Source: an uncultured Acidobacteriota bacterium (GTDB lineage Bacteria; Acidobacteriota; Polarisedimenticolia; J045). Taken from it: 64,000 nucleotides of DNA. Shown in pieces: positions 1 to 64,000 of this stretch. Numbering within the stretch: the stretch's first letter is position 1; every line of letters begins with the position of its first letter. The notes under the pieces were generated by a model. That model did not search any database and had not been told where the DNA came from. It saw only the letters and a list, made by a program, of their open reading frames with translations. Position numbers and translations under genes: made by a program. The stretch is taken from contig CAVPCQ010000018.1 in NCBI GenBank assembly GCA_963702425.1, positions 155,901 through 219,900 of the forward strand, read 5' to 3'.

Positions 1-357
1 CTCGAGCGAGAAATCGGACAGGCGCACGCCGCTGGGCACGACCTGCTCCGGCTCGTCCTCGGCCTGCGACAGCAGGACCTCCTCGACGGGCGGCGGGTCG
101 AACGGCTCGATCACGAAGGGCCGCAGGTTGGCGAGGAACGACGCCTCCTCGACCGGCGAGAGCCCGAAGAGGACGACGACGCCGTAGCGGAACACGACCG
201 CGCCGCCCGCCTCGCCCGCGGCGAGCGTGAGGGGCCGGGAGGCGAGGCGGCGCGTCGTCTCCAGGGCGCGGGTGTCGATCCGCTCGCCCAGGCAGAGCGC
301 CCGCACGACCAGTTCCGTCCCCTGCCCGAACAGAGCCCGCGTCACGCGCGCGTCCAT
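1..357 (-). CDS. RMD1/DUF155 family protein (5' part; runs off window edge)
   Basis: Manual translation MDARVTRALFGQGTELVVRALCLGERIDTRAL...AVVFRYGVVVLFG; its ATG overlaps the ppk1 stop (TGATG). Confidence 0.7.
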   Translation of the reverse strand, partial: MDARVTRALFGQGTELVVRALCLGERIDTRALETTRRLASRPLTLAAGEAGGAVVFRYGVVVLFGLSPVEEASFLANLRPFVIEPFDPPPVEEVLLSQAEDEPEQVVPSGVRLSDFSLE

Positions 358-2476
358 CACGCCCCCGCGCGCTCCCGCGCGAGGCGGATGAACTCCTCCT
401 GCGCGGCTCGCCGCGGCTCGCCGCCGGCGGGCCGGCGCCGCTCGTAGCGCCCATCGGGGAGGCCGTCCCAGGCCGAGCTGTTGTCGTTCTCGTAGACCTC
501 GATGATCCGGTCCAGCTCCTGCCGAACCTCGCGGTCGAGGACCGGCACGATCGTCTCGACGCGGTTCTCGAGGTTCCGCTTCATCCAGTCGGCCGACCCG
601 GTGTAGTACTCGGTCTCCCCTCCGTTGACGAACCGGTACAGCCGGCTGTGCTCGAGGAAGCGCCCGACGACGCTGTAGACCCGGATCGACTCCGAGAGCC
701 CCGGCAGCCCGGGCTTGAGGCAGCACAGCCCGCGCACGTTGAGCGTGATCGGCACGCCGGCGCGGCTCGCGCCGTACAGCTCGCAGATCACCTCGCGGTC
801 CTGGAGCTGGTTCATCTTGGCGTAGATCCCGCACGGACGGCCCGCCCGGGCGTGCTCCGCCTCGCGCCGGATCAGCTCGACGAAGCGCGTCCGCATGAAG
901 TCGGGCGCGACGAGCAGCCGGCGGTAGCGCTGCGCGCCGATCGCTCCGGTCAGCTCGTTGAAGACCGAGGCGGCGTCCTCGCAGATCTCCGGGTCAGCGG
1001 TCAGGATGCCGAAGTCCTCGTAGATCCGCGCCGTGCCGGTGTGGTAGTTGCCGGTCCCGACGTGGGCGTAGCGCCGGAGCTGGCCCCGTTCCTCGCGCAC
1101 CACGAGCGCCAGCTTGACGTGCGTCTTGAGCCGCTCGACGCCGTAGGCGACGTGGACCCCCTCGTTCTCCAGCAGCTCGCCCCAGGCGATGTTGGGCGCC
1201 TCGTCGAAGCGGGCCGTGATCTCGACCAGGACCGCGACCTGCTTGCCGCGCCGCGCCGCCTCGGCCAGCGCGCGCACGATCGGCGAGTCGCTGCTGGTGC
1301 GGTAGATCGTCAGCTTGATCGCCAGCACCTGCGGATCGACGGCCGCGGACTCGAGAAACCGGAGCACCGAGCTGTCGAAGCCGTCGTAGGGGTGGTGGAG
1401 CAGGATGTCGCCGCGCCGGATCTCGTCGAAGATCGCGCCGCGGTCGGACGGGTCGAGGTCCCTCAGGCGCGGGTGCGCCTGGGGCGTGTGGCGCGGGTAG
1501 CGCAGCTCGTCGCGGTCGACGATGTCGAGCCGCATCAGGTCCGCGATCCCCAGGAAGTGATCGACCGCGTAGACGTCGTCCGGCCCGACCTTGAGCTGGC
1601 TCGCGAGCCAGCGCACGGCCGGTTCCGGCATCGCCGACTCGACCTCGAGCCGCACCGGGCCCGCGAAGCGCCGCGCCTTGAGCTCGTCGGACACGAGCCG
1701 CACGATGCTCCCCGGCTCGCGCAGCTCGTCGTCGGCGGCATCGAGGTCGCGCGCGGGATCCCCTTCCGCGCCGCGCGTGACCCGGAAGGCGTGGACGCGC
1801 GTCACCGGCGTGCCCGGGAAGAGCAGGTCGAGATTGGCGGCGATGACCTGCTCGAGCGGTACCACCCCCGGCCCCCCCGGACGCGGCATCCAGCGCGGCC
1901 GGTTGCCGGGCACCTTCAGGCGCACGAAGCGCTCGCGCGCGCCCTGGCTCGTCCCCCAGCGTGATCGCCAGGTTCAGGCCGAGGTTGCTGATGAAGGGGA
2001 ACGGGTGCTCCGCGTCGACCGCGAGCGGCGTCAGGATCGGGAGGATCCCGGCGCGGAACTGCTCGCGCAGCCGCTCACGCTCGTCCGGGGTGAGGCGCGG
2101 CACGTCGTGGATCGGGATCCCCGCGGCGTCGAGCGCCGGGCGGAGCTGGTCGCGCAGGACCTGCTCGAGCGCGCGGACCTGCCGCAGGATCTCGTCCCGG
2201 CAGGCGGCGAACTCCTCGACCGGCAGCCGGCCGTCGAGCGAGCGCTTGCTGCGGCCGCGCTGCACCTGGCGCTTCAGCCCGCTCACGCGCTTCATGAAGA
2301 ACTCGTCGTGGAGCATCCCCATGATGCCGGCGAACTTGATCCGCTCGAGCAGCTGGCAGCTCGGGATCCTCCACCAGCGCCAGCACGCGCCGCGCGAAGG
2401 CGAGCCAGCTCAACTCGCGGTTGAAGTAGGTTTCGGGAGTGTCGATCGCGATCGACTCGGGTTGAACGGCATCCAC
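357..2476 (-). CDS. ppk1: Polyphosphate kinase 1 (two frameshifts near 2355 and 1940, probably sequencing errors)
   Basis: YFNRELSWLAF, DEFFMKRV, HPFPFISN, LLHHPYD, HVGTGNY, GRFLEHSR and GSADWMKRNL spread over three consecutive frames. Confidence 0.92.
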
Positions 2477-2773
2477 GGGGACGGCCTTCCGCGGCGGCGA
2501 AACGGGGAGGGGAGCGGCGCGCCGCCTGAACCAAGGGGATGGTAGCGCGCGAGCCGGGCCGGGCGGAGGCCGGGGATGGGGGAGGCCGTGTGACAATTTC
2601 ATCCGTAATTGTCCGAAAATGTTCAATAACGTCCGCTCGTCTCAAACCGACTCGTGTAGCGCCACGCTCGCGTGCCCTTTGACCGTGCTGTCGCACAGCG
2701 TTGACGCACCCGTCACGGTGCGGCCGGACACTCCACCCGTATCGCGCCGAGTCGGGCGCAGAAAGGGTGTCCC

Positions 2774-4252
2774 GTGAAAACCACTCGGTTCGCACTCCTG
2801 CTCGCCGTGTCGTTCCTCGCGCTCGCCTTCGCCATGAGCGGGACCCCGCTCATCCGCCCCTCCGCCACCACGGTCCCGCTGCACCAGTACGAGGACGCCC
2901 CGGCCACTCCGGACGCCGACGATCCGGCCCTCTGGTTCAACGCCGAAGCGCCGGCCGACAGCCTGGTCCTGGGAACGCTCAAGGACGGCGGGCTGATCGT
3001 CTTCGACCTGCAGGGGACCATCCGTCGCGCGATCCTTCCCCCCAACGCTCCGGTGATCACGGCCGACGATCCACCGACCCCGGCGGGGCTGAACGCCGTC
3101 GCCGCCGCCTGCCCCGAGAGCGAGGATGGCGAGACGTTCGGCCGCTACAACAACGTCGACCTCGTCGAGGGGTTCTCCTTCGGCGCGCGCACGATCGACC
3201 TCGCGGTCGTCACCGATCGCGGCTGCGACCGGGTCCGGTTCTTCGAGGTGAGCGCCGACGGCGTCACCGACATCACGTCGTCGACCGTGGACCGCGTCTT
3301 CCCGGAGCGCTTCGTGAATCCGTCGCCCCTCCAGCCCGGCAGCCTCGAGGCCGGCCTGCAGGACAACCCGCTCGACGACCAGAACACCGGGTACGGCCTC
3401 GCGGTCTGGCCGAACGCGGAGGGGCTCGATCTGTTCGTCTCGCAGCGCTCGCGCAGCAACGTCAAGCAGCTGCGTGTCGAGCGGGCGAGCGACGGCCTGC
3501 TGACCTACCGCACGCTGCGCGAGTTCCGTTTCGACCCGATCTTCGCGCTGACGACCAGCACGGGCGAGTCGCTGCCCTGGACCCCGTGCCGCGAGAGCGC
3601 CGACGATGACCCGCAGTCCGAGGGGCTCGTCGTCGACCCGGCGGGCACGCTCTACGTCGGGTTCGAGGACATCGGCGTCTATCGCATCGCGCTGTCCGCC
3701 GCGCTGCCGGAGATCGTGCAGGTCTCCAACGACGCGCTGTTCGAGCCGGTGAAGAGCTTCGGCCGGGCCTACTGGGCGATCCCCGACGGTGACGAGTTCG
3801 AGTGCGAGATCGAGCCGGCGGGTCAGCCCGAGAACGGGACGATCGTCGCGGCGGGAGCGCCGGAGTTCGCGGGTCAGCACATCGAGGCCGATACCGAGGG
3901 AATGGTCGTGGTGCCGGAGCTGGGAGCCGGCGGCACGCTGATCGTCTCGAGCCAGGGCGACAACACCTTCCAGACCTTCTCGCTGGCAAAGGACAACCAG
4001 TGGCTCGGGCAATTCTCGGTCCTGGGCGTCGGCGACACCGACGGGCTCGCGATCACGACCCGCGCGCTGGGGCCGGACTACCCCTTCGGCGCTCTGATCA
4101 TGCAGAACGGCGAGGCTCCCGAGCCGTCCGACACGAGCGACATCAACGGCTACGCGTACGACGGTTCCTCGCAGTTCGTGATCGTCGGCCGGGCGCCCGG
4201 CGCGAGTCTGGTGCGCCCGTGTCCGAGGCCGACGGTCGGCTCAGCGCGCTGA
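2774..4252 (+). CDS. Secreted beta-propeller 3-phytase
   Basis: Signal peptide; DADDPALW, GRYNNVD, QSEGLVVD, ADTEG, SSQGDN, DTDG motifs. Confidence 0.85.
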   Translation: MKTTRFALLLAVSFLALAFAMSGTPLIRPSATTVPLHQYEDAPATPDADDPALWFNAEAPADSLVLGTLKDGGLIVFDLQGTIRRAILPPNAPVITADDPPTPAGLNAVAAACPESEDGETFGRYNNVDLVEGFSFGARTIDLAVVTDRGCDRVRFFEVSADGVTDITSSTVDRVFPERFVNPSPLQPGSLEAGLQDNPLDDQNTGYGLAVWPNAEGLDLFVSQRSRSNVKQLRVERASDGLLTYRTLREFRFDPIFALTTSTGESLPWTPCRESADDDPQSEGLVVDPAGTLYVGFEDIGVYRIALSAALPEIVQVSNDALFEPVKSFGRAYWAIPDGDEFECEIEPAGQPENGTIVAAGAPEFAGQHIEADTEGMVVVPELGAGGTLIVSSQGDNTFQTFSLAKDNQWLGQFSVLGVGDTDGLAITTRALGPDYPFGALIMQNGEAPEPSDTSDINGYAYDGSSQFVIVGRAPGASLVRPCPRPTVGSAR

Positions 4253-4345
4253 GGCCGGCGCCACGCGACTAACTTACGGCAATTTTCTGAGCCCGCGCTC
4301 GTCGTTCTCGTACGAGACAGGCAACGAAGTTGTTTCATCGATCGA

Positions 4346-4363
4346 TTGTCACGCGATGTTCAT
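4346..4363 (+). promoter_or_regulatory. Pho-box-like 11-bp-period direct repeat
   Basis: TTGTCAC-gcga-TGTTCAT upstream of the operon ending in alkaline phosphatase. Confidence 0.4.
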
Positions 4364-4408
4364 GCGGTGGTCGCGCGCGCGTCATCGCACGGTCGTAGCT
4401 TGAAGTCC

Positions 4409-5002
4409 ATGTCCAATCATCGACTGACTGCACCGCGACGATTCGCCTTGATGCTCGCGCTCGCGGCCACCGCGATCGGCCCTGCGTTGTCGCACGAACC
4501 CACCGCTTCGATACCGGCACCCAAGCCGCGCTCGGGTCCAGGAGCGGCCGGCGAGACTCCGGCGCGTCCTCCGGCCCCGGCGGGGGTCACGGACCTCGAC
4601 TTCCGCGAGCTGTTCAAGATGCCGATCGGTCGCCAGGGCCTCGAGTACTCCGACGAGGCGCGCCGGCTGGCGGGGAAGAAGGTCCGCCTCCTGGGCTACA
4701 TGGCCCAGACGGATCATCCCGCCCCCGGCCTGATGATCCTCTCGCCCTACCCGTTCGTGCTCCACGAGGACGAGTACGGCATGGCCGACGACCTGCCGCC
4801 CACGGTCGTCCAGGTGCTGCTGCCGGACCGGCCCGCGGAGCCGGTCCCGTTCACCCCCGGCCCGCTCCTGCTGACGGGGACGCTCGAGCTCGGCGCGAAG
4901 TCCATGCCCGACGGGCGGCAGTCCTTCGTCCGCTTGCTCCTCGACCCCGCGCCGACCGCCGGCGCGGCTGACCACGCTGACCACGCCACGCACAGCCACT
5001 GA
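4409..5002 (+). CDS. Exported hypothetical protein (DUF3299-like), His-rich tail
   Basis: Signal peptide; LDFRELF...LAGKKVRLLGYM...LTGTLELG; ends DHADHATHSH. Confidence 0.55.
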   Translation: MSNHRLTAPRRFALMLALAATAIGPALSHEPTASIPAPKPRSGPGAAGETPARPPAPAGVTDLDFRELFKMPIGRQGLEYSDEARRLAGKKVRLLGYMAQTDHPAPGLMILSPYPFVLHEDEYGMADDLPPTVVQVLLPDRPAEPVPFTPGPLLLTGTLELGAKSMPDGRQSFVRLLLDPAPTAGAADHADHATHSH

Positions 5003-5059
5003 CAGGAAGCGGGACGATCGTTCCGCGAACCGGACACCCGACCGGGTGCCCGAAGGGGA

Positions 5060-7135
5060 GTGATGATCGTGAAGAAGACACTGAATGGAATCAGACTCGC
5101 CGCGAGCCTCGGACTGCTCGTGGCCGCGGCGGGGGCGGCGATTGCCGCACCGACCGTCTCGCGCCTCACGCCGCCGAGCAACCTGTTCAAGGAGAACGAC
5201 CCCAACCCGCCGTACGTCTCGCGCTTCCTGGTCGGGCAGCGCTTCGACCTGCAGGCGACCGTCTCCCCCGATCCCGGTCAGGCGATCCTCTCGATCAGCT
5301 TCCGGATCGACGGCGCCCCGGTGCCGGGCAGCGTGACCCTCATCCCGGCCACGGTGAGCGGGCTGCCTGCCGGAACGACGATCGGCACGCTGCGCGCCGC
5401 GTCCAACGACACGCCGGGTGCCCACCTCCTGGAGGTGGAAGCGGTGCAGGGCGACGGCCAGGTGGTCGTCGGCCAGGGCAACTTCGAGATCGTCGGGCCG
5501 ACGGTGCCCGGCGGCGGCTTCCAGCCGATCGGCTCGATCGGGCCGAACGACATCGTCGGCCAGGGTGGCGCCAGGAACGTGATCCTCTTCATCGGCGACG
5601 GGATGGGGATCGCGCACCGGACCGCGGCCCGGCTGATGAAGTACGGCGCGGCCCAGGGCAAGTCGCGCGGCCTGCTGGCGATGGATCAGCTGCCGTACAC
5701 CGGGCTGGTGATCACGCACTCGCTGAACTCGATCGTGACCGACTCGTCGCCCGGCGCGGCGTGCTACGCGACCGGCAACAAGTCGAACAACAACCAGCAG
5801 GGCGTCTTCCCGGACGACACGACCGCCAACTTCGACAACCCGCGCGTCGAGCTGATCTCCGAGTACCTGTGGCGCACGCGCGGCAAGGTGAGCGGGATCG
5901 TCACCACCGCGGACGTCTTCGACGCCACCCCGGGCGCCTACGGGACCCACACCCAGTCGCGCGCCGCCGGCACGGGGATCGTCGACCAGTACTTCGACGA
6001 GCGGGACGCGAACGGCATCCGGGTCCTGATGGGCGGCGGACGCAAGTGGTACCTGCCGACCGGCACCCCGGGCTCGCAGCGCAGCAACGGCAACGACTAC
6101 GTCCTCCCGGCCGACCTGACCGCGGGCTGGGGCGTCCCCGCCGGCGCGCTCGACGCGGGCCGGGACCTGATCGCGGACCACGTAAACGCCGGCTGGACCT
6201 ACACGGCCGACGCCTCGGACCTGGCGGCGGTGGCGGACGGCACCGAGCGCCTGCTCGGCCTGTTCTCGCTCTCGAACATGAACATCGCGCTCGACAAGAT
6301 CAACGGTCGCCGCGGCAACGCCGCCGTGGTCAACGACTACGGCTTCCCCAACCAGCCGATGCTCGACGAGATGACCGACAAGGCGCTCGACGTGCTGTCC
6401 AACAACCAGAACGGCTTCTTCCTGATGGTCGAAGCGGCGTCGATCGACAAGCAGGCCCACAACATGGATACCGAGCGCTGGGTCCTCGACACGCTCGAGT
6501 TCGACCGCTCGATCGAGGTCGCCCGCCAGTTCCAGGCGACGCACCCCGACACTCTGATCGTCGTCACCGCGGACCACGAGTGCGCGGGCGTCAACATCAT
6601 CGGCGGGTCCCGCGTCACCAACGCCGACCTCGTCTCGCGGGCCGCGAGCGGACTCGGCGCCGACCAGCTCCGCAACGGCGTCGTCGGCACCTACGACCTG
6701 GCCGGCTTCCCGCGCTACACGATCTCCGAGGACGGCTACCCGGAGTCGACGGACGTCGACAACCGCATGCTGATCGGCTACGCGGCGAACGCGGACCGCT
6801 ACGAGGACTGGCTCACCAACCCGCAGCCGTTGCGCGACTCCCAGCAGCCGTTCAACAACCAGGCGCCGCTCAACACCTACCCCAACGGCCCGCTGAACCG
6901 CGACACGGCGGGCAAGTTCCTCGTCACCGGCCAGCTGCCCGACTCGGTCGCCGCGCACACCGCGTCGGACATCCCGGTGTCGGCGAGCGGTCCAGGTGCG
7001 GAGCGTTTCACGGGCGTGATGGACAACACCGACATCTTCTTCAAGATGATGGAGTCGGTGCTGAAGTCGCCCGGCCGGCCGGCGCCGCGTCCGAAGGTGA
7101 TCCGCGAGCTGGGTCCCAGGGTGAAGGAACTCTGA
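5060..7135 (+). CDS. phoA: Alkaline phosphatase (PhoA family) with extra N-terminal Ig-like domain
   Basis: NVILFIGDGMG, VTDSS (catalytic Ser), FFLMVEAASIDKQAH, LIVVTADHE, HTASD, DNTDIF. Confidence 0.9.
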   Translation: MMIVKKTLNGIRLAASLGLLVAAAGAAIAAPTVSRLTPPSNLFKENDPNPPYVSRFLVGQRFDLQATVSPDPGQAILSISFRIDGAPVPGSVTLIPATVSGLPAGTTIGTLRAASNDTPGAHLLEVEAVQGDGQVVVGQGNFEIVGPTVPGGGFQPIGSIGPNDIVGQGGARNVILFIGDGMGIAHRTAARLMKYGAAQGKSRGLLAMDQLPYTGLVITHSLNSIVTDSSPGAACYATGNKSNNNQQGVFPDDTTANFDNPRVELISEYLWRTRGKVSGIVTTADVFDATPGAYGTHTQSRAAGTGIVDQYFDERDANGIRVLMGGGRKWYLPTGTPGSQRSNGNDYVLPADLTAGWGVPAGALDAGRDLIADHVNAGWTYTADASDLAAVADGTERLLGLFSLSNMNIALDKINGRRGNAAVVNDYGFPNQPMLDEMTDKALDVLSNNQNGFFLMVEAASIDKQAHNMDTERWVLDTLEFDRSIEVARQFQATHPDTLIVVTADHECAGVNIIGGSRVTNADLVSRAASGLGADQLRNGVVGTYDLAGFPRYTISEDGYPESTDVDNRMLIGYAANADRYEDWLTNPQPLRDSQQPFNNQAPLNTYPNGPLNRDTAGKFLVTGQLPDSVAAHTASDIPVSASGPGAERFTGVMDNTDIFFKMMESVLKSPGRPAPRPKVIRELGPRVKEL

Positions 7136-7137
7136 CC

Positions 7138-9198
7138 TCAGCAGCGGACTGATCGTTTCAGGGGCGGGGCGACCTTCGGGCCGCCCCGTCCCTTGCTATC
7201 TGGGTGCGCCGAGCCGGCCAGCGCGAACTCGCAGGAGAAGGCGAGGAAGGGGTCCGCGGCTCCCTGCAGCGTCCGGACGAGGGGAGCGTACTCGCCGGGG
7301 TCGAGGTGGGCCGCGGCGTAGACCGTGCAGGCCTGCAGCCACGGATCGGGGACCTCGAGCAGCATCGCGACCGGCTCGCCGATCGACAGGTCGCCGTAGC
7401 GGCGCTCCGCGGCCCGCCGGCCGACCTCGAGGTGCATCCCCTCGACGAGCGGGACCACGATCGGGCGCAGCGATGCCGGGCAAATCCCCTCGAGGATCTC
7501 GACCGCGGCCGCCCGGACGCGCGGCGGCGCGTCGAAGACGTTGAGGCTGATCCGGCCGTAGTCCTCGTGGTGCGTGCCGGCGTGCAGGGCGGCGAGGATC
7601 ACCGCGACGTTGTCGACCAGGCGGTGCCGGATCGAGCCCGCCCAGAGGTCCGTCACCCCCGGGTCGGTGTGCATCCCCTCGAGCAGCTCCTCCGCGGCGA
7701 GCAGGCGGTACGACTCGCGCGCGCGCGCGTCGACGATCGTGCCGAGCGGGCCGCGCTCGTCCCAGGCGAGCGTCGCCGCCGTCCCGGCGCGGCCGGTAGC
7801 CGCGCTGCGACGGTGCCGCGCGTCCACCCGGATCAGCGTGCGCAGGCGCTCCAGCAGCTGGGGGTCGTCCGGGGCGAGGCTTCGAAGCAGTTCACCCTCG
7901 ATCGTGGCGTCCGGCCCGTCGAGCAGCGCGGCGTAGCGGATCCGGAGCTCGTTGCCGCCGCGGGCGAGCCGTGCGCGCAGGGCCCCGCGGTAGGCCCGCG
8001 CACGCCACAGGGCGACGCCCAGCAGCGCCGCCGCCCCGAGCATGCCGAGCAGCGGAGCCAGCCACGGCGGGGCGCCGGCGAGGGCACGCAGCAGCAGCCC
8101 CGCCAGCAGCATCCCCGAGGGCAACGCGAAGCCGGTCATGAAGACGACCGCCTGCGCGGCGCGCTCGGGCGGGAAGGGGGTGTAGAGCACCGGCTCGAGC
8201 AGCCCCTGGACCCCCTGGCGCACGCTCGTCGTGCCTAGGAAGAGCAGGACCGCGGCGAGCAGGCCGGGGGCTGCGACCGCCGCCGCGAGCGCCACGAACA
8301 TCGCCGCCGGGTAGACCGCACCCGCGCCGCCGAGCCCGTGGCGGGCGATCAGCCACGGCGTCGCGACCAGCTGCGCGGCCAGCGTGGCGAGGCTGCCCAG
8401 GCCGATGAGCAGGCCGTTCGTGGACGCGATCCGGCCGAGGTCGCTGCCGTAGAGTTCGTTGAGCATCCGCCCGTACTCGTAGCGCCCGACCAGCGCCAGC
8501 AGCATCACGCCGGCGAGGCCGGTCCCGATCGCGATCCAGAGCGTGCGGTCGGGGCCCGCGAGCGGGGGCAGGGTGCCCGAACGCCAGCCCCGCGCCGTCC
8601 CGGCAGCGGGCGGCAGGAGCTTCGCCGCCCGCCAGGCCCAGAACGCGACGAGGACCAGGCTCGCGGCCCAGACGTCGAGCAGCTGCTCGCCCGACACGAC
8701 GGACACCGCGCCCTTCGCGAAGAACCCCGAAAGCGCCGCCCCCAGCGTCCCGATCGCCGCCAGCAGCGGCACGTGCCGCCGGGCCTCGCGCGTGTCGTAG
8801 AGCTGGTGTGCGAGCGACCAGAACAGCGCGACGCCGAGGTCGGTGACGACGAACGCGGTGACGTACAGCGCGGCCGGGGCCCACGGCGCATCGTACGTCG
8901 AGGCCCAGTGCACGAGCCCCACCGCCAGCGCCGCCAGCGCGAAGAATGCCGGCAGGACGGCCTGCAGCGCGAAGCGCCGCACCAGCCGCAGCGTCGGGTA
9001 GGCGATGACGGCCATGCCGGCGGCGTTGAGGACGAACATCAGCGGCAACCCGGCGGCGCCCTGCCGCTGCAGCACGACCGAGAGCGCCAGGTTCTGGCCC
9101 AGCCACGCGCCGAACTGCAGCAGGAAGACCCCGGCGGCGAGCAGCGCGAGCGTCCGGCGCGCGCGGCGATCCGGCGGAAGGGAGACCAGGGACCGCAT
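7138..9198 (-). CDS. MFS/NTT (TLC ATP/ADP transporter-like) membrane protein with C-terminal HEAT-like repeats
   Basis: About 12 hydrophobic segments; FWSLAHQLYDTREARR motif; VRAAAVEILE and DPWLQACTVYA HEAT-like tail. Confidence 0.65.
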   Translation of the reverse strand: MRSLVSLPPDRRARRTLALLAAGVFLLQFGAWLGQNLALSVVLQRQGAAGLPLMFVLNAAGMAVIAYPTLRLVRRFALQAVLPAFFALAALAVGLVHWASTYDAPWAPAALYVTAFVVTDLGVALFWSLAHQLYDTREARRHVPLLAAIGTLGAALSGFFAKGAVSVVSGEQLLDVWAASLVLVAFWAWRAAKLLPPAAGTARGWRSGTLPPLAGPDRTLWIAIGTGLAGVMLLALVGRYEYGRMLNELYGSDLGRIASTNGLLIGLGSLATLAAQLVATPWLIARHGLGGAGAVYPAAMFVALAAAVAAPGLLAAVLLFLGTTSVRQGVQGLLEPVLYTPFPPERAAQAVVFMTGFALPSGMLLAGLLLRALAGAPPWLAPLLGMLGAAALLGVALWRARAYRGALRARLARGGNELRIRYAALLDGPDATIEGELLRSLAPDDPQLLERLRTLIRVDARHRRSAATGRAGTAATLAWDERGPLGTIVDARARESYRLLAAEELLEGMHTDPGVTDLWAGSIRHRLVDNVAVILAALHAGTHHEDYGRISLNVFDAPPRVRAAAVEILEGICPASLRPIVVPLVEGMHLEVGRRAAERRYGDLSIGEPVAMLLEVPDPWLQACTVYAAAHLDPGEYAPLVRTLQGAADPFLAFSCEFALAGSAHPDSKGRGGPKVAPPLKRSVRC

Positions 9199-9662
9199 CA
9201 GGCGGGCCGTGCCGTCGCCGCGCGCAGCCGCCCCGCGAGGACCCGGAACAGGCCGAACGCGAGATCGGGACAGAGCGAGATCGCGTCGCGCAGGTCTTCC
9301 TTGTGGATCGTCAGCGCTTCGACCCGCCCGCCGGCGAGTACGGTCGCCGAGCGCGGCTCGTCGTCGAGCACCGACATCTCCCCCACCGACTGCCCCGGTC
9401 CCAGGGTTACGACCAGGCGGCCGAGGGCCTCCCCCGCCGCGCCCCGGGGGGGAGCCGAGCCGAGGACGCGCACCTCGACCCGCCCCGCGAGCAACAGGAA
9501 CATGTCGGTCCCGATCTCGCCCTCGACGCAAAGCCGTTCGCCCGCGTCGAAGGACCGCTCCTCCGCCACCTCGGCGATCGCGCGCAGCGCGGTGTCCGGC
9601 AGCCCGCCGCAGAGCGCGGTCGAGCGCAGGAAGATCACCCGTTCCATCAGGTTGAGGGCCAC
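9198..9662 (-). CDS. Cyclic nucleotide-binding domain protein
   Basis: ERVIFLRSTAL, GEIGTDMFLLLAG, GQSVGEMSVLDDEPRSATV; coupled (TGATG) to the downstream transporter. Confidence 0.85.
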   Translation of the reverse strand: MALNLMERVIFLRSTALCGGLPDTALRAIAEVAEERSFDAGERLCVEGEIGTDMFLLLAGRVEVRVLGSAPPRGAAGEALGRLVVTLGPGQSVGEMSVLDDEPRSATVLAGGRVEALTIHKEDLRDAISLCPDLAFGLFRVLAGRLRAATARPA

Positions 9663-9788
9663 CCCCGGCTCCGGACCCGCGACGCTCGCCTCGCGCGGAC
9701 GGGGGATTCTACACGCGACGACGCTTCAACTCGCCGAGCGTCGTGTCACACGAACGTCACACGCGGCGCTCCGCTCCGAGTGCACCGG

Positions 9789-10613
9789 TCAAAGCGCGGT
9801 ACGCGACATCACCAGGCCGTCCACGCCGACGATCACCTTCTCCACCGGCACGTCGCTGCCCGCCGCGTCGCGCCCGCGGCGTACCGCTTCCGGCAGCGAC
9901 TGGCAGCACGGCACCTCCATCACGACGACGCTGACGCTGGCCACGCCGCTCTGCGCGAAGAGCGCCGCGAAGCGCTGCGTGTACGCGCCGAGGTCGTCGA
10001 ACTTGGGGCAGCCGATCATCACCGCGCGGCCGTCGAGGAAGTCGCGGTGGAAGTTCGGCACCGCGACCGGCACGCAGTCGGCGGCGACGAGCAGGTCGGC
10101 GCCGCGCAGGAACGGGGCGTGCGGCGGCACCAGCGCGATCTGCACCGGCCAGTGCGAGAGCGCCGAGTCGCCGGCAGCGGCCTTCTCGGCCATCGGCGAC
10201 GGGCCGGCGGGCCGCGGCGGCGCGCTGGGGAGGGTCTTCAGCTCGCGCATCCGGCTCCCGGGGCAGCCGCCTCCGGCTGCGACCGCGGGTCCGGCGTGCA
10301 TCGCGTGCACCGTTTCGAGCGGGCTTCCGGATCCAAGCGGGGCCGGGCGCGGCAGGCCGTGCGCGCCGCGGCGAGGCGACCGCCCCTCCAGGTGTAGGGG
10401 CACTTCGAACTCGTCGGCCTCGCGCTCGATGATCCGGATCGCGTCCTTGGGGCAGTGGCCCAGGCACGCGCCGAGGCCGTCGCAGAGCGCGTCGGCGGCC
10501 AGCTTCGCCTTGCCGTTGACGATCTTGATCGCCCCCTCCTGGCAGGAAGGGACGCAGTCGCCGCAGCCGTCACACAGCTCTTCGAGAATCTCCACGATCT
10601 GGCGAACCGCCAC
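9789..10613 (-). CDS. 4Fe-4S dicluster protein with Cys-rich C-terminal domain
   Basis: CDGCGDCVPSC and CDGLGACLGHCP; GCPGS, WPVQIALV, AADC, GCPKFD, MEVPCC. Confidence 0.85.
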   Translation of the reverse strand: MAVRQIVEILEELCDGCGDCVPSCQEGAIKIVNGKAKLAADALCDGLGACLGHCPKDAIRIIEREADEFEVPLHLEGRSPRRGAHGLPRPAPLGSGSPLETVHAMHAGPAVAAGGGCPGSRMRELKTLPSAPPRPAGPSPMAEKAAAGDSALSHWPVQIALVPPHAPFLRGADLLVAADCVPVAVPNFHRDFLDGRAVMIGCPKFDDLGAYTQRFAALFAQSGVASVSVVVMEVPCCQSLPEAVRRGRDAAGSDVPVEKVIVGVDGLVMSRTAL

Positions 10614-10664
10614 GGGACCTCCTTCGCGCTGGGGGGACTGTGGACCAGGCCGGGGCCGGGCGCC

Positions 10665-10678
10665 TTGATGCAGGTCAA
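10665..10678. promoter_or_regulatory. FNR/DNR-type (Crp-Fnr family) binding site
   Basis: TTGAT-gcag-GTCAA, a 9/10 match to TTGAT-N4-ATCAA, between divergent genes. Confidence 0.6.
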
Positions 10679-10726
10679 CCGCGGCCCGCGGACTCGGCTA
10701 TCCTGTCCGCGTCCCGGGGGGTGACG

Positions 10727-12268
10727 ATGGGCTCCGATCGCGGCTGGCTCCGTCCGCTTCTGATCGCGGCGCTGGCGCTGGGCCTTGCGGCCTGCTCCCG
10801 CTGGCAGCAGGGCCTCGAACACCGTCCTCGCCTACCAGGCCCGGAAGGCCGTGGACGCGGGCGATCTCGCCCGCGCCGACGAGCTCTTCGTCCTGCTGCG
10901 CACGCGTCTGCCGCGCGATCCCTCCTACGCGGTGGCGCACGCCCAGGTGCTGGTGAAGCTCAACGACCCCGACGGCGCGCTCACGCGCTCGAGCAGGCGG
11001 CCGCGCTCGGCGAGCGCAGCGTCCGGAAGCTCGAGCAGGACGCGAGCTTCGCCGCGCTCGCGTCCGAGCCGCGCTTCGTGGCCGTCCTCGACACGGTGCG
11101 CGCCAACGCCGCCGACTTCGAGGCGAAGTATGCGGCCGCGCTGGAGCCGAGAGATCCCGGTACCGCGCCTTCTTTCCCCGATCTCGCCGCCCTGGTGGCC
11201 GCGCGCAAGCGGGCCGAAGTGGAGCTCGACACCGGCGATCGGCCCGAACCCAATGCGATCCGCCAGGCTCGCTTCCGCGAGGAATGGGTCGCCGCGCTCG
11301 CACGCCTGGCCGCGGAGAGGCGCGGTACGCCGGACGCCGAGGGGGCGCTGATCGAGATCGTCCGGATGCGGCTCGACGACTTCCCGATGATCGACCTGCA
11401 CTGGACGGCGAGTATGCGGGCGCATGTCAGCGAGGCCGCCGCGGCCTACCTCGCCGACTTCCCGCAGGGCGAGCACGCGCGCGAGGCGCGGCTCGCCCGT
11501 GCGGTCGCCGTCCTCGCCGCCATCCGCCCGCCGGACTTCGACTGGGGGAACGACGACCCGCCGCGCCCGGACTGCGCCGCCGCGTTGCCCCTTTTCGAGG
11601 AATTGGACGACGACGGCACCGCCGACAAGTGGTCCGCGGCGGCGCTCGGCCTCAAGACCCTGTGCCTCTACGAGACGCGGCCCGAGGAGACGGCCGCAAT
11701 CCGGGCCGGCGCCGCGGCCTACCTCGCGACGCCGGAGGTCTACGAGGGCAGCACCCCGTACGACTGGATGCTGCGCCGCCAACTCACGATGCTCGGCTGG
11801 CGCATCGACGGCCCGCCGCCGTTCGAGGCCGAGGGGCTCGACGGCCACACGGTCTCGCTCGCCGACTTCCGCGGGAAGGTCACGCTGCTCGACTTCTGGA
11901 GCCCCGGGTGAGCCGGCTGCGTCCAGGCGTTCCCGCGCCTCCGGAAGACCTACGACAAGCACAGGGACCGGGGGTTCGAGATCCTGGGCATCGCCTTCGT
12001 GGAAGGCGGCGAGAAGGGCCGGAAGTGGCTGCGCGGATACCTGGAGCGGAAGGAGGCGACGTGGCCGCAGGTGCTCGGGAGCCGGCCGCGGTGGTACGCG
12101 CCGCCCTTCGAGGCCTACAACGTGCGCTTCCTCCCGCTCTACCTGCTACTCGATCGCGACGGGAAGATCGTTGCAGTGAACCCCCGTGGAGGAGCGCTCG
12201 ATCGCGCCGTGGAGCGCGAGCTCTCGCGATTGACGCCCGTTTCCGCGGCCGCGAGCACATACCAGTAA
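10727..12268 (+). CDS. TPR + TlpA-family thioredoxin lipoprotein, probable selenoprotein (UGA at 11909-11911); compensating frameshifts near 10820 and 10985
   Basis: Lipobox LAAC; KVTLLDFWSPG-UGA-AGC-VQAFPRLRKTYDKHRDRGFEILGIA...LYLLLDRDGKIV continues in the same frame to 12268. Confidence 0.8.
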
Positions 12269-12369
12269 GGTCCTGCAGATAAAGTCCGTTGACGCTGCGG
12301 GTTAGTCCGGCATCTAAATCCGCCCACGTTTGGTCGACCGCCATCCCGGCGGACGACCACGGTGGGCCG

Positions 12370-14172
12370 ATGGAACCAGCCGAGTTCCTGCGCAGCCACC
12401 CCCCGTTCGATCGACTGCGTCCGGAGGACTTCCGGATCGCCGAGGAATCGCTCGAAGTCGCGTACTACCCGGGCGGCACCCCGCTGCTCGTGCGCGGCGG
12501 CGCGCGCAGCGAGCACCTCTACATGATCCGCAAGGGGGCGGTCCGGTTCGAGCGCGACGGCGCGCTGGTGCAGGAGCTCGAGGAGGGGGACCTCTTCGGC
12601 TTCCCCTCGCTGATCGCCAAGGCCGCCCCGCACGTCGACGTGGTCGCCGGCGAGGACCTGCTGGTCTACCGCATCCCTGAAGCCGCCTTCCAGCGGCTGA
12701 TGAAGCGCGAGGAGTTCTCGTCGTTCTTCCTGCAGGATCTCGCGCAGCGGCTGCGGACGGCAGCGGCGGTCGCGACGCTCCCCGCGGGGCGCGATCTCGC
12801 CGCGCCGGCCGAGGCGCTGATCACGCGCCTGCCGGTCTTCGTGCGGCCCTACGACACGGTCGAGCAGGCGGCCCGCACGATGCGCGACCTGCGCGTCAGC
12901 TCCGTGCTGGTCGAGACCGACCCGCCCGGGATCCTCACCGACCGCGACCTGCGCAGCCGCGTGCTCGCGGAAGGACGCGGCCCCGACACCCCGGTCGCGG
13001 TGGTCATGACCAAGCCGATGAAGTCTCTCCCCGCGAGCTCGACCCAGCTCGAGGTGCTGGTCTTCATGCTCGAGCACCGGGTGCACCACGTGCCGCTGCT
13101 CGACGGCGGGAAGATCGTCGGGATGGTCACCGACACCGATCTCCTGCGCCGGCAGGCCAACAGCCCGACCTCGCTCCTGTCCGGGATCGAGAAGCTGGCC
13201 CAGGCCGAGTCGCTGGCGAACTACGCGACGGAGCTGTCGGGGGTGATCGAGAACCTGGCGTGGGGCGGCCTCGAGGCGGCGGAGATCGGGCGGATCGTCT
13301 CGCGCCTCAACGACGCGCTGATCGCGCGCCTGCTGCGGATCGCCGAGGCCCAGCTCGGCCGGCCGCCCTGCCCGTACGCCTTCATCGTCTTCGGGTCGGA
13401 AGGCCGGATGGAGCAGGCCCTCCTGACCGACCAGGACAACGCGCTCGTCTACCGCGACGACACGCCGGAGGCGAAGGCCTACTTCGGGAAGCTGGCGCAG
13501 AGCGTGGTGGACGGGCTGATCGCGGCCTCGTTCCCGCCCTGCAAGGGCGGCTTCATGGCCACGAACTGGCACCGGCCGCTCGCCGAATGGGAGCGGCTGT
13601 TCCGCGGCTGGATGCAGACGCCCGAGCCGCGTGCGCTGATCGAGGCGGCGAACTTCTTCGACTTCCGCGCCGTCGGCGGCACGCTGTCGGTCGGCCCGCT
13701 CAACGAGATTCTCTACCTGGCGGGGCGGGAGCGGATCTTCCTGGCCCACCTCGCGCGCGCCTCGCTGATGTTCGAGCCGCCGCTCGGCCTGTTCCGCCAG
13801 GTCAAGGAGGAGGAGGACGGGGTCGACCTCAAGCGCGGCGGGATCATCCCGATCGTCTCGCTCGCGCGCCTGCACGCGCTGGAGGCGGGGGTGCAGGCGC
13901 GGCCCACGCTGGAGCGCCTGCCGGCGGCGGCGGCGGCCGGCGGATTGAGCAAGGAGGGGGCGGAGACGCTGGCGGAGGCGTTCCGCTTCCTGCTGCGGAT
14001 CCGGCTCCGGGCCCAGCTCAAGGCGACCCGTGCCGGCCAGCCCCCGGGCAACTGCGTCCAGCTCGAGGACCTCTCGCCGCTCGAGCGGACCCACCTGAAA
14101 GAGACCTTCGTCGCGATCCGCGAGCACCAGCAGGCGACCGCCTTGAACTACGCCGTCTCGAGGATCTCCTGA
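12370..14172 (+). CDS. cNMP-CBS-CBS-DUF294 nucleotidyltransferase-like protein
   Basis: GILTDRDL (CBS); FGSEGRMEQALLTDQDNAL, CKGGFMATN, FFDFR, VDLKRGG. Confidence 0.9.
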   Translation: MEPAEFLRSHPPFDRLRPEDFRIAEESLEVAYYPGGTPLLVRGGARSEHLYMIRKGAVRFERDGALVQELEEGDLFGFPSLIAKAAPHVDVVAGEDLLVYRIPEAAFQRLMKREEFSSFFLQDLAQRLRTAAAVATLPAGRDLAAPAEALITRLPVFVRPYDTVEQAARTMRDLRVSSVLVETDPPGILTDRDLRSRVLAEGRGPDTPVAVVMTKPMKSLPASSTQLEVLVFMLEHRVHHVPLLDGGKIVGMVTDTDLLRRQANSPTSLLSGIEKLAQAESLANYATELSGVIENLAWGGLEAAEIGRIVSRLNDALIARLLRIAEAQLGRPPCPYAFIVFGSEGRMEQALLTDQDNALVYRDDTPEAKAYFGKLAQSVVDGLIAASFPPCKGGFMATNWHRPLAEWERLFRGWMQTPEPRALIEAANFFDFRAVGGTLSVGPLNEILYLAGRERIFLAHLARASLMFEPPLGLFRQVKEEEDGVDLKRGGIIPIVSLARLHALEAGVQARPTLERLPAAAAAGGLSKEGAETLAEAFRFLLRIRLRAQLKATRAGQPPGNCVQLEDLSPLERTHLKETFVAIREHQQATALNYAVSRIS

Positions 14173-14768
14173 TGTTCTGGCGCTCGCCGGCGTGGGACGA
14201 GGTGACCTACGTCGCGCTCGACCTCGAGACCTCGGGCCTGCGCCCGAAGTTCGACGAGATCATCGCGGTGGCGACCGTCCCGATCCGCGCCGGCGTGATC
14301 CACTACGGCGAGCGCTTCTACAGCCTCGTCCGCCCGCCGGACCTCCCGTCGCTTCCGGCCGACGGAATCGGTGCGCATCACATCCTGCCCTCGGAGCTGG
14401 CCGACGCCCCGGCGCTGGCCGACCTGCTCCCCGAGATCGACCGCCGCCTGCGCGAGGGGGTCCTGCTCCTGCACTTCTCGCACCTCGACCTGGGCTTCCT
14501 CAAGGACGCGTACAAGCGCGCGCGGCGGGACTGGCCGAAACCTCAGGTCGTGGACACCGTCAAGCTGCTGCTGGAGCTCTCGCATCGCAAGCAGCGATTC
14601 TCCCCCCATCCCGTCCCACCGCGGACCGCGCTGCCCGTGGCCCGCCTCGAGCTGGGACTTCCATCGTACCGCCACCACCACGCGCTCTCGGACGCGCTGG
14701 CGACGGCGGAGCTGTTCCTCGCGCTGCGCGCGCGGTTGGGAGCGCGCACGCTCCGCGAGTTGTGTTGA
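14172..14768 (+). CDS. DnaQ-like 3'-5' exonuclease
   Basis: VALDLETSGL, DLGFL, VVDT, HHALSDALATA (DEDDh); ATG overlaps upstream stop. Confidence 0.85.
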   Translation: MFWRSPAWDEVTYVALDLETSGLRPKFDEIIAVATVPIRAGVIHYGERFYSLVRPPDLPSLPADGIGAHHILPSELADAPALADLLPEIDRRLREGVLLLHFSHLDLGFLKDAYKRARRDWPKPQVVDTVKLLLELSHRKQRFSPHPVPPRTALPVARLELGLPSYRHHHALSDALATAELFLALRARLGARTLRELC

Positions 14769-14800
14769 GGCAAGCGAACCGGAGGGAAAAGGAGGAGCCC

Positions 14801-15106
14801 GTGGGAAAGAGCGTGAGTCAGATCCTGGAGTCGGCACCGTTCAAGGAACTCGTGCGCAAGAAGTGGAGCATCTCGATCATCCTGACGATCCTGCTCTTCA
14901 TCGTGTACTACGGCTACATCCTCCTGATCGGGTACAACAAGCCGCTCATGGCGGGAAAGATCGGGACCGGCGCGACGACGCTGGGCATTCCCCTCGGCGT
15001 GCTGACGATCCTCGGCGCGTGGGTGCTCACCGCGATCTACGTCGTGTGGGCGAACAGGGTCTACGATCCCGAAGTGAAGCGCCTTCGGGACGAACTCCAC
15101 AAGTAG
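14801..15106 (+). CDS. DUF485 (YjcH-like) membrane protein
   Basis: GGAGG RBS then GTG; two TM helices; FKELVRKK...YVVWANRVYD; directly upstream of actP. Confidence 0.85.
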   Translation: MGKSVSQILESAPFKELVRKKWSISIILTILLFIVYYGYILLIGYNKPLMAGKIGTGATTLGIPLGVLTILGAWVLTAIYVVWANRVYDPEVKRLRDELHK

Positions 15107-15121
15107 GCCGGGGAGGAGACC

Positions 15122-16707
15122 ATGCAGAATCCAGCCGCTCCCGCCGTGCAGGCCGCCGCCGACGCCGCGACGAGCTCGCTCGGAACGCCGACCGCCTCCG
15201 CGATGATCTTCTTCTTCATCATCGTCGGCCTGACCCTCGCCATCACCTACTGGGCCGCCAAACGCACCAAGTCGACCAAGGAGTTCTACGCCGCCAACCG
15301 CAGCGTCAGCGCCTTCCAGAACGGCCTCGCGCTCGCCGGCGACTACATGAGCGCGGCGTCGTTCCTGGGGATCGCCGGGATGGTGGCCCTCAAGGGCTAT
15401 GACGGCATGATCTACGCCACCGGCTGGCTCGTCGGCTGGCCGGCGCTGATGTTCCTGATCGCGGAACCGCTGCGCAATCTCGGCAAGTACACTTTCGCCG
15501 ACGTCGTCGCATTCCGCCTGCGCCAGGGGCCCGTTCGCATCGCCTCGGCGATCGGCGGCATCCTGACGGTGATCGCCTACACGATCGCCCAGATGGTCGG
15601 CGCCGGGAACCTGATCGCGCTGATGTTCGGCATCGATTACAAGCTGGCGGTGCTCGGCGTCGGCGCGGTCATGCTGCTCTACGTGCTCTTCGGCGGGATG
15701 CTCGCGACGACCTGGGTCCAGATCATCAAGGCCGTCCTGCTGCTCTGCGGCGTGACCTTCCTGATGCTCCTGGCGATGTCGCACTTCCACTTCAGCCCGG
15801 GCGCGCTCTATCAGGCGGTCGCCGGACAAGGTCGGGCAGCCGGCGCTGGAGCCGGGCGGCCTCGTCACCAACCCGCTCGACGCGATCTCGCTGGGGCTGG
15901 CCCTGATGTTCGGCCTGCTCGGCCTGCCGCACATCCTGATGCGCTTCTACACCGTGCCGGACGCCAAGGCCGCTCGCACCTCGGTGCTCTACGCGACCGG
16001 GTTCATCGGCTACTTCTACATCATCATCCCGCTCGTCGGCTTCTCGGCGTCGGTGCTGGTCGGCCGCGACGTCATCTCGAAGTACGACAAGGGCGGGAAC
16101 ATGGCCGCGCCCCTCCTGGCCGAGCAGCTGGGCGGCACGCCGTTCCTCGGGTTCATCGCCGCGGTGGCGTTCGCCACGATCCTGGCGGTGGTGGCCGGCC
16201 TGACGCTGGCCGGCGCCTCGGCCTACTCGCACGACATCTACGTCTCGGTGATCAAGAAGGGCAAGGCGACCGAGCAGCAGCAGGTCAGCGCGGCCAAGCT
16301 CGCGACGGTCGTTTTCGGGGTCGTCGCCGTGTTGCTGGGGATGGCCTTCCGAGGGCCAGAACGTCGCGTTCATGGTGGGCCTGGCGTTCGCCATCGCCTG
16401 CAGCGCCAACTTCCCCGCGCTGCTGCTCTCGATCGTGTGGAAGAAGTTCACGACCCAGGGCGCGTTCTGGTCGATCCTGACCGGCGCGTTCCTGGCGGTG
16501 ACGCTGATCATCCTCAGCCCCACCGTCTGGGTCGAGGTCTTCAAGAACAAGGAAGCGATCTTCCCGCTCAAGAACCCGGCGATCGTCTCGATGACCGCCT
16601 CGTTCATCGTCGCCATCGTCGTCTCGTTGATGACGAAGGAGACGACCGCGGAGGAGATGTTCGAGGACGAGAAGCTCCGCGCCTACCTGGGCGTTGGAGC
16701 GGAATGA
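15122..16707 (+). CDS. actP: Cation/acetate symporter (SSS family); frameshifts near 15830 and 16350
   Basis: [49 protein letters not shown]. Confidence 0.85.
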
Positions 16708-16719
16708 CGCAAGATCGCT

Positions 16720-16750
16720 GCGGGGGCGCGCGCGAAGCGTGCGCCCCCGC
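16720..16750 (+). terminator. GC-rich hairpin after actP
   Basis: GCGGGGGCGCGCGC-gaa-GCGTGCGCCCCCGC; no clear U-tract. Confidence 0.45.
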
Positions 16751-16812
16751 ACCCTTCCCGTAGGGGCCGGCCTCTGTGCCGGCCCGGAGGGTCTACACCG
16801 AGGGAGGTCTCG

Positions 16813-18303
16813 TTGCACCCTCGCGCGATCGTCCTCACCGGCGCCTCGGGCTTCATCGGCCGCCATTTCCTCGAGGCGGTCCAGGGACAGTACCCGGTCT
16901 TCGCGATCGCCCGCCGCTCCCAGGCCCAGTGCGGCGCGCCGGTGCACCCCGCGATCCGCTGGATCCAGCTCGACCTGACCCGCGAGGCCGACACGCTCGA
17001 CGTGTTCCGGCGCATCGAGGCGGCCGGCGGTGCGGAGGCGGTGCTGCACCTCGCCGGCTACTACGACTTCACCGGCCGCGAGAGTCCCCACTACGGGAAC
17101 GTCAACGTGGATGGGACGCGCCACGTGCTCGAAGGGGCGCGGCTCGCGGGGATCCCGCGCTTCGTCTTCGCCAGCTCGGTCGCCGCCTGCCAGTTTCCGC
17201 GGCCCGGGAGCGCGCTCACCGAGACCTCGCCTCCCGACGGCGACACCCCCTACGCGGCGAGCAAGCGCGCGGCGGAGCAGCTCGTCGCGGCCCGCGCCGC
17301 GGACTTCCGCACCGGGATCGTGCGCCTCGCGGCGGTCTTCTCCGACTGGTGCGAGTACGAACCGCTGTTCCGTTTCGTCGAGACCTGGCTCTCGCCGTCG
17401 GCGATGCACGCGCTGCTCGCCGGATGCGGACTGTCCGCCGTCCCCTACCTCCACCTGCGCGACACCGTCGACTTCTTCCGCCGGCTGGTGCTGCGGCTCG
17501 ACCATCTCCAGCACGACATCCTCCTCGCCAGCCCCGACGGCTCCACGCCGCACCGTGACCTGTACGATGCCGCCACTGCCGCGCACTACGGACAGCGCCG
17601 CCCGGCGATCTACCTGCCGAAGCCGGTCTGCTGCGCCGGGATCGCCCTGCGTCACGCCTTGGGCCGCGCGCTGGGGTCGCCTCCCTTCGAGCGCCCCTGG
17701 ATGGGCCGGATGATCGACAAGCAGCTCGCGGTCGACGCCGGCGACACGCGGGCGTGGCTCGGCTGGGCGCCGCGTGCGCGGCTGGCGGTCACGCGGCGGA
17801 TCCCGTTCCTGGTGCAGAACCGCAAGTCGCACCCGACCGAGTGGCACCGCCGGAACCACGCCGCGCTGCGGCGCGAGCGACTGCACGAGAACCTCCAGAT
17901 CCACCGCATCCTGGAGGAGCGCGCCACGGACCTCGTCGAGCGCGTCGACCGCTACCTGCTCGACCCCGCCCGGTCCCGGAACTTCCGCGACTTTCACCGC
18001 GTCGCGCCCGGGCAGCAGGCCGCGCTGCACCGCGAGTTGTTCGAGGGGCTGCTGGAGTCGCTGCGGCTCGCCGACAAGGGGGTCTTCGTCGTCGCCAGCC
18101 GGTCGTACGCGGAGCGACGGCGCGAACACGGGTTCACGGAGACCGAGGTGCGTGACGCCCTCACGGCGCTGGAGGAGTTCTGCCGCGAGGCGGTCGCGTC
18201 ACACGGCAGCGGACCGGCGTGGCGCGACGCGATCCGCGACCACGTCGACATGACGGTCCGCTTCGGAATCGACGCGGTCGAGGAGGTGTTCGAGGCACCG
18301 TAG
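16813..18303 (+). CDS. NAD-dependent epimerase/dehydratase (extended SDR) with helical C-terminal extension
   Basis: LTGASGFIG, HLAG, FASS, YAASK; about 130 aa extra tail. Confidence 0.8.
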   Translation: MHPRAIVLTGASGFIGRHFLEAVQGQYPVFAIARRSQAQCGAPVHPAIRWIQLDLTREADTLDVFRRIEAAGGAEAVLHLAGYYDFTGRESPHYGNVNVDGTRHVLEGARLAGIPRFVFASSVAACQFPRPGSALTETSPPDGDTPYAASKRAAEQLVAARAADFRTGIVRLAAVFSDWCEYEPLFRFVETWLSPSAMHALLAGCGLSAVPYLHLRDTVDFFRRLVLRLDHLQHDILLASPDGSTPHRDLYDAATAAHYGQRRPAIYLPKPVCCAGIALRHALGRALGSPPFERPWMGRMIDKQLAVDAGDTRAWLGWAPRARLAVTRRIPFLVQNRKSHPTEWHRRNHAALRRERLHENLQIHRILEERATDLVERVDRYLLDPARSRNFRDFHRVAPGQQAALHRELFEGLLESLRLADKGVFVVASRSYAERRREHGFTETEVRDALTALEEFCREAVASHGSGPAWRDAIRDHVDMTVRFGIDAVEEVFEAP

Positions 18304-18309
18304 GTGACG

Positions 18310-20152
18310 CTACTCCGCGCCCTCGACCGACCCCTCCGGCGGATACGGCAGCGTCCCCTCGAAGGCCCGGATCTCCCCGTCCGTGAAGTCCGGGAACGGC
18401 AGCTCCCCCTGCTTGCGCCAGGCCTCGACCTGAGCCTCCGCGGCGCGAGTCCGCCCGGCATCGACTCCGCCGTCGCGGCCGAAGTACAACGTCTGCGACG
18501 GGAAGGCGAACCCGCTCCCCGAGCCGTGCACGACGTCGATCAGCCGCAGCAGGACGTCCTCGCGCACGGCGGCGAAGGTCGGGAAGTCGGTCGTCTTCAC
18601 GAAGCAGAAGACCTCGACGTCCAGCGACGACGGTCCGAAGCCGATGAGCCGCACCCGCGCCTGATCGCCGTGGATCATCGCGTGGGAGAGGATCAGCTTG
18701 CGGATCTCGACCAGCAGCCAGCGCAGCTGGTCGGGGGTGGTCTCGTAGCGCAGATTGAGGACCTGGTAGAGCCGGATCCGGTCGCGCGCGCCGAAGTTCT
18801 CCAGGAACTCGGTCGAGAACTGGGAATTGGGGACGGCGACGACGGTCCGGTCGACGGTGCGCAGGCGGGTCGAGCGCAGGCCGATGTCCTCGACCGTTCC
18901 CTGGAACGCGCCGACCTTGCAGAAGTCGCCGACGCGCACGGGCTGATCGAGGATCACGGAGACGCCGCCGAAGAGGTTCTCGATCGTCTTCTGAGCCGCG
19001 AAAGCGACCGCCAGGCCGGCGACCCCCGCGCCGGCGAGCAAGGCGGTCACGTTGAAGCCGTAGTTCTGGGCGATGAGGGTGCCGGCCAGCAGCAGCAGCG
19101 CGACCTTCGCGCCGCGCCGCAGCATCGGCACGAGGCTGAGCATCCCGCGGTTCCCTTCCGCCCGGTAGCGCTCCTCGGCGTGGGCCGAGAGGATGTCCGC
19201 CAGCCGCAACAGGAACCAGACGAAAGCCACCACGGCGAGCAGGCCGAGCACGAAGCTCACCCGCCGCTCTGCGATCACCGACAGGTGCAGATGTCGGCTG
19301 CCGAGCCGGAAGAGCAACAGCGCGAGGTAGAGCCGGAACGGCGGCCCGAAGGCCAGCGAGCACGTCGTCGTCGAGCCGGCTGTCGGAGAGCGCGACGAGG
19401 CGCTTCAGCGGCGAGCGCAGCGCCAGCGCGATGAACCGGGCGGCAAGCCACGCGGCCGCGGCGAGCACGATCATCCCAAGCCATTGCCACGGGGTCGAGT
19501 TGAGGATGCGCGTCGTGAGCATGAACTCCGGCAGCAGTCGATCCATCCAGGGGTAGCCGTGCTCTTCGTAGAGGGCGTCGATCACGGCGACGGTCGGTGC
19601 CGCGATCAGCCACTTCGGGTCGGGATCGTCGCTGCGCCGCTCGACCAGCACCCGGGCCTCCGACCCCTGGAGCGGCACGTTGCCGACGAGGTCGTCCGCT
19701 TCCGGCTGTCCGTCGTCCGTCGCGCCGCCCGGATCGTCGCTGAGCGCCTCGGGATCGATCCAGAGGTAGCGGTCGAGGACGAACTTCAGCCGGCGCGCCA
19801 GCACCGGTCCCTGCGCGGCGCGGGTCTCGGCCGGCAGCTCGGCGAGGTCGAGGAACTGCGCCGCACGGGTGTAGTCGCCGGCGCGCGCCGCGGCCAGGAA
19901 GCCGACCATCGCCCGGCGCGGGGTGGTGCGGTCGTGCGGGTCGAACCGGTAGGCGGACAGGCGCTTCAGCTCGAGCTGCCCGATCCCCGGTGCGGCGGCA
20001 GCGGAACCGTCAGCCGCCGGCTCGGCGGCGTTGGCGCCGGCCGGCCGGAGGAGGGGGATCCCGGGGATCTGGCCCCGCGCACCGCCCGTCGCCGCCAGGC
20101 CCAGGCAGAGCACGAAGAGCGGGTGGGAAAGGCGACGATGCGCGCGGAACAT
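18310..20152 (-). CDS. Mechanosensitive channel MscS family with periplasmic N-domain (frameshift near 19340)
   Basis: GLAVAFAAQKTIENLFGG, DQPVRVGD, GTVEDIGLRSTRLRT, FAFPSQT. Confidence 0.9.
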
Positions 20153-20336
20153 GGGCGAATCTCCTCGGGCCCCGGTGCGCCGGGCGACCGGATTCTGGGC
20201 CAGCCGGCGCGGCTGGGCCAAGCGCGCCTCCCGCGGCCCCAGACCCGGCGGGAAGGGCAGGAGAGAGCCGCCCGAAACAAGAAACTTTCGTTGAACGACG
20301 TGCGCAATGTTCAATTACACCCTACATTACTTGCTG

Positions 20337-20564
20337 ATGACTCAGCTCACGCTCAACTTGGACGACGACCTGCTGGATGGGCTGATCGACCTCGCCGCCA
20401 CGGTAGGGATCGCCCTCGAAACGCTCGTACCGACGATCCTCCGTCACAGCCTCGTCGGTGAGGAGGAGCCGCCGGCCTGCGACCTGACCCTCGCCGGCTG
20501 GTTCGAGCGCGAGGCGGCGGACGCCGACCTCACGGGCTCGCTGCCGCTGTTCGGCCGTTCCTAG
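20337..20564 (+). CDS. Small hypothetical protein, possibly ribbon-helix-helix
   Basis: MTQLTLNLDDDLLDGLIDLA has an alternating beta-strand then helix pattern; AT-rich upstream region. Confidence 0.4.
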   Translation: MTQLTLNLDDDLLDGLIDLAATVGIALETLVPTILRHSLVGEEEPPACDLTLAGWFEREAADADLTGSLPLFGRS

Positions 20565-20669
20565 TCCGGCGGCCCCCGCCGCCCCCTTCCGGGATTAGCA
20601 TCTGCCGGCCAGGCTGCGGCCGACACCGGCCGCGGGGCCGTTCCCCGGCCCCCGATCCGCGAGGACCCC

Positions 20670-21534
20670 GTGAGAGGACCACATCCGCAGGTCACACGCG
20701 CCCCGCGGCGCCGTGGGCGGCCCCTCGCCGCCCAAGCCGACCGCTACGCGCTCTACCAGAGGTCGGTCCAGAGCCCCGATTTCGACATCGCCCTGATGAG
20801 CCGAATCTACCGCGCCCACAACGGCCGCCTGCCGCTGCTGCTGCGCGAGGATTTCTGCGGTGCTGCGGCGCTGGCCTGCGCCTGGGCCGGGTCGCGGCGC
20901 GATCGCCGGGCCTACGGGATCGACCTCGACCCCGAGCCGCTGGCCTGGGGCGCGCACCACAACTGGCAGGCCCTTCCCGAGGAGACGCGCCGCCGGGTGC
21001 AGCTCGTGCAGGGCGATGTGCGCACCGCGCGGACGCCCCGCGCCGACGTGATTGCCGCGCACAACTTCTCGTACTTCATCTTCCGCGAGCGGGAGCCGCT
21101 GCGAGACTACTTCCGGTCCGCGCGGCGGCAGCTCGCGGAGGGTGGGCTGCTCATGCTCGATGCTCTCGGCGGCTCCGACACCCAGACCGAGGACCGCAAA
21201 GAGGTCCGCCGCATCGGCGGCGGGGTGCGGTACCTCTGGGAGCAGAAACGCTACGACCCGATCTCCAACCGGGCCCTGTTCGCGATCCACTTCGCGCTTC
21301 AAGGATGGCAGTCTGCTGAAGGACGCCTTCACCTACGACTGGCGGATGTGGACGATCCCCGAGTTGCGCGAGCTGCTGGCCGAGGCGGGCTTCGCTTTCA
21401 GCGAGGTCTACTGGGAGGACACGGAGTCCGAGACCGGCGAGGGGAGCGGGGTCTTCCGCCGCCGGGAACGCGCCGGGGCCGAGGCCTGCTGGATGGCGGT
21501 GATCGCGGCGGGGGCCCGGCCGCCGGCGCGCTAG
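20670..21534 (+). CDS. Class I SAM-dependent methyltransferase (frameshift near 21298)
   Basis: LYQRSVQSP, LREDFCGAA, GIDLDPEPL, NFSYFIF, FTYDWRMWTIPE. Confidence 0.8.
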
Positions 21535-22226
21535 CGCCGGCCGGCGCCGAACGGTACCGCGCCCGGCCGCCGGAGCCGGGCCTCCGCGATCGTCTCCATC
21601 GTGTAGGCCTGGAGCATCCGCCGCCGATTGTCCACCGGCGTGCCGTCCGACCAACGGTCGAGCCCGCCGCCCGGGAGTACGACCATGCCGGCCAGAGCGG
21701 CGGCGGGGTCCGCCTGGATCTCCACGAACGAGAGGATGCGGCCGTCCGCTCGGAAGTAGCCCGCGTAGGTGACGTCGAAGTAGTGCCAGCCGCCGTCGTA
21801 CGAGACCAGGGCCGCGGAATGGGCCGAGGCGCCGAAGCGCGAGAAGTCCAGCCGAACCGCCTGCAGCCCGGCGCGGCGCGCCAGTTCGACGAACGCGCTG
21901 GCGCGCTGGCCGCACAGGCCGCGGATCGGCGGGACGGGGGCGTCCCGGGCGGCGGGCTCGTTCGTCGCGTTCTCGGCGACCCAGGCGGCGATCGCGATCG
22001 CCCGCTGCTCGTCGCTCAGCCCCGGGCCCAGGAGCGGCGCGACGACGGGCCACGCCCGCTCGGCCGCGGATCGGCGGGGCGCCGGGGGAGACGACCCGTT
22101 TCGCGGGGACGGGTCCGCCCCGTCCCGGCAGGCCCCGAACGCGGTCAGCGCGGCCAGCGCCGCGAGCAGGAGGGGCAAGGCGACCGCTCGGCGACGGCCG
22201 CGGCCCGGATCGAGCAGGGGACCCAT
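21531..22226 (-). CDS. Transglutaminase-like domain lipoprotein
   Basis: Lipobox FGAC; GLCGQ, HSAALV, WHYFDVT give a Cys-His-Asp triad. Confidence 0.6.
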   Translation of the reverse strand: MGPLLDPGRGRRRAVALPLLLAALAALTAFGACRDGADPSPRNGSSPPAPRRSAAERAWPVVAPLLGPGLSDEQRAIAIAAWVAENATNEPAARDAPVPPIRGLCGQRASAFVELARRAGLQAVRLDFSRFGASAHSAALVSYDGGWHYFDVTYAGYFRADGRILSFVEIQADPAAALAGMVVLPGGGLDRWSDGTPVDNRRRMLQAYTMETIAEARLRRPGAVPFGAGRR

Positions 22227-22360
22227 GCGAGGCCAAGTTACGCCCGCGCGGGGGATCCGCACCGGCAACTATCCTAAATTTCTTGCGGACCTTCGTAACG
22301 CCCCGTATACGGGAGTTACCCCTTTCCACCGACTCCCTCCGCGGAGATGAAGGACGCCCG

Positions 22361-25300
22361 ATGAAGCGATGGTTCGCGCCCGCTCTGAGCCTTTTCTGCG
22401 CCGCCGTACTGGCGGCCCCCCCGGTCTTCGCGCTGGTTCCCCGAAAGGAAGCGAACCGCTTCGACGGCAAGGCGATCGAGTCTCCCGGCCTCGTGCTCGC
22501 CGTGCGTGCGATGCCGCTCGCCGAGCTGCCCGCGTCCGATACGCTGCGCCAGGGCTGGGAGCAGTTCAGCGCGCGCTACGGTGGCTGGACGGTGACGATC
22601 GACCAGCGCTCCGGCCTGCCCACGCTCGCGCTCGGTGCCGGGATTCCCTGGCTCGACGGGACCGAGTCCGACCCGCTCGCCGCGCTCGAGGCCAGGGCCC
22701 GCGCCTTCCTGGCGGAGAACCGGATCGCGCTCGGCGACTGGTCCGAGCAGCTCGTGCTCGATCGGGCGGCCTCCGGCCGCGCCTCGGACGCGCTCTGGCT
22801 CGTGACTTTCCGGCAGGCCGTGAGCGGCGTGCCGGTGGAGAGCGCGCGCTTCGACTTCCAGGTCGTGCAGGGGAACCTCGTCGCCTTCGGGGTCGAGCGC
22901 TGGGGCACGGTCCGCACGCGGACCGAGCCGCGCATCGCGGCCGCCCAGGCGAGCGAGCAGCTCTTCGCCTACCTCGAGACTTCGCCGGACGCGGTCGTGA
23001 TGCACGACGAGCCGGAGCTCCGGCTGGTCGCGGCCGATCCGCGCGGCGCGCGGGCGGGCGAGTGGATCGGACGGCGCGGCGAGGGGGTGGGCCACCTCCT
23101 CGTCTGGCGCTTCCGCTTCCACGTTCCCGGCGAGGCGGCGCGCTGGCTGGCCGACGTCGACGCGCTGACCGGCACGGTCGTGTCGCTCGCGGACGAGACC
23201 CACTACGAGCGCGTCAAGGGCGGCGTCTTCCCGATCACCTCGGACGGGGTCGGGTTCGAAGGGACCGAGCAGGCCGACATCCCGATGCCGTTCGCCGACT
23301 ACTCGGTGAATGGCGGGCCGTCACAGACGGCCAGCTCGGGCGGGCTCTTCAACTGCGGCGCGCCGGGGACTTCGATCAGCACCCGCCTGGCCGGACCGTA
23401 CGTCGTGATCGACAACCTCTGCGGGCCGGTGAGCGAATCCGCCGTCTGCGGCGAGAACCTCGACCTCCTGAGCGGCCCGGCGACGACGAACTGCACCACC
23501 CCGCCCGGCGCCTCGGCCGGCAACACGCGCAGCGCACGCAGCGCGTTCTTCCAGGTGAACCGCAACGCCGAGCGGGCCCGCGCCTGGCTCCCGGACAACA
23601 CCTGGGTGCGCAATCCAGTCGTGGTCAACGTCAACGTCAACAGCACGTGCAACGCCAGCTGGGGCGGCGAGCTCAACATGTACCGTGCCGGCAACGGCTG
23701 CCGGAACACCGCCGAGCTGCACGGCGTGCTGGTCCACGAGTGGGGCCACGGGATGGATCAGAACGACGGCGGCGGTTACGACAACACGTCGGAGGCGTAC
23801 GCCGACGTCGTCGCCGCCTACGACGCGCGGATCTCGTGCATCGGCCGCGGCTTCGACGAGGCCAGCAACTGCAGCGGGTACGGCGACGCCTGCCTCGACT
23901 GCACGGGCGTGCGCGACATCGACTGGGCCAGACGCCAGGGCAACACCGCCGTCGACGCCCCAGGGCTTCCTGACCAACAACTGCGGCGGCGGCTGCGGTC
24001 CGTGCGGCAAGGAAGAGCCACTGCGAGAGCTACGTCTCGGCCGAGGCGATGTGGGACCTTGCGGTCCGCGACCTGCCGGCATCGGGGATGAGCGCTGGCG
24101 TCGGCGTGGCAGCTGGCGGACCGGCTCTGGTTCCAGTCGCGCAAGGGCTCGGGCGGCAACGCCTACAACTGCGCGCTGCCCACCTCCGACGGGTGCGGGA
24201 CGAACAGCTGGTTCCACAAGCTGCGCGTCGCGGACGACGACGACGGAAACCTGAACAACGGCACGCCCCACGCCGCGGCGATCTTCGCGGCTTTCAGGCG
24301 CCACAACATCGCCTGCGGCACGGCGGCCGACGCGTCGAACAAGAACACCAGCGCCTGCCCGTCGCTCGCCGAGCCGACGCTGTCGGTCTCGATCGCCGAG
24401 GGCGGGCTGCGGCTCGACTGGTCCGCGGTGCCCAGCGCGGCGAAGTACCGCGTACTGCGCAACGAGTTCGGCTGCGGCCGGGCCCAGATCCCGATCGCCG
24501 AGCTGCCTTCGTCGTCGACGAGCTTCGTCGACTCCGACGTGGCCGAGCTGGTCGACGTCTCCTATCGCGTCCAGGCGGTCGGCACCAACGGCGCGTGCGA
24601 GAGCCCGGTGTCGTCGTGTCAGACGACTTCGCTGCGGCCGTTGGCCGGTCGCGTCGAGTTCACGAAGGCCGCCTTCGGCTGCGGCCAGTCCGTGACCCTG
24701 CGCGTCGTTGACGGGAACGCCGGGGCGGGACCGCTGACGGTTCGCGTCTGGTCGGACAGCGAGCAGACGCCCGAGTCGATCGACCTGACCGAGACGACGC
24801 CCGGATCCGGCCGCTTCGAGGGAACGCTCCTCGCGGGCACCGGTGCGCCGGTTGCGGGAGACGGCAGGCTCGCCTTCGCCGGCGGTGATCAGCTCACCGC
24901 GGAGTACGCCGATGCGAACGACGGCACCGGCGCGGTGCGCACCGTGGTCGGCACGTCGCTTGCGGACTGCGGCGTGGCCGCGCCGACGGGGGTCCAGGTG
25001 ACCGACATCACGGACTCCTCGGCGACGATCCGCTGGAACACCGCCGAGGGGACGACGGGGCGCGTCGAGTGGGGCTCGACGGCCGCGCTCGGGAAGGCCA
25101 CGGAGGACCCGAACCTGGCGACGGCGCACGCGGTCCCGCTGGTCGGCCTCGCGGAGTGCGGGCGGGTCTTCTTCCGGGTCGTCGCGATCGACCGCGCCGG
25201 CAACCAGACGGTGCTCAACGGCGCGGGCGGCCAGCCGTTCGCGTTCAACGTCGGGCGGATCCCGGGCTTCTTCCGAGACGATTACGAGGGGACGAACGGC

Positions 25301-26407
25301 TGGACGCTCGAGGGCGAGTGGCAGGTGGGCGGCCCGCAGGGGAAGGGGACGAACAACCCGGACCCGACCGTCGCCTTCAGCGGCGCCAGGGTGCTGGGCC
25401 ACGACCTGACCGGTCTCGGCCTGCGCCCCGGCGACTACGAGAAGAGCATGACGCAGCGCGCGATCAGCCCGGTGTTCAGTACCGCCGGGAAGACCGGGAC
25501 GCAGATCAACTTCCGCCGCTGGCTCAACGTCGCGAGCTACGCGACGGCCGCGGTCGACGTCCGGATCGGCGGCGGCGCGTGGCAGGAGGTCTGGAAGTAC
25601 AACAACGCCTTCTTCGGCCTACGCGAATCGGCGTGGAGTCAGCAGATCATCGACATCGCCTCGATCGCGGACGGAAAGAACAACGTCCAGATCGCGTTCC
25701 GGATGCAGGCGACTTCGCAGAACAGCAGCGCGTCCAGCTGGAACGTCGACCGCCTCGTCGTGCGCGAGGCGGCGGCGCCTCAGGGCGAGGCCTGCGGGGC
25801 GTGCGGCGGGGCGCCGAGCTTCGCCGGCCTGGCCTCGGCGGTCGATTCCGATCCCTGCACGACCGGCGGCAGCCTCGACCTGGCCTGGGATCCGGCGCCG
25901 GCGTGGGGTACCGGCAGCGGCGGAACCTACGCCGTCTACCGGGACACCGTGCCGAGCTTCGTCCCCAGCCCCGCCAACCGGATCGCGACGGGCCTCGCGG
26001 CGACCGCCTACAGCGACACCACGGTCGTGGCCGGGACCACCTACTACTACCTCGTGCGCGCCGAGAACGACGAGACGTGCGGCAGCGGTCCGAGCAACGG
26101 CGGGGTCGTCGAGGGGAACACCGTCTACCGTGCCGCCACGCTCACCTCGTCGCAATCGGTCCCGGTCGCGGTCGCGGCACTGCGCCTGCAGCCGCCCCTC
26201 GGAGCCGATCTTCGCGCGAGCTGGGACCCCGTCGCCGGCGCTTCGTCCTACCGGGTCTACCGTTCCGGTCTGCCGCAGGAGCCGAACTTCACCGAGGCCC
26301 GCAGCAGCTCGGCCTCGGCCCTCACGCTGGCCGGCGACGCCGCCGACGGCGCGACCTGGTTCTACAAGGTCCGGGCGGTGAACGCCTGCGGTCAGGAAGG
26401 TCCATAA
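22361..26407 (+). CDS. Large secreted zinc metallopeptidase (M4/M36-like propeptide/PepSY, HEXXH) with FN3-like domains; frameshifts at about 23955-24100
   Basis: Signal peptide; FRQAVSGVPV propeptide, ADVDALTG, HEWGH...SEAYAD; YYYLVRAEN FN3-like repeats. Confidence 0.75.
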
Positions 26408-26422
26408 TCACTGCTGTCTGAT

Positions 26423-26458
26423 GGGGGGCCGGCCGATCCGGCCGGCCCCCCGTTTTTT
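26423..26458 (+). terminator. Intrinsic terminator
   Basis: GGGGGGCCGGCCG-atc-CGGCCGGCCCCCC followed by GTTTTTT. Confidence 0.8.
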
Positions 26459-26471
26459 GTCGAAGGAGGGG

Positions 26472-26678
26472 ATGATGTCCGATCCGAACGCCCCCCTGCC
26501 CCCCGAGGGCTGGGACGCCACACAGTGGTACGAGGTCCAGCGCGGCGATTCGCTCTGGAAAATCGCACAGCATTTCTACGGCGACGGCAGCCTCTACATG
26601 AAGATCTTCGAGGCCAATGGCGACGTGCTGAAGAATCCCGACCTGATCCATCCCGGCCAGAAGCTGCGGATCCCGTGA
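26472..26678 (+). CDS. Small LysM-domain protein (Kbp-like C-domain)
   Basis: YEVQRGDSLWKIAQHFYG...IFEAN...NPDLIHPGQKLRIP; GGAGG RBS. Confidence 0.85.
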   Translation: MMSDPNAPLPPEGWDATQWYEVQRGDSLWKIAQHFYGDGSLYMKIFEANGDVLKNPDLIHPGQKLRIP

Positions 26679-26701
26679 GGAGAGCGACCGTGACACCGAA
26701 C

Positions 26702-27298
26702 ATGACGCGCAAGACTGCCTGGATTTCCGCGCTGGCCGTGGCACTGATCCTGTTCGCGGCCTGCAAGGATCTCAAGACGCCCGCCCAGCAGGCGCTCGAT
26801 TCCGTCACCGCGGCCGTGAACGCCGTGACCGAGTCGGCCACCATCTATGCCCCGCAGGACCTCACCGGGGCCGAGAACGCCCTGACGAGCCTGCAGCAGT
26901 CGTTCGGCCTCAAGGAATATCAGAAGGTCATCGACCAGTGCCCGCAGGTGCTTGGCCAGGTCGACGCGCTGAAGCGCACGATCGAGGCGCGCAAGTCCGA
27001 GCTGGGGACCGCCTGGAGCGCGCTCACCTCCGGCCTTCCCGGTGTCGTCGGCGCGATCCAGAGCCGGGTCGACATCCTCTCGCAGGCGAAGAAGCTCCCC
27101 GCGGGGATGACCCCCGACATGCTCGCGAGCGCGCAGCAGGGCCTCGCCGACATGACGGCGGCCTGGGGCGCGGCGACCGCGGCTGCGAATTCCGGCAACC
27201 TCGTCGACGCGGTTGCCCAGGGCGATCAGGTCAAGATGATGGCCGGCAAGGTGATGTCTGCGCTCGGGATGGCCGTGCCGCCCGCGCTGGCGAACTGA
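26702..27298 (+). CDS. Helical lipoprotein, hypothetical
   Basis: Lipobox FAAC; Ala-rich helices; host-like codon usage. Confidence 0.65.
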   Translation: MTRKTAWISALAVALILFAACKDLKTPAQQALDSVTAAVNAVTESATIYAPQDLTGAENALTSLQQSFGLKEYQKVIDQCPQVLGQVDALKRTIEARKSELGTAWSALTSGLPGVVGAIQSRVDILSQAKKLPAGMTPDMLASAQQGLADMTAAWGAATAAANSGNLVDAVAQGDQVKMMAGKVMSALGMAVPPALAN

Positions 27299-27322
27299 GC
27301 CTGCGAGCAGGATACCGACGGC

Positions 27323-27350
27323 GGGGCGCCCACGGGCGCCCCGTTTCTTT
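27323..27350 (+). terminator. Intrinsic terminator
   Basis: GGGGCGCCC-ac-GGGCGCCCC-GTTTCTTT. Confidence 0.65.
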
Positions 27351-27433
27351 CGGCCCTCCCGGTCGGGATCGGAGCGACCAGGGCACGCAGACGGGCCGCC
27401 GGCGGACTTTGGCGGGCGGGAAAAGGCAGGGGA

Positions 27434-30400
27434 ATGGATGAAACAGACTCCGGTGATCGCGGGGCATCTCGTCTCGCGCTGGTGTTCGCATTCGCTTTCG
27501 CGAGGCTCCGTGTGGCAGGCGATCCGAGGCGGGAGGAGCCCGCTCCGCGGAGAGCTCCAGCCGAGGGACCGCGGCGGGTAGGCCGCAGTACCGTCCCGGG
27601 AGAACTGCCGCTCGTCGTGCGCGAGGGCCTCGGGGACTTCGTGCCGGACGCGCCGGCCCCGACGCCGCGCCATTCGCCGATCTGCCCGCGGACGAGATCG
27701 ACATCCAGGCCGCGATGCCGCGGGCGCCGGCCTTCGATCTCGGCGCCGGTGGCGTTCGGCCGCAGCGACGGCCAGGTGTGCGTGCTGGAGCGGGACGACC
27801 TCTCGCTCTACTCGATCCGCTCGACGGATGGCGGCAAGAACTTCGCCGCCCCGTTGCTCGTCGCGGGCGGCGCCGGGCAGCCGACGTGCTCGCCTTCGCT
27901 GGCGCGATGTCATCGGGGGCGAAGCTCTACGTGGCCTACATCGTGGCCGACCCGGCGGGCGGGCTGGGCCTGCGCTTCACGCTCAGCACTGACATGGGGC
28001 TGACCTGGACGGCGCCGGTGACGCTCGTCGCCGCGGGCGAAGCGAGCTTCGGGGTCTTCGACGTCGCGATCACCGCGGGCCCGGCGGATCGCGTCGCGGT
28101 GGCCTATGTCGGCGGCGCGGGAACCGATCCGTGGGTTCGTGGGAGCACCAACGCGGGCGTCTCGTGGAGCGCGGCCGTGCGCGTCGACGCGGGCGTCGCT
28201 GCCGGCACCTATCCTGTGCGCGATCCGGACATCGACATCGACGGCACCGGGAACGTCTTCGTCGCCTACCTGCAGAACCGCGACGGAGCGACGAAGGTCT
28301 GGACGGCGCGCTCGCTCAACGCGGGGACCTCCTTCCAGCCGGAGGTCACGCTCGGTTCCGGATCGGGGGCGGGCGCGGAAGCGCCCGACGTCGAGGTGAC
28401 CAACGACGGCAAGATCCTGATCGCGTTCTGGGACGGCGAACTGAGCGACTACGTCAAGGTCTACCGCTCGACCAACCAGGGTGCGGCGTACACGCTGGCG
28501 CTCAACCAGGACCTCGCGGCGGGAAGCGACAGGCCGACGTTCGGGCCGTTCCTATACAACTCGGCCGGCCCGCCGGTCGTGCTGGTCGCGTTCGTCGACA
28601 CCACCGGCGCGGTCGAGCTCCTCCGCTCGGCCGACGACGGCGCGACGTGGGGCGCGTCCCAGACGCTCGCGACGACCGCGGTGCCGGCGGGTTCGTGGAG
28701 CGGGATCCCCAGCCTTGGCGCGGCGCGCACGAGCGGGGGGAACTGGGTGATCGCCTGGAGCGACGCACGCGGCGACACCTACGCCGACCAGAAGAGCGAC
28801 ATCTGGCTGCGGCGCTCGGGGACCGGCGGAGCGAGTTGGGACGCGGAAAAGCGGGTCGACGTCGGCAGCCCCGAAGGGGCCGCCCAGAGCGGGCCGCTCT
28901 CGATCACCGACGCGCTGTCAAACGACGTCTGCCTGGTCTACGGCGACTCCCGCGACGATCAGCGCTCGCCCAACCTGTGGTCGAACCGCACGCTCAGTTC
29001 CTCGATCAACTTCGCCGCCGACAAACGGATCGACACGGACACGGTCACCGTCGACCCGGATGCGTTCGATGACGTCGCGACCGCGACGGATGGCGCCGGC
29101 CGCGTCTACGTTGCCTTCTCGACCGTCGGCACCGGCCCGTCGAGCGACATCTACGTCGCCGTCAGCGACGACGGCGGATTCACCTTCGAACCGCCGGTGC
29201 GCGTGGGCGGCTCCCCCGCGGGGCAGCGGATCGCGGCCGCGCCGGTGATCGGCGCCAGCTCCGACGGCCGGGTCTACCTGGCTTATACGCTCGACAGCGA
29301 GACGCGGCGTGAGCTGCGCTTCAACCGCTCGACGGACTTCGGCAGCACCTGGCAGGCGAGCGACCGGATCCTCGGCTCGTTCGCGACGCCGCCTGGCAAC
29401 TACGGCATCGTCGGGATCCCCGGGGCGCAGATCGTCGCGCAGGCCGGCGGCACGATGTACCTGGCATGGGCGACCGGCAACACTGTCTTCCTGACCCGCT
29501 CGTTCGATGGCGGCGTCACGCTCGACACGAAGGACGTCGACCAGGACACGCGCGGCTACAACCACTACCCGGCGCTCTGTGCGAACGGCAACAGGCTGGT
29601 CCTCGCGATGGTCGCGCCGGACAATACGGTCCCCGCCCTTTTACAGCGTCTGGGCGACGACGAGCGACAACCGCGGCGACACCTGGTCCCTGCGCGTCCA
29701 GCTCCGACCCGAGGGGATCGGCCAGGGCGGCTACGACCCGTCAGTGGCCTGCGACGGCGCGGGCGGTGCGGTTGCGGTCTGGTCCGACGCCCGCTCCGGC
29801 CGGTACGCGATCCGCAGCAGCCGCTTCACCGGGACCGGCTGGCTCGCCGACACCGCCGTGCCCGGACCCACCAACGTCAGCAACCTCTACCCGCAGGTCG
29901 CCTACTCCAACGCGACGACGGCGCTGGTCACCTGGGAGGCGTCCTCGGGGAACGCGGTCTACCTGAGCCGTTCGACCAACAGCGGCTCGACCTTCGGTGC
30001 GCAGACACGGCTCGACGCCTCCCCGGCGCGGCCGGACGTCGAGCCGGCCCTGTCGAACGTCGTGACCGATCGCGCCGGAAACGTCTGGGTCAGCTGGATC
30101 GACGAGAGCGCCGGACGCGGTTCGATCCTGGTCCGGGCATCGGCGGACCACGGCGCGAGCTTCGGCACCGCCCGGCGGATCGATCGGAAGGCGCCGCAGG
30201 GCGCGTACGTCAATCGCACGTTATCAGCTGTCGCGAAGCGCCGCGGTGGCGGGAACGGCGTTCGTCGCGTGGGCCGGCGAGCGCTTCGCCGGCGGCGTCA
30301 ACACCGTGCTCTTCAACGCCTGGGACGCCGACGACCTGGACCGCGACAGGACGGCGCTCGGTGTCGACTGCAACGACCTCGATGCGTCGGTCACGAGGGC

Positions 30401-30740
30401 CCCGGTCGAGGTGGCGGGCGTGCGCGTCGGCCGCTCCGGCGCGCGCGCGCAGCTCTCGTGGACTTCGCAGGATCCCACGGCGGGAAGGGGCACGGTCTAC
30501 GACGTGGTCACCGGCGACGTCGCGGCGCTGCGCAGCAGCAAGAGCTACTCGGGCGCGACCTGCCTTGCCGGCAACCGGGCCGACTCGCCCTACGAGGACA
30601 CGCGGACCGGCCCGAGCGTCGGCGCGTCGTATTACTACCTGGTGAGGGCGAAGAACAGCTGCGGCGCCGCGACCTACGGGAACGCCCGAACGACCCCCGA
30701 TCCGCGCGATGCGCTCGATTCGTCGAGCCCCTGTCCCTAG
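27434..30740 (+). CDS. Secreted BNR/Asp-box (sialidase-like) propeller protein with conserved C-terminal domain; several frameshifts
   Basis: Many SxDxGxTW repeats (STDMGLTW, SADDGATW, STDFGSTW); colinear with 51723-54980; ends RDALDSSSPCP; start approximate. Confidence 0.7.
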
Positions 30741-30760
30741 CGAAAGCCACGAATAGCCCG

Positions 30761-30799
30761 GCCCGGGTGGCTTATCAGTACGCCACCCGGGCTTCTCTG
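30761..30799 (+). terminator. Intrinsic terminator-like hairpin
   Basis: GCCCGGGTGGC-N10-GCCACCCGGGC-TTCTCTG. Confidence 0.55.
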
Positions 30800-30945
30800 T
30801 CAGGTGAAAACGACGAAATAACACGCCCTGATTCGCCCCGTCCGGCGCGTAAGTCGTCCTAGAATCCGCGCTTCCGGTTGCGCCGTCGAGAAGCGGCGGC
30901 GAGCGCGACCCTTCGGGCGGACTGCGCCCAAACGAGGGGAATGTC

Positions 30946-32136
30946 ATGGACAACCTGATTTCGATGATCGCGAGCCAGATCGGCGGCTCGAACATGAACA
31001 GCATCGCGTCCCTGCTCGGGGTCGCTGGAGACAAGGCGCCATCCGCGCTGCAGAGCGGCATCGCCACGGTGCTCGCGGGCCTGGCGAGCAACGCCTCGAA
31101 GCCCGGCGGCGCCGCCGCGCTGCTGAAGACTATCACCGACGGCGGCTACGACGCGGGGATCTTCGGCCAGCTCGGGGGCATCCTCGGTTCGCCGGACTCC
31201 ACCCAGAAGATGCTCGGCCAGAGCGGCAACCTGCTCTCCGGTCTTTTCGGCAACAACCTCGGCGGCGTGACCGACATGCTCGGCTCGTTCCTCGGGTTGA
31301 AGAGCGGCGCCGGCAAGAGCCTGCTCGGCCTCGCGGCCCCGCTCGTGCTGGGCCAGCTCGGCAGCCTCGTGAAGTCGCGCGATCTGAGCGCGACGGGCCT
31401 GCTCGACCTGATCATGGGGCAGAAGGGGTTCCTGAGCGGGCTGCTCCCGACCGGGCTTGGCTCGCTGCTCGGCTTCACCGGCTTCGATGCCGCCCCGCGC
31501 GCCGCGGCGACGACCCACCGCGAGCCGGAGAAATCGGGCCTGATGAAGTGGCAGCCGTGGCTGGGACTGCTCCTGCTGGCGCTGCTGCTCTACAACTTCT
31601 GCATCCGTGCGCGGACGGCGGAGACGGTGCGCGAGGTTTCGCAGGTCGTTCAGGAGCAGTCGCAGCAGGCGGCCGCCGCCGCGGTGAACCTGGCCAAGGT
31701 GGTGCTGCAGGGCGGCGAGACGATCGACGTCGTCACCGGCTCGTTCAACGACGCGTTCGCCAGCTTCCTCGCCAGCAATCCGACCGACCTGACCCGGCGC
31801 TTCGCTTTCGACGTGATCGAGTTCGAGACCGGGTCCGCGAACCTGACGCGCCGCTCGCGCGAGGAAGTCGGGCGGCTCGCCAGGATCCTCGGTGCCTATC
31901 CCAACGTGCGGGTCAAGCTGATCGGGCACACCGACGCTACGGGCAATGACGCCGACAACCTGAGGCTGTCGGTCGAGCGTGCGGAGTCGGCGCGGAACGC
32001 GCTCGGCGCTTCCGGCATCGCTGCGAACCGGATCGAGGTCGAGGGGCGGGGCGCGACGGAGCCGACGGCTTCCAATGACACGGAATCCGGCCGCGCGCAG
32101 AACCGTCGCGTCGAGCTCGTGGTCCTGTCGCTGTAA
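30946..32136 (+). CDS. DUF937 + OmpA-like peptidoglycan-binding protein
   Basis: Gly/Leu-rich N-domain, TM helix, FETGSA, GHTDATG, LSVERA, NRRVE. Confidence 0.85.
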   Translation: MDNLISMIASQIGGSNMNSIASLLGVAGDKAPSALQSGIATVLAGLASNASKPGGAAALLKTITDGGYDAGIFGQLGGILGSPDSTQKMLGQSGNLLSGLFGNNLGGVTDMLGSFLGLKSGAGKSLLGLAAPLVLGQLGSLVKSRDLSATGLLDLIMGQKGFLSGLLPTGLGSLLGFTGFDAAPRAAATTHREPEKSGLMKWQPWLGLLLLALLLYNFCIRARTAETVREVSQVVQEQSQQAAAAAVNLAKVVLQGGETIDVVTGSFNDAFASFLASNPTDLTRRFAFDVIEFETGSANLTRRSREEVGRLARILGAYPNVRVKLIGHTDATGNDADNLRLSVERAESARNALGASGIAANRIEVEGRGATEPTASNDTESGRAQNRRVELVVLSL

Positions 32137-32166
32137 CCCGGCCTGACGCAAACAGGGAGACGACCG

Positions 32167-32646
32167 ATGAAGAAGACCGATTTCACCCCCGAGGAATGGA
32201 CCGTCCTCTACTCCGCACCTTCGCTGGCCGGCATGGTCGTCTCGGCTTCCAGCCCGAGCGGCCCGATCGGCCTGATGAAGGAGATGTTCTCGGTCGGCAT
32301 GGCGGTGGCCGAGTCGGCCAAGCAGAAGCCGTCCAACCCGCTGATCCAGACGCTGATCGAGGACATGAAGCAGGGCGGCACGGAAGCCGGCCCCGACAGG
32401 AAGGGATGGGCAAATGGAGCGGGCCAGGGCCACGGCCTGGGCCAGCTCCAGAAGGCGGCCGACATGCTGGCGCAGAAGAACGCCGGGCCGGTCGGCGACG
32501 AGTTCAAGGCGTGGCTCGTCGACACCGCCCGCCGCGTGGCCGCGGCGTCGAACGAAGGCGGTTTCCTCGGGTTCGGCGGCGTGCGCGTCACGCCGCAGGA
32601 AGAGGAAGCGATCAAGCAGATCGCGTCGACGCTGCGCGTCGGCTGA
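32167..32646 (+). CDS. Hypothetical protein
   Basis: FTPEEW...EFKAWL...VAAASNEGGFLGFGG; RBS GGGAG. Confidence 0.65.
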   Translation: MKKTDFTPEEWTVLYSAPSLAGMVVSASSPSGPIGLMKEMFSVGMAVAESAKQKPSNPLIQTLIEDMKQGGTEAGPDRKGWANGAGQGHGLGQLQKAADMLAQKNAGPVGDEFKAWLVDTARRVAAASNEGGFLGFGGVRVTPQEEEAIKQIASTLRVG

Positions 32647-32660
32647 GTCCTGGCCGGGTC

Positions 32661-32686
32661 GGGGGGCTGCCGCTCGGCAGCCCCCC
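32661..32686. terminator. Hairpin between convergent genes
   Basis: GGGGGGCTGCC-gctc-GGCAGCCCCCC. Confidence 0.5.
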
Positions 32687-32701
32687 GGGGCCGGTTCCGC
32701 G

Positions 32702-35700
32702 TCACTTCTCCTTGCGGCGACCTTGCGGCTCTTGTCGGGCGACGGGCCGAAGTCCGGCTTTCTGCGGCGGCTTCTCCGCCTGGAGGCGCTGGACCTCCGC
32801 GATCGCGCGGTCGAGCTGCGCGTCGATCCCGCGGCCGAGGTCCTGCGGCCGGGCCTGGACCTCGATGTCCGGGATCACGCCGCGGTTCTCCAGCGACCAG
32901 CCCTGGTGCGCGTCCCACCACGCGAACTCCGGCTGCGTCACCGTGCCGCCGTCGACCGTCCGCTTGTCGCCGCGGATCCCGACGACGCCGCCCCACGAGC
33001 GCATGCCGATCACCGGGGCCAGCTTCCGCAGCTGGATCGCGGCCGGGAAGATGTCGCCGTCCGAGCCGGCGAACTCGTTGGTCAGGACGACGAACGGCCC
33101 GTTGAGGACCGCCTGCGGGTAGGTCGAGAGGCCGCCGGCGCGCTGCCGGTCCCAGCTGATCAGCTGGCGCTCGAGCCGGTCGACCACCATCTGGGAGATC
33201 GCGCCGCCGCCGTTCCAGCGCACGTCGACGACCATCCCCTCCTTGTCGAGCTGCGGGTAGAACCAGGTGTTGAACGCCACCAGCCCGTCGGTCCACATGT
33301 CGGGCATGTGCACGTAGGCGATCGTCCCGTTCGTCTTCTGGGCGACGTACTCGCGGTTGGTCCGCACCCAGTCGGCGTAGCGCAGCTTCTCCTCGTCCCC
33401 CAGCGGCGTGACGACCACGTCGCGCGCGCCGTCCTTCGCCGGCCGCGCGTTGACGGTCAGCACGACCGGCTTGTCCGCGAGCCCCTCGAACGCCGCGTAG
33501 ATCGGCTTGTCCTTCGGGAAGGGCTGGTGGTTGACGGCGAGGATGAAGTCGCCTTCCTTGAGCCCGGCCGCCGCGTCGAGCAGCGGCGAGCGCACGTTGT
33601 CGGCCGGGTCACCGCGGTAGATCCGCACGATCCGGTAGGCCTCCCCCTCGCGGACGAAGTCGGCGCCGAGCATGCCGATCGATACGCGCCTGACCTGCAC
33701 GCCGGGGTCGCCGCCCCAGACGTAGGTGTGCGAGGTGCTCAGCTCCCCGATCGTCTCGCCGATCAGGTCGCGCAGGTCGTCGCGGGTCGCCAGGCGCGGC
33801 AGCAGCGTGGCGTACTGGTCGCGGATCGCGGTCCAGTCCACGCCCGACATCCCGGCGTCCCAGAAGAAGTCGCGCATCGTGCGCCACGACTCGTAGTAGA
33901 TCTGCGCCCACTCCTCGCGCGGGTCGAGCTCGATCACGACGTCGTTCAGCTTGAGCTTCCCCTCGGCGAGCTTCGGCCCCGGCGCGGCGTCGGCGCCGAC
34001 GACGAAGATCTCGCCCGGCTGCTGGCGCAGGGCGATCTTGTCCGCCTTGGCCGAGAGGACGTAGTCGGAGATCCCCTCGACGAACGGCTCGGCCTTCTTC
34101 GACTCGAGGTCGAAGGCCATCAGCACGTTCTCGGGCGGCGGGTCGCCGAAGAGCGGCGGCTGCTCGGCCATCCCCTTGAGCGGGGCGACGATCCAGAAGA
34201 CCTTCCCCTTGGTCGCGGAGAGCCCGCCGTAGAGGCCGGGGCCGACCGGCAGCTCGACGATCCGTCCGGCCAGCCCGGCCAGCTCGATCTCGACCGGCTT
34301 GATCTCGTCCTTCTTGTCGCCCTTTTCGTCCTTGTCCCCGGCCTTCGCCGCGTCGTCCTTCTTCTCGCCTTTCTTCGCGTCGTCCTTCGTCTTATCGTCC
34401 TTGGCGTCCTTCGCGTCCGGTTTGGGCGGAAGGCCGGCGTTCGGCGCGAGCGGGTTCTCCACGTCGGGCCGCAGCAGGGCCATGTAGATCTTCGTGTCGC
34501 GGGCCTCGATGTTGTTCCACTCGCGCGTGCCGAGGATCGGGTTGGTGAAGCGGTCCGACAGGAAGTAGAGGAAGCGCCCCTCGGGATCCCAGGCCGGCGA
34601 GTAGTCGAAGGTGTGAGGGCCGGTCACCGGGTAGACCTTCGCGTCCTTCGTGTCGTAGATCAGCACCGAGCTGTAGTTGTTGGCGAGCCACCTTCGCGTA
34701 GGCCAGCCAGCGGCCGTCGGGGCTCCAGGCGTAGTCGCGGATCTCGGCCTGCGGGCTCCTGTCGACCTGCACCGGCGCACCGCCGGCGCGGGGCATCACG
34801 AACAGCGCGTTGGTCTGGTCGGCGTACGCGATCCACTTGCCGTCTGGCGACGGGCGCGGTGGGAAGTGCCAGCCGGTCTTGCCGGCGGGTTTCAGGATCT
34901 TGGCCTCCTCGCGGCCCCAGGCGTCGATGCTGCGGATCTCCTCCTCACCCGCTGTGTCGCTGACGTACAGGATCTGATTCCCGCCGGGTTCGAATGTCGC
35001 CCAGTTCTCACGGGCTCCGGAGCCGCGGGTCACGGGCAGCGTCACGCCCTCCTTCACTGGGACCGATACGATCTCGCCGCGGGCCACGATCGCCACGCGC
35101 GAGCCGTCCGGGGCGAGGTCGTACCAGGTCACGAACCGCCCGGCGTCGGGGTAGCGCACGCGCGTCAGCGTGCGGTCGCTCGGCAGCTCGATCGGCAGCT
35201 TCTTCACGGCGCCGCTCTTCGGATCGAACAGCGCGATGTCGCCGGCGAGCATGAAGACGATCCGCCCGTCGGGCCCCATCGCCGGCCAGCGCGCGTCCCA
35301 CGCGCCGAGGTCGGTGTGCTGCTTGCGGTCGCTGCCGTCCGGCTTCATCGACCAGAGGTTCTGCGTCCCGCCCTTGTCGGAGAGGAACCAGAGCCGGCCG
35401 CCCGACCACATCGGGAAGGCCTCGGTGACGTTCTCCCCGGTGACGCGGCGGAAGTCGGCCGTCTTCGGATCGCCGACCCAGAGGTCCTGCGCCGTGCCGC
35501 CGCGGTAGCGCTTCCAGGTGCGGAACTCGTTGCTGATCCGGTTGAAGGCGTAGGCCCCCGTGACCGGATCGATGTCCAGCCGCGCGGCCCAGCCGAGCGG
35601 GAGCTTCACGGCCTCGTTGCCCGATGCATCTCCCGCGAGCGGGACCGTGAACAGCTCCCAGCCGCCCGGCCCGAACGAGCGCGGGCTCCGGATGACGATC

Positions 35701-36095
35701 GCGCTGCCGTCGGGCACCCAGCCGACTACCTCGTCGGGCATCGGGTGCCAGGTCAGGCGGCGCGGCTCGCCGCCGGAGACCGGCACGACGTAGACGTCGC
35801 GGTTGCCGTCGTACTCGCCCGTGAAGGCGATCAGCTTCCCGTCGGGGGAGAAGGTCGGGAAGTACTCGTTGCCGGGCGCGGTCGTCAGCCGCCGGCTCGA
35901 GCCCCCCGCGTCCGAGGTCAGCCACAGGTCGGCTTCGGCGGAGAAGACGACGAGGTTCCCGTGGATGTCGGGGTACCGCAGGTAGCCGGGTGCGGGCCCG
36001 GCGGGAGGGTCGGCTGCGGCGACGAGGGGGGCCAGACCGGTGAAGAGGGCGAGCAGGACGACGAGAGCGGGGGAGAGGCGGGGACCAGAGCGCAT
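32702..36095 (-). CDS. Tricorn protease (S41) with signal peptide; frameshift near 34690
   Basis: YLRYPDIHG, WKRYRGG, GELSTSH, DVRWNGGG, AGSDGD, RSWGGVVG, ENRGVIPDIEV. Confidence 0.92.
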
Positions 36096-36330
36096 GACAC
36101 CTCCGGAGCGGGGTCGAGTCGCGCGATTCTACGGGAGGAAGTTGGCGCCGCTCCCCCCGCGGCCGGGGTCCGATCACCGCGAGCGGCCCCAGGGGCGTGG
36201 CAGACGGCGGCTTCCGAACCCTTCCGTCCCGCGGTACGATGACTGCGATTGCCGATGCGGGACGGTCGTGCGCTCGCGGACCGTCCGCGCCGCCACCCGC
36301 ACGCTACGCTCCCCGCGAGGAGTGACCCCG

Positions 36331-36898
36331 ATGTCGGAACCAGGCCGCCAGCGTCTGCTGACCTACGCGGACTACGCCGCACTTCCCGACGACGGGCATC
36401 GCTACCAGCTCCTCGAGGGGGAACTGGTCATGACGCCGTCGCCGAACCGGTGGCACCAGAAGGTCCTGCGCGACCTCGCACTCGCGCTGCAGGCATACGT
36501 CGAGGATGCACGTGCTCGGCGAGATCTACTTCGCCCCCCTCGACGTCACGCTGGACGACCGCAACGTCGTGCAGCCGGACATCCTGTTCGTCTCGAACGA
36601 GCGGTCCGGGATCCTGCAGGGTGACCGGGTCATCGGCGCTCCCGACCTCTGCGTGGAAGTCCTCTCGCCCGGGACGGAGCGGATCGACCGGGTGCGCAAG
36701 CTGGAGCTGTACGCTCGCTTCGGCGTGACGCACTACTGGATCGTCGATCTCGACGCGCGGACGATCGAGGAGTACGCCCTGGCCGGCGACGTCTACCGCG
36801 TGCGGAGCATCACGGCGTACGACGCACCATTCCGCCCCGCGGCGTTGCCGGGGTTCGAGTTCCGGCTGAGCGTGGTGGGGCTGCCGGACGCGGAGTGA
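36331..36898 (+). CDS. Uma2 family PD-(D/E)XK endonuclease, copy 1 (+1 frameshift near 36503)
   Basis: [60 protein letters not shown]; 568 nt vs 567 for its paralogues. Confidence 0.85.
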
Positions 36899-37047
36899 CG
36901 TAGTGGCGCCGGCCAAACCGCCGGCGCCTTCGCCTCCAGCGCCTCGAGGTGTAAGATCACTCCGGTTGCCACTGCGGGACGAACTGCGCCACGCAAACGG
37001 TCCGTGCTGCCGTGCCCGCGCTACGCTCCCCGGGAGGAGTGACCCCG

Positions 37048-37614
37048 ATGTCGGAACCGGGCCGCCAGCGTCTCTTGACCTACGCGGACTACGCCGCACT
37101 TCCCGACGACGGGCATCGCTACCAGCTCCTCGAGGGGGAACTGGTCATGACGCCGTCGCCGAACCTGTGGCACCAGGAGATCTCGATCCAACTCGCCTCC
37201 GAGCTGCTGAGATACGTTCAGACGCGCGGCCTCGGCCGCGTTTTCGCCGCCCCCCTCGACGTCACGCTGGACGACCGCAACGTCCTCCAGCCGGACATCC
37301 TGTTCGTATCGAAGGAAAGGTCAGGCATCCTGCAGGGGGGCCGGGTCGTCGGGGCCCCTGACCTGTGCGTCGAGATCCTCTCGCCCGGCACGCAGCGCAT
37401 CGACCGCGTGCGCAAGCTGGAGCTGTACGCGCGCTTTGGCGTGACGCACTACTGGATCGTCGATCTCGACACACGGACGATCGAGGAGTACGTCCTGGCC
37501 GGAGAGGTCTACCGCGTGCGAAGCATCACGGCGTACGATGCGCCGTTCCGGCCCGCGGCGCTGCCGGGGTTCGAGTTCCGGCTGAGCGTGGTGGGACTGC
37601 CGGATGGAGAGTGA
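37048..37614 (+). CDS. Uma2 family endonuclease, copy 2
   Basis: Same motifs, intact 188 aa; GAGGAG RBS. Confidence 0.9.
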   Translation: MSEPGRQRLLTYADYAALPDDGHRYQLLEGELVMTPSPNLWHQEISIQLASELLRYVQTRGLGRVFAAPLDVTLDDRNVLQPDILFVSKERSGILQGGRVVGAPDLCVEILSPGTQRIDRVRKLELYARFGVTHYWIVDLDTRTIEEYVLAGEVYRVRSITAYDAPFRPAALPGFEFRLSVVGLPDGE

Positions 37615-37762
37615 CGCAGTGGTGCCGACCGAACCGCCGGCGCCTTCGACTCCACCGCCTCGAGGTGTAAGATGACTCCGGTTGCCACTGCGGGACGAAC
37701 TGCGTCACGCGAACGGTCCGTGCTGCCGTGCCCGCGCTACGCTCCCCGCGAGGAGTGACCCG

Positions 37763-38329
37763 ATGTCGGAACCGGGCCGCCAGCGTCTGTTGACCTACGC
37801 GGACTATGCCGCCCTTCCGGACGACGGGCATCGCTACCAGCTCCTCGAGGGGGAACTGGTCATGACGCCGTCGCCCAACCGGTGGCACCAGGAGCTTTCG
37901 GCCCAACTCCTCACCGCGCTGGTGAACCACGCGCAGAAGCACGACCTCGGCCGCGTCTTCGCCGCCCCCCTCGACGTCACGCTGGACGACCGCAACGTCG
38001 TCCAGCCAGACATTCTGTTCGTATCGAAGGAAAGGTCAGGCATCCTGCAGGGGGGCCGGGTCATCGGGGCCCCCGATCTGTGCGTCGAGATCCTCTCGCC
38101 CGGCACGCAGCGGATCGACCGGGTGCGCAAGCTGGAGCTGTACGCGCGCTTTGGCGTGACGCACTACTGGATCGTCGATCTCGACACGCGGACGATCGAG
38201 GAGTACGTCCTGGCCGGCGACGTCTACCGCGTGCGGAGCATCACGGCGTACGATGCGCCGTTCCGGCCCGCGGCGCTGCCCGGCTTCGAGTTCCGGTTGA
38301 GCGTGGTGCCGCTGCCGGACGGGGCCTGA
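37763..38329 (+). CDS. Uma2 family endonuclease, copy 3
   Basis: Same motifs, intact 188 aa. Confidence 0.9.
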   Translation: MSEPGRQRLLTYADYAALPDDGHRYQLLEGELVMTPSPNRWHQELSAQLLTALVNHAQKHDLGRVFAAPLDVTLDDRNVVQPDILFVSKERSGILQGGRVIGAPDLCVEILSPGTQRIDRVRKLELYARFGVTHYWIVDLDTRTIEEYVLAGDVYRVRSITAYDAPFRPAALPGFEFRLSVVPLPDGA

Positions 38330-38406
38330 CGCGGCTTCGAGCGCGAATTGGCGGTCGAGACCGAGTTTCCTGACCCACCGGTGTTGCCCTTGGCGCTTCA
38401 GGACCT

Positions 38407-39549
38407 TCAGCGATACTCCCCGGCCCAGAGCGCCTCGAGGAAATGCGTGAGCGGGACGACCTCGATCTTCTCGACGCGCCGCGGCCGTGCGTGCAGGCCG
38501 ACGCAGACCAGCCGCTTGAACCGCTTCTCGTCGGCGAGCGCGCGGAGCGAGCGGAGGTCCTGGGGCGCGATCGTCGGCTTGGCCTTGACCTCGATCGCCG
38601 TGTGGTCGCCCAGCAGGAAGTCGACCTCGTATCCCGACGCGGAACGCCAGTAGCGCAGCGGCTCGCCGGATCGATAGTCCACGAAGCTGAGCAGCTCGTG
38701 CATGAGGAGCGTCTCGACCGCCGCACCGTACTCGGGCGTTCCGGGCTGGGCTTCCCGACCCTGCAGCGAGCCGACCACCCCGACGTCGAAGAAGTAGTAC
38801 TTGGACGAGACGATGGGCCGGCGCGTCTTCGACTCCCGCCACGCCGGGAGTTCGTGGAGCAGCAGCGTGTCTTCGAGGATCCGGAAGTACTCGTAGACGG
38901 TCGTGCGCGGCACCTGCGCGTCGTTCGACACCGCCGTGAAGTTGACCATCGTGGCGTTGCACAGCGCGGCGACCTGCAGGAAGCGGCTGAAGGCCGGCGC
39001 GTTGCGGGTGAGACCCTCGGCGAGGACCTCCTGCTGGAGATAGACGCCCGTGTACGCCAACAGGTCCGCGCGCGGGTCATCGGAGAAGTAGATCGACGGC
39101 AGGAGGCCGCGGGCCACCGCGCGCCGCAGGTCGAATCGCGGGCCGAGTTCCGCCGAGGTGAGTGGGTGAAGATGCTTGACCCGTGCCCGTCCGCCGAGCA
39201 GGTTCACGCCGCCGGCGCGCAGCCGCCGCGCGCTCGACCCGGTCAGCAGAAAGCGCACGCCCCGGGACTCGATCAGTCGGTGGATTTCGTTCAGCAGTTC
39301 GGGCAGCCGCTGGATCTCGTCGACGACGACCATCTTCTCGTCGCCGATCTCCTGGGCGATGAGGCCGGGGTTCCGGCTCAGCGCAAGGAAGGTCGCGGAG
39401 TCGAGAAGGTCGTAGACCCGGACATCCCCCAGCGTCTTGCGGATCAGGAACGTCTTGCCGGTCTGGCGGGGGCCGAGCAGGAAGTGACTCTTCCGCTCGA
39501 GGAGCGAGCGCAGGTCGAGCGTTCTCGGGACGTTCGGCTCCGTCGGCAT
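38407..39549 (-). CDS. AAA+ ATPase (AAA_14) with DUF4143 domain
   Basis: GPRQTGKT, VVVDEIQ, LTGSS, KYYFFDVG, YWRSASGYEVDFL...AIEVK. Confidence 0.9.
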   Translation of the reverse strand: MPTEPNVPRTLDLRSLLERKSHFLLGPRQTGKTFLIRKTLGDVRVYDLLDSATFLALSRNPGLIAQEIGDEKMVVVDEIQRLPELLNEIHRLIESRGVRFLLTGSSARRLRAGGVNLLGGRARVKHLHPLTSAELGPRFDLRRAVARGLLPSIYFSDDPRADLLAYTGVYLQQEVLAEGLTRNAPAFSRFLQVAALCNATMVNFTAVSNDAQVPRTTVYEYFRILEDTLLLHELPAWRESKTRRPIVSSKYYFFDVGVVGSLQGREAQPGTPEYGAAVETLLMHELLSFVDYRSGEPLRYWRSASGYEVDFLLGDHTAIEVKAKPTIAPQDLRSLRALADEKRFKRLVCVGLHARPRRVEKIEVVPLTHFLEALWAGEYR

Positions 39550-39552
39550 TGT

Positions 39553-39589
39553 CGTCATTTATCATGATGATTGACGATTACGCTGTCAA
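39553..39589 (-). promoter_or_regulatory. Sigma70 promoter with overlapping palindrome for the AAA gene
   Basis: Minus strand TTGACA-17-CATGAT; imperfect inverted repeat 39553-39576 centred on TCATGA. Confidence 0.6.
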
Positions 39590-39698
39590 GTTGGAGAGGA
39601 TCGGCGGAGCGGCAGGCCGTGGGCGGGGGCCACGGTCGGCCGCTCCGCGGCGCGGGAATCGCCCGCGGAAGCGGGCGCTGTCCCGGCCCGCGACCTCG

Positions 39699-42600
39699 CT
39701 AGGGACAGGCCCCGGGCGCAGCCCCGATCTCCGCGTCCCGCGCACCCGTCTGCCCGGCACCACCGTCGTCGTAGGTCCCGGTCCCCACGCAGTTCGCCGC
39801 GCGGACGAGGTACCAGAATCCATCCGCGAGCGACGGCGTGGCCCCGTCATCCACGGCCGTCGAGGCCAGGTCGTTCGCGAGGCAGCGGTCGGTCGCGGAC
39901 GTGAAATTGCCGGCCGTCCCGCCGAGCACCGACAGCGTCCCGCCGACGACGTCGTACGCCGATGCGGAGACGAGCCCCGGCCAGCTCAGGTGTGCAGTGC
40001 CACCGACCGGCTCGACCGCGAGTCCCGCGACCCCGCCCGGCACGACAAAGCCATCGTCGACGAGCGTGTCGCAGTCGTTGTCCAGGCCGTCGCAGAGCTC
40101 CGACGCGCCCGGGAAGATGGCCGCGCTGGCGTCGTTGCAGTCGCCTCCGCACTCGGAAACGCCGTCGCTGTCGTCGTCGCTGGCGTGGCCGAGGGCGTAG
40201 AGGCCGCCGCTGTTCAAGGTGTTACTCCCGCCGCCCTGGGTCACCCCCCCCCAAATCACCGCGTCAGAACCCGTCCAGACGCTGGTGTGCTCAATGCGAG
40301 GCGTCGGCACCGCGGCCAGCGATGTCGGCAGCCACGCATCGGACACGGGATCGTAACGGCCGCCGGTGTTCAGTGCGGTCGAATCGTTGCCGCCGCCCCA
40401 GACGATCATCCGGCCGGCGCCCCAGACGGCCGTGTGGCCGCTGCGAATCTCGGGTGCCCCGACGGTCGACGTTGCGAGCCACGTGTTTCCGGCCGGATCG
40501 TAGCGGCCGCCGGTGTTCAGCCTGGTCGAACCGTTCTCGCCGCCCCAGACGACCATCCGACTGCCGGTCCAGACGGCCGTGTGCGCATTCCTCGCCGAGG
40601 GGGCACCGTCTGTCGACGTGAGCGCCCAACTGTCGCTGACCGGATCGTAGCGGCCGCCGGAGCGGAGGAAGGTGGCACCGCGCAGCCCACCCCAGACGAT
40701 CATCCGGCTCCCGGTCCAGACGGTCGAGTGGCGTTGCCGTGCCGGAGCGGCTCCGACCAGCGATGTCGCCGTCCAGCTGTCGCCGGTCGGATCGTATTGC
40801 CCTCCGGTATTGAGGTCGTTGATACCGTCTGTGCCGCCCCAGACGATCATCCGGCTGCCCGTCCAGACCGCTCCGTGCAAGTCTCTGGCCGAGGGGGCGC
40901 CCGTCATCGAGGTGGGGGTCCAGCGGTCCGCGATCGGGTCGTAGCGCCCTCCGCTGTCATAGCGGACCCTACCGTCACTTAGGCCGGTGCCGCCGCCCCA
41001 GACCACCATCTCGCGTCCGGTCCAGACGGCGGTGGCCACGGAGCGCGCCTCGGGTGCGCCGCTGAGTGTCGTGGGGGTCCAGGTGTCCAGGGTGGGGTCG
41101 TAGCGTCCTCCATCTTGGAGCTCGCCCGCCCTTCCTCCTCCCCAGACGACCATCAGGGTGCCAGTCCAAACCGCCGCATGAAGCGGTCTCGGCCCTGGGG
41201 CGCTCGATACGTTCGTCGGGGTCCAGCTGTCGGTGAGTGGATCGTAGCGGCCACCTGTGTTCCCAGAGCCAGCGGAGACGTTTCCGCCCCAGACGATCAT
41301 CTCGGTGTCCGCCCAGACCGCGGCGAACTCGGCGCGAGCCGCCGGCGCGCCGTTCATGGAGGTGGGCGACCATGAATCGCCGACCGGGTCGTAGCGGCTC
41401 CCGTCATCGAACTTGACGTAATCGCCGTCGTAACCGCCCCAGACAATCATCCGACTCCCGCTCCACACCACCGCGTGCATCCACCGAGCGGCGGGTGCGC
41501 CGGTTGTAGAGGTTGCAGCCCAGTGGTCGAGAGAGGGGTCGTAGCGGCTTCCGTCGTTAAGAGCGACTCCGCCGCCGGCAAAGCCGCCCCAGACCACCAT
41601 TCGGCTTCCGGTCCAAACCGCAGCGACCCGCGAGCGAGCGGCTGGCGCACCGGTTGTACTGGTGGGCAACCACGTGTCGCCGACCGGATCGTACCGGCCA
41701 CCGGTGTTCACGTAATTGCCATCGTGGCCGCCCCAGATGACCATCCGGCTCCCCGTCCAGACGGCACCGTTGTCGTATCGCGCCGTCGGTGCGCCGTTTG
41801 TCGAGGTGGGCGACCACGTATCGCCGGCGGGATCGTATCGCCCACCCGTGTTCATCCGGATGGAGGTGGCATAGTCCTCGCCACCCCAGACGATCATCTG
41901 GTTCCCGGCCCAGACAGCCGTGTGCCTAGCCCGTGCCGCGGGAGCGCCGATTGTCGATGTCGGCGTCCAGCTGTCGGTCGAAGGGTTGTAGCGGCCTCCC
42001 GTGTTAAGGTTTGGGCTTCCGCCCCACACGATCATGACGCTTCCAGTCCAGACGGCCGTGTGACCGCTCCGAGGGCTCGGGGCATCGACGGTAGTGACTG
42101 GCGTCCAGGTGCTGGTCGCAGGATCGTAGCGATCGCCAGTATTGTCGCGAGTGGTTCGGCCTCCCCAGAGGATCATCAGAGAACCAGTCCAGACCGCCCT
42201 GGGGGCGAGACGCGCATCGGGAATGTCGTCAAGCGACCCGTTGTGCCAAGTGTCGTCGGGAAGGCAGGGCGGCTCGTCGGGCGAGCCGCTCGCCGCGACC
42301 CCGGCGAGCGGCGGAAGCGACGCGAGCGGATCGGCAACGGCTTCGACGCGCTCCGCCGCCAGCGTCCCGCGGACCTCGTTCCACCACTCGTCGTACGGCC
42401 GCGGCGACTCGCCGGCCTCCGCGCCGCCCGCGTGGAAGCTCCGCACCAGCCGGTCCACCAGCGCCGGCCGCGCCAGGCACTCCTGGACCAGGAACGGATC
42501 GTTCCCGAGCGCCGCCCACAGCTCGGCCAGCCGCCCCGGCATCCGGCTCTCCCGCGCCTGCCGCTCCATCTCGCGCCGCAGCTGTTCCGCCGTGACCGGC

Positions 42601-42852
42601 GCGTGCCAGAACCGCTCGAGCGCCGCCGACTGCTCGAGGTAGGTCCGCACCTTCCGCTCGATCACCTCCCGCGGCACGGCCTCCTCGAACGGCGCCGTGG
42701 CCCCGATCTGGTGGGAGTAGTAGACGCGCTCGATCGCCTGCCTGGGCCGCGATGCGCTGTTCGAACGTGAGGTCGCCGGCGTGAGCCAGCGATCCGCAGA
42801 GGGAAACGGCCACCAACGCGGCCACCGAAACGCCGAGACGCCAGGTCTTCAT
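39699..42852 (-). CDS. Secreted Kelch-repeat protein (14 repeats) with MopE-like metal-binding motif and conserved C-terminal domain; frameshift near 42742
   Basis: Signal MKTWRLGVSVAALVAVSL; repeats R..HTAVWTGS.MIVWGG...NTGGRYDP; DCNDASAAIFPGASELCDGLDNDCD; ends PGACP. Confidence 0.85.
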
Positions 42853-42921
42853 GACGGTCCTCCCACGACCACCGAACGACGCGCCTCCCCGTGTCCGGGT
42901 GCGGTACGCGCCTACTCGTGC

Positions 42922-42947
42922 AGTGTCCGAAACGAAGGCACTGTGAC
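42922..42947 (-). promoter_or_regulatory. Putative ECF promoter GTCAC-N15-GACACT (Kelch gene)
   Basis: Same boxes and spacing at 43649-43674 (+) and 50513-50538 (-). Confidence 0.65.
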
Positions 42948-43112
42948 CACGTTCTCCGCGAAGCCAAGCCCAGGTCGCAGGAGCTTCCCCCTCGAGGTCT
43001 CCCGCAGCCCCCAGGCCTCGGTGCTACCCTCGCCCGTCCCCGGCAGTCTCCCCTTGAAGTGCCAGCGCACCTGTCCTACACCTATCGCGATCCCGCCGAG
43101 GGCCCCCGACCC

Positions 43113-43676
43113 GTGTCCGACGACTCGCTGCGCCTCGTGGAACGGCTCCGGGCCGGCGATGCCGAGGCGGAGCGGCATTTCCACGAGACCTACGGGCATC
43201 TCGTTCGCCGGCTGGCCCTGGGCCAACTCTTCGACGCCGAGACGGCGCGGGACATCGCCCAGGAAGTGCTGCTGGTGACCATCGTGGCCATCCGGAACGG
43301 CACGATCCGTCACGAGAACAACCTGGGAGGGTTCGTCTACGGAACGGCCCGGAACGTGATGCACGCGTGGCAGCGCAAGCGGAACCAGGAGGAGCGCCTG
43401 AGTGGCCCCGCGCGGTTCTCCGATCCTCCTGCCGACCCGGTGCCGGACCCGGACGAGGAGGCCCGGGTGGAGCAGGCGATCCGCGAGATCCGCCGGCTCT
43501 CCCACGCGGACCAGCAGATCCTCCACTGGTCCCTGGTCGAGGGAATGACCTCGGAGGAGATCGCAGAGCGGCTCGGCATCACGCCCGCGGCGGCGCGGAA
43601 ACGGAAGTCCCGAGCTCTCGAGGTTCTCAAGTCACGCCTGCGGCGCCCGTCACGACCGGCGCCGCGGCGACACTGA
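43113..43676 (+). CDS. ECF sigma-70 factor
   Basis: LVERLRAGDAEA, ARDIAQEV (region 2), EEIAERLGITPAAARKRKSRA (region 4). Confidence 0.85.
   Translation: MSDDSLRLVERLRAGDAEAERHFHETYGHLVRRLALGQLFDAETARDIAQEVLLVTIVAIRNGTIRHENNLGGFVYGTARNVMHAWQRKRNQEERLSGPARFSDPPADPVPDPDEEARVEQAIREIRRLSHADQQILHWSLVEGMTSEEIAERLGITPAAARKRKSRALEVLKSRLRRPSRPAPRRH
43649..43674 (+). promoter_or_regulatory. Putative ECF promoter inside the sigma 3' end, driving the anti-sigma gene
   Basis: GTCAC-gaccggcgccgcggc-GACACT, 6 nt before the GTG at 43681. Confidence 0.6.
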
Positions 43677-43680
43677 AGGG

Positions 43681-44482
43681 GTGAACGCCGTGCCCTGCAC
43701 GCGGAGAGACCCGGAGCTCATGGACCGCTTCCTTCTCGCCCGATTGAGTCAGGCCGAGCGCGAGTCGTTCGAGCGGCACCTGTTCGAGTGCCCGGAGTGC
43801 GCCGAGGAGATGGAGGCGCTGGAGACCATCCAGGCGGCGTTGCGCAAGGTCCCCGTCGAGGCGGACGCCCGTGTGCAGTGGCGTTCGAGATGGTTCGTCG
43901 CGGCCGTGGCTGCCGCGGCGTGCGTGGCCGCGGTGGCTTTCGGGCTCTGGCTCGTGGCTCCGCGCCCGCAGACCGTCGCCCGCGGACTTCCCGCACCAGA
44001 GCCGCCCCCCTCGCCCGCACCGGCCGTGCCCGAGAAGGCCCCGTCCGTCTCCCCCGATTTGTTCGCGCTGGCCGAGATCCGCCCGCCCGCCTACAACCCC
44101 ACGGTCCTTCGCGGGGGCACGGACGACGCCGACAACGATTTCCGGAAGGCCATGGAGGCGTACCGCAGGAGCGACTACGCCGCCGCGATCCCCGGGCTGC
44201 GAGCGGCCGCCCAGCGCGCCCCGGGGGACCCGCGCCCGGCGTTCTACCTGGGGGCCTGCCAGTTGCTCATCGGCGACATCGACCGCGGCGTGTCCACACT
44301 GGAAGGACGTCGTGGCACTCGGCGACACCCCCTACCTCGAGGAGACGCACCTCCTGCTGGCCAAGGCGCACCTCTGGCGAGGGGAGCGGGAGCAGGCCAG
44401 GGACGAGCTTCGTTCCGCGCTCGCGTTGAGTGGGGACCACGAGAGGGAGATCCGGCGCCTGCTCCAGGCTCTCGACGAGTGA
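43681..44482 (+). CDS. Anti-sigma factor: zf-HC2, TM helix, extracytoplasmic TPR; frameshift near 44300
   Basis: FERHLFECPEC (HxxxCxxC); TM; AMEAYRRSDYAAAI, FYLGAC, LLLAKAHL. Confidence 0.8.
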
Positions 44483-44543
44483 CCGGACTGCGTTGAGCCA
44501 GGTTGCATGGACGTGCCCCTGCAAGGCGGCGCCGTCCCGGTCG

Positions 44544-45765
44544 TCACCTTCGCGTTCGCGGCGCTCCTCCTTGCCGGCGTCGGGCCCGTGACGGCGCCGG
44601 TACCAGGGTCTCGAGGAGTTCGGGAACCGTCAGCGCCCGCACGCCGGGAGCGACGGTCGCGATCGGAGGAGCCATCGACGACGAGCGGTGCACGATCAGT
44701 GCGTCCAGCCGTGGACCCTGTGCCGCCCGGGAGAGTCGAAGGAGAGCCGTTGCGTCGCCGGGCATGATCGTCCGGCTGGCCTTGGCTTCGACGAACAGCA
44801 GGTGGCCAGCGTCCCGGGGCACGATGAAGTCGACCTCGAGTCCCTGCTGGTCGCGGAAGTGGTAGAGATTCCGGGGACGCCCCGCGTTGAGCTGCGCCTT
44901 GACGATCTCCGATGCGACGAACCCCTCGAAGAGCGGCCCCAGGAACGGCGATCGCTCCAGGTCCCGGGCCGATTCGAGGCCGAGGAGATGGCAAGCCAGG
45001 CCGGAGTCCGAGAAGTAGACCTTGGGCGCCTTCAGCAGCCGCTTGCCGAAGTTCTCGAAGTACGGCGGAACGAGGATCACGAGCCCGGTCGTCTCGAGAA
45101 TCGCCAGCCAGTCGGTGATCGTCGGAACGGAGACGCCGAGCGGCGCGGCGAGATCGGTCCGGTTGAGGATCTGGCCCGTCCGGGCGGCCAGCACGGCCAG
45201 GAAGCGCCGGAAGGTCGTGAGGTCGCGCACCGCCGACATCGCGCGCACGTCCCGCTCGAGGTAGGTCTGGACGTACGAACGGAACCAGAGTGCCGAGCTG
45301 GCTGGGCGCGCGAGGGCCTCGGGGAAGCCTCCCCGCAACAGCCCGACCTTCGTCGATTCGGCCGAGGAGAAGGGCATCAACTGAAGGATGGCCGCGCGTC
45401 CCGCCATCGACTCCGAGACGCCACGCATCAGCGGCGCATCCTGGGATCCGGTCATGAGCCACTGTCCGTTGACGCCTCGGCCCCCGATCGATCCTCGTCC
45501 GGATGTAGTTCAGCAGTTCGGGCGCGTTCTGGACCTCGTCGAGAATCACCGGCAACGCGAGACCATCGAGAAACCCGCGCGGGTCGGCCTTCGCACGGGC
45601 CAGGAGGTCGGGATCCTCGAGAAGGACGTACGCTGCGGCCGGGAAGAGCCGGCGCAGCAGGGTCGTCTTTCCGGCCCGGCGGGGTCCGGTCAGGAGAACG
45701 GCCGGGAAGGCGCGGGCAGCAAGCTCGACTTGTCCGGCGAGCGCTCTTTCGATGTACCTCATCAT
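44544..45765 (-). CDS. AAA+ ATPase with DUF4143 domain (frameshift near 45470)
   Basis: GPRRAGKT, ILDEVQ, TGSQ, ESMAGR, TYLERDV, PKVYFSDSG, EVDF...VEAK. Confidence 0.88.
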
Positions 45766-45799
45766 TGAGAATCCTAAGGTAATAGCTTAGGAATCTCAA
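45765..45799 (-). promoter_or_regulatory. Palindromic sigma70 promoter/operator of the AAA gene
   Basis: TTGAGAATCCTAAG-N7-CTTAGGAATCTCAA; minus strand reads TTGAGA-17-TAGGAT-5-ATG. Confidence 0.65.
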
Positions 45800-45847
45800 G
45801 CCCAAGCGATCGCCGTGATCGTCCGGCCGCCCACGCCCCTCCGCCCG

Positions 45848-48800
45848 TCAGCGCCAGTCGCCGATGGCGACGAACGCGCCCCAGTAGAACGGGTGCGTGT
45901 CGAGCTGCCGGGCCCTGCGGCTCCGCAGGACGGCCAGGCTGGCGTCCCGCACGGCCTCGGCCGTCGACCTCCCCTTGCCGAAGCCCGACTCGTAGAGCGC
46001 CGTCATCCACTCGCGCGCCGACCGGTCCTCGACCGGCCAGAGGCTCATGATGACCGTGCGCGCGCCCGCGATCTGGAACGCGCGCGGCAGCCCGAGGACC
46101 CCTTCGCCGGACTGGATCCGGCCGAGGCCGGAGTCGCAGCCCGAGAGAACGGCCCAGCGCGCGCCCCGGAGATCGAGCGAGGCGATCTCCTCGGCGGTGA
46201 GGATCCCGTCGTCCTGATCGGCGGTGGTACCGGCCCGGAGGTTGGCCCCGGCGAGCGCCATTCCCGATGCGGCGGGACCGGGCAGGGTCCCGTCGGCCGA
46301 GGCCGCGAAACAGTCCGTGCCCAGCACGAACCCATGCGTGGCCAGGTGGATGATCTCTCGTCCTGGTCCCAGGAGCTTGACCGCGGTCTCGCTCGCGTAG
46401 GTGCCGGTCAGCGCGACCGCGGATCCGTCCCGCGCCTGGTCGCGCGACCAGATCGACTTCACCTCCGCCACCTCCTCGGCCGTCTGCGGGATCGGTCCGA
46501 ACCTGGCGGAACGGAAGCGTTCGCAGGTCGCCACGCCGCCGCGGTAGGTCTCGCCCGCGACCTGCAGGACCGCCGAAGGCGCAGCCGTTGCGGCCGCGGC
46601 GACGATCGCTTCGGACGCCGCTCCCGGCCGATCGAAGCTGGGATCGCCGAGCGCGAGGAGCCCCGTCCCGGGCGGCTCGTTGCCGACGATGATGTCGCGC
46701 TCCGTGCCCAGCAGGTGCAGCAGCATCGGCCCTTCGACGAGGTAGCGTCCGTTCGCGTCGGGCAGGGTCGCGAAGTCGATCGTGTTGATCGCGCCCTCGG
46801 GCACGATGAACACGCGGCGCGACTTCCCGAGGAAGGGCACGAGCGGATCGAAGATCCGCGCTCGAAGCGCCGAGGCCGCCTTCCGGTAGGAGCGCTCGAG
46901 CGCCCGGCCGGACCGTCCGTCCGCTTTCGGGACGTCGGCGATCCGCTCGCGCACCTGCCGGACGAGGTCGTCGATCTCGCGGCCGGCTCCGAGCGGGACG
47001 AGTGCCGGCGGCCGGCCCCCCGATGACACGAAGGCCGCGTAGGACGGGACGGCATCCTTCACCAGGGGCGCGGCGTCCTTCTCGTCGCTCCGTGCCGGCT
47101 GGCGCTCGTAGAGCACGAAGCCGATCAGCGCGTCGCCGGGCCCCAAGGCGGCGGTGACCTCAGCGAGGCCCGCCAGGCGCCGAGCCCGCTCGAGCCGGAA
47201 CGCCTCGTCCTTCTCCACGAGCTTCTGCTCGACGCTGCCCACCTCGGCCCGCAGCGCCTTCGTCTCGAGCTCGTAGGCGGCCGGATCGTCGCCCGGTCCG
47301 CGAACCACGCACCGCGCCAAACGCGCCCGGGCCTTCGTGACGTCCTCGAAGAGCCGGCGAACCTCCGGATCCTCGGACGAGGCGAGACGGCGGTGGCGCT
47401 GCGCGACGTTGTCGAAGACCACGGAGCGCGAGCGGATGACCCCGTCCCACGCGCGCGCCGTCCACTCGGGCCGCGCGTCGCGGCGCACGCTCGCCAGCGT
47501 GATTGCGAGATCGGCCCCGCGCGTCAGGGACTCCTCGTAGAGCAGGGCGTCGCGCTCGGGGATCGACTGGGCCGCCAGCGCCAGGTGGGTGGTCGCGATC
47601 CGCTCGGTCTCGACGGCCGTGTCGAACGCCTCGTCCAGCTTCCCCGCGCGCGCCAGGGCCTCGCCGAGGCCCGCCAGCGGGCTGGTCCGGGCCGGGTCGT
47701 CGGAGCCGCCGAATTCCTGCCACGCGGCGACGGACTGGCGCAGGTACTTTTCGGCGTTCGCGAGGTCCCCCCGGTCCAGCGCGAGCCGCCCCAGCAGCTC
47801 CAGGTTCTCGGCGGCGGCGCCGGATCCGGCCTCCTTTTCGGCGTAGATCACTGCGGCCCGCTCGGCGAACTCGCGCGAAGCGGCGAGATCGCCGCGGTCC
47901 CGCGCGAGCTCGGCGAGGAAGTGGTAGCACTCGGCGACGTACGGGGAGCCGGGGACGTTCCTCTCGCGGATCGCCAGCGCTTTCCGGTAGTACTCGTCCG
48001 CGGCCGCGTGCCGGCCGGCCAGGCGCTCGATGTTCCCCATCCCGACGTACTCGATCGAGGTGTCGAGCGACCCCGGGTCCTTGCGCTCGAGCCGGGCGAG
48101 CGACTCGCGGCCGTAGCGCTCGGCCGCGTCGAGGTTTCCGGCCCGGTACTCCAGCTCGCGCAGGTTCCCGAGCGCGAAATCGCACGGGTCGATGTCGAGC
48201 TGCCGCTCGCGGCAGGTCTCCAGCACCTGTTCGTACATCGCCCGGGCCTGCCCGAACGCGAGCAGTTCGCTGTGTACGTTCGCGACATTGACCTGGTAGG
48301 GGATCAGGACCTCGGGGGGCGCGCCGAGCTTCTCCTGGGCCGCGAGGGCGCGCTCGAGGTAGGGGCGCGCCTGGTCGAGGTCTCCGCGCACGAAGTAGTT
48401 GACGCCGAGATTCTTCAGCGCGGAGGCGACGCTCGCGCTGTCGGGATCGGTCTGTTCGCGGATCGCCAGCGCGCGGAGCTGATGCTCCTCGGCGCGCGCG
48501 TAGTCCCCGAGCCGGACCTCGGCGATGCCCAGCGACGACAGCGTGCCGGCGATCTCGCTGGGTGGGGCGCCGATGCTGTCCTGCAGCGCGAGGAGTTCGC
48601 CGTAGTGCGTCGCCGCCGACTGGAAGTCCTGCTCCGCGAAGGCCACCCGGCCCAGCCCGGCAAGAGCGCGAACGTGCTCCCGCGACCCTGGCGCCGTCTC
48701 CGACGCGAGCGCCAGGGCTTCAGAGTAGCGCGCGCGCGCCTCCGTCAGCGTGCCGGACTGTTCGAGCGACTGCGCCTCGTCGAGCAGGCGCTGGAGGGTG

Positions 48801-48961
48801 CCCGTCGGCGCCGCGGCGCCGGGCTCCTCGGTCGGGCCCGCGGAAGGACCCGCGGACGACGCCGGAGCCGCCGCGCCCAGGAGGAGCAGCGCCAGGAGGC
48901 CAGCCGAGGTCAGCGGTCGGACGAGCCTTCGTGAAATGCCACGCGAACGTCCGGCGGACAT
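45848..48961 (-). CDS. Exported TPR-CHAT (caspase/HetF-like) protease
   Basis: Signal peptide LLALLLLGAAAPA; many TPRs; IHLATHG and VLSGCDSG (His/Cys dyad); SLWPVED, PFYWGAF. Confidence 0.9.
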   Translation of the reverse strand: MSAGRSRGISRRLVRPLTSAGLLALLLLGAAAPASSAGPSAGPTEEPGAAAPTGTLQRLLDEAQSLEQSGTLTEARARYSEALALASETAPGSREHVRALAGLGRVAFAEQDFQSAATHYGELLALQDSIGAPPSEIAGTLSSLGIAEVRLGDYARAEEHQLRALAIREQTDPDSASVASALKNLGVNYFVRGDLDQARPYLERALAAQEKLGAPPEVLIPYQVNVANVHSELLAFGQARAMYEQVLETCRERQLDIDPCDFALGNLRELEYRAGNLDAAERYGRESLARLERKDPGSLDTSIEYVGMGNIERLAGRHAAADEYYRKALAIRERNVPGSPYVAECYHFLAELARDRGDLAASREFAERAAVIYAEKEAGSGAAAENLELLGRLALDRGDLANAEKYLRQSVAAWQEFGGSDDPARTSPLAGLGEALARAGKLDEAFDTAVETERIATTHLALAAQSIPERDALLYEESLTRGADLAITLASVRRDARPEWTARAWDGVIRSRSVVFDNVAQRHRRLASSEDPEVRRLFEDVTKARARLARCVVRGPGDDPAAYELETKALRAEVGSVEQKLVEKDEAFRLERARRLAGLAEVTAALGPGDALIGFVLYERQPARSDEKDAAPLVKDAVPSYAAFVSSGGRPPALVPLGAGREIDDLVRQVRERIADVPKADGRSGRALERSYRKAASALRARIFDPLVPFLGKSRRVFIVPEGAINTIDFATLPDANGRYLVEGPMLLHLLGTERDIIVGNEPPGTGLLALGDPSFDRPGAASEAIVAAAATAAPSAVLQVAGETYRGGVATCERFRSARFGPIPQTAEEVAEVKSIWSRDQARDGSAVALTGTYASETAVKLLGPGREIIHLATHGFVLGTDCFAASADGTLPGPAASGMALAGANLRAGTTADQDDGILTAEEIASLDLRGARWAVLSGCDSGLGRIQSGEGVLGLPRAFQIAGARTVIMSLWPVEDRSAREWMTALYESGFGKGRSTAEAVRDASLAVLRSRRARQLDTHPFYWGAFVAIGDWR

Positions 48962-49179
48962 CGTCGACCACCCCCCTGCCCGTCGCAGGCCGGCTTCGCT
49001 GCGACACTGCGGCGCATTCTGCGGAGGCCGGTGTGGGCGATTCAAGCGGCCACGGGCGGCGGCGAGGAACCCGGGCGCCGCGGTCGGCGATCCAGACCGC
49101 GCTTCAAGACGCGCCGTAGCCCCTCCTCGGCGCGCAAGAAAACGCGGTCCGGACCGCCTCTCCGGCGACCCCCTGCCGA

Positions 49180-50457
49180 TCACTGCCTCCAGCCGAAGCG
49201 CAGGCCCGTCGGCGCGACGGCGTCGGCGACAGTCGCCTGCCCTGACGGCGAGACGCCCACCGCCGTGAACGAGCTGTGCAGCACTTCCACGAGCTCGGAG
49301 ACCCAGACCTGCGCATCCTTGTCCCAGTAAGCGACGCGGGTTTCGGAGGTCGCACTGGGGTCTTTCCAGTTGTGATACCCGACGTAGGGAACGCCTGTGG
49401 ATGAGAAGGTGAGCGTCGCGTCATGCCGCAGTAGTCGCAGGGATCGATGAAGCTGGTGGTCCATCCTCCGCTCCCCTTGCGGGTGAAACGCGCGCCGTCG
49501 CTCGGGGTGCCGGAATGGACGATCACCGGTTCACCGGTGAGCGGATCGAACGCGAGATCGCAATTGACGCCCATCCCCCGTTCCGGGCCCTCCACGAGTT
49601 CCTTCGACCAGCTCGCACCCCTCGTGGCGTACCAGAGGGAGTCGAGCAACCCGGTCGCCATCGCTGTCGCTGGAGTAGGAGATCGCCGCGACCCCGGAGA
49701 ACGAGAAGGCGATCGAGACATAGCGCGTTATTGCAGCGCTGTCCACCGTTTCGATGACCCAGCCCGTGCTCCCGCGACGGGCGAATCGGACCGGTTGCGT
49801 CTTTCGACTGGTGACCGTGTAGGCCACGGCGGGATTGCCGGCCGGGTCGTACGCGATCGCCGTGAGCTCCCCGACGGTCTTGTCGACGGACTCGATCGTC
49901 CAGCGAGAGCCCGACTTCCTTGCGACCTTCAGGGTGGAGCTCGATCGCCAGCTGATGGCCGGTTCCCCGTTGGAGCTGTATGCGAGACTCGTCCCCGTGA
50001 CGTCTCCGCCGCTGACATCTTCGATCGTCCACGAGGTCCCGTTCCAGTGCGCGAATCGCAGGTTCCTGCCCGCAGGGTAGGCGATGGAAGGCCTCCCATC
50101 GATCGGATCGTAGGCCTGGGAGACGTAATACCCTCCCGCCGCATCCACCAGTTCGGTCGTCCAGGTCGCGGCCGTGAGGGACTCGGCGGGCACGGTCGGA
50201 GCGGGGGCCGCGGCGTCTCCTTCCGGCTCCAGGAGAACCGCCGTCTGCCCGCCCACCGAAGCGGCGGCCAGCCACCGCGCTTCCGCCGAGGATTGAACCT
50301 TCGGCGCGCCGGTCAAAGTAGCTTCCGGTGTGGTCACGTAACTCTCGGCGCCGACCCGCATGGCAGGGTCCGCCCGCTCGGGTGGCTGCGCGATCACGCC
50401 TGGGCACAGCGCCACGATTGCCAACACGAGCAGCGTCCGCTTCAGGTTCCTCTGCAT
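49180..50457 (-). CDS. Secreted beta-propeller-like repeat protein (frameshifts near 49655 and 49425)
   Basis: Signal MQRNLKRTLLVLAIVALCPGVIAQ; repeats W.IE.VD...SLAYD..G.P.ISY. Confidence 0.7.
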
Positions 50458-50512
50458 CACATCCCCCTTCCTCGACCGGCCTCGCGACCAGCCACACTCG
50501 CCTCTAGCGAAT

Positions 50513-50538
50513 AGTGTCCCGAGTGGCTCGCCTGTGAC
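50513..50538 (-). promoter_or_regulatory. Putative ECF promoter GTCAC-N15-GACACT
   Basis: About 55 nt upstream of the 50457 start; spacer differs from the other copies. Confidence 0.65.
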
Positions 50539-50566
50539 CACGTTCTCCGGACCCACCTGTCGTGCC

Positions 50567-50996
50567 GGTGTACGATGGCTCCGATTCCCGATGCGGGACG
50601 GTCGCCTCCCCGCGGGCCCGCCGCGTCGTCGCCCCCCTCGACCTCACGCTGGACGACCGCAACGTCGTGCAGCCGGACATCCTGTTCGTCTCGAACGCGC
50701 GGTCCGGAATCCTGCAGGCAAGCCGCGTCATCGGCGCTCCCGACCTGTGCGTCGAGATCCTCTCGCCCGGCACGGAGCGGATCGACCGGATGCGCAAGCT
50801 CGATCTGTTTGTGCGCTTCGGCGTGACGCACTACTGGATCGTCGATCTCGACACGCGGACGATCGAAGAGTACGCCCTGGCCGGCGACGTCTACCGCGTG
50901 CGGAGCATCACGGCGTACGACGCGCCGTTCCGCCCCGCGGCGCTGCCCGGGTCTGAGTTCCGGCTCGGCGTGGTGCCGCTGCCGGACGCGGCCTGA
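50567..50996 (+). pseudogene. Uma2 copy 4, 5'-deleted (leader fused to APLD...)
   Basis: Leader TACGAT...TGCGGGACGGTC joins directly to the C-terminal two-thirds; the downstream 65 nt match 38330-38395. Confidence 0.8.
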
Positions 50997-51062
50997 CGAG
51001 GCTTCGGGCGCGAACCGGCGGTCGAGACCACGTTTCCTGACGCGCCGGTGCTGCCCTCGGCG

Positions 51063-51313
51063 AGTCTTCGACTCCCGCCACGCCGGCACGTGTCGGGTGA
51101 GTCACTCGACAAGGGCCTCCTGCTGGCGACAGACGCCCGTGTGCGCCGTCAGGTCCGCGCGCTCGACCCGGTCAGCAGCAAGCGCACGCCCCGGGATTCG
51201 ATCAGCCGGTGGATCTCGTTCAGCAGTTCGGGCAATCGAGAAGGTCGTAGACCCGGATCTCCTCGAGCGTCCTGTGGATCAGGAACGTCTGGCTGGTCTG
51301 GCGGCGGCCTGCC
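51063..51313 (-). pseudogene. Deleted remnant of the AAA-DUF4143 gene at 38407-39549
   Basis: Pieces PAWRESKT, PELLNEIHRLIESRGVRLLLTGSSAR, TFLIHRTLEEIRVYDLLD. Confidence 0.8.
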
Positions 51314-51722
51314 CGAAGGACGGGGGAGCGGGCACTCTGACGTCCGCACCATGGCCCCCCGGCCCGGACGCTGCCGCTCTTCGACCGCTGCGAGGATGCA
51401 GCGCAATGACGACCGGCAGGGGGCCGGACATGGGCGTCCCGTCGTTCCTGGAGAGGCACCCGAGTTATACTGTGCGGGTCAGTACCTTGTCCGAACCAGC
51501 CCGTGGAACATGGCGGCGGAGTTGGCGGGTGTCCCGAGTCCGTATCGGGTTGACAGCCAGGGACGTCGCTGTGCCCGCAGGCCAAGGCACGAGGGCCCCG
51601 GCGTCTCCTGTCGTACGCCGCGGTAGGCCAACGACCCACAACGCCGCCGTGCGGGATGCAGCGGCGGTCGACGGCATTGCGAACTCGGATTCGGGACTGT
51701 CGGCAGGTGACCCACCGGAGGA

Positions 51723-54700
51723 ATGATGACCTTCCAGAAACGGATACATGAGGGTTCGTGCAGGATCGTCACTGGGCTCGTCGTCGTGCTGTTGCTTTCC
51801 GGCGTCATGGTGCTGGCCAGCGAACCGCCTCGGCGAGTCTCGCGGTCACACGCTGGGAACGTCCCGCTGCTGGGTCTGACATTCGAGCCCGGTCCGCGCG
51901 CGTTCCCACAGCCAGATCGCGAGCGGGCCGACTTCGGACCGGATTCGCGCGGCCAGAATTTCCTGGACCTGCCTACGCCCGAGATCTCGGTGGGCCTGCT
52001 CACGGGTTCCCTGCCCTCGCATGACCTGGCAGCCAGCGTCTTCGGGAAGACGAGCGGAGAACTGGTGCTCCTCACGCACGAGAGTTACGCCCTCAAGGCA
52101 GCCTACTCGTCCAACAACGGTGCGACCTTCGGCGGCGAGAAGATCGTCGCCGGCCCGGACCCGCCGGTCATCGGGTTCAGCGCAACGCTCGCGGGGGACG
52201 GCAAGCTCTACGCCGCGTACTTGTTCGGTGACTCGGGTGGCGACGTCGGAATCCGCTTCCAGCGAAGTGATGATACGGGGCGGACCTGGACGGCGCCCGT
52301 GAGCCTGGTCAAGCGGGGCGACGCGACGCATGGCGTCTCCGCCCTGTACGCGATCGCTGCGAACAGCAGCGGCCGGGTCGCGGTGATCTTCGATGAATTG
52401 TGGGAGGGCCGTCACGTCTACGTCATGACGAGCACGGACGGCGGCGCAAACTGGAACGGTCCGGTCCGCGTCGACGCAACGGACGATTTCAACGCCGGGA
52501 TCACGGGCGCCGACGTGACGGTTGGAAGCAACGGCTGGGTGCACGCAGCATTCACTCAGGCTCGCGGCGGCATGCCCCAGGTCTGGTACGCACGTTCCAA
52601 GGACGGGGGCGTGAGCTTCGAGACCGAGAGGAATCTCGACTTCCTGCTCCTCGGTCGGCCACAGCCACCACTGGAACCACCGGCCGGCTCCGACCTGCCC
52701 GACATCGAGATCGCGAACGACGGGAGCGTTCTCCTCACGCTCTGGGACAGTTGGGAGGCCGACTATGTCCATCTCCTTCGCTCGTCGAATGGTGGAGACG
52801 CATTCACCCTGGTCGTCTCCGCCTACATGGACGCGAGCGACACGCCCGCTGAGCCCCGGATTTGGGTGGCTCCCGGAACGAACACGCTGCTCCTGGGGTG
52901 GGTTCGGTGGGATGGCCGGCTGCAGGTGACGCGTTCGGCGGACAATGGCGCCACGTGGGGCCTTTCCCGGCTCTTGGCCAACGCCGCCAACACTTTCGCG
53001 GCGGTCCGTACCGGCGGGACGAAGTGGGCCGTCGCCTGGGAGGACAGGCGGAACGCCGGGATGAGATCGACGTTCACAGACATCTACGTTCGCGTTTCGA
53101 CCGACGACGGGTCCACCTTCGGCGCCGAGCAGCGCGCGGACCGCGACGCCGCGGGCGCGAGCGAAAGCAGGCTGGCCGGGCTTGCCGCCTGCGGCGCGGA
53201 TACGTTTTTCGCCTCGTACCTCGATCGGCGCCCGAGCCCGAACAGTACCAACGTCTGGGCAAACCGCTCGGCGGTGAGCCCGTTCGATCTCTCGTCGAAC
53301 GAGCGGCGCGTGGACGCGGATACCTGGACGGACAACGCGCTGCAGTACAGCGACGCCGCCGTGACGACGGACGGCGCCGATCACGTCTACGTGGCCTATT
53401 CCAGCATGCCCGTCGGCCCATGGCCGGACCTGTACGTCGCGGCGAGCGCCGATCGGGGACGCACGTTCTCCCAGGCCATCCGGGTGAGCACGAGCCCGCC
53501 CGGGACAGCGGAGTACACCCGACCGATGCTCAGCGCCCACCCCGACGGCACGGTGTACGCCGCCTACACCCGGGAGACGGCCACGGCCTTCCAACTCGTC
53601 GTCAATCGCTCACGGGACTTTGGCCGGACCTGGCTCGCGACGGAGAAGCTGATCGCGACCCCCAGCACGAAGGACTTGGCACTGGCGAGCGTCCCGGGAG
53701 GAAAGGTCTATCTCGCGTACGAGATGGGCAACAACATCCATCTTGCACGCTCGTCCAACTACTTCGACTCATTCACGGACACGGACGTGGACCAGAACGA
53801 CACGGGGTACAACGAACGTCCGAAGCTCTGCGCGCAGGGCGACCAGGTCATCCTCGTCTTGCACAGTCCGAATGTCGCGATCACGGCCTGGAGCGTCTGG
53901 GGAACCGTGAGCGCCGACGGGGGAGGAACGTGGTCCTCGAGCGTCCAGCTCCGGCCGGAGGGAATCCCGGGTGCAGCGGACTACCTGGACCTGGCTTGCG
54001 ACGGAACCAACGCCGGTGTGGCGGTCTGGTCCGATAACCGATCCCAGGGTATCAAGGTGTACGCCAATCGTTATGACGGCAGCGCGTGGATTGGCGATGT
54101 CCTCGTCAGCGACGTGCCGGACGCATACGTGCCGCGGGTCGCGTTCTACTCGGGTACGACCGGCGTCGCCGTCAGCTACGGCGACGAGAGTTCGGTCTGG
54201 CTCAGCGTCTCGAACGATGGAGGCGCGAGATGGCTGATCACTCAGCGTCTCGATGACGCCGCCCCGCAGCCGCTCGCGGCATCCGCCGCCCCGTTCACGC
54301 TCAGCGACAGGGCTGGGAACATCTGGGTCGTCTGGACGGACTACAGTGCCGGGTACCCTTCCGTCGCGGTCAGGTGGTCCGGCGACGGAGGCGAGAGCTT
54401 CGGTCCCGTGTACCGGGCCAACCGGGAGCAGCCCCAGGGATCCCGGGCCAGCGTGATCGACTGGTTCCAGTTCCAACCGGCCGCAGCGTCGCCGGGGGTC
54501 GCGCACCTCGCGTTCGCTGGAGAACGGTCGTCCAGCGCCTTGGATACCCGCATCAACGCCTATGAAGCGAATGACATGGACCGCGACGGCGCCTCCGCGC
54601 ACACCGACTGCAACGACCAAGACGCGCTGTCGTGGGGCGCGCCCGCCGAAGTGGCTGGCCTGCGGGTCTCGAGGGGGACGAGCGCGGCGCGCCTGGACTG

Positions 54701-54980
54701 GACGTCCCAGGCGGCCGCGGCCGGCCCCGGCACCGCCTACGACATCGTGACTGGATACGTCGCGGACCTGCTCGCGAGCCGCTCGTACGGCGCGGCGAGT
54801 TGTCTCGCGTCCGTTTGGCCCGCCCCGCCGTACGATGACTCGCGGACCGGACCGCCCGCGCGCGACAGCTTCTACTACCTCGCGCGAGCGAAGAACGGCT
54901 GCGGGACCGCGACGTACGGCAACTCGAGTTTGGATCCGGACCCGCGGGACGCGCTCGACGGGAATGCGCCCTGCCCCTAG
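51723..54980 (+). CDS. Secreted BNR/Asp-box propeller protein with conserved C-terminal domain
   Basis: Signal peptide; more than 10 Asp boxes (SDDTGRTW, STDGGANW, SADNGATW); ends PDPRDALDGNAPCP. Confidence 0.85.
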   Translation: MMTFQKRIHEGSCRIVTGLVVVLLLSGVMVLASEPPRRVSRSHAGNVPLLGLTFEPGPRAFPQPDRERADFGPDSRGQNFLDLPTPEISVGLLTGSLPSHDLAASVFGKTSGELVLLTHESYALKAAYSSNNGATFGGEKIVAGPDPPVIGFSATLAGDGKLYAAYLFGDSGGDVGIRFQRSDDTGRTWTAPVSLVKRGDATHGVSALYAIAANSSGRVAVIFDELWEGRHVYVMTSTDGGANWNGPVRVDATDDFNAGITGADVTVGSNGWVHAAFTQARGGMPQVWYARSKDGGVSFETERNLDFLLLGRPQPPLEPPAGSDLPDIEIANDGSVLLTLWDSWEADYVHLLRSSNGGDAFTLVVSAYMDASDTPAEPRIWVAPGTNTLLLGWVRWDGRLQVTRSADNGATWGLSRLLANAANTFAAVRTGGTKWAVAWEDRRNAGMRSTFTDIYVRVSTDDGSTFGAEQRADRDAAGASESRLAGLAACGADTFFASYLDRRPSPNSTNVWANRSAVSPFDLSSNERRVDADTWTDNALQYSDAAVTTDGADHVYVAYSSMPVGPWPDLYVAASADRGRTFSQAIRVSTSPPGTAEYTRPMLSAHPDGTVYAAYTRETATAFQLVVNRSRDFGRTWLATEKLIATPSTKDLALASVPGGKVYLAYEMGNNIHLARSSNYFDSFTDTDVDQNDTGYNERPKLCAQGDQVILVLHSPNVAITAWSVWGTVSADGGGTWSSSVQLRPEGIPGAADYLDLACDGTNAGVAVWSDNRSQGIKVYANRYDGSAWIGDVLVSDVPDAYVPRVAFYSGTTGVAVSYGDESSVWLSVSNDGGARWLITQRLDDAAPQPLAASAAPFTLSDRAGNIWVVWTDYSAGYPSVAVRWSGDGGESFGPVYRANREQPQGSRASVIDWFQFQPAAASPGVAHLAFAGERSSSALDTRINAYEANDMDRDGASAHTDCNDQDALSWGAPAEVAGLRVSRGTSAARLDWTSQAAAAGPGTAYDIVTGYVADLLASRSYGAASCLASVWPAPPYDDSRTGPPARDSFYYLARAKNGCGTATYGNSSLDPDPRDALDGNAPCP

Positions 54981-55251
54981 ATCCGTTCCCTGCTGGAGTC
55001 CGGTTCGAACGAGCGCGCCCTCACCCGGGGGCGCGCACGCCCTTCGTTGGGTCATCGAACTGGGCCAGGGCATTGAGATGCCGCGCGTTGCTCCGGAGCG
55101 AGATCTCGCGGTAGCGGAGGAGTGTGGCCACGCTCTAGCTCATGCGATGCCCGACCCGGCAGCCGGGGAACCGGCCGTGAAGCGGAAGCTCCTTGTGATC
55201 GGTCACGACCGAACCCAGGAACTGCCCGGAGAGCTTGCGCCCGAGGAGAGA

Positions 55252-55677
55252 TCAGCCGGCGATGTTCTGAGGCATGATCCGGAAGCCGTGCGCGCTGGCT
55301 TGCCCGACGACGCCTTGCCGCACGACCCTGATCGTCCCCGGATCAACCTTGGCGATCGTTCCGTTCCAGCCCCACTCAGGGTTGGCCGCGACGCCCACGA
55401 ACGTATCGCCGCCGAGCGTCCACGTCAGGCTCCCATCGAGCCTGATCACGAGGGTCTTGCCGCCGAAGGACGCGCTCGCAAGGACGATCGGGACCCACCT
55501 GCCCTCGATGAACCCATCGAAAACGGGCGACGCGGGGAAAGCGGCTTGGCTCAATTTCATCGTGCCCGTCTGGTTCGAGTCGTCCACCATCATTCTCGAG
55601 GCCGCGGCAGTGTCCGCGGAGTAATCCCAATCGAAGCTGTTCAACGATGGCCGAAGGATGATGATCGGTCCTGCCAT
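55252..55677 (-). CDS. Hypothetical beta-rich protein downstream of the kinase
   Basis: Strong RBS AAGGGGAGGAG; 141 aa ORF 24 nt after the kinase stop. Confidence 0.55.
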   Translation of the reverse strand: MAGPIIILRPSLNSFDWDYSADTAAASRMMVDDSNQTGTMKLSQAAFPASPVFDGFIEGRWVPIVLASASFGGKTLVIRLDGSLTWTLGGDTFVGVAANPEWGWNGTIAKVDPGTIRVVRQGVVGQASAHGFRIMPQNIAG

Positions 55678-55701
55678 GTCTCCTCCCCTTGGCGCCGGCG
55701 C

Positions 55702-58700
55702 TCAGCGCGCGGCAGCGAGCTGTGATTCCACTCTCCTGATGTCCCACCGCGCGGCGAAGGCCGTGCGGCGATCGTCCGGTACGCCGGCGAGCACGCGCTC
55801 GAGCGCGGTCCGCCCGCGCGCGACGAGAGTGTCGCTGTCGGCCGGGCGGTGTGGGAGCGTCGCGAGCACGCCCGCGGCGATCGCCGCCGGGAGCGGCATG
55901 CCGATCGATTCTGCCTCGTCGAGCGTGCGCCGCGCCTCCGCTTCCGCCTCCTTGGCCTCGCCCGCCTCGGCCAGCGCATCGGCGAGCCGGGCCCGCGCCA
56001 TCAGCCGCTCCGCCGCACTGGAGCGCAGCGCCGCCAGCGCCCGCCGGCCGAGCGCGACGGCCGCCGCGCCGTCCTTCCGGCCCGCCGCCGTTCGGGCGGC
56101 GCAGGCGTGGGCAAGGGCCGTCGCCTCACCGCCTACGACCCCCATCGCGGCGGAGTCGCGTGCGGCCGCTTCGAGAGCGTCGGTCGCCCGCGCGTCCGGA
56201 TGCTCGAGGGATGAGACCACGGCTCGAAAGAGGTCGACTCGGTGCACGACGTCCCGAAGCACGCCGTCGGCGGCCGAGTTCCCGGCGGCGATCGCCGCCG
56301 CCGCATCGAGGTCCCTTCGAGCTTCCTGAAACGCGCCCAGCTCGCCGAGCAGTCGACCGCGCTCGGCGATGCAGTAGCCTCGCACGGTTCGGTCGCGGCT
56401 CGGCACCGTCGTCGCCAGGCCGTCATCGATCGCGGCAAGCGCGGACCCCAGCCTCGACTGCGCGCGCAGCACGTCGACCTCGCCGAGCCGGGCCAACGCG
56501 TAGCGCTCGGACGTCGCGCGGCGCGGCTGGAGCAGGACGATCGCTTCTGCGTATGATTTCGCGGCGTCGCCGAGCTGTCCCAACTGGTAGTCGGCATCGG
56601 CCAGAAGCAGCAGCGCTGCCTCCTGACCGTCGTCGCGCTTCGCTTCCCGGGCAGAGGCGAGCGCCTCTTCCGCGAGCGCGCTTCCCTCGCCGACGCGTCC
56701 CGTGGCGTTGAGGAGGCTGGCGAGGCCGGTCTGCACGGGATAGCGGAACTCTGGGCGGGTCACCTCGCGGGACAGCGCGAGCGCCTCGCGCAGGAGGCGC
56801 TCTGCCTCGTCGAATCGGCCGGCCGCGAAGAGCATGGAGCCGAGATCATTGAGCCCGTCGATGACCAGCCCCGGGTGCCCCATGGTCCGGAGCGTCGGCA
56901 GCACCCTGCGGAGCCGCGTCTCGGCCGACCCGAACTGGCCCTGCATGCCCTCCTGGCCGGCAACGTTCTTCTCCGCCGTGGCCGCCCACGCGGGAAGGCC
57001 TCCCGCGCGGAACGACTCGACCGCCGCCTGAAAGGCGCGCGCCGCCTCCGCGTACCGGCCTCCGTCGTAGTGGAGCCGGCCTCGCTCCATCGCGACGCGC
57101 GCGGCGGCGATCGGGGATTGCAGCGGCGCGAACGTCTCCTCCGCCTCGTCGATCGCTCCCCCGGCCTCCGAGTACCGCTTCAGATCCCTCAGCGCCCGTC
57201 CTCGCTGCAGCTTGAGCCGGCCATCCCCGGCGTCGAATCCCTCCGCGCGCCTGACCGTCACGAGGGCCTCGTCGAAGCGGGCGGCGTCGGAATAGGCCGC
57301 GGCCAGCGCGGCGAGCCGCGCGGGATCGTCGGGCCGCGCGTCGGCGAGCGCCGTGCGGGCTTCGACCTCGCGTGCGCTGTCCTCGCGGATCCGGGCGTCG
57401 ACCGCCTCGAGCCCCCAGCGCTCTTCCTGGGTCGCCACTCTCCCGCGATCACCCAGCGCCGCGCGCACGAGGTCGGCCTCTGAACGCGCCCCGACGCCGT
57501 CTCCCGATTCGTAGAGCAGGTCCGCCAGCTCGAGGCGGGCGCGAAGAAAGCCCGGGCTCTCGGCCAGTGCTTGTTCGAGCAGGCGGATCCCCTCGGCGTA
57601 GTCGAATCGCGCGCGGGCCGCGCGGGCGCGGAACTCCAGCTCGCGGGCGGCGTCGCTGACGGATTCCGGCGCCGCGGCCGACATCGCGGCCGCTGCCGGC
57701 GGACCGGGCGCCAGCACCCCGAGCAGACGGATTGCCGCCAGGTCGGCGAGCGCGGCGGTGCTGGCGGCGCTGATCCGGAATGAGCTGATTACGTCTCCGC
57801 CGCCCTTCCGGCGCGTCTCGACCACGGCGTGGTAGAGGTCGCTCTCGCGCCAGAGGCTGCCGGACACGCTCCATCGCGCGCCCGTTGCGCGGGCGACCGT
57901 GCTGCGCGCCTCCTCGGATCCCAGCGCGCTGTCGAGCCCGGCCAGCACGTCCCGCATCCGCTCGGTGTCGGGAGCGCGCAGCGTCGTCGACTCGGAGATC
58001 CGGGCGGCGAGCAGGTCGGCCAGCATCTCCCCGCGCGTTCCATCGCCGGCGCCCGTCCGGTCCGCGAACGGCAGCACGGCAACGACAGCCCGGCCGGTCG
58101 GTTTCGAGCTCCACCACTGCCAGCCGAGCGCAGCGACGGCCAACGCGCTGATGACGGCCAGCGTGACCACCACGCGGCGCGAGCGCCGGACGACCTCCTC
58201 GGGGAAGGGCGCGATCGAGTCGCCCCGCGCGATCGCATGAAGGTCCGCCGCGACGTGCTCCGCCTTCTGATAGCGCCGCTCGGGCTCCTTGGCGAGCAGA
58301 CGGTGGATCACCTGGCGCAGCTGGGGCGAGGCGGAGATCGTCGGCGGCTCGCGTCCCGCCGAGGGCGGATCGTGCTCGATCGCGTGCGAGATCGCTTCGG
58401 GCGTGGCGCGACGGAAGGGCTGCTCGCCGCTCAGCATCTCCCACATCACGCTGCCGAGCGCGAAGAGATCAGAGCGCTCGTCGACCCGCCCGCCACGCAC
58501 CTGCTCCGGCGACATGTAGAGCAGCGTGCCGGCGTGCGCGAACTCGTCGGGCCCCACCGGGAGCGTGGGCGCGCTCGAGGACGTCGTCGGCGCCGTGCGC
58601 GGGGGGAGTTCGAGCGCGATTCCGAAGTCGGTCACCTTGAGGTGGCCGTCCCCTGTAAGGATCACGTTCCCGGGCTTGAGGTCGCGGTGGACCAGTCCGT

Positions 58701-59085
58701 GTTTGTGGATTGCGCCCAGCGCCTCGGCCATCTCGAGGGCGTGATGGGTCACGGCGTCGGCACTGAGCGGGCCTTCGCGCAACGCGTCAGCGAGCGACTT
58801 GCCGTCGAGGTACTCCATGACGAGGTAGAGGTCGTCGTCCTTCTCGACCACGTCGAAGACGCTCGCGACGAAGGAGTGGGAGATCCGCCCGGCGATGCGC
58901 GCCTCGCGCAGGAAGCGCCGCCGCGCCGCGGGATCGTCGGTGCCCCGGTGCTTGAGCACCTTGATTGCGACCCGCCGCTGCAGGCGTTCATCGTGCGCGC
59001 GGAAGACCTCCCCCATCCCGCCGCGACCGATCAGGGCGTCGATGCGGTAGGGACCAACTGTCTCTCCGACCAGCGGATGAGACAT
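55702..59085 (-). CDS. Hanks-type Ser/Thr kinase with TM, TolB_N-like and TPR domains
   Basis: GRGGMGEV, VAIK, HRDLKPGN, DFG, YMSPEQ, DLFALG; VVAVLPFAD; TPRs. Confidence 0.92.
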   Translation of the reverse strand: MSHPLVGETVGPYRIDALIGRGGMGEVFRAHDERLQRRVAIKVLKHRGTDDPAARRRFLREARIAGRISHSFVASVFDVVEKDDDLYLVMEYLDGKSLADALREGPLSADAVTHHALEMAEALGAIHKHGLVHRDLKPGNVILTGDGHLKVTDFGIALELPPRTAPTTSSSAPTLPVGPDEFAHAGTLLYMSPEQVRGGRVDERSDLFALGSVMWEMLSGEQPFRRATPEAISHAIEHDPPSAGREPPTISASPQLRQVIHRLLAKEPERRYQKAEHVAADLHAIARGDSIAPFPEEVVRRSRRVVVTLAVISALAVAALGWQWWSSKPTGRAVVAVLPFADRTGAGDGTRGEMLADLLAARISESTTLRAPDTERMRDVLAGLDSALGSEEARSTVARATGARWSVSGSLWRESDLYHAVVETRRKGGGDVISSFRISAASTAALADLAAIRLLGVLAPGPPAAAAMSAAAPESVSDAARELEFRARAARARFDYAEGIRLLEQALAESPGFLRARLELADLLYESGDGVGARSEADLVRAALGDRGRVATQEERWGLEAVDARIREDSAREVEARTALADARPDDPARLAALAAAYSDAARFDEALVTVRRAEGFDAGDGRLKLQRGRALRDLKRYSEAGGAIDEAEETFAPLQSPIAAARVAMERGRLHYDGGRYAEAARAFQAAVESFRAGGLPAWAATAEKNVAGQEGMQGQFGSAETRLRRVLPTLRTMGHPGLVIDGLNDLGSMLFAAGRFDEAERLLREALALSREVTRPEFRYPVQTGLASLLNATGRVGEGSALAEEALASAREAKRDDGQEAALLLLADADYQLGQLGDAAKSYAEAIVLLQPRRATSERYALARLGEVDVLRAQSRLGSALAAIDDGLATTVPSRDRTVRGYCIAERGRLLGELGAFQEARRDLDAAAAIAAGNSAADGVLRDVVHRVDLFRAVVSSLEHPDARATDALEAAARDSAAMGVVGGEATALAHACAARTAAGRKDGAAAVALGRRALAALRSSAAERLMARARLADALAEAGEAKEAEAEARRTLDEAESIGMPLPAAIAAGVLATLPHRPADSDTLVARGRTALERVLAGVPDDRRTAFAARWDIRRVESQLAAAR

Positions 59086-59373
59086 CCCATCCTCCCCCTT
59101 CACGCTGTGCGCCATTCTAGTCCCCCAAGCGCCCGAAAAGGGAAGCGTGGGCTGTCGAGGACGCAGGGGATCGCGGGCGACAGACGGTTCGAGGCCGTGA
59201 CGTCGCCGAAGAGACGGTCTGCATCCGGATGCCGGGGATGGACACCGCGTTCGTCAGTAGACGCCCAACCGAGCGCGGTCGTCTCGGAGGCGGGATCGAC
59301 GCGACCCCGGTTTCAGATGCCGTGCGACCGCGAGATCCCGCAGCTCGAGAAGGCGCTCGAGGCGCGCGGTTCA

Positions 59374-59512
59374 GGCGCCGGCAACGGCGATCGCCAGCTC
59401 GAAGTTGTGCGAGGCCGCGGTGAACGACAGCGTTGTGGCCTGGCCGTGGGTCACACCGACCTTCCTGCTCGTGTAGAAGGAGAGGAAGTACATCACCACG
59501 AAGCAGATGAGG
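59374..59512 (-). pseudogene. ACR3 arsenite transporter C-terminal fragment
   Basis: [10 protein letters not shown]...[19 protein letters not shown]. Confidence 0.65.
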
Positions 59513-59519
59513 ATCCGAT

Positions 59520-59650
59520 CTACACCGAGCGACTCAACGCAACACGGTTCATCGCGCTGCTCACGCGTTTCGTGCATCGACGGAGAGGCAAGGTGTTCGC
59601 GGTCCTTGACGGCCACCCGGCGCACCGGGCGGAAGCGGCGGCCCAGCATG
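59520..59650 (+). mobile_element. IS630-family transposase fragment
   Basis: [17 protein letters not shown]...[14 protein letters not shown] resembles the DDE_3 core. Confidence 0.55.
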
Positions 59651-59810
59651 TCCCTTCCACGCCCGAAGCGCAGCCTATGCCAGCGCCTGAGTAGTAGGTC
59701 CCACCGATCACGGCCGCCGCGCAGGTCCAATCGGAGCTTTGCGCGAGCGCGCCCGGGAACAGCGCCAGGACCGTCAACGCGATGAGCATCGCCTTGCGAT
59801 TCCTGCGCAT
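59650..59810 (-). pseudogene. Truncated paralogue of the 49180-50457 secreted protein
   Basis: [24 protein letters not shown] aligns with MQRNLKRTLLVLAIVALCPGVIAQ; similar RBS context. Confidence 0.5.
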
Positions 59811-59999
59811 GAGATCCCCCCCTCAGCCCGGGATGCGCCCTGCCGGAGTGGTCCTGCAAGGGAAGCGTTCCGAGCGGGGCGCTTGCGACGGCGGACCGTC
59901 CGCTCATCTCCCGCCAGGGCCACCCGCGGCAACGGTGCCCTCAGCGACACCCCCTATCTCGAGGAGCCGGGCTCGGAGCCCGGCCGTCCTGCGGGCGCG

Positions 60000-60415
60000 C
60001 GATCATTCCGTTTGCCGATGCGGGACGGTCGTGCGCCTGCGGACCCCACTCGCCGCGATCTGAACGCTACGCTCCCCGCGAGGAGTGACCCCCATGTCGG
60101 ACCCGGGCCGCCAGCATCTGCTGACCTACGCGGACTACGCCGCGCTCCCGACCTCTGCGTCGAGATCCTCTCGCCCGGCACGGAACGGATCGACCGGGCG
60201 CGCAAGCTCGATCTGTATGCGCGCTTCGGCGTGACGCACTACTGGATCGTCGATCTCGACGCGCGGACGATCGAGGAGTACGCCCTGGCCGTGGATGTCT
60301 ATCGCGTGCGGAGCATCACGGCGTACGACGCGCCGTTCCGGCCCGCGGCGCTGTCCGGGTTCGAGTTCCGGCTGAGCGTGGTGGGGCTGCCGGAAGGGCC
60401 TTGACGCGGCTTCGA
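60000..60415 (+). pseudogene. Uma2 copy 5 with out-of-frame internal deletion
   Basis: Leader and ATG at 60094 ([17 protein letters not shown]) joined to APDLCVEILS...; stop 60404. Confidence 0.8.
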
Positions 60416-60468
60416 ACCGATCAGGCATCGAGCGGCCCCGGCCTTCCGGCAGGCCTCGAGACGGGGAA

Positions 60469-60900
60469 CTACGGCTCCTGATCCGCCCGCTGCTGCTGCT
60501 CGACGACCGCGCGGATCTCAGCCTCGGTCCACACCTTCCCGCGCCCGACCCCCGGGCAGAAGGCCGCGACCTCGGCGTCCCACCTGCGCGCGTCCATGTT
60601 CTCCGGCCAGAAAGGCCAGGTGCGGCACTGCGTCGGGCGCGCCTCGTAGACTGCGCAGCGCGTCCCGTCGAGGAAGCGGCAGGCGGTTGCACCGGGCGGG
60701 TCGGCGAGGTGCCAGTGGCCTTCGGTCTTCGCGCAGTGACCGCGGCGGAACGCGGCTGGCGCCAGACCGAGATGCTCCGCCAGTCGGCGCCGGTCCCCGC
60801 GCGTCAGGTAGACGAAGCCGTACTCGCCGCGCGAGACGCAGCACCGGCCCGACCCGGTGCACTCGAAGCGGATTCCATCCGACCACCAGACCGGTTCCAT
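60469..60900 (-). CDS. YkgJ family Cys-cluster (CxxCxxCC-type) protein
   Basis: FECTGSGRCC, CRFL, CAVYEARPTQCRTWPFW, CPG. Confidence 0.85.
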   Translation of the reverse strand: MEPVWWSDGIRFECTGSGRCCVSRGEYGFVYLTRGDRRRLAEHLGLAPAAFRRGHCAKTEGHWHLADPPGATACRFLDGTRCAVYEARPTQCRTWPFWPENMDARRWDAEVAAFCPGVGRGKVWTEAEIRAVVEQQQRADQEP

Positions 60901-60978
60901 GCGGGCCCTCTCTTGCCGGGTTGCGCCGCAGCAGCGCGCGTCCTTGCCCCCGCGCCGGGCGGGGCGGATGATCATCGC

Positions 60979-61587
60979 ATGAGCCCCCTGCTGCCCGTTC
61001 TCGCGCTGCTGGCGGCGGTTGCCGGACCCGCGCAGACCCCGTCGGCGGCGAGCTCCGGCACGACCTCGCCCCCGGTCCTCGTCACCAAGGTCGATCCCGA
61101 GTACCCCGAGGCCGCGAGCCGCGCGTTCCGCACCGGGAAGGTGGTGCTGTCGTTCACGGTGCAGGTCTCGGGCGCCGTCACCGACATCGAGGTCGTGCAG
61201 TCGGCCGGCCCGGAACTCGACACCGCCGCGGTCCAGGCCGTTTCCCGCTGGCGCTACGAACCCGCGACCGAGGGCGGCGTGCCGACGCAGGCGCACGGGA
61301 CGGTCAGCATCCCCTTCTCGCTCGAGCTGGAAGGCCGCCTGCTCGACGCCGGGACCGACCGGGTGATCGTCCTGTTCGATCGCGGCACCCCCGGCCTGGC
61401 ACTTCCGCAGCGCGGCCAGGTGCTTCGGCTTCGCGCCGATCACCCGCAGGGCGAGCCGGCGGCGATCGGCTCGCTGTCGCTCGAGCGCCGCGTTCCGGGC
61501 GGGGATCGGCCGACCTACGAGGCCCGTCTGGAGGACGGCGGGCCGGTGCGGGCAGGAGACCTCGTCCGGGTCACGCTCGGACCGTAG
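60979..61587 (+). CDS. TonB C-terminal domain protein
   Basis: Signal; PEYPEAA...GKVVLSFTV...G.VTDIEVV...LDTAAVQAVSRWRYEPA. Confidence 0.75.
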   Translation: MSPLLPVLALLAAVAGPAQTPSAASSGTTSPPVLVTKVDPEYPEAASRAFRTGKVVLSFTVQVSGAVTDIEVVQSAGPELDTAAVQAVSRWRYEPATEGGVPTQAHGTVSIPFSLELEGRLLDAGTDRVIVLFDRGTPGLALPQRGQVLRLRADHPQGEPAAIGSLSLERRVPGGDRPTYEARLEDGGPVRAGDLVRVTLGP

Positions 61588-61611
61588 CCCCCGCCCCCGT
61601 CACCGCCCCGC

Positions 61612-62238
61612 TCAGCTCTCCTTGAACTTGATCCCGCAGCCGAGCGCTTTGGTCTCCTGCACGGCCGGGGTCTGGCCGGCGGCGACCGCGGTCAGCGCGT
61701 CCTTGAGCCAGCGCTTCTCGACCTTGTCTGCTTCCTTGACGTTGTCGTCGATCGTGCCGTGGTAGACCAGCTTCCCGCGCGCGTCGAACAGGAACGCCTC
61801 GGGCGTCTTCGACGCGCCGAACGCCTTCGCCACGACCGCGCCCTCGTCCACGGCGTACGGGAACTGCAGGCCCAGGTCCTTGGCCCGCGTCACCATCCCG
61901 CCGAAGTCGTCCTCCTCCGAGCGCGCGGGATCGTTGGAGTTGATCGCGATCACGCCGATCCCCTGCTTCGCGAAGCTGTTCCCCAGCTCGGTGATCCGCT
62001 TCTCCCAGGCTTTCACGTAGGGGCAATGATTGCAGGTGAAGATGACGAGCGTGCCCTTCGCGCCCTTCACCGAGTCGATCGTGAGCAGCTTCCCGTCGAC
62101 GCTCTTCATCGCGACCTTGTCGGATGGGATCGAAGCGCCGAGCCCGATGCTCTTCGGGGCATCCTGCGCGGGTGCGGGTGCCGCGGCGAGAACGGCGGCG
62201 GCGGCGGTGACGACGAGTGGCGCGACGAAACGGTTCAT
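61612..62238 (-). CDS. Exported thioredoxin-family (AhpC/TSA-like) protein
   Basis: FTCNHCPYV, AINSND, FGASKTPE, YHGTIDD, GCGIK. Confidence 0.85.
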   Translation of the reverse strand: MNRFVAPLVVTAAAAVLAAAPAPAQDAPKSIGLGASIPSDKVAMKSVDGKLLTIDSVKGAKGTLVIFTCNHCPYVKAWEKRITELGNSFAKQGIGVIAINSNDPARSEEDDFGGMVTRAKDLGLQFPYAVDEGAVVAKAFGASKTPEAFLFDARGKLVYHGTIDDNVKEADKVEKRWLKDALTAVAAGQTPAVQETKALGCGIKFKES

Positions 62239-62261
62239 CTCGAATCCTCCGTGGTGATCGT

Positions 62262-62789
62262 TCACTTCAGAAGCGGCGCAACCTTGGCTTCGAGCGCCGC
62301 GTAGCTTTGCTTGCCTTCCCAGAACTGGACGACCGCCCCGCGGTCGTCGAAGACGAAACTCGCGGGGAGCGCACCCGACCAGCGCGGGTCGAGGCCGTCG
62401 ATGAACGCCTCGTCCTTCTGGTCCTTCAGGTACGAGGGGAACGACACCCCCTGCCGTTTCAGAAACGCGATGACAGGTTCCCGCTGCTCCTCGAAGTCGG
62501 CGGAGACCAGCACCAGTCGGAGGCCGCGGTCCTGGTACGCCCGATGGAGCCGCACGAGGTCCGGGAACTCCTCGACGCAGGGCTGGCACCAGGTGGCCCA
62601 GACGTTCACCAGTACGGCCCGGGCCCCGGGCGCGCGGACCGCTTCGAGAACCTGGGCGGCGCTCGCGGGCAGCAGGGTCGGTTCGGTGGTGGGCGGCCGC
62701 GGCGGCACGCCGCATCCGGCCGCCAGCGCAGCCAGCAGGCTGACTGCCGTACCCAGCGCGATTAGCCTCGCAACGCCGTGCCGTTCCAC
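62262..62789 (-). CDS. TlpA-family disulfide reductase lipoprotein
   Basis: Lipobox AAGC; VNVWATWCQPCVEEFP, WSGALPAS; start approximate. Confidence 0.85.
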   Translation of the reverse strand: MERHGVARLIALGTAVSLLAALAAGCGVPPRPPTTEPTLLPASAAQVLEAVRAPGARAVLVNVWATWCQPCVEEFPDLVRLHRAYQDRGLRLVLVSADFEEQREPVIAFLKRQGVSFPSYLKDQKDEAFIDGLDPRWSGALPASFVFDDRGAVVQFWEGKQSYAALEAKVAPLLK

Positions 62790-63044
62790 CACTTGTCGTC
62801 CTCGGGGGGCGGAGATCCGCCACCGGGTCGGACATGGTGAGGGACGCCGGGAGGGTCCGCCAGCGAGGCCGGAAGGGTCTCCGGGCAAGGCCGGTGAAAA
62901 AGTCCCCGGCGGGGCCGCGATCGCCGGGCCGGCCGGCCGCCAGGAGCGGGACCCCCCCCGTGCGCCCGACATCCGAACGGTCAATCGGCCCGGGTGCCCG
63001 AATGACATTCGGCGTTTTGCCGCCCGGACAAGATACTAGATGCT

Positions 63045-63074
63045 TTGACAGCCCTGCTTCCGCCTCGCTACAAT
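63045..63074 (+). promoter_or_regulatory. Sigma70 promoter
   Basis: TTGACA-18-TACAAT upstream of the ferredoxin/vor operon. Confidence 0.7.
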
Positions 63075-63144
63075 GCCGTTAGCTTACCCGTAAGAAACCC
63101 TTCCGAAACCCCCGCCGCGGAAGCTCTTTCCGTCGGAGATCGAC

Positions 63145-63384
63145 ATGGCTGGCGAGAAGATCGACAAGGGTCGCGTCGAGATCGGTGCGGACGAGTGCAA
63201 GGGCTGCCTGCTCTGTGTCAGCGTCTGCCCGGCCCACGTGCTGGTCGCGACCAAGGCGCTCAACAAGCAGGGCTATCACCCCGTCGCCTACACCGGCGCG
63301 GGGTGCACCGGCTGTGGTTTCTGCTTCTACGCCTGCCCGGAGCCGGGGGCGATCACCGTCTTCAAGCTCGTCAAGACGGCCTGA
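63145..63384 (+). CDS. 2x[4Fe-4S] ferredoxin, delta subunit of 2-oxoacid:ferredoxin oxidoreductase
   Basis: [12 protein letters not shown] and [13 protein letters not shown]. Confidence 0.9.
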
Positions 63385-63436
63385 CCGGCCGCGAGGTCCG
63401 CTCCGCGGGCACTCCGCGGCGCGCGGGGGTGCACCC

Positions 63437-64000
63437 ATGGCGCAAGACGCCGGAAGCAACGTCAAGAGCGCGCTCGGCCTGCCGGCCAAGCGCACGCCGA
63501 TCCTGATCAAGGGGAACGACGCGATCGTCAAGGGCGCGATCCTCGCCGGCGCCCGTTCCTACTTCGGCTACCCGATCACGCCGGCCAGCGAGATCGCCGA
63601 GACCGCGTCGCGCGACTTTCCCGCGGTCGGCGGGGTCTTCATCCAGGCGGAGTCGGAGATCGCATCGATCAACATGGTCTACGGCGCCTCCGCCACCGGC
63701 GTGCGCTGCATGACCGCGTCGTCCGGGCCGGGCATCAGCCTCAAGCAGGAGGGGATCTCCTACTGCGCCGGGGCCGAGCTGCCCTGCGTCATCGCGACGA
63801 TCATGCGCGGCGGCCCGGGCCTCGGGAACATCGCGCCCGAGCAGTCGGACTACAACCAGGTCGTGCGGATCGGCGGTCACGGCAACTACCGCACGCCGGT
63901 CTACGCCCCCGCCTCCGGCCAGGAGATGTGCGACCTGACGATGGCCGCCTTCGAGACCGCCGACCGCTACCGCACGCCGGTGATGGTCGCCGCCGACGGC
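63437..64000 (+). CDS. vorB: 2-oxoacid:ferredoxin oxidoreductase alpha-type subunit (VorB-like), partial
   Basis: [46 protein letters not shown]. Confidence 0.8.

Follow-up and report, generated by a model that had tools for sequence, protein, structure and literature searches.

A locus of an uncultured Acidobacteriota bacterium as a putative split relative of the DdvS/DdvA switch of Myxococcus

Genes and features of the locus

The window analysed here, a stretch of 64,000 nt from the genome of an uncultured Acidobacteriota bacterium, contains genes for an ECF sigma factor, a predicted anti-sigma factor and a TPR-CHAT protein, accompanied by genes for secreted proteins and by copies of a bipartite DNA motif (Table 1). 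The sequence-only reading of this DNA had proposed the sigma factor, an anti-sigma factor with zf-HC2 and TPR domains, and a signal-peptide TPR-CHAT protease with an intact dyad, and Pfam bears out the three assignments.

Table 1. Features of the locus, with positions counted from the first nucleotide of the window
Feature	Position	Strand	Remarks
Secreted Kelch-repeat protein with MopE-like repeat	39699-42852	-	Pfam Kelch, Cu-binding_MopE; first gene behind the divergent motif
Motif copy 1	42922-42947	-	Faces away from the sigma gene; Kelch ATG 69 nt downstream; 13.9 bits
ECF sigma factor, 187 aa, without C-terminal extension	43113-43676	+	Pfam Sigma70_r2, r4_2; TIGR02937 above cut-off; homologues
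Motif copy 2	43649-43674	+	Within the sigma 3' end, facing the anti-sigma gene; 18.4 bits
Predicted anti-sigma factor	43690-44482	+	Pfam zf-HC2, TPR; alignment; model of homologue L083; profile match to DdvA 9-107
Linker motif L-x2-LA-x-(I/F)-(E/R)PP-x-Y-x-P-x2-LRG, ending with Arg141-Gly142	44059-44115	+	Candidate cleavage site
AAA_14/DUF4143 ATPase, in two frames	44544-45765	-	PADLOC candidate PDC-S01
TPR-CHAT protein, 1037 aa	45848-48961	-	Signal peptide, TPR superhelix, CHAT domain; Pfam; putative exported protease
Terminator-like hairpin	49144-49157	-	Follows the propeller stop by about 20 nt and lies ahead of CHAT
Secreted BNR-like beta-propeller protein	49180-50457	-	First gene behind motif copy 3; signal peptide
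Motif copy 3	50513-50538	-	55 nt upstream of the propeller ATG; 16.7 bits
Degenerate motif copy	59864-59889	-	Part of a duplication that comprises a Uma2 remnant, the motif and a signal-peptide remnant; 7.6 bits

Above the NCBIfam cut-off, the sigma factor is assigned to the ECF superfamily only. It lacks the SnoaL-like C-terminal extension of ECF41, ECF56 and ECF294, and its likeness to these groups, which have TGTCACA promoters with a -10 CGTC, is limited to the -35 box. A close sigma factor was not found in 118 other genomes of the class, including four of the same genus, and a single-sequence scan of genome contigs returned only five distant ones.

The product of the adjoining gene very probably acts as an anti-sigma factor. 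It comprises a zinc domain (C3, H30, C34, C37), a transmembrane helix at about residues 68-90, a Pro-rich linker and an ectodomain of three TPRs, after which the aligned homologues also stop. In 30 aligned anti-sigmas the H-x3-C-x2-C part of the pattern, predicted to bind zinc, is invariant and the N-terminal Cys is present in at least 90%. The more likely start is the GTG at 43690, which fits the M-x-C start of the homologues and places the start 15 nt after the motif, not 6 nt as read at first. The TPR ectodomain has conserved surface positions in the alignment, and the fold matches of its model are generic three-TPR domains.

Three genes are interrupted by one-base frameshifts, at 44307 (anti-sigma), 42739 (Kelch) and 49653 (propeller), which are probably assembly errors. 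Relatives without the frameshift were seen in three of four runs for the anti-sigma (the fourth has depth 0 at that base) and in all four for the Kelch and propeller genes. At the related locus L025 the Kelch gene is in one uninterrupted frame and the position of motif copy 1 is also occupied; the propeller gene has a further frameshift near 49420. The propeller protein in its right frame has no Pfam match, and its Atlas proximity to BNR_4/SBBP clusters (0.90-0.91) is of low recognition and serves as a lead only. The NCBIfam and PADLOC results apply to the genes other than the propeller gene in its right frame; near the locus, PADLOC matched a TPR model and kinase models and otherwise no more than the candidate families PDC-S01 and PDC-S03.

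The motif as a promoter

The motif GTCAC-N15-GACACT occurs in three exact copies in the window, at the coordinates and on the strands at which it was originally noticed, versus a mean of 0.02 in 100 shuffles, none of which contained three. The exact form is absent elsewhere in the 5.1-Mb genome, so that the copies of the window are all there are. Genome-wide, a 16-nt spacer gives two further exact matches outside the window, a 15-nt spacer with one mismatch allowed gives 20, and the general motif matrix is unselective, with 45 matches at 14 bits or more. Two of the one-mismatch matches (contig C29, position 32012; contig C40, position 54372) lie in apparently non-coding DNA before possible start codons and can be regarded as candidate sites.

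The spacers had been described as unrelated, but the two minus-strand copies have the 17-mer GGAGAACGTGGTCACAG in common, which suggests that they may be one duplicated promoter. As for the degenerate copy at 59864-59889, it does precede a paralogous signal-peptide remnant, in register with the site at 50538, but with only 7.6 bits, against 13.9-18.4 bits for the three real sites, it looks decayed.

The motif recurs at homologous sigma loci, as a promoter of this sigma factor should. Of 52 homologue clusters, 48 have GTCAC at the 3' end of the sigma gene, versus 9 of 162 control windows, and the motif is there at all eight genome loci with a close sigma; in G467, an independent genome, the locus carries GTCAC-N15-GACACT three times. 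Among nine more distant ECF loci, read by eye, none has GTCAC at this place. The consensus for the sigma family is GTCAC(G/A)-N15/16-(C/A)(C/A/G/T)AC(T/A). Covariation between sigma region 2 and the -10 variants was sought and none was resolved; the ACAC type is found in three places of the tree.

A matrix trained on the sigma 3'-end sites alone and then run on the upstream regions detected a second, divergent non-coding site in 25 of 45 loci, versus 1.1% of shuffles, but a sense-oriented site in only one of 45. The sigma factor thus seems to drive the anti-sigma and secreted cargo, and not itself; the best upstream sense site of the window's sigma scores 8.6 bits, and 7.9% of shuffles reach 8. 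Most genes preceded by the motif encode secreted beta-propellers and outer-membrane barrels, in line with the secreted propeller genes first reported there. The window CHAT may be outside the motif-driven operon, as suggested by the hairpin after the propeller stop, although the hairpin scan, with two such sites versus 2.7 by chance, is weak.

Taken at the level of DNA conservation, the motif is in all likelihood the promoter of the window's sigma factor. A coding constraint or a site of another regulator would fit the finding that 42 of 47 sites share a reading frame in which they contribute a Ser codon, and two window copies may be duplicates, but this explanation is very improbable, since that codon is TCA (24 of 362 Ser codons in sigma bodies), the -10 box is entirely beyond the sigma stop in 32 of 47 sites, five of 47 sites are out of frame or beyond the stop, which together point to a DNA-level constraint, and the divergent non-coding site, the bipartite spacing of 16-17 nt and a -35 box resembling the TGTCAC of ECF41, ECF103 and ECF250 speak for a promoter.

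The TPR-CHAT protein and its linkage to the sigma and anti-sigma genes

The dyad of the TPR-CHAT protein (His876 and Cys942) is intact, and both residues are conserved in 108 of 108 homologues. Of 99 full-length homologues, 71 have a hydrophobic N-terminal stretch, versus nine in a control window; this and an invariant pair of cysteines apart from the catalytic one (Cys813/Cys884) indicate that the protein is probably exported. Its model has a pLDDT of 86.6, which falls below 50 at residues 795-811; this disordered loop contains Arg807-Gly808, with Arg in 104 and Gly in 106 of 108 homologues. Helices 498-584 of the model precede the CHAT sheet. Separase and Craspase have a three-helix motif that the CHAT of DdvA lacks. 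The P1-Arg-binding D2151 of separase corresponds to K670 of the Scalindua TPR-CHAT protein (PMC9729208) and to Arg983 in the window CHAT (Arg in 92 of 108 homologues), so that Arg specificity of the separase type finds no support in this S1 residue test.

Judged by gene neighbourhoods, the sigma factor, the anti-sigma and the exported TPR-CHAT protein are a conserved unit. To this extent the clustering seen initially stands, with the correction that an AAA_14/DUF4143 gene is interposed between the anti-sigma gene and the CHAT gene, which are convergent. The interposed gene is also found in one collinear relative, was not seen as a conserved neighbour among the related-locus genes listed, and probably encodes a passenger. 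The anti-sigma gene adjoins the sigma gene in 42 of 43 clusters; the CHAT domain is encoded in 13 clusters and its TPR part in four more, two long loci are without CHAT, and 35 are too short to tell. At the genome loci, CHAT lies within the fetched 15-20 kb in six of eight cases, in varying order and orientation. In genomes G327 and G406 the motif and the linker Arg-Gly are retained although no CHAT lies within about 10 kb; other contigs of G327 contain six CHAT matches. One sigma clade (support 97/91) comprises the two long loci that lack CHAT as well as the only three anti-sigmas without the linker Arg, a coincidence that counts as a single event. Proteases of this CHAT subfamily, which has at least 1420 members, also exist alone, as seen from two close paralogues on contig C25 with no sigma or anti-sigma nearby.

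Comparison with known systems

Results of our sequence and fold comparisons indicate that the locus is related to the DdvS/DdvA switch known from Myxococcus xanthus (PMC11506125, PMC6061681; PDB 8ROT, 8RW5) and is a split form of it, with two proteins. DdvA is the first-ranked Foldseek match of the TPR-CHAT model, Csx29 structures being fold matches as well, and the best match of the CHAT domain in profile comparison (DdvA 815-976, E 2.5e-12). The anti-sigma profile has its best non-TPR match in DdvA 9-107 (E 3.9e-7); DdvA is not among the fold matches listed for the anti-sigma TPR model. Both systems pair an ECF sigma with an adjoining single-pass anti-sigma that has a Cys/His/Cys/Cys zinc domain, both have an extracytoplasmic TPR-CHAT (here a probable one) with a His-Cys dyad, and in both several cognate promoters are clustered at the locus. 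With DdvA/DdvS as a periplasmic TPR-CHAT/ECF precedent (PMC11506125), the initial statement that the known protease/anti-sigma/sigma cascades are cytoplasmic does not hold.

The differences are also considerable. While TPR-CHAT is part of one chain in DdvA, here it is a separate exported protein, with a gene convergent with that of the anti-sigma, and the anti-sigma has a small TPR ectodomain of its own. The first Cys-to-His spacing of the zinc domain is 27-28 in the anti-sigma homologues vs. 22 in DdvA. The promoter is GTCAC/(C/A)NAC(T/A) instead of GTAA-n16-CGT and lies between sigma and anti-sigma, whereas DdvS has one copy upstream of the sigma operon; the targets are secreted propellers and barrels instead of CBASS/CRISPR. 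The split form occurs in Acidobacteriota, while fused forms have been reported from Myxococcota and one Comamonas. A search for longer proteins returned five matches with no fused anti-sigma/TPR-CHAT among them, which is a weak result, and the literature searched contained no paper on the split form.

Craspase (Csx29, Csx30 and CASP-sigma; PMC10028731) likewise consists of a TPR-CHAT protease, an anti-sigma and an ECF-like sigma as three proteins, and its cleavage in trans relieves inhibition. However, Craspase is cytoplasmic and activated by Cas7-11 and RNA, and Csx30 is not a membrane zinc anti-sigma (PMC10028731). Independence from CRISPR, as initially suggested, is supported by the finding of no Cas1, RAMP or Cas3-HD in the 91%-complete genome. 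The part of PMC7826278 that deals with ECF54 also places TPR-CHAT genes in the conserved neighbourhood of sigma genes, but describes this group from Actinobacteria only, without an anti-sigma, with a GTATCAG/CTCC promoter and with subtilases; we rejected membership, as the window locus has an anti-sigma and a different promoter and is not from Actinobacteria. In the RpoE/RseA/DegS/RseP system, as outlined in PMC10028731, a separate envelope protease opens a membrane anti-sigma, as proposed here, although its site-1 enzyme is a PDZ serine protease and ours would be a caspase-fold cysteine protease.

Proposed mechanism and alternatives

We put the probability that a split DdvS/DdvA-like switch explains the locus as a whole at roughly 0.55. 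In such a switch, the membrane anti-sigma would hold the sigma factor via its cytoplasmic zinc domain, as expected from its family and from DdvA, and the separately exported TPR-CHAT protein would sense an envelope signal through its variable N-terminal TPRs. Acting as a site-1 protease, CHAT would clip the anti-sigma within its linker, and the most plausible position is the conserved LR-G that immediately precedes the TPR ectodomain. An RseP-type protease would then remove the stub and free the sigma factor: RseP degrades DdvA from which the TPR-CHAT is missing (PMC11506125), and the window's genome encodes an RseP-like M50 peptidase (E 2.3e-67). The sigma factor would read the family consensus, a step strongly supported by conservation, and transcribe the divergent secreted beta-propeller and outer-membrane genes, and the promoter within its own 3' end would yield more anti-sigma, i.e., negative feedback without positive autoregulation.

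That CHAT gates the sigma factor by proteolysis is, in our analysis, somewhat favoured, while the LRG Arg as the place of the cut is a tentative proposal. The linker Arg is present in 27 of 30 aligned anti-sigmas and Arg-Gly in 22 of 30, but in the model of a homologue (L083) the confidence for the linker motif is high (pLDDT 87-90), which suggests that it may be a structural rather than a cleavage mark. The passages of a Haliangium preprint consulted for a cleavage site contain none. For DdvA itself, in which protease and substrate are one chain, periplasmic clipping of the anti-sigma by CHAT is an unproven proposal (PMC11506125).

Two other roles of CHAT, both rather improbable, have to be weighed. 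CHAT may be a binding partner that docks on the anti-sigma TPR and shields it, so that a signal releases CHAT and another site-1 protease or RseP cuts, the CHAT active site possibly serving self-processing at its own Arg-Gly loop. The TPR-CHAT of DdvA is indeed a steric block, with dyad mutants that still repress (PMC11506125), and both the near-invariant Arg-Gly of the CHAT loop and the conserved surface of the anti-sigma TPR would suit this role; yet the dyad is invariant, the modelled ectodomain of the anti-sigma could by itself block RseP, and anti-sigmas that pair with CHATs of different subfamilies retain the linker Arg-Gly. Alternatively, CHAT may be an output, i.e., a secreted protease among the cargo that may process propeller or foreign proteins, with the anti-sigma TPR alone as the sensor. 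CHAT is indeed downstream of the motif, directly or behind cargo, in four loci (L038, L083, L090, L140), and both loci without linked CHAT and stand-alone paralogues exist. Against this, CHAT persists whereas the cargo genes differ between loci, it precedes sigma in four others (L029, L094, L099, L104), the upstream motif of L030 faces away from it, and the corresponding parts are fused in DdvA.

In the natural split form, unlike in DdvA, enzyme and substrate can be mixed or mutated separately, and the locus family supplies a candidate cut site together with a promoter consensus, well supported, that would serve in a reporter. It is a more speculative idea, and in our view a doubtful one, that such loci make up a widespread class of envelope signalling without CRISPR. 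Its site-1 enzyme would be an exported caspase-fold protease, held off by or maturing via its own Arg-Gly loop, which acts in trans on the same Arg-Gly mark in the linker of the anti-sigma; the sigma factor thereby freed would have only negative feedback, from the promoter in its own last codons, and a divergent regulon of secreted propellers. CHAT would then stand as the first site-1 protease of caspase type, and a two-protein system would prove a step that is no more than a proposal for DdvA.

The distribution is patchy and the system possibly mobile, but GC content reveals no island at the locus; the anti-sigma profile matched 45 of 401 genomes of the phylum, six of them, besides that of the window (G000), at E < 1e-45.

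Gene content and layout of the locus

Results of our analysis indicate that the feature is real and that it is a split variant of a known switch, that of the Myxococcus xanthus ECF sigma factor DdvS and its anti-sigma DdvA, in which the anti-sigma part is fused to a periplasmic TPR-CHAT protease; here the two parts are separate proteins. The gene identities proposed in the sequence-only reading hold, namely an ECF sigma, a zf-HC2/TM/TPR protein following it and a TPR-CHAT protein on the opposite strand, while the anti-sigma start is most likely at 43690, and not at 43681 as given there. One extra base breaks each of the anti-sigma, Kelch and propeller genes. The bases at 42739 and 49653 are absent from contigs of close relatives in 4/4 runs (four studies), and the base at 44307 in 3/4, the fourth run having a depth of 0 at that base. 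One 9-kb contig of a relative is collinear with the window from 41500 to 49704. Judged by these contigs, the gene order is real, and the breaks probably arose in assembly. The gene of a Tricorn-type S41 protease lies in two frames, probably by another assembly frameshift, and that of polyphosphate kinase is likewise split.

Features of the window
Feature	Position	Strand	Remark
Polyphosphate kinase gene	357-2322		split
BNR-repeat protein genes	27715-30645, 51723-54980		paralogous, secreted
S41 protease gene	32702-36095		two frames
Uma2 (DUF820) copies/remnants	36234-38329, 50570-50996, 59997-60404		five
Other AAA_14/DUF4143 copies	38407-39558, 51062-51309		
Kelch gene	39699-42852	-	behind motif copy 1
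Motif copy 1	42922-42947	-	
Weak overlapping site	42925-42955	+	8.6 bits
ECF sigma gene	43113-43676		
Motif copy 2	43649-43674	+	
Anti-sigma gene	43690-44482	+	most likely start
AAA_14/DUF4143 gene	44544-45765		between anti-sigma and CHAT
TPR-CHAT gene	ending 45848	opposite	
Propeller gene	49180-50457	-	behind motif copy 3
Motif copy 3	50513-50538	-	
Weak overlapping site	50516-50546	+	14.9 bits
Ser/Thr kinase gene	55702-59115		outward TPR repeats
Motif copy 4	59864-59889	-	degenerate

Linkage of the three genes

Of 233 metagenome loci encoding a related sigma, the best 80 were retrieved and grouped into 54 clusters at 85% identity. The anti-sigma adjoins the sigma in 42 of the 43 clusters with at least 200 nt downstream. 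A CHAT domain is encoded in 13/54 clusters; a further 4 carry the TPR portion of a TPR-CHAT protein, 2 long loci are without CHAT and 35 are too short. Among genome loci, CHAT is present in 6/8 and absent from G327 and G406, which are of one family. The order and orientation of the trio vary, and the tail-to-tail layout of the window recurs in three genome loci (G253, G390, and G198). In the clade of loci L080, L092, L067 and their kin, the sigma and the motif are kept, the anti-sigma frames are of only 76-86 aa or have long linkers without Arg, and CHAT is missing from two long contigs. This one supported clade contains all three Arg-less anti-sigmas as well as both of the long metagenome loci that lack CHAT, which together represent a single event. 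Another TPR-CHAT gene of the window's own genome (G000:C17, ~217400-224300, L106) has a zf-HC2-like gene two genes upstream, and may belong to a further trio from another family.

The probable promoter motif

The motif GTCAC-N15-GACACT occurs, as had been claimed, three times in the window (mean of 100 shuffles, 0.02), and no further exact copy was found in the whole genome (5.1 Mb, 42 contigs, 71% GC, 91% complete). The taxa of homologues identify the host as an acidobacterium. The spacers had been described as unrelated; however, two of the three copies have a 17-nt stretch in common and may be duplicates of one another. The fourth, degenerate copy is homologous to copy 3, but it is decayed. 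Since the window's variant of the motif is nearly palindromic, weak overlapping sites point in the opposite direction, one of them facing the sigma gene. One-mismatch copies in apparently non-coding DNA ahead of possible start codons (G000:C29:32012, +, and C40:54372, -) are candidate distant targets of the sigma. The motif matrix is not selective enough for a regulon to be defined across the genome.

A GTCAC occurs between positions -70 and +45 relative to the sigma stop in 48/52 clusters (two of the 54 end at that stop) vs. 9/162 control windows further 5', in loci picked by a region-4 peptide pattern, which favours a common -35 box. The 47 sites in which a second box is clear give the consensus (T)GTCAC(G/A)A, then, 16-17 nt after GTCAC, (C)(C)AC(T/A). 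The proposed scan of relatives revealed the same 3'-end site in 8/8 genome loci with a close sigma, outside the training set, and in 0/9 loci of more distant ECFs, read by eye. That the motif is a coding artefact was rejected, because TCA accounts for 24 of the 362 Ser codons of the sigma genes, yet bears the motif in 42/47 sites; in 32/47 the second box is wholly beyond the sigma stop, and five of the 47 sites are themselves beyond the stop or in another frame.

In an independent test, the matrix of 3'-end sites was applied to 430 nt of sequence at the 5' end of the sigma gene with a cut-off of 13 bits. An antisense site of at least 13 bits was found in 25/45 loci (18/29 at 70% clustering; 1.1% of shuffles), and a sense site in only 1/45, from which we infer two conserved promoters of the sigma family, one divergent and one ahead of the anti-sigma; there is no sign of positive autoregulation of the sigma in these 45 loci. 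The assignment of the motif as a predicted promoter is well supported. Among 18 hand-picked neighbour proteins beside motif sites of related loci, seven match beta-propeller repeat families, two outer-membrane barrels, two other families and seven nothing. A sister trio in the same class carries a different motif, GGTAAC-N13/14-GGGAAC, at the sigma 3' end (two examples, L017 of G075 and L019 of G102, by eye), the first box of which resembles the GTAA box of the DdvS promoter (PMC6061681).

Comparison with DdvA and the putative protease gate

DdvA, the switch of which is described in PMC11506125, ranks first in Foldseek with the CHAT model; it is also the best match of the CHAT-domain profile and the best non-TPR match of the anti-sigma profile. 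The window locus differs from DdvS/DdvA in fusion, promoter and targets, and so falls outside that system proper, while in design it would work like DdvA. More distant are the Craspase circuit (PMC10028731) and ECF54, one of at least one, possibly several, CHAT-linked ECF groups in PMC7826278. No publication on a split form was found in the literature searched.

CHAT residues His876 and Cys942 are present in 108/108 aligned sequences, and a further invariant Cys pair may form a disulfide. A hydrophobic N-terminal stretch, scored by crude hydropathy rather than a signal-peptide predictor, occurs in 71/99 full-length homologues vs. 9 in a control window. In the model of an anti-sigma homologue (L083), the bundle of the zinc domain is followed by a TM helix, then by an extended segment that ends in LRG (Arg in 27/30 aligned anti-sigmas), and lastly by three TPRs.

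Sequence features, conservation and linkage are what the analysis shows. The best reading, and a plausible one, is regulated intramembrane proteolysis gated by CHAT. The anti-sigma would inhibit the sigma until, upon a presumed signal, the putatively exported CHAT cuts it as the site-1 enzyme; an M50 peptidase encoded in the genome would be the site-2 enzyme, and the output would be secreted propellers and more anti-sigma. Against such a gate, G327 and G406 keep the motif and RG with no linked CHAT, and G000:C25 (47817-54522, L105) carries a tandem pair of putatively exported TPR-CHAT paralogues (CHAT domain ~50% identical), which follow genes of secreted proteins and have no sigma nearby. Against cleavage at Arg, the separase P1-Arg-binding residue maps to Arg983 here, by a profile alignment via the Scalindua protein with a weak E-value (residue comparison in PMC9729208); the linker motif may, in the model, simply pack on the TPR. 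An Arg-Gly of CHAT itself (Arg 104/108, Gly 106/108) lies within a loop of low model confidence. The portion of bioRxiv 2023.06.23.546230 (Haliangium) considered here gives no cleavage site. The protease gate is testable. The motif-driven transcript may end before CHAT, at a hairpin that follows the propeller stop; such sites are not above chance.

Surrounding duplications

Three of the five Uma2 copies (PADLOC candidate PDC-S03) are in tandem with a 716-nt period, and motif copies 3 and 4 each have a copy or remnant immediately upstream. The AAA_14/DUF4143 copies (PADLOC candidate PDC-S01) comprise two genes and a third, decayed fragment; together with Uma2, they suggest that insertions and duplications have occurred repeatedly in this region. 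The matrix scan found no motif upstream of the two BNR-repeat genes, whose products share with the Kelch protein a C-terminal domain of many occurrences in the genome. The membrane Ser/Thr kinase gene lies directly downstream of the duplicated remnant.
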